Positions 1-64,000 of a stretch of DNA of 64,000 nucleotides are shown in pieces. Positions within the stretch are counted from its first letter, which is position 1, and each line of letters starts with the position of its first letter. The DNA comes from Tubulanus polymorphus (lineage: Eukaryota > Animalia > Nemertea). The notes beneath the pieces are model-generated. The model was not told the origin of the DNA. It searched no databases and worked only from the letters and a program-made list of their open reading frames with translations. The position numbers and the translations under genes are program-made. The stretch covers positions 10,424,655 to 10,488,654 of the forward strand of contig NC_134033.1 in NCBI RefSeq assembly GCF_964204645.1, given 5' to 3'.

Positions 1-1093
1 GTAATAAGTTATCTTCAGTTGTTCTAAAATCTAACCATAATGCATATTTATTACCGGTATAATAATCAATTTGATTAATGTTACAATTTTCAGATGATTT
101 CACTTTTTCATTCATAAAATGTTTTCTAATTTCTGGCCATTGATCAATCATTCTCATTCCTTGACAAAATATTTTATTCGCTATTCCTTCGATAGTTATT
201 TCTACTTTTGTTATTTCAGGATTATAATAATTATCAACATTTATTGCACCATTAGAATATGTTGCAATAGTAAAAAATATTAATATACCTTTAATAGATC
301 TTCTAGGAAAGTTAATATTCTCATTTATTATTTCATCATTTGCATTAATAGTTACAGTTTTAAATTTATCAATATAATCATATAATAATGAAAATCCTTG
401 ATTGTATTGAGTTTGAATTGTGCTAGCAATATTTTCATTAGTTATTGTGTTATATTCTAAACATATATTCGATAATTTATAACTCATATCTTTAACAACG
501 CTAGATAATACAATTTCATTTACAGGAGCAAATGTTATCTCAAATATAATATCTTCTTGAATTGCGTATTTATATAAAGGTGCATTATTATTTATCAATT
601 CAAAGTCTAATGGAATTTTATATTTGCTTCCATAAATCTTTTTAATCAAATTATCTGTGGCACGAGTTACTACTGCATTATTGGCTTCAGATCTTAATTT
701 ATTATGGTTTTCCGATTGGATGCCTTGAAATATCATATTATTTCTATTTTCTTTAGTTAACCATAAATCTTTATAATGCATAAATAAATTATAATCATCT
801 AATGAGAAAACTGTTTCCGGACCAATCTTTATTGTTAACTTTTTAATCAAATATCTTCCAACATTATCAACAACATAATTGTTATCATGGCCAGTTACTT
901 TTATATCGGCTGATAAATAAATACTGTTTGGAACATAAAAAGTATTTTGTGTTAATCGAGGGATTCTAACATATAAAGTTTCATCGGGATTAATATTTGA
1001 AGGGTTATGAGTAATTATATGATGTGATCTTTCTGCTTTAATAGCATTAGATATTCTATGATTCTTCGAAGGACTTATATAACTCCCACTCAT
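1..1093 (-). CDS. Major capsid protein (double jelly-roll), 3'-truncated by the window edge
   Basis: Manual translation from ATG at 1093 is open to base 1: MSGSYISPSKNHRISNAIKAERSHHIITHNPSNINPDETLYVRIP...NVGRYLIKKLTIKIG...YYNPEITKVEITIEGIANKIF...KYALWLDFRTTEDN. Beta-rich, with motifs I recognise from Polinton-like MCPs, and preceded by the element's TAAATG motif. Confidence 0.75.
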   Translation of the reverse strand, partial: MSGSYISPSKNHRISNAIKAERSHHIITHNPSNINPDETLYVRIPRLTQNTFYVPNSIYLSADIKVTGHDNNYVVDNVGRYLIKKLTIKIGPETVFSLDDYNLFMHYKDLWLTKENRNNMIFQGIQSENHNKLRSEANNAVVTRATDNLIKKIYGSKYKIPLDFELINNNAPLYKYAIQEDIIFEITFAPVNEIVLSSVVKDMSYKLSNICLEYNTITNENIASTIQTQYNQGFSLLYDYIDKFKTVTINANDEIINENINFPRRSIKGILIFFTIATYSNGAINVDNYYNPEITKVEITIEGIANKIFCQGMRMIDQWPEIRKHFMNEKVKSSENCNINQIDYYTGNKYALWLDFRTTEDNLL

Positions 1094-1137
1094 TTATTTA
1101 ACAAAAAAATTAATTATTTATTTTTTGATATCATGGT

Positions 1138-1932
1138 TTACTTGATATTTTTTGATATCATATTTACTAAACCAAAAATAATAGCACTTACAACTGTAAT
1201 TAAAAATAAAATAATATGTTCAGCAGCAAAGTTAATAATGTTTCCTGCAGATTTCAATATAAAACCAACAATTGAAGCAATAACTCCTGGTAAAGCTGCA
1301 GCAGATTTCTTTGATAGTTCCCATAAATATTTTGCTAATTTCTTTAAACCATCCTTAACTTTATCTTGTATAGAATTATTACCTGGAGGTTTATCTGGTT
1401 TGTTAGGAGTGGGAGTAGGAGTAGATTTCAAAGCATTTGATATAGCTAAACCTATTGTTGTAAATAACATAGTAACAGATGTTAGAATTGAAAGAATTGT
1501 TATTCCTTCTAATTTAAATAATAATTTTATTCTGTCTTTCAATGATATTTTAGAATCTGGTTTTATCAACAAATCTTTAAAAATAACTTTTAATCTATTA
1601 ATATTATAATCATATGATTTTAACAATAATTTAATTTCTTCTTTTTGTAATTCTATGTTATATTCTAAATCATCTTTTTCTTTTTCTAAACGTAATTCTT
1701 TTTGCCTATATTCTATTTCATCAATTACTTGATGATCTAAATCAGACTTTAATTGTTCTATTTCTTTATTTTTATCAGTTAATTCTTTTTCTAAAGTTCT
1801 AATTTTAAAATCTCTTATACTTTTATTATGTGCAATTTTATCAGATGCAAGTCTTATACTAATAATTTCTCTAATTGCTTTATCAGAAAATATATTTAAA
1901 TCTTCTAATTGTTGATTTGTCAAGTAATCCAT
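1138..1932 (-). CDS. Coiled-coil plus multi-transmembrane viral protein (probably the C-terminal part of a frameshifted gene)
   Basis: 264 aa with a long heptad-rich region, then hydrophobic segments (GITILSILTSVTMLFTTIGLAI; LPGVIASIVGFIL; IILFLITVVSAIIFGLV). Lacks the TAAATG start motif. Confidence 0.7.
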   Translation of the reverse strand: MDYLTNQQLEDLNIFSDKAIREIISIRLASDKIAHNKSIRDFKIRTLEKELTDKNKEIEQLKSDLDHQVIDEIEYRQKELRLEKEKDDLEYNIELQKEEIKLLLKSYDYNINRLKVIFKDLLIKPDSKISLKDRIKLLFKLEGITILSILTSVTMLFTTIGLAISNALKSTPTPTPNKPDKPPGNNSIQDKVKDGLKKLAKYLWELSKKSAAALPGVIASIVGFILKSAGNIINFAAEHIILFLITVVSAIIFGLVNMISKNIK

Positions 1933-2569
1933 TTGGTAAAAGTTTTACAGTTTGAACTTTATTTGATTTAAGTTTACTATTTTTGGAAGTTATATTCTGT
2001 TCAGAAGTTGTTTCTGTTTCTAAATTTTCATTAATTATCTTAAAAAATTTAGCATTTCTTTGTTTAAATTCTTTTATATTATAATCTCTTTCTTCTTGTG
2101 TAACATCAATTATAGCATCATTTTTTATTTTCTTAATTCTAGATTGTTCTAATAAATTAAAAGTTGATTGTGTTATTATTTTATCACTATTTTTAAGATT
2201 TGAAATCTTAAAATAATAGTCGCCTTTCAATTTCCAATAATATTCACCATTTAAAAATTTTAAATCTTCTACTAAATGATCCATACCTTTATTTGTTATA
2301 TTGAAACCAGATTTTTCTAATATTGGTTTAAATTTATGAATAATTTCATTATAATTGTATTCTTTTTCTGTTATTTCTGGTACTTCATTTTCAATACTTA
2401 TCTTTGAACGTGCTTTGTCAATAAATTGGGGTGTAGTTAAATTAGAATTATGTGCTGATTCATTACCATCATTAAAACTTGTTTCATCAAAATCAGGTGG
2501 TTGTTCATCAGTTATACCAGGTTCATCAAAAGGATCCATTCCAATATCTTCTACACCTTCTACATCCAT
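1883..2569 (-). CDS. Viral hypothetical protein with acidic N-terminus (probably the N-terminal part of the same gene)
   Basis: 228-aa ORF with the TAAATG start motif; overlaps the downstream ORF by 50 nt in another frame. Confidence 0.65.
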   Translation of the reverse strand: MDVEGVEDIGMDPFDEPGITDEQPPDFDETSFNDGNESAHNSNLTTPQFIDKARSKISIENEVPEITEKEYNYNEIIHKFKPILEKSGFNITNKGMDHLVEDLKFLNGEYYWKLKGDYYFKISNLKNSDKIITQSTFNLLEQSRIKKIKNDAIIDVTQEERDYNIKEFKQRNAKFFKIINENLETETTSEQNITSKNSKLKSNKVQTVKLLPNGLLDKSTIRRFKYIF

Positions 2570-2585
2570 TTATATAATAAAAAAA

Positions 2586-3887
2586 TTAAAATTTAAAATA
2601 TAATATTCCTCCGATTACAATTCCTATACAAGTTATAGCTAATTTAGTATTTTCATGGGATTTATTATCATCATTTAGTTTAATTATATCATGTTGAATA
2701 TTATCAGTTCTATTATTTTCTGATGTATTATAATCTTTTATTTTAGAATCATTATTTAATTTAATATTCTTAGTTTTAGTTTCTGTTGATTGAATGTGTT
2801 TTTTATTTTTTTCACCTTCCATTAAACTTGGAGCAGTAATAATCTTTTTATTTATATCATTCAATCCAAATGAATTATTTATTGTTGCAGTTTTAATTAG
2901 ATTATTATAACCAATTATATTTCCCATCTTCAATACTAAATCATTAGAAATAATTAATAGATTAGGGCCTATACAATAATTAAGTCTTACATGAGATTTA
3001 TCTAAATAATTTTGATATCTTATAATGTTTTCTGGAATCGATCTATTTTTATCATTATGAATTGAATCTTCAAATAAAACTTTAAACTGTTTCTGCGCAT
3101 CGAATGAAGTGTTATCATTTCCAATTATTGGGGATCTTGTTTCAACTTGAGCGCCTAAAATACATATCAAATAAATTCTAATAGATTGATTTATTCTTTG
3201 TATACCTGATTTTGTAAAACCTTCACTATTTTCTAAAATGAAATTAACCCAACCATTATTATTATCAATTTTATAATTATGATAAGCTGAAATTCTATGC
3301 ATATAATCAATTCTTTTTATTTCATACTCTTCACCAACACCTTGCAATTTACCATGCGCTCTAAAATCGGAATTAATATTTATATTAAATTCATTACATA
3401 TTTTATAAAACTTGGATATATTAATATTATTATCCAATTCTTTAAAATATTTAGACCCAGGTAAAGGACATTCTAATTCATTTAATATTATTCTGATTTG
3501 AAAATATGTGTGAAATCTAAATATTGTGTGAATTAATTTTAAATCAGAATACTTCAAATTTTTATCTAAGTTATTTAAATGATCATTCCAACTAATTCCA
3601 CATCCTGTTGTTGCACAATAAACAGCAAAATTTAATTGATTCTGCCAATATTTCATATTAGATTTTACTTTATATATATGATATTCATCTCGAGTAAAAG
3701 TAACTTCATATGTATTAAATATATTTTCCATTTTAGAAATAAAAAACTGTGATTCATTAACATAAATTTCTAAATTAGTTAATGAATTTAAAACTATATT
3801 TTTATATGTAATATTTTTCTTAAAATCTATTGCTGGAATATTATATTTAATTGATTTATTATATTGGAAAGCTTTTGGAAACCCCAT
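2586..3887 (-). CDS. Polinton-like hypothetical protein with C-terminal transmembrane anchor
   Basis: 433-aa ORF (WQNQLNFAVYCATTGCGIS, RFHTYFQIR, GIQRINQSIRIY); hydrophobic tail LAITCIGIVIGGILYF; TAAATG start motif. Confidence 0.8.
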   Translation of the reverse strand: MGFPKAFQYNKSIKYNIPAIDFKKNITYKNIVLNSLTNLEIYVNESQFFISKMENIFNTYEVTFTRDEYHIYKVKSNMKYWQNQLNFAVYCATTGCGISWNDHLNNLDKNLKYSDLKLIHTIFRFHTYFQIRIILNELECPLPGSKYFKELDNNINISKFYKICNEFNININSDFRAHGKLQGVGEEYEIKRIDYMHRISAYHNYKIDNNNGWVNFILENSEGFTKSGIQRINQSIRIYLICILGAQVETRSPIIGNDNTSFDAQKQFKVLFEDSIHNDKNRSIPENIIRYQNYLDKSHVRLNYCIGPNLLIISNDLVLKMGNIIGYNNLIKTATINNSFGLNDINKKIITAPSLMEGEKNKKHIQSTETKTKNIKLNNDSKIKDYNTSENNRTDNIQHDIIKLNDDNKSHENTKLAITCIGIVIGGILYFKF

Positions 3888-3903
3888 TTATATAACTAAA
3901 AAA

Positions 3904-4338
3904 TTAATAATTTATTAATTCTTTTAATAATTTATCTTGTTCTTCAACTGTTATATGACCATTTAAACTTATTATATAATCTAGTGTATTCTTTAATTTA
4001 TTAATTTCTTTTATATTAGTTTTGATTTTTTCTTTATTACTTTTTATATTTAATTTTGAACTTATACCAGTTAAAACACTTGAACTTAATCCTAATACAC
4101 CAATTGATATAGCTAAAGGTGTTAATGGGCTGAATATAGCTAGAAATGTTATTACAGAACTAATTGTAACCGAACCACTTATAATCAAATAATATATAAT
4201 TTTACTTTTTAGATATTTTTTCTTTTTTATCTTTAAGTCACTTTCAAATTCTAATATTTGTTTTTCTAAATATGTTTTTAATTTAGTTTTATTTATATCA
4301 TGAGGAATAATATCAATACTATCAACTTTATCTTCCAT
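3904..4338 (-). CDS. Small viral membrane protein (coiled coil, 2 TM, coiled coil)
   Basis: 144 aa with two hydrophobic segments; TAAATG start motif. Confidence 0.75.
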   Translation of the reverse strand: MEDKVDSIDIIPHDINKTKLKTYLEKQILEFESDLKIKKKKYLKSKIIYYLIISGSVTISSVITFLAIFSPLTPLAISIGVLGLSSSVLTGISSKLNIKSNKEKIKTNIKEINKLKNTLDYIISLNGHITVEEQDKLLKELINY

Positions 4339-4357
4339 TTATTTAGAATAAAAATTA

Positions 4358-4780
4358 CTAATTAGTAAACTTATAAGCAACAAATATAACAATAACAGTT
4401 CCACCTAAAATCCATATTATTTCATATTTCTGTTGTTCTTTACTTGGGGTATAATAATCTGATAATTTAGGTTTGTATAGATGTAATTTTTCTTTATTTG
4501 TTACTGCGTTATATAAACTCATTGCATCATCAACTGATTGAAAATCTCTATGTGAAATCTTCTGATCATATAATTCTTTATTGATGTAATCCATATAGTT
4601 TTGCCTCTTTTCTCTATATTCTTCTGCAGCTTTATTGTATTTCTCTAACGCTAAGTTATGTCTTCTTTGTTCTCCTAATGAACTATTTTTATCAATACGT
4701 TTAAATAAATAACCACCACCAGTAAATGCTAAAGCGTTAACAATTGCCGATCCTATAATAGTTATAATTGCAGAAGCCAT
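4358..4780 (-). CDS. Small viral protein with N- and C-terminal hydrophobic helices
   Basis: 140 aa (MASAIITIIGSAIVNALAFTGGGYLF...IIWILGGTVIVIFVAY); TAAATG start motif. Confidence 0.75.
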   Translation of the reverse strand: MASAIITIIGSAIVNALAFTGGGYLFKRIDKNSSLGEQRRHNLALEKYNKAAEEYREKRQNYMDYINKELYDQKISHRDFQSVDDAMSLYNAVTNKEKLHLYKPKLSDYYTPSKEQQKYEIIWILGGTVIVIFVAYKFTN

Positions 4781-4804
4781 TTATTTAACAAAAAAATTAT
4801 GCAT

Positions 4805-5026
4805 TTATATGGGAGGAATATATTTTTGTTTTTCCAAATAATCAATAGTTAAATTAGATAAAGTAACTGCTAATGTTAACTTTAAAATATCATTTATATC
4901 AAATCTATCAACATTAACACTTCCCATTTTGAATACTTTTTTTAATACCATTGAATAACCAACAGTTCCAACTGATAGTAATGAGCCATTATATAATCCA
5001 GTTATTATCCACTTATTATCACTCAT
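4805..5026 (-). CDS. Small hydrophobic viral protein
   Basis: 73 aa, packed between its neighbours; start context TAATAAATG. Confidence 0.65.
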   Translation of the reverse strand: MSDNKWIITGLYNGSLLSVGTVGYSMVLKKVFKMGSVNVDRFDINDILKLTLAVTLSNLTIDYLEKQKYIPPI

Positions 5027-5029
5027 TTA

Positions 5030-5386
5030 TTAATCAAAAAAATTACTATCATCAAAATATTTAGTTAACTTATTTATGATTAATTCAACATTTATTTCAT
5101 TACTAGTTTTATGATTATCATATATTTCAATTATTATTTTTTTAATATCATCGATGATAAAATCTTCATCTAATTCATAAAATCTTAAAGATTCTCTAAT
5201 TAAATTAGTAATGTTTTCTACATTTAAAATTTCTTTATCTATTGTTGTTTCATACTCAAATGTTGTTTCATTAGAAAATGCAATATTTTTGATATGTGTT
5301 ATTACATCATTAATGTTAAATTTCATTTCTTTCTCACGTTTAAAATCAAACCCAAAACATATACTCGGTCCAACAGTTATATTCAT
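5030..5386 (-). CDS. Viral hypothetical protein
   Basis: 118 aa; TAATTTTT..TAAATG start motif; abuts its neighbours. Confidence 0.6.
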   Translation of the reverse strand: MNITVGPSICFGFDFKREKEMKFNINDVITHIKNIAFSNETTFEYETTIDKEILNVENITNLIRESLRFYELDEDFIIDDIKKIIIEIYDNHKTSNEINVELIINKLTKYFDDSNFFD

Positions 5387-5402
5387 TTATAAAGGTGAAA
5401 AA

Positions 5403-6161
5403 TTACTCTTTACATCTTATAACTAATTCATAAATTACAGGAAAGTTATTCAAATCAATTAAATAACCATTATGATTTCTTATTTCTAATTTAAAATTAT
5501 TGAAATGTGGAATACAAGGTTTGAAATCACATTCGGTTAAATTATAATTTATTTGCGTTCCAAATTGTTTGACATTTTTTAATGGTAAAATATTTAATAA
5601 ACCAGAATTACAAATTGTATCTTTAGTTGCTTCAAATGTTTTTGTAGGATCGATTAAATTGCAATGAATATAAAAGTGTGTAAAAGGTATTATATTTGAG
5701 TTACCTTCTGCGTATGCTGTAACGGTATCTGGTGCAATTCCTAACAGTTTAGCTAAAGGTTTTCTTATTGTAAATTTAAATTGTTCGTCATTAGCTAACC
5801 TAATCTTTATTTTATTAGAACTAGCACTTTTTAAAATTCTAATACTAAATCCGGAATCACTTCCTAATTTAGCTCGAGCTTTTCTATTAATTTCTTGTGT
5901 TAATGTATCTAAATTATATAATCCTGGTTTTAAATATATAAAAAACCATTTATTCCTTTTTTTGTAAAAGATTGAAAAAATTAAATGTTCTAGACTTTTA
6001 TCCGATATATTATAAAAAGAATTACATAAACTTATATTAACTAATTTTAAATCTACACAATTCTTGAATTCTCTATCTAATTGTACTAGTAAATTATGAG
6101 ATTTATAATTTGTAAGTTTTCTAGAATCAATAAATATTCTGTATTCTTTTAATTCTACCAT
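5403..6161 (-). CDS. Minor capsid protein (penton, single jelly-roll)
   Basis: 252 aa with typical penton motifs IFIDSR, SFYNI, PGLYNL, LAKLLG, FYIHCNLI, LEIRNHNGYLIDLNN..YELVI. Confidence 0.8.
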   Translation of the reverse strand: MVELKEYRIFIDSRKLTNYKSHNLLVQLDREFKNCVDLKLVNISLCNSFYNISDKSLEHLIFSIFYKKRNKWFFIYLKPGLYNLDTLTQEINRKARAKLGSDSGFSIRILKSASSNKIKIRLANDEQFKFTIRKPLAKLLGIAPDTVTAYAEGNSNIIPFTHFYIHCNLIDPTKTFEATKDTICNSGLLNILPLKNVKQFGTQINYNLTECDFKPCIPHFNNFKLEIRNHNGYLIDLNNFPVIYELVIRCKE

Positions 6162-6229
6162 TATTTATAACATAAAAAAATTACCGCTCATCACTAAAAA
6201 TTAATTTTAATAAAATTTTTCCTAAATAA
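6162..6229. promoter_or_regulatory. Divergent viral promoter region (penton / VLTF3-like)
   Basis: 68-bp intergenic region carrying AATTTTT..TAAAT(A)ATG-type motifs in both directions, plus CTCATCAC. Confidence 0.55.
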
Positions 6230-7528
6230 ATGGATGAGAAGATAGCATGCGAAATTTGTGGTGAACTTCTAAGAAAAAGTAATAAGGCTCGACATATGAA
6301 AAAACATGATGAAAATTATAAACCCCCTAAAATAAACTGTCCAAAATGTAATAAATTATTCTTAAGAAATTATGTTAAAAAACATTCAGAGAAGTGTAGA
6401 ATTAATGGCGCAACGGCTAATGTTGATAGTAATTCTGCTGAAGTTGAACCTGAAGTTATTTGGAAAAGACCTTTCTTATTCTATGATAAGGATAATGTAA
6501 AAGATCATTTCTGTGAGCCTTGTCAAGTAAAATATAGCCCTGAAAATATAGAAGATTGGGAGAATCATCAATTTCGTAAAGCACATATAGATAAAATTTC
6601 TAATAAATTTGAAACTGAATTCAATGAAAGAAAAAATAATTTATTAGAAAAAATAAAATATGAGAAAACGTTACCAGATAATAAAGAAACAGTTGAAAAG
6701 TTAGAAAAACAATATAATGAATTAACAAGAAAAACATATTATTGTAAATATTGTAAATTGATTATTACAACAAGTAATTCAAATCTACATAATAGAACAA
6801 TAAAACATAAAGAAAACGTAAGAAAATACCAAGAGCTTAATGAAGATCTATTACCAAGAAATTATAAACAAAAATGCCCACAATGTAGTTATGCGACCTT
6901 AAGGCAAGAAGGTACTGTGTTATTTTGTGTTGAATGTGGATGGCAAAAGAATTTATGGGGTGAAGAAAAAACTAGAGATTTTCTCATAGAACCAAAATTA
7001 AATTATCTAGATGAAATTTTTAAAATATTTTCTATAGAAGATCATACACCAGAATATATGCAATGGCTTGAAAAAATGAAAATAATAGAAAATAAAAATG
7101 GTGAAATAACTAAAAAAGATATTATAAAAACAATTATTCCACCAACATTTAACACAAAACAAAAGAAAATGTATTTATATTTATTATTTAACGATTATTA
7201 TGAAAAACCTAAATTAACAGAAGAAGATATGGATAATATAAAAAAAATATTTAAACAAATATTAATGTATCATTTGGAAAATAGAATAACAGATTCAATA
7301 AATTATGAATTCTTTTTAAATAAGATTGTAAATTATTTAAACCTAGATATTATAATTCCATTTGATGAATTAACAAACAAAAAGAAACAAAGAGAGCGAG
7401 ATGAAATGTGGAACAAGATAGAACTTTATTTAAATGAGAAAAATGGAATGGAAGAAGAACCTGAACAATTAAATGAAAATGAAGAAGCCAATAGTGATTT
7501 CGAGTTTGATGATATAGATCCATTTTAA
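6230..7528 (+). CDS. Multi-zinc-finger protein with C-terminal poxvirus VLTF3 (A2)-like late transcription factor domain
   Basis: Four C2H2/C2HC fingers, a zinc ribbon CPQC..CVECG, then PKLTEEDMDNIKKIFKQI..INYEFFLNKIVNYL..KKKQRERDEMWNKI, which matches the VLTF3 C-terminal pattern by eye. Confidence 0.7.
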   Translation: MDEKIACEICGELLRKSNKARHMKKHDENYKPPKINCPKCNKLFLRNYVKKHSEKCRINGATANVDSNSAEVEPEVIWKRPFLFYDKDNVKDHFCEPCQVKYSPENIEDWENHQFRKAHIDKISNKFETEFNERKNNLLEKIKYEKTLPDNKETVEKLEKQYNELTRKTYYCKYCKLIITTSNSNLHNRTIKHKENVRKYQELNEDLLPRNYKQKCPQCSYATLRQEGTVLFCVECGWQKNLWGEEKTRDFLIEPKLNYLDEIFKIFSIEDHTPEYMQWLEKMKIIENKNGEITKKDIIKTIIPPTFNTKQKKMYLYLLFNDYYEKPKLTEEDMDNIKKIFKQILMYHLENRITDSINYEFFLNKIVNYLNLDIIIPFDELTNKKKQRERDEMWNKIELYLNEKNGMEEEPEQLNENEEANSDFEFDDIDPF

Positions 7529-10500
7529 TAACCATAAGGTAATGTTTTTATACCATCATCTGAAATATGCCTTTTATCATCAAATGGATTTAAACTAGTT
7601 TTTTCAACTTCATTAATGTACATCTCATGATCTTCTGATCTTAAACAATTCATCTTGTGTTTCATTACAATTGATTTATATAAACACTTTATATAATCTT
7701 GAAATTCTATATGTTTATCAACCACATGTTTTGTTATTCCTTTTAACTTTTTAGCTTCATGATCTTTTGTTCTGTAACTATACATTTTACTTCTTATCCC
7801 AACAAATTCAATCATTTCATCACCTCCTAATTCATCTTTAAATTTACCAGGAATCTTTTTATTATCATTGCTAAATAGTTCATGATCTTTAGGATAATTG
7901 CTAAAATCAAAATGATGTTTTAATGTTTTTAAGTCTTTTGTTATGTCATTTGTCTTGATTTTTAGTATGTAACTGTCAGTATTTTTTGGATTAATGGGAA
8001 CCCAGAATTGAATGTTCCATCATCTGTTGATAAATCATAAACATAGTCAGTTGGGTTATATATTTCAAATAAATCTTTAACTTCTTCTGTTAATTCTTTT
8101 TCTACATGCCTTAAATTAAAACAATTTGGTTTAGATTTAATTAATTCTATATTCATATTAAATCCTAATGAACTGCATAACACATTTAACCCACTTATTG
8201 CACATTTTCCTTTCTGTGCAAAGGTTATCGTTTTATCCTTTATAAATTTTTTAGTACCATCGGCTGCGTAGAACCCAATGAAGAACCATTTTCTAAGATT
8301 ATATTCTGAATTTAATATATAATCTGGTACTATTTTTTCTTTAGTTGAAGTATTACTTTTCACTATTGTATGAATATAGAATTCATCATTATATTTTATA
8401 GCAAAATCTTTAGGATTATTTACAAGTATTCTATAAACCGCGGATGATTTCATAACATCCATGATTCTAAATGTTTTATGTGAATAAACTTCTTCACAGA
8501 ATTTCTTAATTCTTTCTAATAATTTTAAGTCTTGATTGCATAAATACCAACAATATTTATTACCCCAAACATATTTATACACACCTGCTGAACCATCACC
8601 CATGAAAAATCCTTTGATAAAATATTCTTTTTCTTCCAATGTTTCGGGTTCTATATTATAAATATTATCAATTATTTCATCAAATGACATATGATTCATT
8701 CTTGGGAAAAATCTTTTATGTAATAATTCATCTCCAATTTTTATATCAGTTGGTTTTATTTCATCACCATTTCGTTTAATTAAACTGTGGTCTTCAGTAA
8801 CATCTACAAATCCTAATTTAGTTCTAACTCTATAGATTTTCTTATTTGTTTTATGTCTAATAATATTCTTTAATTTTTTCCATCCATTTCTTGTCCAAAC
8901 ATCTATTAAACCATTTATTTGTATTAGTTCTTTTTCACCATATGAAATATAAGATTTATTTTGATTAGGAATTATTTCTGAAATTCTTCTAATTAATATT
9001 TGGTTATTGTATTTTAATAATATTGGGGTGTCAGCTGTTACAGAATCGAAGTATAGAATTTCTATATGTTTTTCCCCAAACAATGGTTGTAATACATTGT
9101 AATAAAAATCATACATTAATAATTTTGATATTTCTAAAACTGTTGAACCAATGAAAATGGGTTTATTAAATTTCATTGACGTTCTTTTTAATTTTACTGC
9201 TGTTAAATAATCTTCAAATCTTTTATTTCCTAAATGTCTAGGACTTGATTGTAGGTGTCTCAATCGTTCAGAATTATTTACTAATTCAATATCATTTCTA
9301 TTTCTAATATTTTCACATGTTTTACCATAAAAACTATTGTTCATTAATTTGAAGAAATCTTTTTCAAAATCTGTTTTTGATATGGTTCTCTGTTGAGTAT
9401 TGAAATCTATATATTTTTCTAACCACTTTGATTGATTAAATTCAATATATCTATGTACTTTCTTTAATTTCATTCCTTGTTTTAGATAAAATTTTAACAT
9501 TCTATAATGAACAATATAATTGTATTTATTATTTTGAGTAAGTATTAATTTTTCTGTAAAAACATGATCTTTCGGTTTTATTTTCTTCTGGTATTCACTT
9601 AAATAACTATCATCTACAGTTAAATGTTCTGGGCAATAAGGTAAGTTTCTTGTTTTAAACTTTATGTTATCAGGATATTCTAAATCAACTACAAAGAAAT
9701 AACCAATTGGTGCTTCATCTTCTAAACTCATAATTGCGCTTTCCCAATTAGTTTTATCATCATTTTCAACTTCTGTTAATATAAAATTTTTATATGGTTG
9801 AGGTTGCATCATTGCCCAACCATATAAATCATTGGCGTCAATATATAATAATTTATATTCATCATTTGCTTTAAAATACCTATCTCCCATAACACCACTA
9901 ATTCCACCTCTAATTGATTTTTCAAATAATAAAACCATATCTGGTTCTTTTAATAAATCTAATTCTACATTTGTATATTTTAAACCACATTGCCAGGTTA
10001 AACCAGGACTTGAATAACAATAACAAGGATCAACATTAAAATGATTCAAATTAACTTCTCTAAATTTTTCAAATATGTCAGCCAATATCATAACATCTGA
10101 TTTTAAATATAAATCAACTAATTCGCCATGATTTTTCATCTTAAAATGGTTCCAAATATTTAATGTTCTATTAAACACTTCGTCTTTCACATACTCCTCT
10201 TTTAATTTATCATAAAATTGATCTTTTAATAATTCTGTTACATTAAAATCATCATGTGTTTTATAAAATGAATAAGGAATTGCGCCTTTATATCTCAATA
10301 ATTTAAAATCTTGTTCATTTGGATAATAATATCGAGTTATAACAAAATCATTATCAACTAAACTTTTTGATAAATTATCTAATGAACTTGCTAGAAATCT
10401 ATAAGAATCTAAAAATCTAATGCAACCAAATTGAAATGAAATATAATTTTCAGATGTTTTAGCTAATAGTTTAAAATCATATTTTCTTACATTTGCTTCA

Positions 10501-12587
10501 TTCATAGCATTATATTCTTCTATTTCTTGATTAATTGCACCCAATTTTCCTGATAATTGTTTTATAAATAGATGGGTATCATAGCCTGATAAATTATGAA
10601 ATAATATTGGTACGAAATTAACTTTCTTAGCTTGTAAATTGCAATCTTCATGAGCAGCTCCACGATATTTTGAATTCAAATGATCATGATCTCTAACTCT
10701 TTTATCAAATGAATAAAAACGTTTTTCACAATAACAACAATGAGTTGCATAATTAAAATCAATTTCATCTTCTTTTGTCATAACTATTCTTTTATTTTTG
10801 TTTAATAATTTTGTAAAATCACTTTCTAATTCAATCATTTTATCACAAAAATCATTAACTACATTTTCACCTCTAAAAGAAATATATTGACTTTCATATA
10901 ATTCGGGATAATTTGATTTGATGTAAATTCCATAAGCAGCAGCTCTTTGATGAACTTTTTTAATTGTATTTATAATTGGCGGGTCTTGTATTGTGTCTTC
11001 ATTTAATTCATTTCCTTTATCCATTGATTTTAATAATTGCTTTTTGTTATATATTTCTTTTCTATCTTGATCAGTTAATTCTTTATTCAACGATTCAAAA
11101 TCCCCATAAATTACAAATGGAACAATATTTTTAAATTTATGATTAGTAAATTTCAATTTATAATCTTTTTCTGTTGGCATTATTAATTTACAAAAATCTT
11201 TATTATCACATAATTCTTTATGTTTTAATAATGTATTCTCAGTCATAAATTTGGATAAACATTTTCTACATAGATAAATTTTATTATGATGATCACTTTC
11301 TGTTCTAAAGAATAAATCAATTTGTTTTAACCACATATAATGTTCATTTTCATCTTTTTTGTAATATAACAAATCTATAGCATTTTCATCATCATAATAT
11401 TCTGTTAAATATAAAGCTTCCAATGTATAATCTTTAATATTTTCACCTTTTGTCTTTGGTAATTGCATTAATTCGAATACATTTATTTTTAAATTATTAA
11501 CTTTTTCTATTTTAGGAATCATTTTTATAGTTACTGGATATTGATCAATTTTATATAATGTTTCATATTTCCGATAATCTGTTATTCTACAAACATTTTC
11601 CTGTGTTGGATGTAAACAACTAATAATTGACCATAGAAAACATTTATTATCTTCATTTTGAACATTTATTACTGCTTTTGTTGTAAACGGTAATTTGATA
11701 TAACTTGATGCTTTCATATCCTTTTCTGTTGTAAAGTTTGAATCATTTTTAAACATTTTATTACTTTTTGATGTTTTATTCCTTTTTGTATTATAAACAT
11801 TTAAATCTAAATATATAATTTCATTCAATGTTAAGCCAGAACCCTCAAAATATCTTTCTTCAATATGACGTTTAAATTCATTTAATATTTTTTCTAACTT
11901 CTCTTTTATTTGTGTTTTTGAAATTATTTCTTCAGAGTGTGTTTGAATATTATAATCCATTTTTTCTTCTGACTTTATAAAACTTACTTTCCCAGAGATA
12001 CTAATTTTTGGATATTCAACATCTGTTATCAAATCTAGTATTTTTTCTATTATTTCATTAAATTTACTATAATCTTCTATTGTTGTACCTTTAAAAAATC
12101 TAAATATAATAGCTGCAGGACCAATTTTACTATGTAATGTTTCTAAGATTTCAATTGTATCTTTTATTTCTAGTGAATCAATATAATTTCTAATATTTTC
12201 CATGTAAGGTTTATTTGAAATGGATTTAGTTTTTGAAGTTGATTCTTTTACTTGTTGAGGTTTATCATCAAAATAATCTATTCCTAAAACATTATTTCTC
12301 AAATTTTGATGGTGTTTTTCTGTTTCGAGATGTTTATTATAATTCCTTTTTGTTATAAATTCATCACAAACTTCACATTTTATTTCATCCACATTCATAT
12401 TTTCTAATCGTTCTTTTCTTTCAATGGAATTTTCTGGAGTTTCAAAATCTATAACATTTTTTATATGATTTGAAGATTTTTCATGTTTAGATTTATTAGA
12501 TTTATCGATGTATTTTTTACAATATTGACAATAATATTGATTTTTATTGATATTATTGTTTTCTAGTTGGTGTTCATTCTCCCCCAT
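7525..12587 (-). CDS. Protein-primed DNA polymerase B, intein-containing, with a 1-nt frameshift at ~7982-7987
   Basis: ExoI YGDFES, ExoII FHNLSGYD, ExoIII YLKSDV, motif A YIDANDLYG, motif B KLMNNSFYGK. Motif C is split as YFD|intein|TDS. The C-extein TDSYILKIKT..PGKFKDE..EFVGIRSKMY..KLKGI..FDDKR..TLPYGY* (7980-7525) is in the shifted frame and includes ORF 7525..7815. Confidence 0.95.
7981..9044 (-). mobile_element. Intein with LAGLIDADG homing endonuclease (355 aa if one A is restored)
   Basis: Block A SVTADTPILL; block B VTEDHSL; block C FIKGFFMGDGS; block E FFIGFYAADGT; block F YVYDLST; block G LIQK(N)/T. Confidence 0.93.
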
Positions 12588-12674
12588 TTATTAGGAAAAA
12601 AAATTACTTGTGGTGATGAGTGTTAGGAAAAAAATTACTTGTGGTGATGAGTGGTGTCTCGTACTTCGTACTCT
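12588..12674 (-). repeat. Subterminal 31-32 bp direct repeat and putative Polinton terminus
   Basis: ttaggaaaaaaa(a)ttacttgtggtgatgagtg occurs twice (12591-12653), followed by gtgtctcgtacttcgtactct; composition changes beyond this point. Confidence 0.55.
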
Positions 12675-13266
12675 GATCTGAAAGCCTACTTTCCCAATTA
12701 CTCAAATTATAGGCAAAATAGTGCCCGTATATCACAGGAATAATGCCCCGTCGGTGATCCTGTACCCAAAAACTGACCTGATCAGAATCAAGATGGCTGA
12801 ATGCCGAAATCAGCAATTTTGCACATTTTTTAAAAATTTGCTTTCCAAGCATCCAGCCGCGTACGTACCGTATGTAACTTGTTAGTATAATATATACTGC
12901 ATACATACATGACAAAATAAATATTGTATTTAAATTATTGTAGCGATAAAATTAGTTGCAAGATTTACATATTTATACATTTATTGACAATGAAACAGTA
13001 TATAATGTAATTATCCGAGTTTTGTCAACGGTTATGACCGCGTATTTCATAATCGTTCAAAATCTATATTTCGAATCGTTTGGTCAAGTTTGATTTTAAT
13101 TTACCGGTGAACAATGCGGTTATTCGAATCAATCATCGCGTGGTGTCTGGTGGTAACACCAGTGATTGCAATTCCTTACACATCACATCACATCACTAAA
13201 TATCACGTATATACAAACACCACGCAGACTGGACACTTAACAGACGTAGTCCACCTCTACAGCGCC

Positions 13267-16200
13267 ATGGAGATTTTATATTTCAGTACAAATTTGTTAC
13301 TTTTCTTTGCGTTAGTTTTCGTATCAACGAAAATCGTTTCGGCGCAGTTCCCATTAGGTAAGTGGCGATCGCACGGAGACTATTTGGCCCGGGCTTAATT
13401 GGCACAGAGAGGGCTCGAGCCAAATTTGGCCCGTGTCACTCACTCGATACTAAACAATGCTCAAGCAAAGCGAAGTGAGTCAATTCCGGAACCTGTTGCA
13501 ATTCAAACGCAATCATCTTGTCCAGTGCTAAAATTTGGAAATGATTCACTTCGCTTTGTTCGAGCATTTTTTAGTATCGATAATTGAGCGATTTGCGTGT
13601 GAGCGCGCTCTCTGTTTAGGCACGGGTCAAATCGGGCCTGATCGGTGCCAATTCGGCCCCGGCAGAGTCCCTTTTATATTATTACATTAACTAACAATCC
13701 AATTACGATAATGATCAAAATAACAATACGATAATGTCACATCCCCGAAATTTTAGCTAAATTTTTGCTAAATTCTTTACCACGTACCAGTTTTGAACTT
13801 CAACTTTTGATTCTTAATGAGTTATGTTGATGTTGTATTTAATGTTTAACAGTTCCAGAGTTAGACAGAGCATCAACATTAGAAAATTGCCCATCTTCAA
13901 TCCTGTCCTGGTTTTACGCCAAAAAGGGTTACGCGATTCATCTACCGAGAAATTCCAACAGTTGTAATTCAACAGATGATCAGACACCAAACAACCCCAT
14001 CAGGCCCATTTGTAACAATCTTTAACCTGCTGTAACAAACTTTTTGACACACCTACTGCTAACCCCATACGCGTTAGGTAATCTTTCAACAGCCCCTGTT
14101 ACAAAAATATACTAGAGTTATACCCGTGGAAACCACGGGTGATTTCCTTTGGCCCAGAATTTCAAACTGTTCATTATATTGGCAACGGAATTTATTCAGG
14201 CCATTTAAAAATCTAATGTGTCCATGCCCGTGGAGACCGCATGAGCTATGGTGACCTGTGCGATGTAAACCGGGAACTATCCGGGGTGAACAAAATATGT
14301 GCGCAGCTACGCGGGACTCGAACTCTTGGGCCATTGCGACTGCACAATGGAGTTGCTCTGTAAAATCGTTTTGATGCAGTGAGAGTCTATGATTAGAATT
14401 CCTGCGAAAATTGTGTCTGCCTCCGTCCGGGGACATTATATATGGTCTCGAAACGAGAAGAAAAACTAAATACATATAATACGTAATACAATGATTGACT
14501 ACCACACACAAAATTTCAAAGACAAATTCTTCTCCACGTCGACACTATTTGGTACATAGCTTCGTATCAATATACAGATAATCATTGCGCAGTCCAAGAC
14601 TTAAATTCGTATGCGTTTGTTCAGGTTTGTATGGTGAGTGGTCGGAATGGAGTAGTTGTAGTGTAGACTGCGGACTCGGAAAAAAAGAACGAACGTGTAA
14701 CGATGAAGAGGGTCGACCGTGTGAAGAGGGCGGACAACCACGTGAAAAAGCTACAGATTACTGTTTTGAAATGTGTGAAGGAGGCAAGTCTTTTAGAGCT
14801 AGTGACGCTGGGGTACCAGGGTCGGGTTACCACGCCTTCAATTTCCATATTTCATATTAGAGTCAACCTTTCTCATTACGTAGTTTATCAATTTTAAGTA
14901 AAATCTGTACGATAAATTGATCGAGAAGGCCAATCTCAAATCTATCTGATGACTCGTTTGATGATTTTTGGATTGGCAGCCTAAAGCCGCGATCACACGG
15001 AGACGATTTGGCCCGGGCCAAATTTGGCCCATGCCTAATTAGAATACGAGTTAACAATTAAACCACTCACTCGATCCTTAGTGCCAAAACAGCGTGCCAA
15101 TTCAGATGCGTTTATACCGCACGACGTTTGCTCTGAAGATACCGCGCATTTCATTGGCTAGATAGACTGGTGGGCGCTGAACGTTAACCTGTCCACCCAA
15201 GAAATCGTGGGCGATTATAATAGAACAATGAAGGGTTTGCGGCCAGGGTTTGTATTGGCGTGAGCTCGTCGGTAATCAAACCTTGGCAAACGAGGATGTA
15301 CTGCTATAGAACACTGTAGCAAGGCAAATTTCATCCAGTTTTTAACTGCTAATTCATTCCGAAAACTTAAATCTGTTGGAAGATAATAAGATAAAAACCC
15401 ACTACGTACAAATTAAGAGTATATCAAAATCGAGAATCTATTCATTCAAAAAAGACATGACGTTTCGATCTCACCCTAAAGATTAACGTCAGGTGTGAGA
15501 TTATGGAGCTAGAATACTCCGAGGCGACGATACTGAGTAAAATATAGCTAACCCATCAACGATGTTCTATTTTTTTAATATATCAAAGTATTTTGTTAAC
15601 ACGTGCGTGTTCTTGATTATCTGTCATTTAAGTGTAGTACACACACTTATAAAGAAGAATAAACAATACGGTATATTTTTCTCTGCTGATGACAATATAT
15701 ATTCAATATATATCAACCCACCATCCACCAATGATCCTCCCAACTACGATGACTATACTTCACTAACTTTCCTTCACTTTACTCTATTTGATAAACTTTT
15801 GGTCTTAGTACAAAGACAATTTGAGTGATTTATACGGTACATAGAAATAAATACATTATACGACGTAGAGTAGGTAGATACCTATTTAAATATTAATTTA
15901 TATGCGAGCTATTTTTAGGGAATCAAGTGAAAATCCCGATAATTCTACCAATGAAAATACACAGTTTGCGAAGTTCGGTTCTGCCTTTGGTTTGCATTAA
16001 TGATTTATGTTTGAAAAGGTTGGGGTTCGTATAAGATCTTCCGTCCAGATATAATACCCTACTATCATTTGAATGTGTACAGTTGCAGGCGCGGATCTGA
16101 TTTTTTCCAGGAGGGGTTCATAAAGAATGTTAATATTAAACAACCGACTAAAATATCTGATAGGGGCAATATAGGGGCATATTGTTTGGCATATAAGATG

Positions 16201-16669
16201 GTATGGTACCGATTATGTAATACTGTTCACCCGCTTTGTCTTGACTACATTAATTCAAGAAAACGATTGAAAACAAACTTTTTGGTAGCTGAGCTGGGGG
16301 GGGGGGGTTACGACCCCTAAAACCTTCGCTCTGGATCCGCGCCTGAGTAAAAAGGGTAGCGAAATTCGTCCCCAATCCCATTTTTACACAATTGACATGT
16401 TCTTTCAGCACTGTATTTATTTCAACCCGTTCGAGCCGTCATTTATTTTGTGTATATGTATTTCAATTTTCTCAGATCACAAGATCTATTGCGATGGTTT
16501 TATCAGCAACAATTGGAATTTTTACGGCGAACTAGCGGCATACACTGGGTCACGTGAACCTGCCAGACTTTGCGGTTGGGTGTCGTATGAAACTGGTGAA
16601 GCGGTTTATTTAGAATTTCCACCGGAAGGACCGGACAGTATCATCAGACAACCACGAAGAGATGACTGA
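13267..16669 (+). CDS. Small secreted thrombospondin type-1 (TSP1) repeat protein, spliced (possibly a pseudogene)
   Basis: Exons 13267-13357 (signal peptide MEILYFSTNLLLFFALVFVSTKIVSA), 14625-14783 (YGEWSEWSSCSVDCGLGKKERTC) and 16476-16669 (stop, then AATAAA ~16697). All junctions are phase 1. Confidence 0.6.
13365..13672. mobile_element. MITE, Harbinger-like family with the GCGATCACACGG..TTTGGCCC terminus; related copies at ~14983-15075 and ~45457-45650
   Basis: Imperfect inverted ends and dispersed homologous copies. Confidence 0.5.
15455..15496 (-). ncRNA. Degenerate minimal type I hammerhead ribozyme (family A)
   Basis: acac-CUGACGU-uaaucuu..gagauc-GAAA-CGUC-augu; the core A9 is mutated. 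Confidence 0.45.
16086..16345. mobile_element. MITE with CAGGCGCGGATC terminal inverted repeats
   Basis: caggcgcggatctg ... ctggatccgcgcctg. Confidence 0.6.
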
Positions 16670-16769
16670 TTATTGTTTGCCAATTTCCTCGCCAAAAATA
16701 AATGATGTTTTATGTCTATCTATGCCTTTGTCTGCCTATCTATCACAACAGTTTTCGACAAGAGATATG

Positions 16770-17470
16770 GTCCCTTCTCATCGCACTTTTCACATAATAC
16801 GGTGAGAAATTCTTCTTATGTTTCCTGAGTTTTCCTTTGAAGGGATGCATAGACTGTAGAAATAGCAGAATCAGCCAGAGGGATATGGATTACATACAAG
16901 AACAAAGTTGATTGGTGCCGTCTGGAAATTTCCGTCCAAAAACCACGTATCAGCTTCACTGAGTTTTTTTTTTCAAACATACGTCTATTGCAAAAATTAC
17001 GATTCTTGATGTTGTGCTCGCGTTATCATACTTCAGGAACTCTTCCCCGTCCTCTCTGAGATACCATATATCTGTAACGAACAGTTCATCATGGTTGCAG
17101 GATCTTTCGGATATTTCTTGCATCGAACTCTTTGTATTACTTTCGTGCCTGTGAGTAATCAGCGTGAGGTATTCGGCTTTGTACATCTGGGTTCTTAAAT
17201 CTTGAAATTATTTCTGAATGTATTCGGAATTTCTCTCGTATTTTCAGCTCGTTTCTTCATCTGGAATCTTGCTTTTGTCTTCAATTTCTGTCATATCTTT
17301 ACAATGACTAAATTCAGCGGTTTCTCTTGGACCAGTGATTTCTTTATTCGTCATTAAGCTACCTTTACAGCCATCATTTCTTTTTACACACACGTAGCAG
17401 ATACTTTCTTCTTTGGTGTTTGCTTTGTATACGAGGAACCACTATAACACAACTTTAGGCTACCTCTGGG
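16770..17470 (-). pseudogene. Mutator-like (MULE/FLYWCH) transposase remnant
   Basis: Frameshifted fragments EEFLKYDNASTTSRIVIFA, TWFLDGNF, LQRKTQETYEE and a FLYWCH-like CVKRNDGCKGSL. Confidence 0.65.
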
Positions 17471-17879
17471 GGTTTGAAGGGAAGTGAGTTTTTGAGGTGG
17501 TGGTGAAGTAGTTTTTTGTTACGTGGCAGTGAACAATAAAGTCGTAGCTCTTAGATCTGAATTCGGTCGTTAGATTCGTTTATTGATTCGTGTATTTCGC
17601 ATTAGTCCGTCAGAACATCTGGTACTTTCAATTATTTTTGGGAGTGGTCCTTTAAGCACAGAGTTTGATAATAATAAACTTCATTGTCGAAGAAATATTT
17701 CTTTTATGACAAATAATCATGATACATACAAATTATACAGATGACGGAGAACAAAGCATTTAAATAATAGAAATAGTAAATAATTGAAAAGAGGGAGATT
17801 GAAAGTGTAAATTAACTGACTCACGCTTAATTTTGACTTTTAAAAGAAACAAATGAAGGTCATTCATATTACATGAGTT

Positions 17880-19720
17880 TTTTAGAAAACGAACAGTTTT
17901 ATAAATATTTGGGTTGCAAAAATATTTTGTGGGATGTGTCTCGTTCTTTTGTCCCTACACAAGGGGCAGATTACTAGTACATAATATTCGTTTTCATCAA
18001 CATTTAGATCACAGTATTGGCATATTCTTTCATGATAGGGCAAGACAGGACGTAGCAAACGACAAGATTGAACACGAAAATTATGATTGGAGCACCTAAA
18101 TCTGGCCACTGATATCCGGATGTGTTTTCTTAAATTTGGATACGGCTCGTACATAATTGATGATTTAAAACTTCGACAAAATTTGGCTTAAATTGGAATT
18201 ATTTAACCAGTTATGCCTGGGTAAATTGATCTTTGAGTCGCTGCTCAATAGAGCCGAAAAACCATTTTTCATTTTCTATACTCTGGTCATGCCATATCTG
18301 TCCATAGCCTAGGTTATTTAATAGATCGCGTGCGTACCCGTGGGTGACTGTATATATCAGCAAGCATAACTTCATATAACTTTCGCGTAAGCTTGTTTGG
18401 CTTGGATTTTAGTACCTTGGCCAATACTTTAGAATCTCCACCTTATTCTGGATAATTAAGGGGAAAATACCGAGCTCACCATAGACAAAACGGTCAGGGG
18501 TAGTTTGTTTTAACCCTATGATAGATTTGTAAAACTTCATCACAATTCTCTCTAACTTCAATTGTTTTTTAAACCCCATATTTCACGCCTATAACTCAGG
18601 ACTGATACAACTAGACTATTGAAAAATTTTAATAACAATTCCGAGTTCATGAGTGGGAAATGCTGTGAGTGCTTCAGAAAAGCATGGTAAGCTGCACCTC
18701 CTTTTTCGGCTTAAGTGTCAACAGCAGCATTGTACTTTCCATTAAAATTAAACATAAGACCTAAATACTTGAACCTATTAACGCATTCAATGGCACGCCC
18801 GTTTATGTAGAAAATTGGGACCCTTACTGGCAGTTTTACGGAAAATGATGATTTTAGTCTCATCATAATTTATCTGCTTTCACAATAGTCAGATACATTA
18901 TTAAGTGCTACCTGCAGACTTGCCTCTGTTTCGCCTAGTATGACAGTATCGTCTGCGTAGAGAAGTATCATTACTTTTAACAAACCTAAATCAACACCGT
19001 CATAGTTATTTGATCTAATACATTCCTCCATATCATTTATAAATAGAGTAAATAATAAAGGCGAGAGACATTCGCCTTGGCGAACTCCTTTGTTACATTG
19101 AAAATGATCAGAGTACGAGTTATTCGACTTAACACATGATTTAGCAAAGGAATACATAGATTTGATGATACGTAGACGCTTTCCCTCAATTACATTAGAC
19201 ACGAGTTGTTGGAGCAGTTTTTTTCGGTCGACAAGGTCAGATGCTTTTGAGAAATCCAGAAAGGCTGCAAAAAGCTTCCGATGTTTAATATAGACAATAT
19301 GGTTTATAACAGCATTTAGTACAAAAAATCTGCCGAAAACCGGCCTGTGATTCACCTATGATAGAAACCACACCATGACGATAATCTGTCATTCATGGTT
19401 GATGGATGGTAGAGAATAGTTTTCCAAAAACAGATAAAATAGATATTCCCCTATAATTATTGGCTACGTTTCGTGGCCCACTTTAATGTATGGGCACTAT
19501 ATATCTTTGACTCCATGCCTCCGGGTAAAAGCCGCTATCTGAAATAATATTGAATAAAATTGTTATTTGCTGAATAATCGTTTGCCCTCCGGCAATGAAA
19601 ACTTCTCCTTTTAGTCCATCGACCCCAGCAGATTTATTTCTCTTCAACATCTTCATGGCACGTAAGACTTCATTTTGCCCAATAGCCATATCTAGAGCGT
19701 GATTAATTTCTGGTTCTTCG
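17880..19720 (-). pseudogene. Decayed non-LTR retrotransposon (LINE) ORF2 fragment
   Basis: LKRNKSAGVDG, FLDFSKA, GVRQGECLSPLLF, LLYADD and a C-terminal RICQYC..CPL; many stops and frameshifts. Confidence 0.85.
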
Positions 19721-19793
19721 TGGCGTTCAATTCGACTAGCTATTGTCAAGGATATCGAAATTTGAAGCATACAATGATCAGTAAAAGGCAATA

Positions 19794-20611
19794 CGGGATA
19801 TCGACAAATTCAAGTTCTTGAATTACTCGTTTGATGGCGCTAGTCAGAACCGGAAATTGGAACCTAAATCCGCCATGCTCTAGTTCATTTGCAATGAAAA
19901 TCTCTCGCTTCAAGTTTTTAACGAGCGATATTTTACTTACTATATATCGTCACGCATAATCCTTTAAATATGATATCCTACCGCTACGTTGGATATGATA
20001 AAACCTCACTGCAAAGGCTAGAAATCACTATAAGTGTCCTAAAATTATCAAAAAACATTTTGCAACTGCTGACGATGTAAGGACTGGTTGCCAGGTATCA
20101 CATGGTGGCAGCACTTGACGGCCCAATTTTGATTGTTGGTTTGAGGCCTGGTACTTTTCATATTTTTATTATGAATCTACGAGTTTAGTCCTTCTAAAAT
20201 CAATTTCATTTCATAATATTATTTCATATTTATCAGTGTAGCCTGCAATAAATTTACCTTAAGAGTCTTAAACTCAACAACAAAGTGTTGACACCCGGCA
20301 CCTGTCATTACTTCCGTTAGCTGCTTGGAGCGTCATCGCTAAATTTGTGATTTTTGGTAGTTTTTTTACATTTCTAGTGATCTTTAGCGTTCGAATTGAG
20401 GTTTTATCGAATTCAACACATTGTCAGGGTATCATACTCAAAGGATTATGCGTGCCGTTGTATAGTAAGTAAAATATCGCTAACCAAAAACTTGAAGCGA
20501 GAGATTTTTATTGCAAATGAACTAGAACATGGCGGATTTAGGTTCCAAGTTCCGGTTCTGACTAGCGCCATCAAACGAGTAATTCAAGAACTTGAATTTG
20601 TCGATATCCCG
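19794..20611. mobile_element. Non-autonomous DNA transposon with ~240-bp inverted termini and TA flanks (Tc1/mariner-like)
   Basis: ta|cgggatatcgacaaattcaagttcttgaattactcg... mirrored by ...cgagtaattcaagaacttgaatttgtcgatatcccg|ta. Confidence 0.8.
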
Positions 20612-21396
20612 TATTCATCAGAGATATTAAAACATGACAGTGAGTCGACCAAGTGATAATCTACTAGTGCATAATCGACAACGCTATGGCCCCGAGGTTG
20701 GTGGCATGTAGAGTAACTGATGTTTGAATGCCAAAATAAATGCCTGGTCGAATAAATCTATATTTGTTGATTGTATGTCCACGTATGTTCGGTTTCAAAG
20801 CTGAATCACATTTGACGTTTACACATTGGTTGCATATTAGGTTCGAATCTGTCAATGCATTTTATTCTATGTAACAGTATTTCAATTAACTACGATTCTC
20901 ATCGTCCTAGTGAATGGCTTTGCAGAAAACCGTCATCGCTGCTTTGCAGCTATATTTTGATATCCATGTTCTGATAAAACATCTATGTTTTCTATCGGTA
21001 GGCGTCGATTTTCAAGTGTAATCACGAGACAATGTGACGTCATAGTGATCTGACGTTCTCCGTCCTGTAGAACATAACCGTCACAGTCAGTAGGAACAAA
21101 CATTAAGAAACCTTGTTTTCTTTTCACTATTATATCATGCCAGTTGTAAGCGTATATGTTACTACAGTAACCGGTCCTCCTGATGTTACCAGACTAACAA
21201 CTGAACGACCATAATTTCCCACACCAGCAGGACAATACGGACCATAGCGTTTGACGTTTGCACCCTTTGATTAGTGCGCTGAAAAAGAATATCAGCGAAA
21301 ATCCCAAGTATCCCAAGTATAGTTGAATGAAGCCTTTTTATCCTCCGTGTCCACTGTAGATATTCGAAGAAGTCCCACAATTCGAATGGATCATTC

Positions 21397-21525
21397 CACT
21401 TGATTATGGCTGTTGGTCAACAGCCGAAACGTTGTGGTTCCACCTGATTATGGCTGTTAGTCAACAGTCGAAACGTTGTGGTTCCACCTGATTCTGTTAG
21501 TCAACAGTCGAAACGTTGTGGTTTC
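21397..21525 (+). ncRNA. Three tandem degenerate minimal hammerhead motifs (family B)
   Basis: ccac-CUGAUUA-uggcuguuagucaacaguc-GAAA-CGUU-gugg repeated with a ~40-45 nt period. Confidence 0.5.
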
Positions 21526-21588
21526 GTTTTAATAGATTATATCTTTTAGAAATTCCAATTGTGGGACTTCGTCGATTATCAGTGGTAG

Positions 21589-21761
21589 TATACATTGTAC
21601 GTAACTATTATATATAGAAAATAGTTATGATAGTAAACAAGCATGAACTTCTGCAACTAGTGCTTCTATCATCAGTATACATTGTACGTAACTATTATAT
21701 ATAGAAAATAGTTATGATAGTAAACAAGCATGAACTTCTGCAACTAGTGCTTCTATCATCA
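21589..21761. repeat. Tandem duplication of ~85 bp
   Basis: tatacattgtacgtaactatta...gcttctatcatca occurs twice. Confidence 0.85.
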
Positions 21762-22138
21762 AATGAGTAAACAGGTAGTAATATGTAGGTTAAGTGATTT
21801 TATTAGAAATTACAAGCTTTCGCTGCTAGTGCACACAATAGCTTCATCATGCGTCATTTTCCTTGAAGCTTTACTCATTGCATTATGAACTAAAGCTTGC
21901 AATTTCTAGTCAAATGAAGCTAGCCTTCGCAGTACTATTTGTCTTCAGGATTACTGATTTCACACCATAGAGGTCAACACGGTTCATTTACAAATCGCTC
22001 CTCGTCAAACTCATCTGAGTTCGTGCATTTTTCAGATCAAAGAACAGAAACCAGACAAAAAGATGCTTCTTTATTTAGAATTTTATAGAATATATTTTAT
22101 TTTGCTCTAACGAAATTCGCAATAATACAATCGAGATT

Positions 22139-25100
22139 TTAGTTATTGGCGATTTTCTCATTGATCCAATCAACGAATTTGATGACGTTTGTATAAACTC
22201 CTGGTTTACCCCGCTGGGCGCAACCGTAGCCCCAGGAGACGACCCCCTTCAGCTCATAGCGTCCGTTCACTTCGCACACGTATGGTCCGCCGCTATCACC
22301 CTACAAAATCATTAACACGAAAAACTACGTGATCGTCTGCTAAAATCGGTTAAAAACAAGGGAACTAATTTTCGAATTTATTGGACGCCTTGTAAAATGA
22401 CATATATAAATATAACACAAAATATAATTTCAACCAAAATTCATTCCTGGAAATATATGAGAATTCATTAAATAGAAAATGAAATTTGATTAATTAGAAA
22501 ATAAACGCCAAAATATGTATGCATATTTTTCGACCTCGATATTAATGTCGGCACACCGACGGACACACTTCACCTCAGAAAACGCATAGTAGTTACTATT
22601 GTATTAAATGGATTATCATTGTGTTTTACGGCGGCAAAAATAGAGCAGCACCAGCTTCACTCACCTGACAGGAATCGTGACCTCCAGCTACATAACCTCC
22701 ACATATCATATATTCAGTGATACGTCCGTAGTTGTACCTGTTGCATTTATCTCTGGCTATAACTGGTAATAAAGCCTGTTTCAAATTACCGTGATTACTC
22801 GTTCCTAGAAAATTAGACAGTTTATAAATAAAATCGGTTAAGATTATTGAAAATTTTTTGCTTTATGGATGTGATACAGTTTGATATTTAGCAAAATTAT
22901 TGAGAATTTAGCTTTCATCAAATACAGTTTGATATTCAACCAAAATTATTGAGTATCGAGCTTCCATCAAATGAAGTTTCACATTTAACTGAAATTTTGA
23001 GTATTGATTCCGAAACATCATGTATTGTAATTTTAGATTTTGATTGCTGATGAATACATTTCGTTTTCATGTTGAGGGTTTTACCTTTCGTAGATCCCCA
23101 GCCGGTAGCGTAACATTTCTGTCCGTCGTACACGTCCGACGATGGTAAACAAGCAGGCCAAACTCGATCAGTCAGTTTTGCCGGCCGTTCCAGTTTCAAT
23201 AAAGTGATGTCTCGATTCGTTCGACTTTTGTCGTAAAGTTCATGGGCGAAAACCTTGGCCACTTGAATTACTTGTCTGTCCGATTCGCGGCGTGTATGCA
23301 TGCCTAAACCGACTTGATAGTATTTCGGGTTAGCGCCGCTAAAATGTAAGAATTCATGAAATAACAACAGGGATAGAAAAGCTACCCTTATAGGTCATCC
23401 AAAAACGATGTCGTGTTTCCCATTGCAATTGTTTCTCAAAGGCGACGAGGGAGGCATATTATTATAATAAACCTTGAAATGAAATATTTAGAGGAGGATT
23501 AAAGGAGATCGTCAGCGAGTCAGCTTTTTATTTTTGTTAACCCACTAAGGTATAAAATGCAGTTAAGATGGTATGAAGGATCGAAGTCACCACATACCAG
23601 AACAGATGGTAGTTGATATTTTAGTAAAGTAAAGTTTGCAGTTTCCAGCCCGATAAACACGTATTTCGATCACCTGATTTATTTGATAACATTTTCTCGT
23701 ATCTCCAAGCAAAATAAGGAAATAGATGATACGAACACAAATTTATTGATACGGGCGAGAGTATTCTATTAACTAGCATGAATTCTCACACTAAGACGCG
23801 GTAGTACTCATTGTATTTTTTTTACCCGATTTTCGTCAGTGGTTTTTCCGACGCACGCAGTGATGAGAAACACACGGTTTCATTTTTGAATGGCCTAATT
23901 TCACGATTAATTCGTTTAGTGCGTATTTATTTTTGCTAATTTTGTCGCTATGAAAATGTGTTTAATGTGGCGAAAAGTAATGTTTCGAGAAGGTATAAAA
24001 ATACCCTCGGTCCCCTTTCTAGCCCCATCTCTCACCTCCTCTCTCTCTCTTCCTCGTATCTCCTTCTCTTTCCCTACCCTGCCATCCTCATCTTTATTGT
24101 CCTCTTTCCCCTCCCTCTCTACGTCTCTATTTTCCTTCCTTCTCTCACTATGCCTCTCTCCCCCAGACACTAGTACAACTTACATGCCGATGCAATGAGC
24201 AGCGGTCACTACCCATTGAGGATGAATGAGAGTTCCTCCACAACCTACTCCATACATACGAACCATCCAAGGCCAACTGCCCGGTCGAGCTTCCCTGCCA
24301 CCGACAATTCGAAATCCGTCTAAACCATTTCCTAGAAACGGTTTGATCTTCTGCACGCCGCATTTACCGTTCCCGGGAATAATCGGTTCGTTCGTTATCG
24401 GAGCAGGAGTTGTAGCTGATAATAGAGAGAGGTAGATTTGAGTTTTTTAGACTCAAAAATGTATACAAATTTAAAATTTACTAAAATAGATTGTACCCGT
24501 TCTATGAATACAACTCGTTGTATGTATTTCATTAAACTTGACGCTGATTTCTGCAGAGAGAGTTCGTGCTTTATTCTAATTCTCGATTTTAATTCTTGAG
24601 AGAATTTCATTTCAATTTGAATCCTTGAAATCTATTTGATTTAATTCAATTCCATTAGAAGATCGCACAATAGACATGATACCAGTGCCTTGCAATTAGT
24701 AAAGGTTCCTATTATTTCACTTACTTAGGTCCGGTCCTCCTACAAACTGGTATTTGATACGGAAGCCCTTTGCGTTGGAACGTTTGGCTGTTACTGCCAG
24801 GTAAACGTCTCTGGCGTCTTTGATGCGCATTGTCGGTCCTTTATCGCCACAATAATACATATATCGGGACCAGGAACCTGAAAGCTTCTTATAGGTTATT
24901 TTCAATACATCATCGTTCATACGGCAACTGAAACAAAATAACAATGTTTATATCAATAAAATAAGTTGGATGAGTTGTGTTAAACCTAAATTAGTTCCTT
25001 TCCTTTTAATCAGAAATGCTTCCAAATTTAATTAAATTAGTTCATCAACTTTGAACTGGATTTTTCCACCTCCCAATCCATATATTATCATAACACCCAC

Positions 25101-28100
25101 AAAATATACAATATTATCCTTCTTCTACTCAAATATGAGTATGGTTTTCATAAATAATTGATTCATTTAAGAGAAAAGTTCATTCATTTTTAATTGAAAT
25201 GTAGAAGAAATTGGATGCGGACGACCAACCATCTACTAGCGAACCTTGCGGATCCTCGCCTGCCATACGTGGAATCCTCGATTGTCACAGTAGCACTGCG
25301 GGTCCCCATAATTGTCAACACGGTTCGTAAATGATAAACACTACGTTGTTTTAAGTGGCCCTCGATATCCCAGATGGGGAGGGCCACGTGTCCTACTCAC
25401 TCGTAAGATGCATATTGTTTCGGTATATCAAATTCTTTCGTTTCGATGACGACGTCATATCCGCTCGGCACGTTCAGCCACCAGTTACATCCTCCGCTTG
25501 GTAAATTTACCCTGCCGTAGTTTCTATGTGAGTCGATGGTGGCGCTGTGTTGGCTGAGAGATTTGCCACATTCAAAATACTCTGTACGTTCAAACGTAAA
25601 AAAACGTGATTATTTACAAAAATCTTAAGCATTTGATTCAAATATTCTATCTAAATCGTCATTGGGTCCGAGTTGTTAGATTGACTATAGAATTGCCGGT
25701 TTTAATTATTATTATTTATTTTTCCATTTTGAATTATAATAATCGTACAAAGTAATACAAATACAAAAATTCAAGATGGAGGGACTAATGAAGAAACCTG
25801 TTAAGGTTTATATGATATTCATGCCACCCTCGTACACCCAATCACACTCTCTTTCACACTACATTCACACTGAAAATATTTAAGTGCCAGATGGCAGAGA
25901 CTGGCAAGGTTATCGAAACATTAATTGAGAAGATACTGTTTGAGAGCACGTTTAAAAACTGGAGGGGATACTGATCCAATGATCTTCAGTGAGTAAGGTA
26001 AGTTATTCCAAGTTAAAGGGGCTGATACTTTTAATGAAAATTTCTTTCGATTGGTACTAAATTGTTCTACTTTGAATGCATGACGGTTTCGAGTATGATG
26101 ATGGTGAAAGTCGGAATTTAATGAAAAATAATCTGAAAACGAGTTAGGCAGTAGTGAATTCTTATATTTAAATATGAAAAAGCACAATTGAAATTTCGTC
26201 ATTGCTCGAAAAGTAAGGATACCTAAGTTTTTGAAGATGGGGGCTGTATGGTCAAAGAAGGTAACCTTCGATATTACCCTGATCGCACGCTTTTGAAGTA
26301 GGATTATTGGCCTGATTCTCGATTCGTAGTTATTGCCCCAGATAAAATTGCAGTATTGGAGATACGGGTAAACAAAACTATAGTATAAGGTTTTCATCAC
26401 TAAAACTGGCAATCGTCTTTTAACTCTATTCAAAACACCAATACTACGTGAGATCTTTTTACAGACAAATGATTTGTGGTCAGACCACGTCAGTTTACTA
26501 TCAATATATAAACCAAGAAATTTTGTGGAATGAACTTGCTTTATTGGGACATAACATTTTTCAAGGTTAAGAGACAATTTATTAACTTGAAACCACATTC
26601 GAAGTTTGATGAGTTCATTGTTTATCAGTTGGAATATCTTCTTATGATCTTTTGAATAAGCGAAGCATGTTGTGTCATCTGCAAAAAGGGTGAAGTCAAG
26701 AATTTTTGAAGCATTGACACAATCATTTATGAATAATAGATATAAAAGAGGACCGAGAATAGAACCTTGGGGAACTCCGATAGTTATACCCCTTCTTGAC
26801 GAGTTAATACCATTAAAACAAACAATTTGACTACGATCAGACAGGTAACTTTCGAACCATTTGAGAGGTAAACCCCGAATACCATAGTGATCTAATTTAC
26901 CGAGCAGAATTGTGTGGTTGACCGTGTCGAATGCCTTCTTTAGGTCTAAGAAAATGCCTATGGCTGAATATTTTCTATCGAGGTATGATGTTAGGGTGTC
27001 TGTTACTTTGGCAAGAGCAAGTGCTGTGGAATGATTTGATCGAAAACCGAATTGATTTGAAGAAATAACGTTATGTTTATTGAGAAAGGAGGATAATCTG
27101 TTAAAGACCAGCTTTTCTAAAATCTTTGAAAATACCGGAAGAATAGAGATTGGACGATAATTATTGAAATTTTCAGAATCTCCTGATTTAAATAACGGGT
27201 AAACTTTGGCTTGTTTCATGTCAAACGGAACAATACCATTATAGAAGCTACAATTAAATATATGCGATAAAGGAGCATTTATTAGATCTATTGTGTCTTT
27301 AAGTAAAGATGTACTAATACCATCCAACCCTGCACTTTTTTCGGATAAAAATTTCTAACTATAGATTCAATTTCACAAGGATTAGTAGGAAACATAAAGA
27401 AATTTTCGTTAGTACGATTTTTCAGATAATATGTGTAGTTGTGACCAGGGAAATCAGGTATAGTCTCAGAAATTTGTGAGCCTATTTTAGAAAAGAAATC
27501 GTTAAACCCACACGCAATGCGATAGTCGCCTTTGAATTCCTGGTTATTTTGTTTAAGAACACTAGGTAAAATAGGAGAAGATGATTTACGAAGTATCTGG
27601 TTAATAAGTTTCCATTTAAGTTTCATATCAGTACCTATATCGGTAAACTTTTGAGAATAATAATCAGATTCAGCTTTTCTTAAGATTTTAGTAAGAATGT
27701 TTTTATAAGAATTGTAACTATTCTTGACATCCACGGATGTAGAACGAATTGATTTCTTATAAAGTCGGTTTTTGTGCTTAATGGAGTTAAATATCGCTGG
27801 AGTAATCCACGGCTTCTCAAGGCGTTGTCTATCATTTAGTTGGGTCGGGAGAAGGGGGAAAGCTTCATTAAACGCAAGATTAATTTTATTTGAAAAATTA
27901 TGGTAGGACTGATCAACTTCTGAGCATGAATAAATATCATTCCAATCAGTGCTTAATATGAGTCTACGATACTTGGATATATTTTTAGCACAGTAAAAAC
28001 GCTTCATATTTTGTCTGTTATTTGAACAATTTAAAATCTTCTTGCACATTGTAAAAACAGGATAATGATCCGATAAATCAGTACAAATAATCCCGGAGGT

Positions 28101-29919
28101 ATGATTAACATTTAAATCATTAGTAAAGATATTATCAATAACAGTGGATGTGTTCGTGGTTACTCTGGTAGGCTTATCAATCAATGGAAAAAAAGATGAT
28201 GAAACCAGAGTATCCACGAACACCTCAGTATTTCTGTGCTCATCAAATTTGGATAAATCTTTATTATAGTCACCGATAAGGTAACACCGTTTGTTTTCGC
28301 GATTGATATTTACAAGTAGTTTTTCAAACTCTTCAACAAAGGGATCGAGCCTTCCTCCTGGGGGTCTATAAATTACTCCCATAATGATATTGGAGCGTTT
28401 GCCCATATCAATCTCGATAAAAAGAGATTCGAATGTAAGAGAACTTGGTGCGATATCGTTGCAGGTTTTATATTTCAATGAGTTCTTGATATAAAGAGCT
28501 ACACTCCACCACCCTGGGTTTCGATCCTGGAATTGAATTCGCTTGAATAACCAGGGATATTATACATTATACTATTATCATGGTCATCATTTGTCCATGT
28601 CTCTGTGAATCCTAGAACAGAAAATTTATCGGCCGAATAGTAGAGAAAATCCGTTATTTTATCAAAATTTGAATTGAAACTCCTGGCATTATGTGAAAAA
28701 AAAGATAAATTATCTCCACTTGAGAGTAATTCATTTTCGTCGTAATAACGACAGGTATTATTGCCTGATATATCAACCATAGAATAAATGTTCTAGTCGA
28801 GTGAACACATTAATGTCAACATTGACCCGAGTCGGGACACTCTTTCAAGAGTCTTATTCATCATCGCCATCTGATTCCACATTTGGTTTTTTCGCTAATT
28901 TTTCCGCACTGGGTGGAGAGGTCACCGATCTATTCTTTCTTTTGTTATTTGATGGCGTAGACGTAATGTCAGGTTTAAGAACAGATTCAAAGTTACTGGA
29001 AAGTGCCGACTTTCCTAAATCATTAAGATGCACCCCGCGACTATCACTGACGTTGTAATACCTATCTCGAATGTTGCCTGTAGGTTTGATGATCACATCA
29101 TTATTTATATAAATCATATTTTTGCTTAACACAAAACGCCTCCATATATCTATTTACGAAACCAACCGCTGCATTATACTCTTTTACGGTAGGAGATGAC
29201 CCCTTTTTAGGTATAATGCTTGATACGCAAATTTTCGATTTCGGGAAATGCTCCTGAACTTTCGCTAACCCAATGGTGAAGTTCATTTTAACACTGTCAA
29301 CATCGGATCTATGACGATTAATGTCGTTAGTTCCGAGATGGACCACGACACTTTCAACAGAATCGGGATGGGCAATATTTGAGCTAACTTTCGAGAGTAG
29401 TTGGTCGATGTATTCAACAGTTGCTCCTGACTGATGAATTACTTTTCCATCGGGGTATTTAAAATCCCGCATGTTTGAGTCTCCAAGAATGACAATTTTC
29501 GTGCCGGATGGTTGATCAATTGGCTGGTCAATTGAGTGGTCGATTTTAGTACTGTTCGAGCCATGACCTTCCCATGTTCAAAGAAAGGCCACTGTCGGAC
29601 CCAAATCATCCACGACGGTGGAAATAAAATGATATGATATGATATGAATTGCTTAAGAATCCAGTTCCAAACTCTTGAACTTTGGAACTGGATCAACGGT
29701 GGAACTAAATCCAGAACTTACAGTTCTGGGTCCAGTTCCACAGTAATGAGTTAGAGTTAACTCTGGGTTAAAAAGTCAATTCATTTTCAATGAGTTAACT
29801 CTGAGTCAAAATTAATTCACAACTGTGGAACTGGATCCTGCAGCGATTAGAGTTATAAACTTACCGGCGGCTGATTGACGCAACAATGCAACCAGAAAGA
29901 CAACAATCAACTTCGTCAT
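22139..29919 (-). CDS. Secreted CUB-domain trypsin-like (S1) serine protease, 7 exons, 408 aa
   Basis: Exons 29919-29865, 25581-25401, 24927-24725, 24415-24184, 23338-23085, 22804-22665, 22300-22139 with consistent phases and GT-AG junctions. Signal peptide, CUB, R|IVGG, TAAHC, DITLL, DSCQGDSGGP; S1 Asp suggests trypsin specificity. Confidence 0.92.
25700..29560 (-). mobile_element. Near-complete CR1/L2-type LINE in intron 1 of the protease gene (frameshifted)
   Basis: ORF1 SGNH esterase ([21 protein letters not shown]), APE endonuclease (GFTETW, YRPP, GDYN, IDNIF, SDHYP), RT ([26 protein letters not shown]) and an AT-rich 3' tail. Confidence 0.93.
29729..29837. mobile_element. Short MITE with GGRTCCAGTTCCACAG termini and CTG flanks; relatives at ~41540-41638 and ~49705-49807
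   Basis: ctg|ggtccagttccacag...ctgtggaactggatc|ctg. Confidence 0.65.
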
Positions 29920-31888
29920 TGCGTGCAGTATCTATGGAGACTGTAGCACTGACCTCGGCAATGACCACTGGCCATTTTATACAGTCTGGACACAGGCTTA
30001 CCGATAATGTATCAGTCAGGAACACGATAAGTCAGAGATTAGTAACTCACTAATGATAAGAACATTGAGAGTTACATCTATTATAACTGATAATGATTGA
30101 TTACAGCGAGTTAGCATCGAGGTGAGGTCACATCGCTTCCGCCGCTGCCGGAGTGGACCACGTGACACCCGGCTTGTCACCAGATGGAAATAACTCATAG
30201 CGTCATGGTTTAGTACAGCTTAATTCAAAGTATATTGTTAGAAAATCGAATAAACCATTTGACAACTGGAATTGTGTTAGGTTTCGGTGGTTTCTTTTTT
30301 ATAGTTTGTGACGCGTCTTTTTACCGGCTGGGCGGCTCCGCCCACCGGGTGATATTCAGAAGACCCAGGAAACCAAAAACAATTTAACAGTTTTCCTCTT
30401 GCGTCCCGCTTTCATCTAACGATAGCGCAGAAAACGAATAGATTCTGTCAGTCCATTCTCGGCATACGTGTCAAAACTGAACGTGGTAAGTACACCCGAT
30501 TGATAGATTGACGGGCAGTAATATATTGGTTGACAGTCATGTCAAAAAATAATCATAACTCCCTTCCTTGTTTATCAAGCTATGCTAGAATCCTACATGT
30601 ATGAACATAGAAATATCATAAACTCAATTGTCTGCTATTCACACGCCGGCTTAAATATTTGGGATACTCTCAATTATTCGACAACAATGGCCGGTCCCAT
30701 AATATCGTACGTGCTACCCAATCAATTCAATTCTCTTTACAGGCCGACTTCAGAAAATATAAGAAAGGTGAAATATCGGATTCAAATCATAGCAGATATA
30801 CCCTACAACAAATATAAGACTGATTTTAAACTAGAAAAATATCTTTGCATCTCTAATAATTTTTACAGCAGGTCAGGCAATGGAAGTTAAGAAATACGGT
30901 GATCTTACCGGCACCCCGCCTACCACCAGGTTTTCTCTATCTACATATCTATACGTACAAATACATAGTAAAAACACCCCCGATATACCGCCATACTATC
31001 TATGCCGCCAAAATCGTTCTGCACCGATGTGGGCGGTATATCGGGGGTTGCCTGAAGTTCTCAAAGGGCGGGAAAACCTGATACGAAACCTACATGAAAA
31101 CCGCGTAACGCTATAGAGGACGAGGTGCCGTACATTTCATATTTAACTACACTGAAATTTGATATATAGTAAGACATACATTATACTTGAAAATCTTGGT
31201 ACTCAAACTTTGGTGGAAATTTTCAATTCAGACAATCCAAAAACCACAAAATTTACCAAATCTGTATGTCTCTACTGCTGTTGTGTTGATTATGAAAATT
31301 TGTCACACTCTATCATTTTCTGTAACTAATTAAGATTAGACAAAACAAAAATGATACCGGAGTACTTGTAAGTTTCTCTGCCGACAGCGGCAGGGTCATT
31401 TTTGTAAATAATGAAATTTGTAATCTGTTCCTGCCGGGTCTGTTATGATAAAATTGATCACGATTTAAAGAAAAGTAATGTACAGGACAGATAGGCGGCC
31501 GGCCGGGTCAAGTAGCTCAGCAGAGCAGAGAAACTAAGGTATCGTCAAGGTAGCCTTAATCGTGTGATGAAACATTGCCTATAGTATTCTCTTAAACGTT
31601 ACGAACCATCTAGTCTATCTTTATGATTAGTCGACAATGATGTCTTATGATGTATTATGATATCTTTATGATGTCTGTTGTTTTTTTTTTCTATATCAGT
31701 GCGTTTTTATTAGATTTGGAACACCGGATCGTACGGCATGAATGTCAGTTGTCAAAAACAGTGTTGTTTATAGAACGATAACCACACTCAAACGTGGTGA
31801 ACGGATAATAAGATAAAAACCCACTATTTACAGATTGAAAGAATTTAAAAACAAGACTTTATTTATTCAATCTAAAATATATATAAGA

Positions 31889-31928
31889 CACGACGTTTCG
31901 ATCTCACCCTAGAGATCATCGTCAGGTG
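31889..31928 (-). ncRNA. Minimal type I hammerhead ribozyme (family A), intact core
   Basis: cac-CUGACGA-u-gaucuc-uagggu-gagauc-GAAA-C-GUC-gug. Confidence 0.65.
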
Positions 31929-32353
31929 ACGACCCTGACGGATGATTGTGTTGTTTATAATTCTACACGAATTATTGGGATTCAAAAGAAATACAAAGAA
32001 AAGAAATACAAGTCACAAGCTACTGTGATATATTTTACAGCTGCGAGAAAAGTCGAACGGTTATTGTTACCGTGGCACGGGTTTCATTACTACGGCAAGA
32101 CAGTTTACGACTGGCTTCTGTTCTCCTAGGAAAGAAACATTATAACACCTTGAATTGAATTGAAATTGAATTGATCGTCTTTGATTCTATTGGTTAACGG
32201 CGTTTATTAGTACGACCGATTTTGGATTTTTATTATTTTGAGATAAATATCGCGTTTCTTCGCGATTATAATCGTGATTTAAACTAAGGATTGTTCTGGT
32301 TGTGTCGAGCTTGTTGCTGTGGCGAGGATTTGAAGTGGTATACATCACGAGGG

Positions 32354-35300
32354 ATGGAGTTAGATTTAGAAGAAGGTAACCGGTTTCGGGTAGTCTGTGT
32401 GTAAACTAAAGTAAACTCGTCACAAAGTCAGTGAAAGTTTCACTTCGATGAAGAGGTTTTACAGCTGTTGAGACTCACTGAGAGTGGTTCATCAGAGACA
32501 GAGGGTGAATCAGTAAGAGGGGGGTGTATCTATATTGGTGAGAGAGGGGCCAAGGGACGGGTGTATCAGACAATGTTGTGTGAATCAGTGGGGATCGAGA
32601 TGACGAAATTTACCGAGATGACATGAAATATAACATATTTATTTATTCCTTATCGATTTTTAGAGAGAATCAAATTTGCGATATCTTCCTGCTGGGTAGG
32701 GCCTGGGACCCCTTTTCGATTACAGCCGAGTTAAAAACGAACCCACCCGCATATCTCCTACGCTACGCCAATGGCGGGACTACTTTTCATTAATTAAAGC
32801 CTGGGGCCGGTTGCTCAAAAGTTGGTTAAAGATAACCAACGAATAAATACCAAAGTAACATTGAACTTTTAATTGTCACTATCAACTATCCACTGGTTAA
32901 CCTAGTCAGTAACCTGTCTGTGGTTTAGTTTCACAATCGGATATTTTCACAAACCACAGTCAGGAATGGGAAGGTCATTTTTGTATGAAATCTTCGTCAG
33001 CCAATTTGACTGACGAGTAATTTGCCTGGCATTTCATTGTCTCTTAAGACATCTGTCTAATTTTTGTTGTAATCGACGCACAACAGATTCGTAGTTTGTC
33101 TGATACCTATAACACCTCACCTGACGATCTTAATCCATGTGCAAATCGGCCGTAAAGTGAGAGTAAATTTCCGTCCAGTCAACAGCTGCCATTTTGAAAA
33201 TTACTGGAGGTGCTGGCACCTGTGGACTGAGGCCAGGACAACAGCACAAACTAACAAAGCGAAACGACGAAATTAAAAAAAATTAAGAAATCAATACTTA
33301 TTCACATTTTTCTTTTACCAGAAATTTATTATTTCATTATTTGTTATGGAAAACACGAAGATTTGAAATAAAAGTTGGAAAACCATCAAAAATAAAAATT
33401 GTCGTTTCGTCTTGGAAGTTTTATATAAATCCTTGTAGGTCCCCTTGTCTTATCATGCCACATGTGCAATACAGAGAAATGGCGGCCAATGGCGAAATTT
33501 GTGGAGAAATTAATTAATTTCTCAAAATAATGTTGATTAATCACTCGAAACATACATAAAATTGGATTATTTCGAAAGGTACCTGTGTTAGTTTGTGAAT
33601 AAAGCCATTAATTGTGGACTGAAGTGAATAGAAAGTATATTTTTGAAGTGTTACTTTTTTCAACCGTGTTTTAGTCCTTGTCATCCCTAACGTTGGTATA
33701 AGCCCATCCGATTATAAAAAGCTTACCACCAACGATTAGGTAACTAACTATGGTTAACCCTAACCAACTTTTGAGCAACTGGCCCCTGGTTTTCACGAGC
33801 AGTTTGCAGCTAGCTTTTTCCTGTGACTTTTCCAGCTTCGTGAAAACGACTTGAAAGCGGCATGCATTTTCACGTTGTCGGTTCCAGCCAGATTTTCTTG
33901 CAGCCTTTTCCAGTTATGCGAAAACGCTGCGCGCAACAAGAAGCAAGAATGTGCACGGTTGCCCGGACAACCGAATTTCATTACCAGCGGGATGCGTTTC
34001 CGGCTGTTGGACAAAAAAAGCTGTTGCGTGCAATAGCTGGAAATCACTGCCAGTAGCTGGAAGTTTGACCATTTTCACGAGGGTTTTCGGTGGCAGAGCT
34101 GGAAGCCGTCGCGGCAAACTTTTCACGAGCGGTTTCCAGCCAACAAATTCCAGCTGAGCAATATCGCAGTAGCCTACCTTTTAGCGGCTACCGGCAAATT
34201 GTTCGGCGTTTTCACGAGCGGTTTCCTGCGGCGGCTGGAATGGAAAGAGTTAGCCGGAAGCTGCTCGTGAAAACCAGTCTTAACCCTTTCAGTGCATCTA
34301 CACCGCAGTGCGGTGTATAAATCAGTGATTGATTTTGCTAGCACATGGCACTGCGGTGTATAGATGTAATAAGTAATTAGTAACTCTCTTGAAAAATGGC
34401 AGCACCTGTCAAACATAGTGAAATACTAGTAATTTACGATACGCCGCTCTGCGGTGTGTAGACGCACTACAGTGGTACGCCCGTTATTCAACACACTAGG
34501 GTTTAATTTTTCAAAAAATTCCAATTATCTCCAGCACTGTAGGGTATTAATTAGTCAGCACTGAAATGGTTAAGCCTGACATTCGATGAAATGTTTTGTG
34601 TTATCGATTATAGGTGGCGCTGGTGGTAGCGGTAGAAGTACCCCGGTACAGGATGAGAGAGAATATCAGTTAGAGGAGAGAGATGAAGCACCTGCTGCTG
34701 ATTTAGGTATCACCTCGCCCCGTCACCCCCAAAATTTGAGCGTTTACATTTCAGCTGGTCCTGACTGTTTATTATGATTTCAGGGTTTGAGGCCGAACAA
34801 GATGATGGAGATAACGAGGATGATCACCATAGTAACATAGGTGCATCCCCTGCTGCAGCAGTCACAAGTCCTGCAGAATCACATAACAGTATCAGATCTC
34901 CATCACCAGACTCCAAGTCACCAGCAGGGAGTCACAGATCTAGAAGTCCTGGTGGTCAGTCACCTGAGAGTCACAGATCTGGAAGTCCCGGTGGTCAGTC
35001 ACCTGGGAGTCATAGATCTGGGAGTCCAGATGGTCAGTCACCGAGTAGCCAGAGATCTGGGAGTCCTGGTGGTCAGTCTGTGGGTAGTCCTGCAAGTCAC
35101 AAATCAGGAAGTCCTGAAGTTCAGTCGCCCGGGAGTCACAGATCTGGAAGTCCAGGGAGTCAGAAATCGGGGAGTCCTGGTGGTCAGTCACCGAGAAGTC
35201 AGAGATCTGGAAGTCCAGGGAGTCAGAGATCAGGGAGTCCTGGTGGTCAGTCACCAAGAAGTCAAAGATCTGGAAGTCCAGGGAGTCAGAGATCAGGGAG

Positions 35301-38300
35301 TCCTGGTGGCCAGTCACCAAGAAGTCAAATATCTGGAAGTCCAGGTAGTCAGAGATCAGGAAGTCCCGGTGGTCAGTCACCCAGAAGTCAAAGATCAGGG
35401 AGTCCTCAGTCACCAGGGAGTCCCAGATCAGGGAGTCCTGCCAGTAACCGGTCACGGTCAGGCTCGCCTGCTTCAGCTAGGTCAAGGTCACCGGGTTCAC
35501 AGAGGTCACGGTCACCTGGATCACCTCCGAGGTCACCGGGTTCAGATAGTCCAGTAGCAGAAGGGGTGTCCGGTGATGAAGCAGCTCCAGTTACGAACGA
35601 CAGATCGAGATCTGTGAGTCCTGCACCCGGCAATCGTCATAGTAACGACAGAGATGAAGATGATATCAACGCATCCGAAAATGCAGATACATCAGCAGCA
35701 TCGGCGCATAGAGAAGATGCTGAATCCGATGAGGATGGTGCAGTAGCTGCAGCCAAACAGCGAGAGCCGGAGGAGGCTGGATCAGAGTCGGACGGTGAAC
35801 ATACTCGACGAAATGCCAGAAAATCGCGAGCAGTTTTATCGGACGATGAGGAGGAAGGAGGAGGAAGGAGTGAGGATGATAGAACAGCTGTGGCTGCTTC
35901 AGACTCGGAGCATTCCGATAAAGAAGGTAAAGTAGATTCATTCACTCGGTCTTGATTTATGATTACAGATCACCTCGGCACCTTCACTGTGCGCCTAGAA
36001 ATATTTATCAATCAATAATTGGTAGATTTGTCACATTCAACAATATGTGATAATAATGATATTAATAATGATATATTGCAGTGTTCTCCGCAACAGGTTT
36101 TAGACGGGAAGACAACCCTTTCATTTTTACAACACCCACCCTGAAATCAGCCACCACTTATAAAATAGCTGCTGCTCCTACCAGAGTGGATGTCAATATT
36201 CTATCAATGCTGATAATTGCTTTGAAACGTATAATAATATATTTATCTATAAGCATAATAAGTTACATATAATTAATTTAAACGTAATAATGGCGATCAA
36301 TGCATAGAGAAGACATCGACAAGCCTAGTGGCTGAACTCATAGAACAGACCGATGCCCTATTGTTGAGCTAATGTGGAAAATAGAATGTTACACCAAAAT
36401 TAAGCTTAAGTTTCTGTATTTTTGGGGATCGAAAGCCTCGCTACTCTAGCAGCCACGATGTCATACACTGAACAATGAATGCAGCCCCTTTAAAATTCCA
36501 GCATATGAAGAACATTGTATTACTTTTAGAAGCGCCTTACTGATTATAAAATCTCTAAGCTCTTATGTACAGGATGCTGAAAATTATTTTCAAGAACTTA
36601 CAAATGGCATTTCAAAACGTTCTATTTTATGAAATATGGAGTACACCTCCGGTTTATATACACGGAGAGACCATTGATGGTTTTAATTTTAAATGCTAAG
36701 ATAAAAACCCACTATTTACAAATTAAAAGAAATCTAAAATCGGAGTACCTGGTCTCCTCTGTATATATACCCCTGTTTTTAGTCAATATCTCACACCTGA
36801 CGATGATCTCTAGTGTGAGATCGAAACGTCGTGTTTTTACATTTTAGATTGTTTCAATTAATAAATTCTCGATTTTAGATTTCTTATAATTTGTAAATAG
36901 TGGGTTTTTATCTTATCATCTGTTCACCACGTTTGAGTGTGGTTATCATACCAATTTTTAATGCGTTTTATAGATGATGCAGTGCGACCCGTTGATCAGC
37001 AACAACAGCAGCAGCACAGTAAGCTAGACGATGGTTTGATCGCTGATATATTCGGCGACAGCGACGAAGAAGAAGAATTTGAAGGTTTCGGCGACGTTGA
37101 ACAAACTCAACCGATCGAGGACTCCGACGATGAATCGCCGGCCGCGCCTTCTGCTGGCGCCGGTGCAGCTGTTTTACCAGATCTGTCCGATGATGACGAC
37201 GAAGGCCAAGCCGGGTACGAATGAAATATTTCACTTTATTCAATATCTTCACTCGAAGTTATCAATATCCGAGCATAGCTTCGCGAGTGCGTTAGCAGTT
37301 TGTAGGCACCCCTTCAGCCTGGAGCCATTCCCTTTAGTCCAGTTCCCTTCAGCCCGGAACCACCTGTTTTCAATCTGGAGCCTCCCCTTCAGCCTGAAAC
37401 TATTCCCTTAAGCCTGGGGCCACCCTGCTTCAGCCTGGAGCCATTCCTTTTACCTTAGGGCCACCCCTCTTCAGCCTGGAGCCATTCATTTTAGCCTAGG
37501 GCCACCCCTCTTCAGACTGGAGCCATTCCCTTTAGCCTGGGGCCACCCTGCTTCAGCCTGGAGCAATTCCTTTTACCCTAGGGCCACCCCTCTTCAGTCT
37601 GGAGCCATTCCCTTTAGCCTGGGGCCACCCTTCTTCAGCCTGGAGCCATTCCTTTGACCCTAGGGCCACCCCTGCTTCAGCCTGGAGCCATTCCTTTTAC
37701 CCTAGGGCCACCCCTCTTCAGTCTGGAGCCATTCCTTATAGCCTGGGCCACCCTGCTTCAGCCTGGAGCCATTCCTTTTACCCTTGGGCCACCCCTGCTT
37801 CAGTCTGGAGCCATTCCTTATAGCCTGGGCCACCCTGCTTCAGCCTGGAGCCATTCCCTTTAGCCTGGTGTCACCCTGCTTCAGCCTGGAGCCATTCCTT
37901 TTACCCTAGGGCCACCCCTCTTCAGTCTGGAGCCATTCCCTTTAGCCTGGTGTCACCCATCTTCTGCATGGAGCGCCACCCTCGTCATTCTGCGTTTTTC
38001 TCTCAGTTCTAGTATGGTGTCCGACTTTGATTTGATGATGGAACGTAAGAAAGAAGAAAACCGCGCCCATCGCAAGAAGAGGCGTAATGAAGACATAATC
38101 AACGACAGTGACGATCTGATTGCCGATTTGATCAAACGAATGAAAGCGGCGGCCGAGGAGGACAGAGAACTGAACCGCAAGAAGCAGTGCGCGACGAAAA
38201 AACTGAGTTTACTCCCAACGGTCATATCACAACTGAGGAAAACTGATTTACATACAGCCTTCTTAGACTGTGGGATACTGAGTGCTTTAACGGTACGTTA

Positions 38301-41300
38301 CTACCCTTCACTCACGCCCCCTAGTAGTCACAAACTGTATTAAATGACGTTTGTTTTTTCTACGAACAGTTGGCCCCTCGTGTCCCCTAGTGGTGACAAA
38401 TCGATAACTGTTGTTTTTCTGCCGCTCACACCCCCCTAGTGGTGACAAATATATGTGCTGTTTGTTAATTTTCTACGAGTGGTTGGCCCCTCAAACCCCC
38501 TTGTGGTTGCAAAACTGTTACAAATATTGTTTCTTTATTTTGAAGGAGTGATTGGCCCCTCATGCCACCTAGAAGTCACAAAATTAATTGAAGAATATTG
38601 TTTCTTCATTTTCTAGGTGTGGTCGGCCCCTCATGCCCCCTAGTGGTAGTGACAAATTCTAATAAATGTTTTTTGGTTATTTTCTAGGAGTGGTTGGCCC
38701 CTTTACCAGATAAAAGTTTACCACACATGCAAATCAGAGAATTTCTATTGAGAGCGTTATCAGAGGTAGATATTGATATCCTCCCCCTCCCTCCCCTCCC
38801 TCCCTCTCCCTCTCCCTCTCCCTCTCTCTTCTAAACAGAATGTTGATTGTGATGATGTTTAAACTGATTTCAGTTTCCTCCGATTCCATCTGATCTTCTG
38901 AAGAGCAGTGGAACTGGTAAAGCCGTCATGTATTTATATCAACATCCGAAAGAGGTGAAATCAAATAAAGAAAAGGCCGGAAAACTAATCAGTAAGTTCC
39001 ACAACTACTATACACAGTTCCACTTCTACAACAAGACAGTTCCACATTTCTGTACTCAGTTCCACAGTTACTGAATCCAGTGCCACTGTTCTGTATCCAG
39101 TTCCACAGTTGATAGACTCAGTTCCACAGTTACTGGATACAGTTCCACATTTCTTGATCCAGTTCCACGGTAACTAGACTCAGTTCCACCTGGCGGCAGT
39201 TCCACAATTCTGTACTCAGATTCACGGTTACCAGACTCGGTTCGACATTTCTAGATCCAGTTCCACAGTTCTGGATTCGTAATTAAACTCTTCAGATAAA
39301 TGTGATTAACTGATATTTGATGTCGATGAATATTATTTACGGAATAGATAACAAGACGAGTAGTACTATACATTCACCTGATGAAGCTTCTACACATTAG
39401 TATCAAAGCTCATGCATCAAGTAAATAGTTAAAATATATAGTACTACTCTTGATTAATTGAAGAAGTCCCACAATTCGAATTTTATATGAAATGATTTAT
39501 TAGAATGAAACCACAACATTTCGGCTGTTGACTAACAGCCATCATCAGGTGGAATGACCAGAAAACAAAAGTAACGTAGCGTATAAACTTACAGGACATA
39601 AACAAAAGCTGTGTCAGAATAAATGTAAACAGAACAAGTGACAAATGAAAACAACCAGGGGTGCCGTAGAAACCACAGAATTCTATGAAGAGTTAGGATG
39701 AATACAAATTATGTAACTAAGTGGAACTAGTTGAAGTGGATGGAATTCGAATTGAGGGACCTCTTCAATTAATCTACAGTATACACGAATTCGAATTCAA
39801 ATATTTATTGACACTTTATGTTATATATAGATATCAGTTTACAAGTCAATAAATGGGAAAAGGTACAATACAAATAAACAATATGATATAGGAATAGAGA
39901 CAGAGTAAAAATGAGGAAAGTTATCTATAGATGTATCCCTAATCGATACATAGTAGATTACGCCGCTCAATAAAGAGATCATTGACAAATTAACAAACAA
40001 TGTGTGCGGCGATTTCTATATCACCGTTATTATAAGACATGAGAAATACAAACAGTTTTTCTGGAGACTGAGAATTTGCATCGGAAAATTCGTCGAGTTT
40101 GGATAGTAGATTCCTATTTGAATTACTAAGTTTTGGACATTTTGTTAGTAAGTGTAGTTCAGTTATCATCATACGTGGATTAGAGTGTTTCATTCGACTA
40201 CCATAGTACTACTGGTCTCGCTATTTGTTCTAAACCCTGTTAACGCGGCTACTCTACGAATGTTCTCATTATTCACAGATGAATGGGCGAGACCGATCTT
40301 CAATCTGACGTCGAACTATAAAAGTCTTACTCGGGAAGAACGAGAACAACGCGATTACGAGCAGTTGCCTAAAAAACGTAAACTCAGCGTCGAGACCGGA
40401 TCGGCGACTCCTCGTCGAGATATCGATAAGGCTATGACTGAAGACAAGTAAGTTTCGATTACGCCGTTCGAGGTGGCGCCACTTACCTGGAAATAACGGA
40501 AAAGTCTGGGAATTTTGTTAAAGAAGCTAAAAATCAGGGAAATTTGTTTAAAAATCAAACAGTTTCCGTCTATATTTCACGTATTCGACTGTGTTAATTG
40601 ATTTTATTCTTAACAGATCAGTCAGGGAAAACAATGCGTGTGGCGGGGTAAAGTCAGGGAAAAGCCAGTCAAATATTAGTGGCCACCCTGAAGTTTCAAT
40701 TAGGTCTACAATGGAACCTCGCTGTAACGAACTTCACGGGACCAGATAATCGATGTTCGTTATAACTGATAGTTCGTTATATCCAGTATGAAAGTAGTTG
40801 ATATTGTCGTAGTTTTGTTATAATTGATAAATCAGTATATCCGAAATGAGGTGCGCGGTCCTTACTGATCGGGCGTTATCCAGAAATCACAGAATTCTAG
40901 CCATTGTCTTGAGAATCTAGTGATTTTGAATTTTTGGTATCTCATGTTGTTCTTACCTAGGCATATTATGTTAAAACAATCAATTTCGAAATTATAGCTT
41001 ATGACATGTTCTATGATGGTGGTGAGTTTCAAGGTCATTGGGTTTTGTATATGTCCACAAGGGGGCGTTAAAAAGTAGAATTATTTAGTATTTCTATGAT
41101 TCTGGTAAGTATCAAGGTCATATTCAGTATATGGTCACCAGGGGCGTTGAATATTGAATAATTAGATTTTTGAGCATTCGAAACCACATCCCAAGTGGAC
41201 ATGATATTGGCAGCAAGTCATTGGATAAATCATAGTTTTGGGTGGCCTTGAATATAAAGCGTCCTTAAGAAAATGAACCCCGGTTTGAGCCTGATACAGT

Positions 41301-42468
41301 AGAACTAGCTGAATTCAGATTGGTTTTATTCGGATTTTCACTTAATTCGGACTAGTATTCCGTTCGGTTCTATTCAATTGGGAGCGCATAATTCGGATTT
41401 CGTTTATTAATATTCCAGGCCCAGGTGATCTGAATTAAGCGAGTTCTAATGTATCTTCGTGAATAACTGAATGTCATTTGAATTGAGAGAATGAACTAAA
41501 TCTTTATTGAGAAAATTAAATGTGTGTAATCGGGATCCTTATCCAGTTCTACAGTTTTGGGTAGCGTGAACATACCGGTAACCGGTAGTTCATTTTCGAT
41601 GAGTCAAATCTCTAACTGGCAACTGTGGAACTGGTTCCTCGAATTCAAGATTGAGGCGAATGATCAAGGGTTTACTGTACCGGTATTTCGGAAGAGATGT
41701 AATTTCCGACTGAGAGTGTTTAAACGATGATGTATGTTTATATTGTAGAGGAGCGTTACGACCCGGTGATAAAGGTTGGATCAGTAGAGCGCGAGTTCCG
41801 ATGCCGTCTCATAAAGATTACGTTATTCGCCCGAAATGGCAGACGGACGACGACGATGAAACTGAATTCATCAAGGTAAAACGAATAACCTGTGACCCCC
41901 ACTATCTCTCTTCTCCGCCCCTTCCTCTCCTCTCTCTTTCCTCTTCCCTCTGTCCCTCCTCTTTTCATTCACCCTCTCCTCTCTGCAGTCTCACCTCTTC
42001 TCTTTTCTCTCCACTCGCCACTCTACCCTCTGTCTCTCTCTCTCTTCCCTCCTCCACTCACGCCTATCACTCTCTTCCCTCCTCTTTCCATTCAATCTCT
42101 CCACTCTCACCTTCCTCCCTCCTCTTTCTTCTCCACTCCCCCCTCTCTCTTCCCTCCTCCACTCATGCCTATCACTCTCTTCCCTCCTCTTTCCATTCAA
42201 CCTCTCCACTCTCACCTCCTCTTTCCTCTCCCTTCAGTTCATCTCGCCTACCTCTCTCCCCTCCTTACATTTCTTATTTCCCCGTTTCTTATTGCCTCTT
42301 TTTACTAAACGGATCCTTTTGAGTTCTTCATTTTTCATGTTTCAGCCGAAGAAGAAAGAACTGACTCGATACGAGAGACATAAACGATCGTTTCAAGAGC
42401 GTAAAGCGCGAGATAAAACGCAACGCGCCGTTAACATCAGTATAGAGGGACGTAACATGTCGCTATAG
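32354..42468 (+). CDS. IWS1: Protein IWS1 homolog (Spt6-interacting elongation factor), 10 exons
   Basis: Exons 32354-32375, 34614-34706, 34784-35926, 36974-37214, 38007-38292, 38688-38765, 38874-38991, 40279-40447, 41749-41875, 42346-42468, phases consistent. Motifs [69 protein letters not shown]. Confidence 0.95.
32804..33785. mobile_element. MITE with 25-bp TIRs and CTG target duplication (Harbinger-like)
   Basis: ctg|gggccggttgctcaaaagttggtta ... taaccaacttttgagcaactggccc|ctg. Confidence 0.8.
33786..34277. mobile_element. MITE with CTGGTTTTCACGAGCAG TIRs and internal subrepeats
   Basis: ctggttttcacgagcag ... ctgctcgtgaaaaccag; ttttcacgag recurs internally. Confidence 0.75.
34284..34569. 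mobile_element. piggyBac-like MITE
   Basis: TTAA|ccctttcagtgc ... gcactgaaatgg|TTAA. Confidence 0.75.
36793..36834 (+). ncRNA. Minimal type I hammerhead ribozyme (family A), intact, sense in IWS1 intron 3
   Basis: acac-CUGACGA-u-gaucuc-uagugu-gagauc-GAAA-C-GUC-gugu; stem I acac/gugu, stem II gaucuc/gagauc. Confidence 0.7.
37308..37960. repeat. Minisatellite, ~41-bp unit, IWS1 intron 4
   Basis: cttcagcctggagccattccctttagcctggggccaccctg repeated. Confidence 0.95.
38995..39275. repeat. Degenerate ~21-bp minisatellite related to the CCAGTTCCACAG MITE terminus
   Basis: cagttccacagttactggatc-type units. Confidence 0.8.
39511..39552 (-). ncRNA. Minimal hammerhead motif (family B)
   Basis: ccac-CUGAUGA-u-ggcuguu-aguc-aacagcc-GAAA-UGUU-gugg; flanks are homologous to 21340-21580. 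Confidence 0.55.
40709..41451. mobile_element. Tc1/mariner-like MITE (degenerate)
   Basis: ta|caatggaacctcgctgtaacgaac ... gaattaagcgagttctaatg|ta. Confidence 0.5.
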
Positions 42469-43320
42469 CGACGTATTGTCGTTGGCAACAATACCATCGC
42501 TCTAAAGCATCGTTAACATTCGTAGACTCTGTGCATTTAAACGCGAATAAACAACAGTTCATCAGACGGCGATTGATCGCTAACAGTCGACGGGTATACC
42601 CCTGTCTAATAGGGCTGTCAGAGATAGCCTCGCCCACATGGCAGCGGGTCCCAAGGCATCCTCACTCGCCAGGGTTTGATTACCGCCCGCCGAAGCACAC
42701 GCCAACGCAGACACTGGCTGCTGACCCTTTATCGGTCTATTACATCGCCCAAGATTTCTTGGGCGGACAAGTTGCCGCTAAATGGTCACTAGTCTATATA
42801 TCTAGCCAATTGGATGCATTGGGTTGAAAAACAATGCGTCTGATTGGCTAATTATATGGACTGGTGGCCGCTAAGCGGCAACCTGTCCACCTAAGAAATG
42901 TCAGGCGATTTAATAGACCAATGAAGGGTTTGCGGCAAGGGTTTGTATTGGCGTGAGCTTCGGTGGGCGGTAATCAAACCCTGGCAAGCGAGGATTGTTC
43001 TAGGGATAACACTGGCCCAATCTGGTGTGTGTGTGTGTTGTACGTATTGATTTTGCATGTAAATATTGTAATTGATCAGGGTTGAGGAGGTAATCAATAA
43101 GACAGCTCTCCCTGGTGTGAGACCACGGCTTAAATAGGGCTTTTATGAAATGAATCGTTTTTTAATTGTTTTCTGTAAAATCGTGTAAATAATTTTCTAA
43201 AAAAAATATAGAGTATAAAAGACTGTCATCAGTTTAAACTAGTAATAATACTACATGTATTGTTTATTGGTATTCATGGTATTTTCAAGTTAAGTTTTAA
43301 AGCGAGCTCAAGTCACCAGC

Positions 43321-43430
43321 AGGACCCGTTTTTATAGACTGGTATTACCTTTAACCCGGGGGCTAACTCGATTGATAATGAATTGAGTTAGCCCTCGGGT
43401 TAAAGGTAATACCAGTCTATTAAACCAGGG
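43321..43430. repeat. Near-perfect palindromic MITE/hairpin
   Basis: atagactggtattacctttaacccgggggctaactc ... gagttagccctcgggttaaaggtaataccagtctat. Confidence 0.85.
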
Positions 43431-44628
43431 TTAGGTGAAGGAGCCTTGGCAAGTAGAGGATTGAAAAGGTATATTTCTTGACGGACAATATGACGTCATG
43501 CGCATCCATCCCTGTTAAGCAGACGCGGATCCAGACTGTTGCACATGTAGCGCGTGCATCAGTCACAGTTTTCAAGTGCGACTTCGAAAAATTCTGGTTT
43601 CACGAAATAAACCTGCTGTGCACAACGTCTGTAGTATGGCGGGTAGTTTTCTGTTCTGCTCGCTATAGTGACGTTATTGGTTTTAAAAGAGGACACGACC
43701 TTCACGGTTTACTGAGTGGCAAGACGCTAAGCAGGGCGCACAATTTGTAAACTATTGAATTCAAAAAGTTTGGTTTTCTCGCGCGAGAAAACGAAAACAG
43801 AAAAGTTTGCTGGTAAAAGAATTTTATATAGCCTCTAGCCAGTCAGAAGAATTTTTTCAAACCCATATATTTTGTTTTCTCTAGCGGGAAAACCAAAGAA
43901 CGGGCCAATATGAGAGTTTTTTAAAATTTTCTTAGCCTCAGCCAACTGCATGCTCACCCCCTCAAATGCCTTCAAAAAAAATTTATAAGGGGTTTTTCCG
44001 TGTAAATAGCCTTCTAAGAAGATGAAATAAGAATCTTAGCTGCCTCAGAAACAGAACTAACAGTAGCGCCGCATTTTATTTTCTTATTGGCAGCGTTTTC
44101 AGAATTGGCCAAACTAGGAATCGTGAGCTTCGAGTGGCCTAACGAGTTAATGATTTGAACCTGGGACTCCTTGCTTCGATTAATCTTCCAAAACAAATAT
44201 AATTTGCGGGGCCAAGATACCGGGGGTGAAAATTCAAACCAGCCGGATTACAAACTCGCAATAAAAGAATAACTGACTTAATTTATTAAAAACTAGACAC
44301 ATTTTTCGACAACCCGAAATATTTCTAGTATTTTGAATAAATGTGTTAGTAAATTAACTTTCATTTGCCGGGCCGCTCGCGGGCTCTTGGTCTCACGTGC
44401 TAACTGCCGTCGATCATTCATCAGAATTTAAAATAGTTTGCTAATCAAAATAACCAATTTAACGTTAGGCCTATTAACATTTTAAAAACCATGTTTTGAT
44501 CGGTATTTTATTGGGATCTCTTTCAAAGGGCGGCGCCAAGAATTGGCTGAATCTGTTTTCTAGATAAAATCAGGACTCGAACCACGTTAATTGAGTGCTT
44601 TTTTACCGGTACCCAGTCTACATTCAAG

Positions 44629-47600
44629 ATGGCTGACCAGGAAGTAAAACCGGTGTCAAATATGTTTGAGAATTGGCTGCAGATGCTCGTTCCACAGCCC
44701 TGTTACGATGAATTTTTCGTCAAACACAATTTTTTCGAAGGTAACTCAAATCTTAAGCAGCGGCGTGTGTCGTGAATTACTTGCTAAACTCCGGAAATCC
44801 ACTACAATCTCAGTGAACGAGCGAATAATATAATTGCACTATTTACCGCATAATAAAGACAAGTAAACGATATTGTATACATATGGCCACGCCGGGTGTC
44901 ATTTAAAAGCTTTATTTTATCTCCCCCGTCCTTATTGTACTTGATTTTATAATCTATGGCTATGTTACGTAACAGAAAGAATTAATTGAATTCTATTGAA
45001 TTTTAAAAATCATTTTTGAAACGAAATATTTCTATTGCATACTATAGCGGCCTCGGTAGCTTAGTTAGTGAGATAAGGCTTAATGCTGTTGCATCCACTA
45101 TCAGTGCTGAGTGACAAGTGGGTTTGAGTTCTGCTGGCTGCTTACAGTGGGGTTCCCACGGGTTTTGAGAAGTCTTGGAAAGTTTTGGGAAATGGGACTT
45201 TTGTTTCCAGGCCCTGGAAAAGCGATGGAAATTTCGTTTTTCTATCAAAGGCGGGTCCTTTACAAACGACAGACGGACCTGGGACCTGGCTCTTATTGAA
45301 AACACTGTGAATGGTCATCATAATTGCTACTAATTAAATTTACTTTGAATGGTACTTTGGTTATAGCATTGGCTATAGTAGTTAGTGCATATCAAAAGTT
45401 TGCAAGTTAGGCTCTAAATGTGTTGAATGATAGGACCTGCCCTTATCATCTAGACTAAAGCCGCGATCACACCGTGACGATTTAGCCTGGGCCAAATTTG
45501 CACCGATCAGGCTAGGGCCAAGTTTGGCCCGTGCCTAATTAGAGAGCGCGTTCACACGCAAACCACTCACTTCAAAGCGAAGTGGATCATTTCCGGTGCC
45601 AGTTGCAATTCAAACGCAATCATTTGTCTGGTGCTAAAATTAGGCTTGGGCCTGGTCCGACGTTTTTGGTCTATCATTTGCTTTCTCCTTGATGAGACCT
45701 ACGTTGCCTGTTTCTAGGGGTAACGGGTAAAAATCCCTGTGGTTAATATCCCCCCCCCCCCAGTAAAATTCCCCTAGGTTGGCGATGTATAACTTAGTGG
45801 TATGGAAAATTTGTAATCTGGGTATGGAAAAGGTATGGAAAATGATATTGGCCAACCTGTGGGAACCCTGATACAGTGTGCGGGCAACACTTCAAAGGCC
45901 GTCCCGTCGTGAGGTTTAATGAATAATCCAATAGGGTTAGTCTTAGGAAACCAAGATCCAATCGACTTAAGACCAAACAAATAAACAAGCAAACAACTTA
46001 ATTTTTTTCAGTCGTGTGTTTAAAGATTTTACTGAGTAAAGTCCTGGGCTACGCGATCATTGTAGGGTCTGTTTTAGGTAAGTTGATTCATGAAGTTCTT
46101 AAATTATTATCTTAAAAAAATCATATGAATTTTAGATGTTTTTTTACTGGTCGTATTTTCAGTAAAACTGCCTCAGATTGTGAAGATTCTCTCGGCTAAA
46201 AGCGGCGCTGGGATCAGCATGCTTAGTATAATTATGGAACTGGTAGCTATAGCTTCAGCTGCTGCTTACGGCTGGGCGATGAAATACCCTTTCAGGTAAA
46301 AAGCAATCGATATCTGCCAATTATACTCACTGTGGAAATTCCACAATATTCTGATACTTTTTGTATATGAAGTGCAGTAGACTCTGCGCGAATTTGATTG
46401 ATCTACTGTGCTCGGAGATTACAAATTTCAGTGCAAACGATCTGAAAAGTATAATGTAGGCCTAGACCCTAGAATTTCAGAACTGTAATCCCTAGAACTC
46501 CACAACTGTAGACCCTAGAACTCCACAACTTTAGGCTCTAGCACTCCACAACTGTAGACCCTAAAACTTCACAGCTGTATACCCTACAACTCAAACACTG
46601 TACCCCTAAAACTTAACAACTGTAGGCCCTAGGGCTCCCCAATTGTAAACCCTAGAATTTCACAACACTATGGACCCTAGAACTCCCCAACTGTAGCCCC
46701 TAAAACTATAACTGTAGACCCTAGGACTCTACAATTGTAGAGCCTTGAACTTCACAGCTGTGGACCCTAAATTTCGCAACTGTAGATCTTAGAACTCCAG
46801 AACTGTAGACCTTAAACCTCCACAACTGTGTGAAACCCCCTGGTACCCCCACTGTAGTTCTGTGTGAACCCCTGGTACCCATACCACTGTAGTTCTGTGT
46901 GAACCCCTGGTACCCATACCACTGTAGTTCTGTGTGAACCCCTGGTACCCATACCACTGTAGGTCTGTGTAAACCCCCTGGTATCCATGCCACTGTAGTT
47001 CTGTGTGAACCCCTGGTACCCTACCACTGTAGTTCTGTGTGAACCCGTGATACCCATACCACTGTAGTTCTGTGTGAACCCCCTGGTACCCATGCCACTG
47101 TAGTTCCGTGTGAACCCCTGGTACCCATATCATGTAGTTCTGTGTGAACCCCTGGTACCCATACCACTGTAGGTCTGTGTGAACCCCCTGGTACCCATAC
47201 CACTGTAGTTCTGTGTGAACCCCTGGTACCCATACCACTGTAGTTCTGTGTGAACCCCTGGTACCCATACCACTGTAGTTCTGTATGAACCCCTGGTACC
47301 CATACCACTGTAGTTCTGTGTGAACCCCCTGGTACCCATATCACTGTAGGTCTGTGTGAGCCCCCTGGTACCCATACCACTGTAGGTCTCTGTGAACCCC
47401 CTGGTACCCATATCACGGTAGGTCTGTGTGAACCCCCTGGTACCCATACCACTGTAGGTCTGTGTGAGCCACCTGGTACCCATACCACTGTAGGTCTGTG
47501 TGAGCCCCCTGGTACCCATACCCCTGTAGTTCTGTGTGAACCCCCCGGTACCTATACCACTGTAGGCCTGTGTGAACCCCCTGGTACCCATACCACTGTA

Positions 47601-50600
47601 GGTCAGTGTGAACCCCCTGGTACCCATACCACTGTAGTTCTGTGTGAACCCCTGGTACCCATACCACTGTAGTTCTGTGTGAACCCCCTGGTACCCATAC
47701 CACTGTAGTTCTGTGTGAACCCCCTGGTACCCATATCACTGTAGGTCTCTGTGAACCCCCTGGTACCCATACCACTGTAGGTCTGTGTGAGCCCCTGGTA
47801 CCCATATCACTGTAGGCCTGTGTGAACCCCTGGTACCCATACCACTGTAGGTCTGTGTGAGCCCCCTGGTACCCATATCATTGTAGGTCTGTGTGAACCC
47901 CCTGGTACCCATACCACTGTAGGTCTGTGTGAGCCCCCTGGTGCCCATACCCCTGTAGGTCTGTGTGAGCCCCCTTGTACCCATATCACTGTAGGTCTGT
48001 GTGAGCCCCCTGGTACCCATACCACTGTAGTTCTGTGTGAACCCCCTGGTACCCATACCACTGTAGGTCTGTGTGAGCCCCCTGGTACCCATCACTGTAG
48101 GTCTGTGTGAGCCCCCTGGTACCCATATCATTGTAGGTCTGTGTGAACCCCTGGTACCCATACCACTGTAGGTCTGTGTGAGCCCCTGGTACCCATACCA
48201 CTGTAGGTCTGTGTGAGCCCCCTGGTACCCATATCATTGTAGGTCTGTGTGAACCCCCTGGTACCCATACCACTGTAGGTCTGTGAGCCCCCGGGTACCC
48301 ATACCCCTGTAGGTCTGTGTGAGCCCCCTGGTACCCATATCACTGTAGGTCTGTGTGAGCCCCCTGGTACCCATACCCCTGTAGTTCTGTGTGAACCCCC
48401 CGGTACCCATTCCCCTGTAGGTCTGTGTGAGCCCCCTGGTACCCATATCATTGTAGGTCTGTGTGAACCCCCTGGTACCCATACCACTGTAGGTCTGTGT
48501 GAGCCCCCGGTACCCATACCACTGTAGGTCTGTGTGAGCCCCTGGTACCCATATCATTGTAGGTCTGTGTGAGCCCCCTGGTACCCATACCCCTGTAGTT
48601 CTGTGTGAACCCCCCGGTACCCATACCCCGTAGGTCTGTGTGAGCCCCCTGGTACCCATATCACTGTAGGTCTGTGTGAGCCCCCTGGTACCCATATCAT
48701 TGTAGGTCTGTGTGAACCCCCTGGTACCCATACCCCTGTAGGTCTGTGTGAGCCCCCTGGTACCCATATAATTGTAGGTCTGTGTGAACCCCCTGGTACC
48801 CATATCACTGTAGGTCTGTGTGAACCCCCTGGTACCCATATTGTAGGTCTGTGTGAAACCCCCTGGTACCCATACCACTGTAGGTCTGTTTGAACCCCCT
48901 GGTACCAATATCACTGTAGGTCTGTGTGAACCCCCTGGTACCCATATCACTGTAGGTCTGTGTGAACCCCCTGGTACCCATATCACCGTAGGTCTGTGTG
49001 AACCCCCTGGTACCCATATCACCGTAGGTCTGTGTGAACCCCCTGGTACCCATATCACCGTAGGTCTGTGTGAACCCCCTGGTACCCATATCACCGTAGG
49101 TCTGTGTGAACCCCCTGGTACCCATATCACTGTAGGTCTGTGTGAACCCCCTGGTACCCATATCACCGTAGGTCTGTGTGAACCCCCTGGTACCCATATT
49201 ACCGTAGGTCTGTGTGAACCCCCTGGTACCCATATCACTGTAGGTCTGTGTGAACCCCCTGGTACCCTTTCCCCTGTATTTCTCTGTTAAAGTATTGATA
49301 ATATGTCTCTGTGTTTCTAGTGCCTATGGAGAAGGAATATTTCTGATGATTCAGACAACTCTGATTGGTTTTTTCGTGCTGATATTTGGGGGTCAGATGG
49401 CTCTGAGTTTTGTATTTATCGGTGTATTTGGTGGTAGTATCGCGTATCTGATGTCACCTGCTGCTCCTATTGAACTATTGAGGTTCCTTCAGGCTAGTAA
49501 TATGCCCGTTGTAGCTGTCAGTAAGGTTAGTATTAGAATCTAGAATTGATGTTTCGATGTGAAGAGTCACTTGCTCCTTACTAGGGTTGATTTATTCAGT
49601 GAAATACATCGTGTAAGGTTAGGAGAATAGTTAAGGTTTATTTTCAAAAAGAAACGTTCCGGAAAATTCACTGATTTTGAGCGATAGTACATTCACAGTC
49701 TATGGGACTCAGTTCCACAGTTTTGAGTTCGGGGGGTTAAAACGTTGAAAATGAACTTTAATTTCAAGTCAATTTTACTGTGACTCCTTAACTGTGTAAC
49801 TGGATCCTTTGATTCTGAAAGTTCTGTTTATTTGTTCTCGGGCTTCCCCGTGACCCTTGGTCTGTCTGTGTGTGTGTGTCTGACATTCAGCTGATTAGCT
49901 TCGTTAATAGTGGGTCGATCTTGATGAAACTTTGGTACAATGTTATTACGGGGGCAGAGCTAAGAATGGGCCCAGTGCGCCACCTAGCAGCGTCTGAAAG
50001 TTCTGTTTATTTGTTCTCGGGCTTCCGCGTGACCCTTGGTCTGTCTGTCTGTGTGTGTCTGACATTCAGCTGATTAGCTTCGTTAATAGTGGGTCGATCT
50101 TGATGAAACTTTGGTACAATGTTATTACGGAGGCAGAGCTAAGAATGGGCCCAGTGCGCCACCTAGCAGCGTAAGTAGACACAAAAACCCTGTTATCAGC
50201 GACATGACCTTGAAAGTTGTCTCGACAAATTTAAGCTATTGGCCCTAGGTACAACATACCCGCAATGCTATGGGAACTAATGTATAGTATTTGGAGCCCG
50301 AGCCCGAGAACCACTGTCGCCTATTACGGTTTTTTTTATCGACTAACGATATCGTCGACAAATTTTTCAGTTCATCCAGATTATAGCCAACTACCGAAAC
50401 GGAAGCACCGGTCAACTGTCGGCTATAACGTTACTGTTACTGTTCGCCGGGTCTCTAGCGAGAATATTCACGTCGATACAAGAAACGGGAGATAATCTGA
50501 TCATAGTGACGTACGTCGTGGCCAGCGTGTGTAATGGTTTACTCGTTCTACAGCTCGTCTATTACTGGAATACTGGAGCAGCAGCCGGCAAAAAACAAAA

Positions 50601-50634
50601 TAAAAAACAACAAAATAGGAAGAAAAAACAATAG
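44629..50634 (+). CDS. MPDU1: Mannose-P-dolichol utilization defect 1 protein (PQ-loop), 5 exons, 259 aa
   Basis: Exons 44629-44740, 46012-46077, 46163-46295, 49321-49525, 50371-50634. Motifs [67 protein letters not shown] and a Lys-rich tail. Confidence 0.95.
46465..46825. repeat. Degenerate ~23-bp minisatellite
   Basis: ccctagaactccacaactgtaga units. Confidence 0.9.
46826..49268. repeat. Minisatellite, ~36-37-bp unit, MPDU1 intron 3
   Basis: ccctggtacccataccactgtag(t/g)tctgtgtgaac(c)c repeated over ~2.4 kb. Confidence 0.97.
49814..50172. repeat. Tandem duplication of ~179 bp
   Basis: tctgaaagttctgtttatttgttctcggg...cacctagcagcgt occurs twice. Confidence 0.9.
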
Positions 50635-50652
50635 CTTCGGACTGGTAGATAT

Positions 50653-50658
<6 letters not shown>

Positions 50659-50708
<50 letters not shown>
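50659..50708. repeat. (TA)n microsatellite in the MPDU1 3' region
   Basis: Pure TA run. Confidence 0.97.
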
Positions 50709-50710
<2 letters not shown>

Positions 50711-50768
50711 TTTAATGTTTATGTACGGTATCAAAAATACCTCTTTATGTATTTTTGACGGTATGCAG

Positions 50769-51903
50769 GGCTCAGTAGCGCAGTCGTGACTTCAGTCCGG
50801 TCTCAAATCTTAAGGCTGGTCTTTTTGACAACTATCGTGTGGCCAATCTAACAAATTAATACTAGTCTTTAGATGTTTTTTTGGTCATACAAAGTTGTCT
50901 TAAATCGTTAAAACTAGTTGATCAAAACTGTTAGATTGGCTGTAGATGTTAGATTTGTTAAAGAACCGAATTGAGCTTAGACTGGTCTTAAGTTATTAGA
51001 TTGGTTATACATTTGTAGAACAAAAATGAACCTAACTGATCACGAGTTTGTTAGATTGGTTATACGAAGAACCAAAATGAGTTCAGACTGGTCTTTAAGT
51101 CGTAAGGTTAGCTATAGAACCAAGATGAGCTTAGACTGGTCTTAAGTTGTTAGATTGGTTATAGAACCAAAATGAGTTTAGACTGGTCTTAAGTCATTAG
51201 ATTGGCTATAGAACCAAAATGAGTTAAGACATCGTAAGTCGATTGGTTATAGAACCAAAATGAGTCTTGACTGATCTCGAGTAAGTTAGATTGGTTATAG
51301 AACCAAAATGAGCTTAGACTGGTCTTAAGTTGTTAGATTGGTTATAGAACCAAAATGAACTTAGACTGGTCTTAAGTCGTAAGATTAGCTATAAAACCAA
51401 AATGAGTCTTGACTGATCTCGAGTAAGTTAGATTGGTTATAGAACCAAAATGAGCTTAGACTGGTCTTAAGTTGTTAGATTGGTTATAGAACCAAAATGA
51501 ACTTAGACTGGTCTTAAGTCGTAAGATTAGCTATAAAACCAAAATGAGTCTTGACTGATCTCGAGTAAGTTAGATTGGTTATAGAACCAAAATGAGCTTA
51601 GACTGGTCTTAAGTTGTTAGATTGGTTATAGAACCAAAATGAACTTAGACTGGTCTTAAGTCGTAAGATTAGCTATAAAACCAAAATGAGTCTGCTCTAG
51701 AATTGTTAGATTGGTTATAGAACCAAAATGAACTTAGACTGGTCTTAAGTCGTAAGATTAGCTATAAAACCAAAATGAGTCTGCTCTAGAATTGTTAGAT
51801 TGGTTATAGAACAAAAATAAGCTTAGACTGGTCTTAAAGTCGTTAGATAAGCTATGGATATGAGATGAATGTAGACTGTAAGCCATGACTCTGCAACTAG
51901 TCC
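50769..51903. mobile_element. MITE with internally expanded tandem array
   Basis: Ends match the 58425-58562 MITE; the interior is a ~45-bp repeat (gttagattggttatagaaccaaaatgagcttagactggtcttaa). Confidence 0.8.
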
Positions 51904-54900
51904 TAGATTTGAACCGTTAAGAGCTGCTGGGTCCACGCATTGATTTATTGTAGACTTAAGAAAAATTACAAAAAAAAAGATTTCATATTGTAATATTTAT
52001 CATTTCCATCAATGATTCATTAATCATTCTCGTAAGAAATTGTGTAAAATGTTTTTTGTTGTTCAGGGTGAGTTTTCTCCATATTCCGCAACAATCTTTG
52101 TCCATCATTCTCGGTCACCAGTCCTGTCTCAGCTAATTTAACAATGAATGAAATGCGAATATTTTCATAAGGTACAAAAATTGGGATCAATTTCCGCGGT
52201 TGTTGGTTACACCATTATTTATATGAATGAAATTATTTTAACTCTTTGAGCCGGACTTACGACAACTGCGGAAACTGGGACCAGAAAATTTCGACAATCT
52301 TAGAATATTTATTTGTTTATTTCTGCAAATTCGCAGAGCTGTCAACTGTTCTTCTTCCTGATTTTCAGTATTTTGTAACTATTTCGTCTCGTAAAATACT
52401 TGATTTGTTCAATGTTTACTGGAAATGATCTGAAATATGTTACTGAAGGTCTAACTATTGATTACCGATTCATATGAACATTTTCTTTCATATTCCGATG
52501 AAATGTTACGGGAAAGAAATACAACCTGATTAGCACTTTTCAGAGGTTGGCAGCCGTGAATTCGATTATTCAGAAGTTTAGAAAATATTTATTGATTCCC
52601 AAAGTAAAATATGATCTCCGTTTTATATTAGTTGAATGTTTTAATGCCGATTTAGTGTTACCGCAGCGTCACCGCGTTCCCCCGGAGAAAGAATTCCAGT
52701 TCTCCGAGTTCTGGATTACACTCGGTTTAAAACTGTAGATATTTATAATTGAACTGATTTTGAAAGTCTGCGGTCCTGTTACTATTTCCTGTTCAAAGAA
52801 ATGCTGAATGATTGAGTGTTGTGACGGATACAATTTGTATCGTGACAAAAGATTGAATAAAATCTTTATTTCAAATTGAATATTGCTTCTTGTTTTTCTT
52901 GTGCGGGCTAAATTTCTCCGTTGCTGGCTACAGTAAGTAGAGACTAGGGAGAGAGAAATTGAGACATAAAGGAGGGCTGTGTCGGACAGAGACGAAGGAG
53001 AAAGGAGAGGGGAGCTGTATGGGGGGGGGGGAGAAACAGAAAGGAGAGGGAAGGAGAGCTGTGTCGGACATAGACGAAGGAGAAGAGGGCTGTGTCGGAC
53101 AGAGATGAAGGAGAAAGGAGCGGGAAGAAGGGCAACTGTCTAGCAGAGGAGGGCTGTATCGGGAGTGTACGTCGGACAGAGAGTCGAGAAATGAAGAGAA
53201 ACTAAAGGGGAGCCATGTCTCGGGAAGAAGCGAGAGAGAGAAGGAGAGCTGTATCGGAGACGGAGCCGGGAAAGAGTTTTAATTACGAATCGAGTTATCA
53301 CCCAATTTGCTGACTAGCAGGCGATAATTTCCGACCGGAAGTGAATTTCACGCGGTCGTCTGTGTGAAATATGGCGCGCTGAAAGTGAGTTCTATTTCCG
53401 GTTCGGCTGCTGAAACTCCACGCTGCATTTTCCGGTGAACTTTCCTTTAACGGCTAGATCACGTGACGAGTGCCAAGACAGATTTTTCGAGTCGCCGAGC
53501 TTTATTACCTTGACCTTGAACTTTCTGTTTACAAACAAGTTTTTTCTGCAATTCCTTTTCTCCAACCATGATACCATTTAAAGCATCAAATGAACGTCTT
53601 ATCAAAATGAGATCTAATTTAACGACATAGAAATTCGCGACTTGACAATAAATCGACAATGAATATAAATGTAAAACCTTTTTTGACGCCTTATAAAATG
53701 TTACCATTATGAAACCTAAACAATGTTAACCATTCAGCGTCATTTTACAAACGACAACCGTAAATCGATGTGCAAAACGTCACAGGTCTATGTGTACACA
53801 TACAAGCTATTTGGCAAAATATCATTGACAAAGATGTAGAATGGCTTCCTGTGATTATATAATGACCTCTATTTGAACGTCGAAATGTTATATTGCATTG
53901 AATATCATGAGAAGACGTATTTCAATAGTAAAGGATGTGTGATTATATCAGGAGCGGCGGGCATATATAGAAATGATAAGTAACTCGGATTATTCGGTTA
54001 AATGGCGTATGTATACACGATTTGGAAGTCTGATATAAAAGTCAGATCCTGACATGGGGATGCTGGTGGAATGACGAAGCTATCTACGATCTGTGTAGGG
54101 CCGGCGTGAATTACATCGGCGGCTACAAGCGGTCTATATAAAAATGTGTTAACATATAATTTCATTATTCAAATGTTTTAGAAAATATGTTCGATATTAG
54201 GGGTATGCAGGTTTCATGAGATTAGCAATTTATAATAGCATAGCTGTCATAAACGGCTCTGCGTCCACTGATGACATGTGTATTAGGTTCAATTCAATTC
54301 TTTATTGATCCTTATTACATTGAAATTCCGGGATAAAATTCCCAAATTCAATAGTTACAAAATTTGAAATAAGAAAATACAAGGCGCACGGGTAATTCAT
54401 ACAGAATAAGATGAATAAGTTATTTAAATGACGATGTCTACTTCAACCCAAACTCAAGTCTAGGATATCGAGTGACAGCCAAACCGGGATGCTCGAAGTC
54501 ATGATGAAGCAGACATGAGAAAAGCTCTTTCTTCAACCATGGAGGCAATGAAGTTGCAGACCAGCTTAGAGGCAAAAGTGAATCGAAGTCGGTCGCAAGT
54601 TGACAATTCTTTTTTTTTCATTAGACCAGTCGAAGACCTGCATCATCTACCCAATCACCAAATCTCATAATTCCCCAAATTTCTTAAAACTTCGATTTCA
54701 AATTTGCAATTCCACATTAGCTTATCCCAGAAATTCTACATTTTTTCGCAGGCGTCAAATAATTTATTAGAATTAATTTTCTTGTTTCGAATATCTACTT
54801 AGATTGTACTCACATTGCAGTTGCCCCAAGTGCAAAATGGATCATTTCATTGCGTTTTTAAGATCGCGCAATCTGAGCGTCTCATTTCCCTCCCTCCTGC

Positions 54901-56916
54901 ACTTTTCCCCGTCTCATCCTCCTTACTAGCCACCGCCCCCTCTCCCTTCTCTCTCACTCTCTGTCCCTTCTTCTCTCTCCCCCTCTCCCATTCCCTCGTG
55001 TCCCACACTCTCCTCCCTAACCGTACTTCTTTCTAAGCCCTTCGGGACAAAAGCGAGACTTTATTATCTTTCATTACGACTTGCGCTATCGCCATTTAAT
55101 TTCTGTATATTAAATAATTTAGACGGTGCTCCCTTCAATCAGCGAGGATCAACTGGGATTAACTACAATTCATATCAATTCGTTACGCATTTGCATAACA
55201 AAACCCGTCGCGTACGACTCGAGCGTTATTTGCATTTTATTTCTAAAGCTCGTCTAGTATTTGATCGAATTTGATCCAATTTTGACAGCGCCGCGCGACC
55301 AATTATTATTATTTGTATCGTGGTTGGGGTTCAGCTGAATTTGCTATTAATCTCGATTGCAGCAGCGCTGGTCGAGTCGAGTCCCAGCAGGTCACACACA
55401 TATATGTGTAGCCTCAATTCAGTGTTTTATTTATGGGTTTAATATTTAATTTATGTCATTTAAGTTATTAACATCAACATTAAGGATGATCGTTTAGGAA
55501 GCAAACGCTTATTCATATCGTTATAACTATTTGTATTGCAATTTGGACGCTCCCGATGGGCTTGAGATGATCATTAATCTTTCTTTGAACCGTCCTCGCT
55601 GAATTGTTAACTCATTACATATTGACATCATTGTAACGATACAAATTTACATGTAAGTACACCTATTGTATGAATATATAATGTAAAAACAATTGCAGTA
55701 AATAAAGTTATTTTTAATAATGATAATAATTTGGGTGACTTGGGGTGCCCAATACCCCAGGCTATCTTAAAGGCCTACGCTGCTTCACTCAATAAGCCTT
55801 TTACCCCGTATAGAAATTATTGGTGATACATATACGTACACGCCCGCCGTTCCACGGCACAACCAGCCTGCCCTATCCTTTCTAACCGCCCAGTGAAAGT
55901 ATTGCTACTTCGCAACGAGGTTTCAAAACAAGCCCAGAGCCTCGGGTGGGGGCGTTTGTCCGTTCGAACTAACGCTCCTTTTTAAGAAAGTGCCCCTCAT
56001 AGAAAAAAAATTCTGATCCGAATTGTGACGTGTTATGTTTGGTCCCCATTTATTGATTGATAAGTTTGTATGGAATTTATTGACGATAATTTGGCCCTAG
56101 TGACCCAAAGTTTGAAAAAGAGCTAAAGATTCGCTGAATACTCAGAGAATCCATCTTAAGGGGAATATATTTATGGGCCGGAGAACATTTTTCTTTTATG
56201 AAAACTGGGCCGGGGAATAGTTTTATGACAAATATCGGGAGGGGGGGGTAACTTCGTGGTGTGCTCGCTTTCCGGAGATGCAGGGGGAACGTGTAAAAGA
56301 GTGTCTTTTTCATAATCTAAGAACGCCTCGTTTAAAATCTGGCTACGGGTTTGTCAAAAAAGGCTTCGACAGGTGGCGACGATCTGTCAAGTTGGAGTTT
56401 AGTTTCGCAAAATATCGGCAGATGGCGCGGCGATACGATTTTGTCGAAAATGGCGCGGAAAATTCGAAATGATGGAATTATCATCCGGACTGTTTGATCG
56501 AATCGATTTGTTGTTCACGTTGAGCTCTGTGTTCATATTGTATTCACCAATTACTGATAATTGCCTTGCTTTTCTACTGATTCCAAACTAATCCATTGCT
56601 GGAACGGTAGACAGACTCATCCCGTTAAAAGCTACCGCGCGGCGGCTCTCAGTCTCCCCACCTTTCCCCCGTCCGGCTCAGCTGACGTGTGCACCATATG
56701 TAAACATTTCTAATTTCTTTAATGTTCTCACTCCCCTCTCTGATCCCTCTCGCTCGCTCTACCCAGACCCCGAGTCCAATCGGATTTTTGACTTATCCGA
56801 TTTTCAGAAGTCCAATATTCGACGACTGTTTCAGCATCCCTGAGTATGTCCTAGTGTGACAGAAGGTCATGTGCACTGTGACCAAAGACCGGTATTTCAT
56901 TAGCTGATTGGTTTCC

Positions 56917-56949
<33 letters not shown>

Positions 56950-58424
56950 GGAGGAAAAGGGAGATGTACCGCTGCGATTCTGATTAAAGAATAGCTCGAT
57001 CGATCTCTTTTCACGTCTCGGATCTAATTCCACAAAGTGACGAAATGGCATTTTATCAATCTGGATCCAATTCAACATCTCTCTCAATGTCTCTCCTCTC
57101 AGCTCTACCAACTCCTAATCCCATTGTTTTAATTACGATACGATTCCCCTCGTTATTTCGCTGCACCATCTGTTTACCGGAGTTCGGTTCGGTCCAACCA
57201 TCGGAGTCCATGGCCCTACTGCAGAAAATACGCAACACAATTTTGAGGTGAAGCCAGATACATTCACGGTAAGAGCGGGTCCAGTTTTTGTCCTAGCAGA
57301 AATCCGCATTTGTTTGTTTTAAACAAATCGTTTTTCATACATTTGATATGGAAATTAATATGGCCATATGAGGACCTCCTGCAAACCTCATGCAACCCAT
57401 CTATCCCAATAGGTGGCGTGTACAACACTAGGACGACTCAATGTATATGAGAAATCTCTTGGTGAACTCAGATTACAAAATATAGCGCGATTCTTAATCA
57501 TCATTCGTAGAATTAAGAAATTATAGATAGATTTTCTGAGAATCTGAGAAGAAATCCGGCATCTTTATGCCTGAATGCACACACTAGCGCCCCTGGTGGA
57601 TCCTCACTTGCCAAAAGCGGAATCCTCGATCACCCCAGTGGAATTCAGAGTCCTAACTCTGAGTGACAGTCACACAAGGATGTGATAGGCTGACGTCACC
57701 CCCTCCCGCTGAGGTAGTGTCTTGTCTGCCTTTTGTTCGCCTGGTGAAACAAGCTGTTACAGAGAGCAACTCCGCGACAAACACACGGCATATTAAAACT
57801 GCGTGAAATTTGAGCCGTTTTTTACGCTGACTATTGAAAGAAAGAGACACATTCAGTCAGTCACAATGAATCGAAGCTCCATCACACAGTGTTCAGCTAT
57901 ACGGTCTCTCATTCTTATATTATTTATCATTTGACGACTCAAACTCGGTTTATATTAAACACAAAACGAACAATAAAACGCGGTTCCGGACTCGGATCGA
58001 ATTTCCATCGCCGCAATTTCTAATTCTGATATGAGCCTTATTTTTTCGTGTCGTCGATAAAAGCGATATATTGGACGATATTGTTGTATCCGTTAAATAC
58101 GGCGGGCGGCCGCCGGCGGTGTCTGGGGTCCACGTAAAATTCATTAGACTCTCTGCTGTATATCAGGTTTATTGCCGTGAATGAATCCTCCTTAATCTGA
58201 CTTAAAACTGCTGCTATTGTAACGATGAGAATTCAGATTCGCTGCGGGGTCAGCGTTTAACAATGCAATACAGAAAATATAACGTTATTAGCAGTTAATC
58301 AGAAAACCCAATTCATTATTATCATAGTTCCTACCTCACAGTTGTGATTATCTGACGATCATTTCGATTAGCATTCTGATAGAGGATATTTGAGTCGGAC
58401 TATCAACTCGGTCTTTGAAACCAG

Positions 58425-58562
58425 GGGCCAGTTGCACAGTCGTGACTTAAGTCCAAACTTGGTCTTAAATCTTCAGCCTGGTCTTAAGTTGTTAGATTGG
58501 CTACAGAACTAAGTTGGTCTTAGACTGGTCTTAAATGTAAGCCATGACTATGCAACTGGCCC
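58425..58562. mobile_element. Short MITE with CAG target duplication
   Basis: cag|gggccagttgca ... tgcaactggccc|cag. Confidence 0.85.
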
Positions 58563-58743
58563 CAGTTCCTCTTCGATAAAACTCAATCGCGAATAGTTGC
58601 GTAATATTTCCCTGCCAAATGAAAGTGAAGATGTTGAAATTACAAACTTTCCGACTTAAACGCCCCCTGTAGGCCAATAAAAGAAATGATTCTAAAAAGC
58701 ACATACTTTACGTGATAGTCCACATGCCCAGATGTAACCCCTG

Positions 58744-58873
58744 GGGCCGGTTGCATAGTCATGGCTTAGACTTAAGACCAGTCTAAGACCAACTTAGTTC
58801 TATAGCTAATCTAACAACTTAGGACCAGTCTTAAGATTTAAGACCACTTTTGGACTTAAGTCACGACTGTGCC
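58744..58873. mobile_element. Second copy of the same MITE, inverted, one TIR truncated
   Basis: gggccggttgcatagtcatggctta...cttaagtcacgactgtgc is the reverse complement of the 58425 copy. Confidence 0.8.
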
Positions 58874-59827
58874 CTGAATTTTCCAGGATTGGCTGACTGA
58901 AAAGTCAGGGTTCAGCGGATACACGCGAATTTGCTACTTCTCCGTATTTTCAAACAAACCTATTTTTTGCGATGCATATTAAAATAAACCCCGCTGAATT
59001 TAATTTGAACAATACGAACGCGCTTAAATCGCTTAAAGCACAGTTGACTTTTAAATCCCGAACGTCATCGATGCAAACCGATGCGACTATTGTTCTGTTT
59101 CGATGTTTCATTTGTCGTAATTTATCAAATATTTGATGACGAGATATCGACAATGGATAATTTCTATATTTACCCGACGTTTAGTCTGTTCCCACTGACG
59201 ACAACAACGACACCGAGCCGTCGAGTTTGAACCGTCATCACCATCAGCCCCATCCCCCTACAAGCCTTTACACGCTAATTGAATTCACTCCGCGTCCAGC
59301 CATTGATGTAAAAACGCTTTTAAGCTCGGGCGGATGCCGGACACAAAAGCACCGCACGAATTTTAGGGTTTTTACGATCCGCTCGCAACACAATGACGAT
59401 CAACGCTAAACGACATCGACGACTAATACGCAAAATAAACAGTTTCAAAATGGCCGTATTTGTTTTGAGGCTTTATGATCAGTGAGTATCGGCCGGGTGC
59501 GGTCTCACAGCGGTAGTCACGCAGGGCGCAAACCTGAACCGTTTTGAGAGCAATGTTTACCGCGTGATTTTGTTTAATGGTGTTTAAAGTGGGAATAATT
59601 CCGATTATTTACAAAGATCTTCAGTTTTTAGTCGACGCGGAGTAAATGGCAAAATGATTAATCTATCTGCATCTCTCTCCCGGTACAGATTCACCATGTA
59701 TCATGCGTCTGTTTACTTACTGTGGTTGGTTTCGCCATTTTTCCACAAATTACTTAAACACCACCAGGATGTTGGTGAGCTCAAAGCCAACGATTTGTGG
59801 AGCACCATGGTGCACTGTTGGTTACGT

Positions 59828-62025
59828 TACCACGATGTCCTATGGGGTACTTTACCACGGTGTCTCATAGGTATACCTTACCACGGTGTTCTATGGGGTA
59901 TCTTACCGCGATGTTCTATGGGGTATCTTACCACGGTCTCCTATGGGGTATCTTACGACGGTGTTCTATAGGGTATCTTACCACGGTCTCCTATGGGGTA
60001 TCTTACGACGGTGTTCTATGGGGTATCTTACGACGGTGTTCTATGGGGTACCTTACCGCGGTGTCTTATAGGGTATCTTACCACGGTGACCTATCGGGTA
60101 TCTTACCACTGTATTCTATGGGGTATCTTACGACGGTGTTCTATGGGGTATCTTACCACGATGTTCTATGGGGTATCTTACCACGGTCTCCTATGGGGTA
60201 TCTTACGACGGTGTTCTATGGGGTATCTTACCACGGTCTCCTATGGGGTATCTTACCACGGTCTCCTATGGGGTATCTTACGACGGTGTTCTATGGGGTA
60301 TCTTACGACGGTGTTCTATGGGATATCTTACCACGGTGACCTATCGGGTATCTTACCACTGTATTCTATGGGGTATCTTTCCACGGTGTCTTATGGGTAT
60401 ACCTTACCAAGGTCTCCTATGGGGTATCTTACCACGATGTCCTATGGGGTATCTTACGACGATGTTCTATGGGGTATCTTACCACGGTCTCCTATGGGGT
60501 ATCTTACGACGGTGTTCTATGGGGTATCTTACGACGATGTTCTATGGGGTGTCTTACCACGGTCTCCTATGGGGTATCTTACGACGGTGTTCTATGGGGT
60601 ATCTTACCACGGTCTCCTATGCGGTATCTTACGACGGTGTTCTATGGGGTATCTTACGACGGTGTTCTATGGGGTATCTTACCACGGTCTCCTATGCGGT
60701 ATCTTACGACGGTGTTCTATGGGGTATCTTACGACGGTGTTCTATGAGGTATCTTACGACGGTGTTCTATGGGGTATCTTACCACGGTGACCTATGGGAT
60801 ATCTTACCATTGTGTTCTATGGGGTACCTAACCGCGGTGTTCTATGGGGTACCTTACCGCGGTGTCCTATGGGGTATCTTACCACGATGTCCTATGGGGT
60901 ATCTTACGACAGTGTTCTATGGGGTATCTTACCACGATGTTCTATGGGGTATCTTACCACGGTCTCCTATGGGGTTTCTTACGACAGTGTTCTATGGGGT
61001 ATCTTACGACGATGTTCTATGGGGTATCTTACCACGGTCTCCTATGGGGTTTCTTACGACGGTGTTCTATGGGGTATCTTACCACGATGTTCTATGGGGT
61101 ATCTTACCACGGTCTCCTATGGGGTATCTAACGACGGTGTTCTATGGGGTATCTTACCACGATGTTCTATGGGGTATCTTACCACGGTCTCCTATGGGGT
61201 ATCTAACGACGGTGTTCTATGGGGTATCTTACCACGATGTTCTATGGGGTATCTTACCGCGGTGTCTTATGGGGTATCTTACCACGATGTCCTATGGGGT
61301 ATCTTACGACGGTGTTCTATGGGGTATCTTACGACGGTGTTCTATGGGGTATCTTACGACGGTGTCCTATTGGGTATCTTACCACGATGTTCTATGGGGT
61401 ATCTTACCACGGTCTCCTATGGGGTACCTTACCACGGTCTTCTATGGGGTATCTTACGACGGTGTTCTATGGGGTATCTTACCACGGTCTCCTATGGGGT
61501 ACCTTACCACGGTCTTCTATGGGGTATCTTACGACGGTGTTCTATGGGGTATCTTACGACGGTGATCTATGGGGTATCTTACCACGGTCTCCTATGGGGT
61601 ATCTTACGACGGTGATCTATGGGGTATCTTACGACGGTGTTCTATGGGGTATCTTACGACGGTGTTCTATGGGGTATCTTACGACGGTGTCCTATGGGGT
61701 ATCTTACGACGGTGTTCTATGAGGTATCTTACGACGGTGTCCTATGGGATATCTTACGACGGTGATCTTGGGGTATCGCACGACGGTGTTCTATGGGGTA
61801 TCTTACGACGGTGTTCTATGGGGTATCTTACGACGGTGTCCTATGGGGTATCTTACGACGGTGTTCTATGGGGTATCTTACGACGGTGTTCTATGGGGTA
61901 TCTTACGACGGTGTCCTATGGGGTATCTTACGACGGTGTTCTATGAGGTATCTTACGACGGTGTCCTATGGGGTACCTAACTACGGTGTTCTGTAGGGCA
62001 CCTTACCACTTTTCTATAGGGTAAC
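59828..62025. repeat. Minisatellite, 25-bp unit
   Basis: ggggtatcttacgacggtgttctat repeated over ~2.2 kb. Confidence 0.97.
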
Positions 62026-63587
62026 TTACGATTAGTTCTGAGATCCTCAAGTTTAGGGATCTTTGTTTTGTGAAATATACCCTTTAGATCTATCATATAC
62101 ACTTATGTGCAAATTCCGTACTTCAGAGATCCCTTTTAAAGTTTAAAAAAAAATAAATTAGCACTTCTGAAGTCTCAGTTCCTTAATACATGTAGTCAGT
62201 TCATAATTTGGAGGATAAATCGGATCTCAATGATGAAGAATCAAATCTTACTCGCAACTTGATCACGGCAGAATTGTTGTCTCTGAAAAACAGCGAGAGG
62301 AGAGTAGAGTCGTGCACCTGTCATCGTGCACCTGTCAACTCGAGGTGATGAAAGCGATGTCCACGCACGCTCTCTCGCTTCCGGCCTCGTTTTCACGGGC
62401 GAAACAAAAAACCGTCTTAATTTGTAAGGAAATTCTCCGCGACGGAGGTGACTGCGGCGCGTGAGACTGACATAACCCGGAGCGGCTACAAAACAACCGC
62501 TATTGACACGGAGCCCACCGCCCTTCCGGGTTGAGGAAACCGACGAGGCAAGAATGTTTTTGAAAGCGGCTTTTGTTTTTCTTTTTCCGTGATGAAATCT
62601 TCGCCGTGTCGCAGCGGCCTCCGACGCTTAACACAATTCAATCTGTGATCTCTCAACAATCAAACAGTGAATGGGAACTCCTGCCTCACGTGTTTGGGGT
62701 AGGCATCGGATGCCGATTGCAGGGTGCGCGAGCGTCTTGACTTTTTACGGTTGGTTTCGCCGCCCCGGGTTCTAAACGAATTATCAGCCTACGAACAGCG
62801 AGCGGATCCAGCGCTGATTGATCTATCGGTGGTGTGGTATGTTTTGTGGTCTATCCGGTCGGAACCTCGTCACCCATAGCAATTAAAGAACGGGTTCAGA
62901 GTTTTTGCAGATGATTTGAGAGATAATGCGATTAATCCTCCCTGGGATTCGAACCCATTTTTGGAATCGGTAAATTGCCGTATTGATAACTTCCTCTCCC
63001 AAGATGGTTCCATTTTCAGACGTAGGCACAACGTATAATGATATAAGGCATTTTGTAAATTGACATATCTCGATAAGGCAACAAAATCAGAATCAGTTGA
63101 GTTTCAAATAGGAGATATTTTGAGAGTGCCGGTAGTTATAAATGAGTATCTAATTTTCTGTGGGGGCACTTGTATTCGCAGTTTGACTAATGTGAGTAAG
63201 AGCTGTCCATAATGTCAGAGAGTTGGACACTGATTTACCCGTATAGGCTACTCCTCTGCTGCTCCTCTGCTGTCCCAACTCCTTAGAATAATGGGAATCC
63301 CATAATGACAACGAAAAGATTAAGTCCGAAAGTCTTTCCTTGAACTGGTTATAGTTTATTCGATGATAACTAATAGTCATCTTCAGGAATACTGCTGCTG
63401 CACTTAAGTTTGAATTCTGAAAACTAGACAAGATGAAACGTGTGAGATGAAACGTGTGCATGGATAGCGGTCGTCCGTAGTTTCATCTGAAACTCGAGAT
63501 AAAAGATTACTGTATCATTTTACATTGGGTTTTTCTTGTTTTCGCAGTTTGACCGATTTGAATAAAGAGAGCTGGACACTGATTTGC

Positions 63588-63588
<1 letters not shown>

Positions 63589-63669
<81 letters not shown>
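63589..63669. repeat. (CTG/CAG)n trinucleotide repeat, about 27 units
   Basis: Uninterrupted ctg run. Confidence 0.97.
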
Positions 63670-64000
63670 ATACCGCTGATATGAACTCCTTAATCCAATC
63701 ATTCCCCGTCTCGGTATACCGCGCAGATAATCAATATAGCCCAGGTTTAGCCTCGGGGCTCGGGGATCTCTTGATCGCCCTCTCGCCTCGCCATCCACTA
63801 CTCTTAAATGAGTTTGATAACTCTCGTGGCAACTATCCTAGCCTAAATAACCGTACTGACTAAGTGTCCTCTATTCCGGGATTAATTCGACTTGAATGCG
63901 ACGAGTGAGGCTTAACTCCAGATTTAATTTGTGGTTTTAATAAGATTCTATCTCTCATGTATTACTGTAAATAGTCACTTAATGATCGTCCGTGGGCTAT

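Follow-up and report, generated by a model that had tools for sequence, protein, structure and literature searches.

A shared TAAATG start cassette resembling poxvirus late promoters at the genes of an AT-rich Maverick/Polinton-type element

The DNA analysed here is a stretch of 64,000 nt ("the window"), whose left part is occupied by an element with a GC content of 23% (77% A+T), compared with 34–50% in the flank. The element is of the Maverick/Polinton type: it encodes a protein-primed family B DNA polymerase (pPolB) and a double jelly-roll major capsid protein (MCP), and a syntenic relative adds an rve integrase and an A32-like ATPase. Roughly 10–20 copies are integrated in the genome. Beyond the capsid gene, the relatives L001 (11.5 kb, syntenic) and L002 carry an rve integrase with a chromodomain, a Pox_A32 (FtsK/A32-type) ATPase, dNK and unassigned ORFs of up to about 290–410 aa; the region corresponding to the integrase lies beyond the left end of the window, and the ATPase is likewise outside the portion of the element that the window contains. 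No terminal inverted repeat was found in L001, which may be incomplete, and among close relatives the largest contig measures ~17 kb. The core genes are common to GC-rich relatives, among them some on Mb-size contigs and in a bivalve assembly.

The MCP gene (2..1093, minus strand; 410 homologues) runs off the window, which retains the N-terminal 364 of about 415 aa. A model of the full-length homologue P0001 (pLDDT 86.6) has the double jelly-roll fold, and matches the capsid proteins of iridovirus, PBCV-1, Sputnik and mavirus with E values from 4e-15 to 3e-10. The next gene (1138..2569, minus strand) is split by a frame break into two overlapping ORFs, 1883–2569 and 1138–1932; in L001 it is one intact ORF of 485 aa. 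Six tightly packed minus-strand genes follow in 2586..6161 (2586–3887, 3904–4338, 4358–4780, 4805–5026, 5030–5386 and 5403–6161), in the same order as in L001. On the plus strand, 6230..7528 encodes an orphan zinc-finger protein of 432 aa with a zf-U1 domain in Pfam; a search of 5.8 billion proteins returned 0 homologues, and its single-sequence fold was unusable (pLDDT 39.9). The PolB gene (7525..12587, minus strand; PF03175, E 7e-20) harbors an intein plus a LAGLIDADG domain, inserted at the DTD motif, and its frame is broken inside the C-terminal part of the intein, so that the PolB C-terminus is displaced into an ORF of its own. The PolB of relatives lacks the intein.

An earlier note on this DNA had invoked a VLTF3-like factor encoded by the element itself. 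That proposal finds no support: ORF 6230–7528 matches only the U1-type zinc finger in Pfam, and Pox_VLTF3 is absent even at E<=10. Pfam searches of the ORFs of the window and of L001/L002 detected neither a Pox_VLTF3 nor an RNA polymerase domain, and no transcription factor, polymerase gene for transcription or adenain-like protease domain was recognised in them.

The genes of the element share a start cassette of 22 nt, TAATTTTT-N8-TAAATG, with 8 exact matches in the window. All lie on the minus strand, have a spacer of exactly 8 nt (8/8) and end at their 3' side on the ATG of an ORF; the remaining 51 kb of the window contain 0 matches. When the whole window was shuffled (n=100), 0.07 exact cassettes were expected. 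Dinucleotide-preserving shuffles restricted to the 23% GC element (n=1000) gave a mean of 0.01 and a maximum of 1, and 0/1000 reached the observed number; the motif described in the earlier note is thus real, and its enrichment holds against an AT-matched background. A looser pattern, AATTTTT-N6-12-TAAAT, was found 11 times against 2.3 expected, a count that 0/1000 shuffles reached. By itself TAATTTTT is not enriched (16 observed, 14.1 expected). In an unbiased repeat search, too, the leading families of direct repeats corresponded to the start motif. Two further genes, which form a divergent pair, carry close variants, and the cassette is therefore present on 10/10 genes (8 exact, 2 variants) if the split gene and PolB are each counted once. 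Two ORFs that lack the motif were considered as separate genes and rejected: one is the back half of the frameshift-split gene and the other is the PolB C-terminus.

By sequence comparison, related elements have kept the start signal. TAAATG is found at 51/62 ORF starts of 14 metagenome contigs with a capsid protein identity of at least 49%, compared with 38/1132 (3.4%) internal ATGs, which answers the check on conservation that the earlier note had proposed. The GC content of this clade is 20–27% in the closest relatives and 29–44% in the remainder, and conservation holds also in contigs of 36–44% GC. T occupies position -3 at about 90% of the starts, A and T are about equally frequent at -5 (TATAAA thus occurs at half of the sites), and T frequency is highest at -12. 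In distant clades, in contrast, TAAATG occurs at 1/30 and 2/201 ORF starts despite the presence of the core genes o2586, o1138, o4358 and o4805. A weight matrix trained only on the 14 related contigs, with the ATG left out, was used to score 25,270 window positions, and the top 8 were all located exactly on gene starts.

The exact cassettes, all on the minus strand, were found both by the pattern and by the weight matrix. That of the MCP gene (TAATTTTTTTGTTAAATAAATG, 1091..1112) ranks 2 of 25,270. In the cassettes of ORF 1883–2569, the front half of the split gene (2567..2588), of ORF 2586–3887 (3885..3906) and of ORF 5030–5386 (5384..5405), the leading TAA doubles as the stop codon of ORFs 2586–3887, 3904–4338 and 5403–6161, respectively. 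The cassette of ORF 3904–4338 (4336..4357) adjoins the TAG stop of ORF 4358–4780, whose own cassette lies at 4778..4799. In the cassette of ORF 4805–5026 (5024..5045) the T-run is traversed by ORF 5030–5386, which stops 6 nt before the ATG. The last exact cassette (12585..12606, rank 21) belongs to PolB, a gene without any gene upstream of it. Its T-run core is repeated at 12597..12653 by a unit that occurs twice in tandem at a spacing of 31 nt, with 26 nt identical (family D19 of the repeat search); the copy number of this unit differs among genomic copies, and a joint 12665->12634 is present in 93 reads. The two variants belong to the divergent gene pair. ORF 5403–6161, the first gene of the minus-strand run, has TAATTTTTTTATGTTATAAATAATG at 6159..6183 (minus strand; rank 13, offset by 3 nt), which reads TAATTTTTTT-N6-TATAAATA-ATG, and ORF 6230–7528 has AAATTTTT-N6-TAAATG at 6213..6232 (plus strand), the top-ranking position of the weight matrix, with an N6 spacing that recurs at the homologous gene of L001. 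The ten upstream strings listed in the earlier note are all present, small miscounts of T aside; the one at 5026, given there as taaTAAATG only, is correct as a string and incomplete as a motif, since the full cassette is found at this site. The statement that the leading TAA is often the upstream stop is only roughly right, as it applies to 3/8 sites, with an adjoining TAG in one more.

An upstream stop codon lies inside or adjoins 5/8 exact cassettes, AATAAA is contained in 5/8, and T-runs of the form T5NT or longer in 6/8. Three genes without a same-strand upstream gene (PolB, 5403–6161 and 6230–7528) all bear the cassette, and none is found at the two convergent gene ends (7525–7535); the cassette thus goes with the beginnings of genes rather than with their ends. 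T-runs and A-runs are depleted equally in coding sequence, which leaves no strand-specific T-run signal, and the idea that the T-run acts as a terminator therefore finds no support of its own.

From the sequence we infer that the cassette is likely each gene's own core promoter. Overall, a TAATTTTT(T0-3) core spans -19 to -12/-9 and is followed by 5–8 nt and TAAAT. The T-rich block from -19 to about -10 would be the core element and TAAAT (-3 to +2) the initiator, with transcripts predicted to begin inside TAAAT. Such a start would leave no templated 5' UTR, and slippage of the polymerase would add a short 5' poly(A) leader to the mRNA, as happens with poxvirus post-replicative genes; the T-run may additionally end the upstream transcript. 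Since the arrangement corresponds to a poxvirus late promoter and misfits the geometry of RNA polymerase II, an NCLDV-type (poxvirus-like) RNA polymerase and its accompanying factors would be the most likely reader. Intergenic spacers measure only about 17–45 nt, too short to accommodate a TATA box at -30 together with a UTR, and T at -3 is the opposite of the Kozak purine. The source of this polymerase would be a co-infecting large DNA virus, and the late factors (VLTF-1/2/3) could come only from such a helper because none is found in the ORFs of the window or of L001/L002. Integrated copies would stay silent until the helper arrives, a virophage-like lifestyle. Taken as a whole, this explanation, in which every gene has its own core promoter and a helper provides the poxvirus-like polymerase that reads it, is the one we tentatively prefer, at somewhat less than even confidence. 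The AT-richness of the element (23% GC) and the use of one motif for all genes favour a helper-type reading. A scan of IMG/VR with the pattern yielded single, chance-like matches only, with no candidate helper among the matches listed. Virophages are not known from animals, and a literature search turned up none.

Several observations speak against a poxvirus-type polymerase. The element integrates in the nucleus, as judged from the rve-chromodomain integrase of a relative and the 10–20 copies, and no late-factor or polymerase gene was recognised in the window or in L001/L002. In addition, host TBP could simply recognise TATAAAT/AATAAAT. The main competitor, though we consider it rather unlikely, is a compact promoter served by host RNA polymerase II, in an autonomous nuclear virus of the Maverick/adintovirus kind that has no helper. 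On this reading TATAAAT/AATAAAT and the T-run would be bound by TBP or by some other factor of the host or the element, and RNA synthesis would begin at the cassette or immediately upstream of it. Such a nuclear phase fits the integrated, multi-copy state, and the distant relatives that have the four core genes and lack the motif presumably use host Pol II. Animal adintoviruses reportedly are expressed and form virions, with no helper mentioned in the accessible text of PMC8502044, and TBP targets vaccinia late promoter elements according to work cited in the accessible text of PMC5294985. However, a TATA-like element placed on the ATG would set the start about 30 nt inside the ORF, and the next Met of the MCP is far downstream. 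The lack of room for a UTR and the T at -3 also weigh against Pol II, an identical 22-nt signal with fixed 8-nt spacing at every gene is unlike Pol II promoters, and the 23% GC composition is far from that of the host.

If the signal acted instead at the RNA level on long polycistronic transcripts, forming the 3' end of the upstream gene (through AATAAA as poly(A) signal or through a U-run) and/or acting in stop-restart translation of the next ORF, one could understand why AATAAA and upstream stops are each associated with 5/8 exact cassettes and why the genes form one long same-strand run; transcripts of ASFV do end at T-runs (PMC7163114). We deem this improbable, as the cassette also stands before three genes that lack an upstream cistron and does not follow either of the two last genes. 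Half of the sites have TATAAA, which serves poorly as a poly(A) signal, an AG acceptor for trans-splicing is missing, and the depletion of T-runs in coding sequence is not strand-specific. Slightly less probable still is that the element encodes its own transcription machinery beyond the window, the cassette being the promoter of its polymerase. The precedent is found in the cytoplasmic linear pPolB plasmids of yeast, AT-rich replicons with short per-gene promoters, an RNA polymerase of their own and 5' poly(A) leaders (accessible texts of PMC6831550 and PMC6211774), and the left part of the element does lie outside the window. Beyond the capsid gene, however, L001/L002 have only small ORFs, none with a polymerase or capping-enzyme domain, and the largest close-relative contig reaches only about 17 kb. 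A functionless by-product of extreme AT-richness has next to no likelihood. At 77% A+T the T-run core alone occurs about as often as expected (16 versus 14.1), but chance is already refuted by the shuffles (8 exact cassettes versus 0.01, with 0/1000 reaching 8), by the coding orientation of 8/8 and their location at start codons, and by conservation in the 14 related contigs, cross-validated by the weight matrix.

Of the genomic signs that a virophage depends on a giant virus, promoter mimicry is the clearest, and to date it is known from protists alone. A Polinton/Maverick in an animal-type genome with initiators that resemble those of poxvirus late genes offers a testable handle on animal Maverick transcription, and is relevant to the evolutionary connection that has been proposed between Polintons and nucleocytoplasmic large DNA viruses. 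It also touches a second question: whether animals harbour virophage-like parasites of, or defences against, poxvirus-like viruses. A speculation that we hold to be rather doubtful casts this AT-rich clade of Mavericks as animal virophages, with genes wired exclusively to the late machinery of a poxvirus-like (e.g., entomopox-like) or other NCLDV helper; the 10–20 silent copies would be induced only upon infection, and might be an inducible anti-giant-virus defence like mavirus in Cafeteria. If true, this would be the first virophage-helper system in Metazoa. Were the promoter read by the host, it would be an unusually compact eukaryotic viral promoter of 22 nt. A search of openly accessible journal articles found no paper tying Polintons/Mavericks to TAAATG or to poxvirus late promoters.

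Strong late promoters of vaccinia and cowpox (P11, ATI) reportedly consist of a T-run, about 8 nt and TAAATG. The accessible text of PMC5294985 describes the poxvirus late promoter as a T-rich core of roughly 20 bp, a spacer of 5–7 bp and TAAAT(G/A) at the start codon, with no 5' UTR, and the TAAAT initiator has been linked to poly(A) leaders (PMC7163114). The resemblance claimed in the earlier note is borne out by this description: the cassette has the same tripartite layout and dimensions, its TAAATG overlaps the start codon, and it is predicted to leave no templated 5' UTR. Unlike in poxviruses, its core is short (less than the roughly 20 bp above) and sharply defined (TAATTTTT) with a fixed 8-nt spacer, it sits on a pPolB/integrase element of roughly 15–20 kb, and all genes including the DNA polymerase share one signal, which provides no temporal classes; late transcription factor genes were not found in the element, and initiation and leaders are predictions here. 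Asfarvirus terminators are poly(T) (PMC7163114), and the run of 5–8 or more T directly behind the stop codon is reminiscent of them; in contrast with such terminators, the cassette T-run also precedes genes without an upstream gene, and T-runs inside genes are not avoided strand-specifically.

The yeast plasmids pGKL1/2 use a different promoter word (UCS), and lack capsid and integrase. They resemble the element as AT-rich pPolB replicons with very short promoters near the ATG, and their mRNAs have non-templated 5' poly(A) leaders (accessible text of PMC6831550); unlike it, they encode an RNA polymerase and a capping enzyme (accessible text of PMC6211774), machinery not seen here. Virophages and polinton-like viruses copy the promoter of their helper, as reported in the accessible text of bioRxiv 10.1101/2022.07.28.501842. 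Examples are Sputnik with that of mimivirus late genes, mavirus with the late TCTA of CroV, and PgVV with the early AAAATTGA of PgV. The element differs in that its host looks like an animal rather than a protist, its motif resembles a poxvirus promoter rather than those of mimivirids, and its helper dependence is putative; it is similar in being a small, AT-rich, host-integrating, Polinton-related dsDNA with capsid protein, pPolB and, as judged from L001 and L002, ATPase and rve integrase (as in mavirus), and in having one short motif before most or all genes. From other Mavericks and adintoviruses the element differs in its per-gene TAAATG cassette, near-absent in distant clades (1/30, 2/201), and in the low GC of its clade (20–27% in the closest relatives); Pfam recognised no adenain-like protease domain in the ORFs scanned, and the accessible text of the adintovirus paper (PMC8502044) contains no promoter description. 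With animal Mavericks/Polintons and adintoviruses the element shares its pPolB and double jelly-roll capsid protein and, as judged from L001 and L002, the A32-like ATPase and a chromodomain-bearing rve integrase, as well as its integrated, multi-copy state and the core genes common to GC-rich relatives.

A 22-nt start signal, TAATTTTT-N8-TAAATG, ends on the ATG of genes in an AT-rich, integrated virus-like element. Eight matches were found, all on the minus strand, all ending on the ATG of an ORF and all with a gap of 8 nt; the other 51 kb of the window hold no match. Shuffles of the whole window gave a mean of 0.07 matches, and none of 100 attained eight. When the AT-rich element alone was shuffled with its dinucleotides preserved, the mean was 0.01, the maximum was 1, and eight matches were attained in 0/1000 shuffles. 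An earlier note had proposed a start motif common to the viral genes, to be checked against AT-matched shuffles; eight exact matches and two variants bear it out. The word TAATTTTT alone is not enriched (16 observed, 14.1 expected), and the signal resides in the combination of words and their placement. The same cassette makes up the top direct-repeat families of an unbiased repeat search.

The element is a block of 23% GC that runs from window position 1 to ~12,650 (flank 34–50% GC) and extends past the left window edge; its visible part has 10 genes. The major capsid protein gene (2–1093, minus strand; 410 database homologues) is represented by the N-terminal 364 of ~415 aa. No match was obtained when the capsid profile was compared by sequence with the PDB; the likeness emerged from a fold search, in which a full-length homologue modeled as a double jelly roll (pLDDT 86.6) matched the major capsid proteins of iridovirus, PBCV-1, Sputnik and mavirus (Foldseek E 4e-15 to 3e-10). 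A distant capsid homologue was located in a bivalve assembly. Also visible are a gene for protein-primed PolB with an intein and a LAGLIDADG domain (7525–12587, minus strand; PF03175, E 7e-20), a zinc-finger protein gene (6230–7528, plus strand; zf-U1 in Pfam) and eight ORFs of small or medium size. L001, an 11.5-kb metagenome contig with syntenic gene order and a capsid protein 76% identical to that of the window, carries past its capsid gene an rve integrase with a chromodomain, a Pox_A32-type ATPase and a deoxynucleoside kinase. Judged by its capsid and protein-primed PolB, and by the integrase and ATPase of the syntenic contig, the element is of the Polinton/Maverick type. The kinase of this close relative (L001 10340–10981; PF01712, E 2e-31) is unusual cargo for a Maverick. 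Two scans of IMG/VR with the capsid protein or the capsid alignment found no relatives, and Rfam gave 0 matches over the whole window.

Two variant cassettes precede a divergent gene pair: TAATTTTTTT-N6-TATAAATA-ATG at 6159–6183 on the minus strand, and AAATTTTT-N6-TAAATG at 6213–6232 on the plus strand. The L001 homologue of the plus-strand gene at 6230 has the same 6-nt spacing before TAAATG. As to the earlier statement that the leading TAA is often the upstream gene's stop codon, this holds in 3/8 cassettes, and a TAG stop adjoins the TAA in one more. In one of the eight, the upstream ORF continues through the T-run. All three genes that lack a same-strand neighbour upstream have a cassette, and the two convergent gene ends at 7525–7535 have none. 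The cassette thus goes with gene starts, not with gene ends.

Two ORFs without a cassette were traced to broken genes. ORFs 1883–2569 and 1138–1932 overlap by 50 nt and together correspond to a single 485-aa ORF of L001, which has a coiled coil followed C-terminally by membrane segments. This split gene (1138–2569) is the most variable among copies of the element, since read depth is lowest there (1603–2670). ORF 7525–7815 encodes the PolB C-terminus, which a break within the C-terminal region of the intein has shifted to a different frame; PolB relatives without intein align straight across. The intein at 7962–8900, with its LAGLIDADG homing-endonuclease domain, interrupts the catalytic DTD motif and is absent from the PolB relatives in five contigs (L022, L037, L062, L015 and L030). 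Reads of the species differ in length close to the frame break, and other element copies may differ there. As fragments of broken genes, the ORFs starting at 1932 and 7815 are, on this reading-frame evidence, not gene starts.

In raw DNA reads from this species, coverage of the element is 40–490 per strand, against 10–25 for unique flank. Identity to the element is 99% or more in 3,314 reads, 95–99% in 19,387 and 90–95% in 27,293, and we estimate roughly 10–20 diverged copies. High depth persists to ~12,800 and loose ends lie at 12622, 12765 and 12797, which makes the exact right end uncertain. Upstream of PolB, the T-run of the PolB cassette recurs in a 31-nt spaced unit, present as two tandem copies (12597–12653) and differing in copy number among reads. 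In the flank, a repeat at 13437–15043 shows depth peaks and many read joints (to opposite strands, or back by ~1.6 kb), and is probably a further mobile element that has inverted ends and adjoins the insertion. Further out lie remains of non-LTR retrotransposons (RVT_1, Exo_endo_phos_2, GDSL esterase; 18870–19355 and 25921–29577), a trypsin-domain exon (22936–23394), an SR/SPG-rich ORF inside a 50% GC island (34765–35955), and long tandem arrays open in several frames (46789–49323 and 59779–61722), with units including ...GYLTTVFYGVSYHG.... The retrotransposon remains and the trypsin-domain exon suggest that the host is an animal.

Conservation was examined in metagenome contigs. An alignment-based scan matched 384 stretches, of which 206 encode a capsid relative; the best 80 of these 206 were kept, and start contexts were analyzed in 38 of the 80, picked on capsid identity and length. 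ORFs of at least 60 aa preceded by 30 nt or more of sequence were considered, after removal of those overlapped over more than 30% by a longer ORF. In a close group of 14 contigs with capsids at least 49% identical (L001–L013 and L018; 20–44% GC), TAAATG is found at 51/62 starts (82%), against TAA directly before 38/1132 internal ATGs (3.4%); the conservation in related elements that the earlier note had called for is therefore present. A T-run of five or more lies at −27 to −8 in 22/62 of these starts. The figures for seven distant AT-rich contigs are 1/30 for TAAATG and 5/30 for the T-run, and for 17 distant GC-rich contigs 2/201 and 5/201. A weight matrix was built from positions −25 to −1 of the 62 close-group starts only, with the ATG excluded, and both strands of the window's element were scanned. 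The top 8 of 25,270 positions were exactly eight gene starts, with ATG next in each; of the remaining starts, the variant at 6161 ranked 13th and PolB 21st.

The distant clades without the motif retain several core genes (relatives of element ORFs o2586, o1138, o4358 and o4805), and by this comparison the cassette is a lineage-specific feature over a largely common gene set. Each lineage seems to have a start context of its own: a GC-rich distant clade (L019, L038, L039, L045, L063) has the common word ...CTATCTAAAACGTGA... ~15–30 nt before the capsid ATG, another clade (L022, L027, L029, L037, L074, L025) has ...GTTCAATAC(C)ATTACC-ATG at the capsid start, and in AT-rich distant contigs (L030, L035, L053, L033) the capsid upstream region ends in T(T/A)AAAA-ATG. 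At L002 5549–5567, divergent gene starts 19 nt apart both have ATAAATG, in a near-palindromic bidirectional start region, CATTTATTTGTTTTAAAAATAAATG.

The VLTF3-like factor suggested in the earlier note is not supported: zf-U1 is the sole Pfam match of ORF 6230–7528, with no Pox_VLTF3 even at E≤10. A search of 5.8 billion proteins gave no homologue of this ORF, and its first 56 aa, and no more, recur in L001. Its best ESM Atlas score, 0.76, is a mere lead, and its single-sequence AlphaFold model (pLDDT 39.9) is unusable. Its U1-type finger (6711–6757) and that of the PolB N-terminus (12516–12562) form a 47-nt inverted repeat, 72% complementary, and this likeness at the DNA level suggests a duplicated finger module.

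That the cassette acts as a promoter or initiator is, from its sequence and placement, probable. Chance has practically no weight, as none of the 1000 element shuffles attained eight matches. A Kozak reading of TAAATG was ruled out because position −3 is T. A reading as poly(A) signal only was likewise rejected, as the cassette precedes genes without an upstream cistron and is missing at convergent gene ends. The T-run had also been considered a possible terminator: T5NT is found in 6/8 cassettes, and transcription of ASFV terminates at T-runs according to passages of PMC7163114. Coding sequence bears no strand-specific T-run signature, the sense-strand depletion of T5NT and T-runs against codon shuffles being equalled by that of A-runs.

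Who would read the cassette is a matter of more divided judgment. It could be a host Pol II/TBP promoter, the element being an autonomous nuclear Maverick; we consider this unlikely, as ~90% of starts have the anti-Kozak T at −3, intergenic spacers measure just ~17–45 nt, and Pol II, if directed by a TATA-like word placed at the ATG, would initiate within the ORF. An RNA-level signal on polycistronic transcripts is distinctly improbable, and a polymerase encoded by the element, in its part beyond the window, very improbable. The reading we tentatively prefer, as a possibility short of even, is that the cassette would be each gene's own poxvirus-late-type promoter and that its reader would be an NCLDV-type polymerase supplied by a helper virus. 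The poxvirus-late-like layout, the poor fit to Pol II and the precedent of helper promoters in virophages point to it. A scan of IMG/VR with the pattern TAATTTTT-N8-TAAATG for a helper candidate gave at least 120 single matches and no contig with several among the matches listed; it is uninformative on the helper because the matches listed are single only.

Late promoters of poxviruses and promoter mimicry by virophages are both known already. A literature search outside subscription journals and supplements found no paper tying Polintons, Mavericks or adintoviruses to TAAATG or to poxvirus late promoters, and sections of the adintovirus paper PMC8502044 hold no promoter text. The finding is of high interest because a virophage-in-animals reading is directly testable. 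Virophages and polinton-like viruses, relatives of Polintons, are known to carry the promoter of their helper (bioRxiv 10.1101/2022.07.28.501842), and reactivation of integrated mavirus by its giant virus has been described. Poxvirus late promoters, in passages of PMC5294985, have a T-rich core, a 5–7 bp spacer, and TAAAT then G/A where transcription begins, and they lack a 5′ UTR; the TAAAT initiator is tied to poly(A) leaders made by slippage in an excerpt of PMC7163114. The likeness to these promoters noted earlier agrees with that description: the cassette of the element has the same layout, known here from sequence.

Follow-up and report, generated by a model that had tools for sequence, protein, structure and literature searches.

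A LAGLIDADG intein occupies catalytic motif C of the protein-primed DNA polymerase of family B (pPolB) of a Polinton in the window, by which we mean the whole 64,000-nt stretch of Tubulanus polymorphus DNA analysed here, and splits the polymerase at D/TDS (a slash marks the insertion point throughout). In the reading that we hold with considerable confidence, unbroken copies of this intein are predicted to self-splice and likely spread by cutting empty copies of the polymerase gene, and the copy in the window is predicted to be inactive.

Anatomy of the intein and its frame break

The insert is placed exactly between ILYFD and TDSYILK, reading from 9044 to 7981 on the minus strand (Table 1), which is where the preliminary description had located it, and every motif quoted there is present. 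Its proposal of a Polinton host gene is likewise borne out, as the interrupted protein is a protein-primed PolB by profile search (DNA_pol_B_2, PF03175, E 7e-20); the EndoVII/HNH-like insert assigned to the N-extein is based on an Endonuclease_7 match found in a relative (P0171). The profile searches that the preliminary description had called for matched the intein to TIGR01445 (intein N-term) at 33.8 bits against a cutoff of 24.5 and to LAGLIDADG_3 at 28.8 against 22.5, and to Intein_splicing at a significant E of 9.5e-7 that is under the gathering cutoff of that profile. A database (Atlas) search with the intein returned only generic LAGLIDADG/intein clusters. An AlphaFold2 model from a 51-row alignment had a pLDDT of 93.4 and a pTM of 0.92, and its best Foldseek matches were endonuclease-bearing inteins (TliVMA 7qsu, E 1e-16; PI-PkoII; PI-PfuI; PI-SceI), followed by I-DmoI. 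The insert combines the Hint fold, block A nucleophile and block B TxxH of a class 1 intein with the two acidic motifs and I-DmoI/PI-type fold of a LAGLIDADG endonuclease, and it is inserted at YxD/TDS in motif C of a family B polymerase, as pol-c inteins are. Sequence and structural model together confirm it as a canonical intein in D/TDS of a protein-primed Polinton polymerase.

Table 1. Features of the window, with positions counted from its first nucleotide
Feature	Positions	Strand	Remarks
Probable double jelly-roll major capsid protein	1..1093	-	truncated by window start; feature score 0.96-0.98 to viral clusters
Seven more element ORFs	1138..5386	-	intronless, tightly packed; no reliable family match
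Possible minor capsid protein (weak)	5403..6164	-	DUF5901 E 1e-3, under cutoff
Zinc-finger ORF of the element	6230..7528	+	tail to tail with pPolB
pPolB C-extein	7525..7980	-	151 aa; begins TDS; +1 Thr nucleophile
Intein (Hint + LAGLIDADG, pol-c allele)	7981..9044	-	1064 nt; frame broken at last codons
Blocks F and G	7981..8045	-	block G from 8003; terminal Asn out of frame
Homopolymer run at the reading-frame break	7982..7987	.	length varies in some other copies
Block F	8045-8025	-	
Block E, second LAGLIDADG motif	8253..8285	-	with Asp
Block C, first LAGLIDADG motif	8589..8621	-	Asp150
Block B, TxxH	8781..8801	-	Thr83 and His86
Block A	9024..9044	-	Ser1 nucleophile
pPolB N-extein	9045..12587	-	1181 aa; zinc fingers, exonuclease motifs, EndoVII/HNH-like insert, motifs A and B, first Asp of motif C
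Right-end region of the element	12588..12850	.	depth from multi-copy to single-copy; GC from ~24% to 40%; terminus only approximate
Host trypsin-family gene	22665..23338	-	two exons, GT-AG introns; supports animal-type flank
Host LINE	25921..28559	-	endonuclease and reverse transcriptase; flank

Two other identities were rejected. Hint domains of the Hedgehog type in animals share the Hint fold with the insert; unlike it, they contain no endonuclease, are not mobile and have no empty alleles, and the presence of both an endonuclease and empty alleles rules out such a domain here. A chance motif match is ruled out by the structural matches and by the confinement of the LAGLIDADG-like pattern G[FY][FY]x[AG]DG to the insert, where both of its occurrences in the six frames of the 64 kb are found.

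In an unbroken copy, the precursor is predicted to splice by the class 1 route through Ser1, the Thr and His of block B, the terminal Asn and the +1 Thr, which would rejoin the catalytic D-T-D of motif C; the polymerase would depend on splicing, since its two motif C aspartates lie on opposite sides of the insert. The earlier claim that all splicing blocks are present holds up to block G and fails at the last codons. The break at 7982-7987 puts the terminal Asn and the C-extein out of frame, the length of the insert not being a multiple of three, such that the window copy has no in-frame terminal Asn or Gln followed by Ser, Thr or Cys. All full-length relatives (9/9) end in Asn, then Thr. As read from its sequence, the window copy would give a truncated polymerase and no splicing.

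Reads were taken from whole-genome runs that carry one species label and come from two studies, one possibly of the source sample; a marine metagenome run (X5) held only short scattered pieces and was left out. Runs X1-X4 contain variants in the length of the homopolymer at 7982-7987, as do 36 reads of run X6, indicating that the frame break is not common to all copies, and an assembly slip may also be its source. Among related C-flanks, 8/37 have TNS instead of TDS and have thus lost the catalytic Asp, which, with the frameshift in the window, shows that many copies have decayed. One cluster (P0414) holds eight intein-bearing copies with TNS after the intein, a polymerase-dead subfamily that has seemingly been amplified. 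An internal deletion of ~340 nt in the 3' part of the intein (7987-8332), found in some copies in X1-X3 and X6, is one of several decayed forms.

Intein-bearing and intein-free copies

The preliminary description had suggested a search for alleles with and without the intein, and both kinds coexist in two families. Among the 15 listed of the 136 members of the P0003 family, seven carry the intein and five full-length members lack it with an exact gap of 346 aa, the exteins of the two kinds being 94-98% identical. The second pair, P0006 and the intein-free P0142, are 99% identical apart from a 339-aa gap. In this species, two joint classes of X6 reads, one of 38 (24 starts) and one of 37 (27 starts), connect the exteins directly across the intein, and depth in the same run is ~200-260 over most of the intein against ~440-735 just outside it. 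The three exteins closest to the window's (71-72% identity) also have an empty YFD/TDS site, making this a precise insertion for which empty alleles exist. Both catalytic Asp motifs of the endonuclease are intact in 10/10 full-length Polinton inteins. The freed intein is predicted to cut intein-free alleles, and repair templated by an intein-bearing copy would then spread it, with the numerous copies of a single nucleus, or elements that co-infect, serving as donors and targets. Spread from copy to copy by homing is likely.

Presence of the intein is patchy on an extein tree of 51 rows that were hand-picked to include all types with the intein: it requires 11 changes between presence and absence, eight of them forced by starred branches, and is no more clustered than in shuffled data, where 80 of 500 gave as low a count. 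Within the main polymerase class, the subclades of intein and extein largely match, so that an old entry with repeated loss could explain part of this patchiness. The preliminary description had taken congruence of the two trees as a sign against horizontal acquisition, and the comparison shows both this broad agreement and an intein (P0005) in a distant polymerase class. The P0005 intein is 47% identical to the window's, and its extein could not be aligned with the window's by BLASTP (best E 0.7). In the classes of PMC8502044, the window pPolB may be Beta-like and P0005 Alpha-like, a tentative placement taken from Pfam strength and non-alignability. P0005 is nested in a five-row Polinton clade (99/96) in a 34-row intein tree, and an AU test does not reject its position outside the other eight Polinton inteins (p 0.105).

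The strongest competing explanation, which we nonetheless judge improbable, is a single old insertion in an ancestral Polinton polymerase followed by vertical descent and many losses, with no homing at present. It would account for the single clade of Polinton inteins described below and for the rough match between intein and extein subclades; by the AU test, P0005 need not lie within the other inteins, and the composition of the intein matches that of its exteins (GC 0.25 vs 0.23-0.25; GC3 0.155 vs 0.12-0.16). Vertical descent alone sits poorly with precise alleles of both kinds at 97-99% identity, with inteins still 47% identical in polymerases beyond the reach of BLASTP alignment, with allele differences focused at the site, and with intact endonuclease motifs in every full-length copy, as endonucleases generally decay without homing.

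The focus of differences at the site could reflect escape of intein-free copies from homing. In the P0003 family, none of six copies with the intein (0/6) differs from P0003 within eight residues of the site, and all five copies without it (5/5) differ from P0003 at 7/16 site positions, out of 22-64 extein differences overall. This is an excess by binomial test (p 1e-8 to 4e-5) in which the five copies, representing three haplotypes, do not count as independent. The intein-free copies have four of the seven changes in common, and these could be donor flank carried along with the intein. Compared with each other, the intein-free haplotypes have 5/27, 4/68 and 3/57 of their differences at the site (p 3e-5, 0.017 and 0.048), and other 16-residue windows in the same comparisons reach 5, 8 and 8 differences. 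Motif C in 96 intein-free proteins of the wider P0003 group, probably from few genomes, reads DCDS in 39, DTDS in 20, DTDG in 18, DTDA in 13 and otherwise in 6; a group in which no intein was seen has DTDS in 26/27. Intein N-flanks of the FTD type, which characterises the latter group, number 0/44, and CDS or TDG occurs in 0/37 intein C-flanks. Against escape, the intein-free P0142 has site residues identical to those of its intein-bearing allele, DTDS is kept in 10 of the 12 proteins nearest the window, and one intein-bearing protein has TDA. In this species, 37 of the X6 reads that skip the intein encode the first residues of the C-extein with different synonymous codons. We regard the evidence as evenly poised on whether intein-free copies escape homing by changes at the target site. 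The fullest version of our reading, to which we give slightly less credence still, is a natural homing gene drive within animal chromosomes, in which a lineage once derived from giant-virus PolB inteins converts empty copies, jumps between polymerase classes and forces escape from the otherwise invariant DTDS to DCDS, DTDA or DTDG.

Relatives and origin of the Polinton inteins

In a search of longer proteins, six pPolBs headed the 120 matches listed of 326; all of them carry this intein in the corresponding position, P0002 coming first at 64%, and a search of shorter proteins added 47 matches, which are further intein pieces. The intein segment of 63 proteins, the window's included, is best matched by a Polinton intein, many of them being near-copies. 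The window's intein is most closely related to those of other Polintons (40-74% identity), and its best matches outside Polintons, at 43%, lie on MAG contigs of giant viruses. At the viral and metagenome loci, 151 of the 155 inteins excised are at YGD/TDS; no pPolB like the window's was present among these loci, and no Polinton polymerase was found in the best 80 of 471 and best 80 of 243 loci scanned.

Separate phylogenies of intein and extein, as the preliminary description had advised, gave the patchy presence described above and a single clade of Polinton inteins. For the intein tree, 381 non-Polinton inteins were reduced to 247 at 75% identity and then to 82 rows, made up of the 48 nearest inteins, one in eight of the remainder and every phage-like, topoisomerase or thymidylate synthase row; nine Polinton rows were added to these. 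The nine form one clade in this unrooted 91-row tree (SH 100), as do the Polinton inteins in the unrooted 34-row tree under LG+C20 (100/100), on a stem of 0.34-0.36 with no giant-virus sister resolved. The outgroups of the clade are mixed, comprising giant-virus MAG, T4-like phage, algal Pol delta and topoisomerase inteins, and are chiefly inteins of RNA-primed PolBs, many on giant-virus MAG contigs. Several members of the Polinton clade have the penultimate His replaced (Lys, Ser).

One clade, a long stem and Polintons as nearest relatives point to one old entry followed by spread among Polintons. We infer that this entry probably came from the pool of RNA-primed PolB inteins, most likely that of giant viruses, because the diversity of that pool is far greater. 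The foreign origin and the kinship with giant-virus PolB inteins put forward in the preliminary description are supported, and its direct jump into this element, implying co-infection, is not, given the closer Polinton inteins and their single clade. Recent direct donation by a giant virus that co-infected this animal would agree with the shared site and family and with giant-virus MAG contigs as best non-Polinton matches. It is disfavoured, and we consider it very unlikely, as Polinton inteins are nearer (up to 64-74%) and form a clade on its own long stem, no giant-virus sister is resolved, and there is no compositional contrast between intein and exteins. For the older entry, a plausible meeting place, or route through giant-virus factories, is a virophage of the type of one hybrid contig (L161:6-12047), which encodes a Sputnik-type major capsid protein together with an intein-free PolB of the window's class at 37% identity.

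The same intein family is found in other hosts. The green alga Chloropicon primus carries it at YGD/TDS of Pol delta (P0114/P0547; 4/4 cluster members). Type II topoisomerases and one thymidylate synthase also carry it (P0007, which has two copies, P0102, P0105, P0118, P0319 and P0025), so the family also moves to non-allelic sites. The inteins of four T4-like phage polymerases (P0013, P0014, P0017 and P0288) are nested among giant-virus-type inteins, a possible case of exchange between phages and giant viruses. One Polinton-type pPolB (P0161) is labelled Sulfurimonas sp. in UniRef and is probably from a mis-binned contig.

The element, its flank and known inteins

The polymerase lies in an AT-rich block of densely packed intronless ORFs (positions 1 to ~12,800, GC 21-27%), of which only the right end is inside the window, the left end lying beyond its start. 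The remaining window DNA has a GC of 32-55% and contains satellites, pieces of LINEs and a gene of the trypsin family whose introns are GT-AG, in agreement with the animal-type flank expected from the preliminary description. Some viral clusters matched by the capsid candidate carry Capsid_N or DJR-like Pfam domains, at a recognition value under the threshold of the tool. This ORF had no Pfam match in the profile search of the element ORFs, its single-sequence fold had a pLDDT of only 29, and neither a scan of viral contigs nor a comparison with one ORF of L161 gave a match. DUF5901, which we take to denote a minor capsid protein, was matched by another ORF. No integrase, packaging ATPase or protease was found among the 13 ORFs scanned of the element, which is truncated by the window start. 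Depth over most of the element is ~230-350x against ~21-23x in the single-copy flank, in raw reads under the same species label from another study, which identifies the block as a multi-copy family. Its assignment as a Polinton (Polinton/Maverick, adintovirus) has good but incomplete support.

The element likely sits in an animal chromosome. That the block is a free virus, a symbiont element or a mis-join outside the chromosome would fit the sharp GC step, the left end beyond the window and an element-host join present in this assembly only, with no bridging read or contig among those listed, and is very improbable given a window of 64,000 nt that contains no N, flanks with spliced trypsin exons and LINEs, and many diverged and deleted variants at ~10-15x single-copy depth in runs from two studies.

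Several features of the neighbouring DNA were recorded. A high-copy palindromic MITE-like repeat lies just beyond the element (13387-13663, with 44-nt arms at 13444-13580), and a short stretch at 12765-12797 is common to another abundant repeat. A GDSL/SGNH-like ORF (29101-29577) adjoins the LINE and is possibly part of its ORF1. The host flank also contains an Arg/Ser-rich repetitive ORF of 396 aa with no Pfam match (34765-35955) and long satellite arrays at 46826-49278 (36-nt unit x69) and 59827-62029 (25-nt unit x88).

Among known systems, the 351-aa Mimivirus PolB intein at YGD/TDS begins with Ser and ends with Asn before Thr, according to PMC549080, in agreement with the pol-c site and the first and last residues given in the preliminary description. 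The Mimivirus and archaeal pol-c (position III) inteins resemble the window's in their YxD/TDS site, length of ~350 aa, Ser1, terminal Asn, +1 Thr and LAGLIDADG domain; unlike them, the intein described here resides in the protein-primed PolB of an integrating Polinton with many chromosomal copies and belongs to a clade of its own. Nuclear scaffolds of Klebsormidium, Tetrabaena and a labyrinthulomycete encode viral-like DNA polymerases that contain inteins (PMC10710043), and these are similar in being inteins of endogenous viral DNA polymerases in eukaryotic nuclear genomes. Those hosts are algae and a protist, unlike the likely animal host here, and the main text of that paper does not contain the words animal, metazoa, polinton or maverick. 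Nuclease domains inside Polinton polymerases are known as HNH and VSR inserts in pPolBs (PMC10748475, which has zero mentions of intein, homing or LAGLIDADG), and one sentence of PMC11071308 suggests that such inserts (HNH/GIY-YIG-type) 'result from intein invasions'. To the HNH, VSR and GIY-YIG inserts covered in those passages, the window adds a complete splicing domain that carries LAGLIDADG and lies within the catalytic motif, beside an HNH-like insert. A survey of eukaryotic inteins (PMC5784728) finds those of viruses most often in DNA polymerase (67/136); its passages on hosts name nuclear inteins of fungi and protists, plastid inteins of algae and inteins of large DNA viruses, with none in animals or Polintons. 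We found no report of a Hint and LAGLIDADG intein in a Polinton or animal genome in the literature searched, which was that outside subscription journals, Repbase, InBase and supplements. The intein lineage at pol-c of Polinton polymerases, found here in what is likely an animal genome, is real and apparently unreported.

To the fungi, algae, protists as well as large DNA viruses within the surveyed part of eukaryotic intein diversity, this finding adds animal chromosomes and protein-primed polymerases. It records a flow of genes into Polintons out of the intein pool of giant viruses, and also among Polinton classes that are far apart. Such flow implies that cells were shared, and it bears on the question whether the Polintons of animals travel as viruses. 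With many copies per genome, a history of homing and decay, and possibly of resistance at the target site, can be read from the family, which offers a natural model of drive and resistance. In addition, a nuclease that makes double-strand breaks in a repeated element could limit or rearrange Polinton copies.
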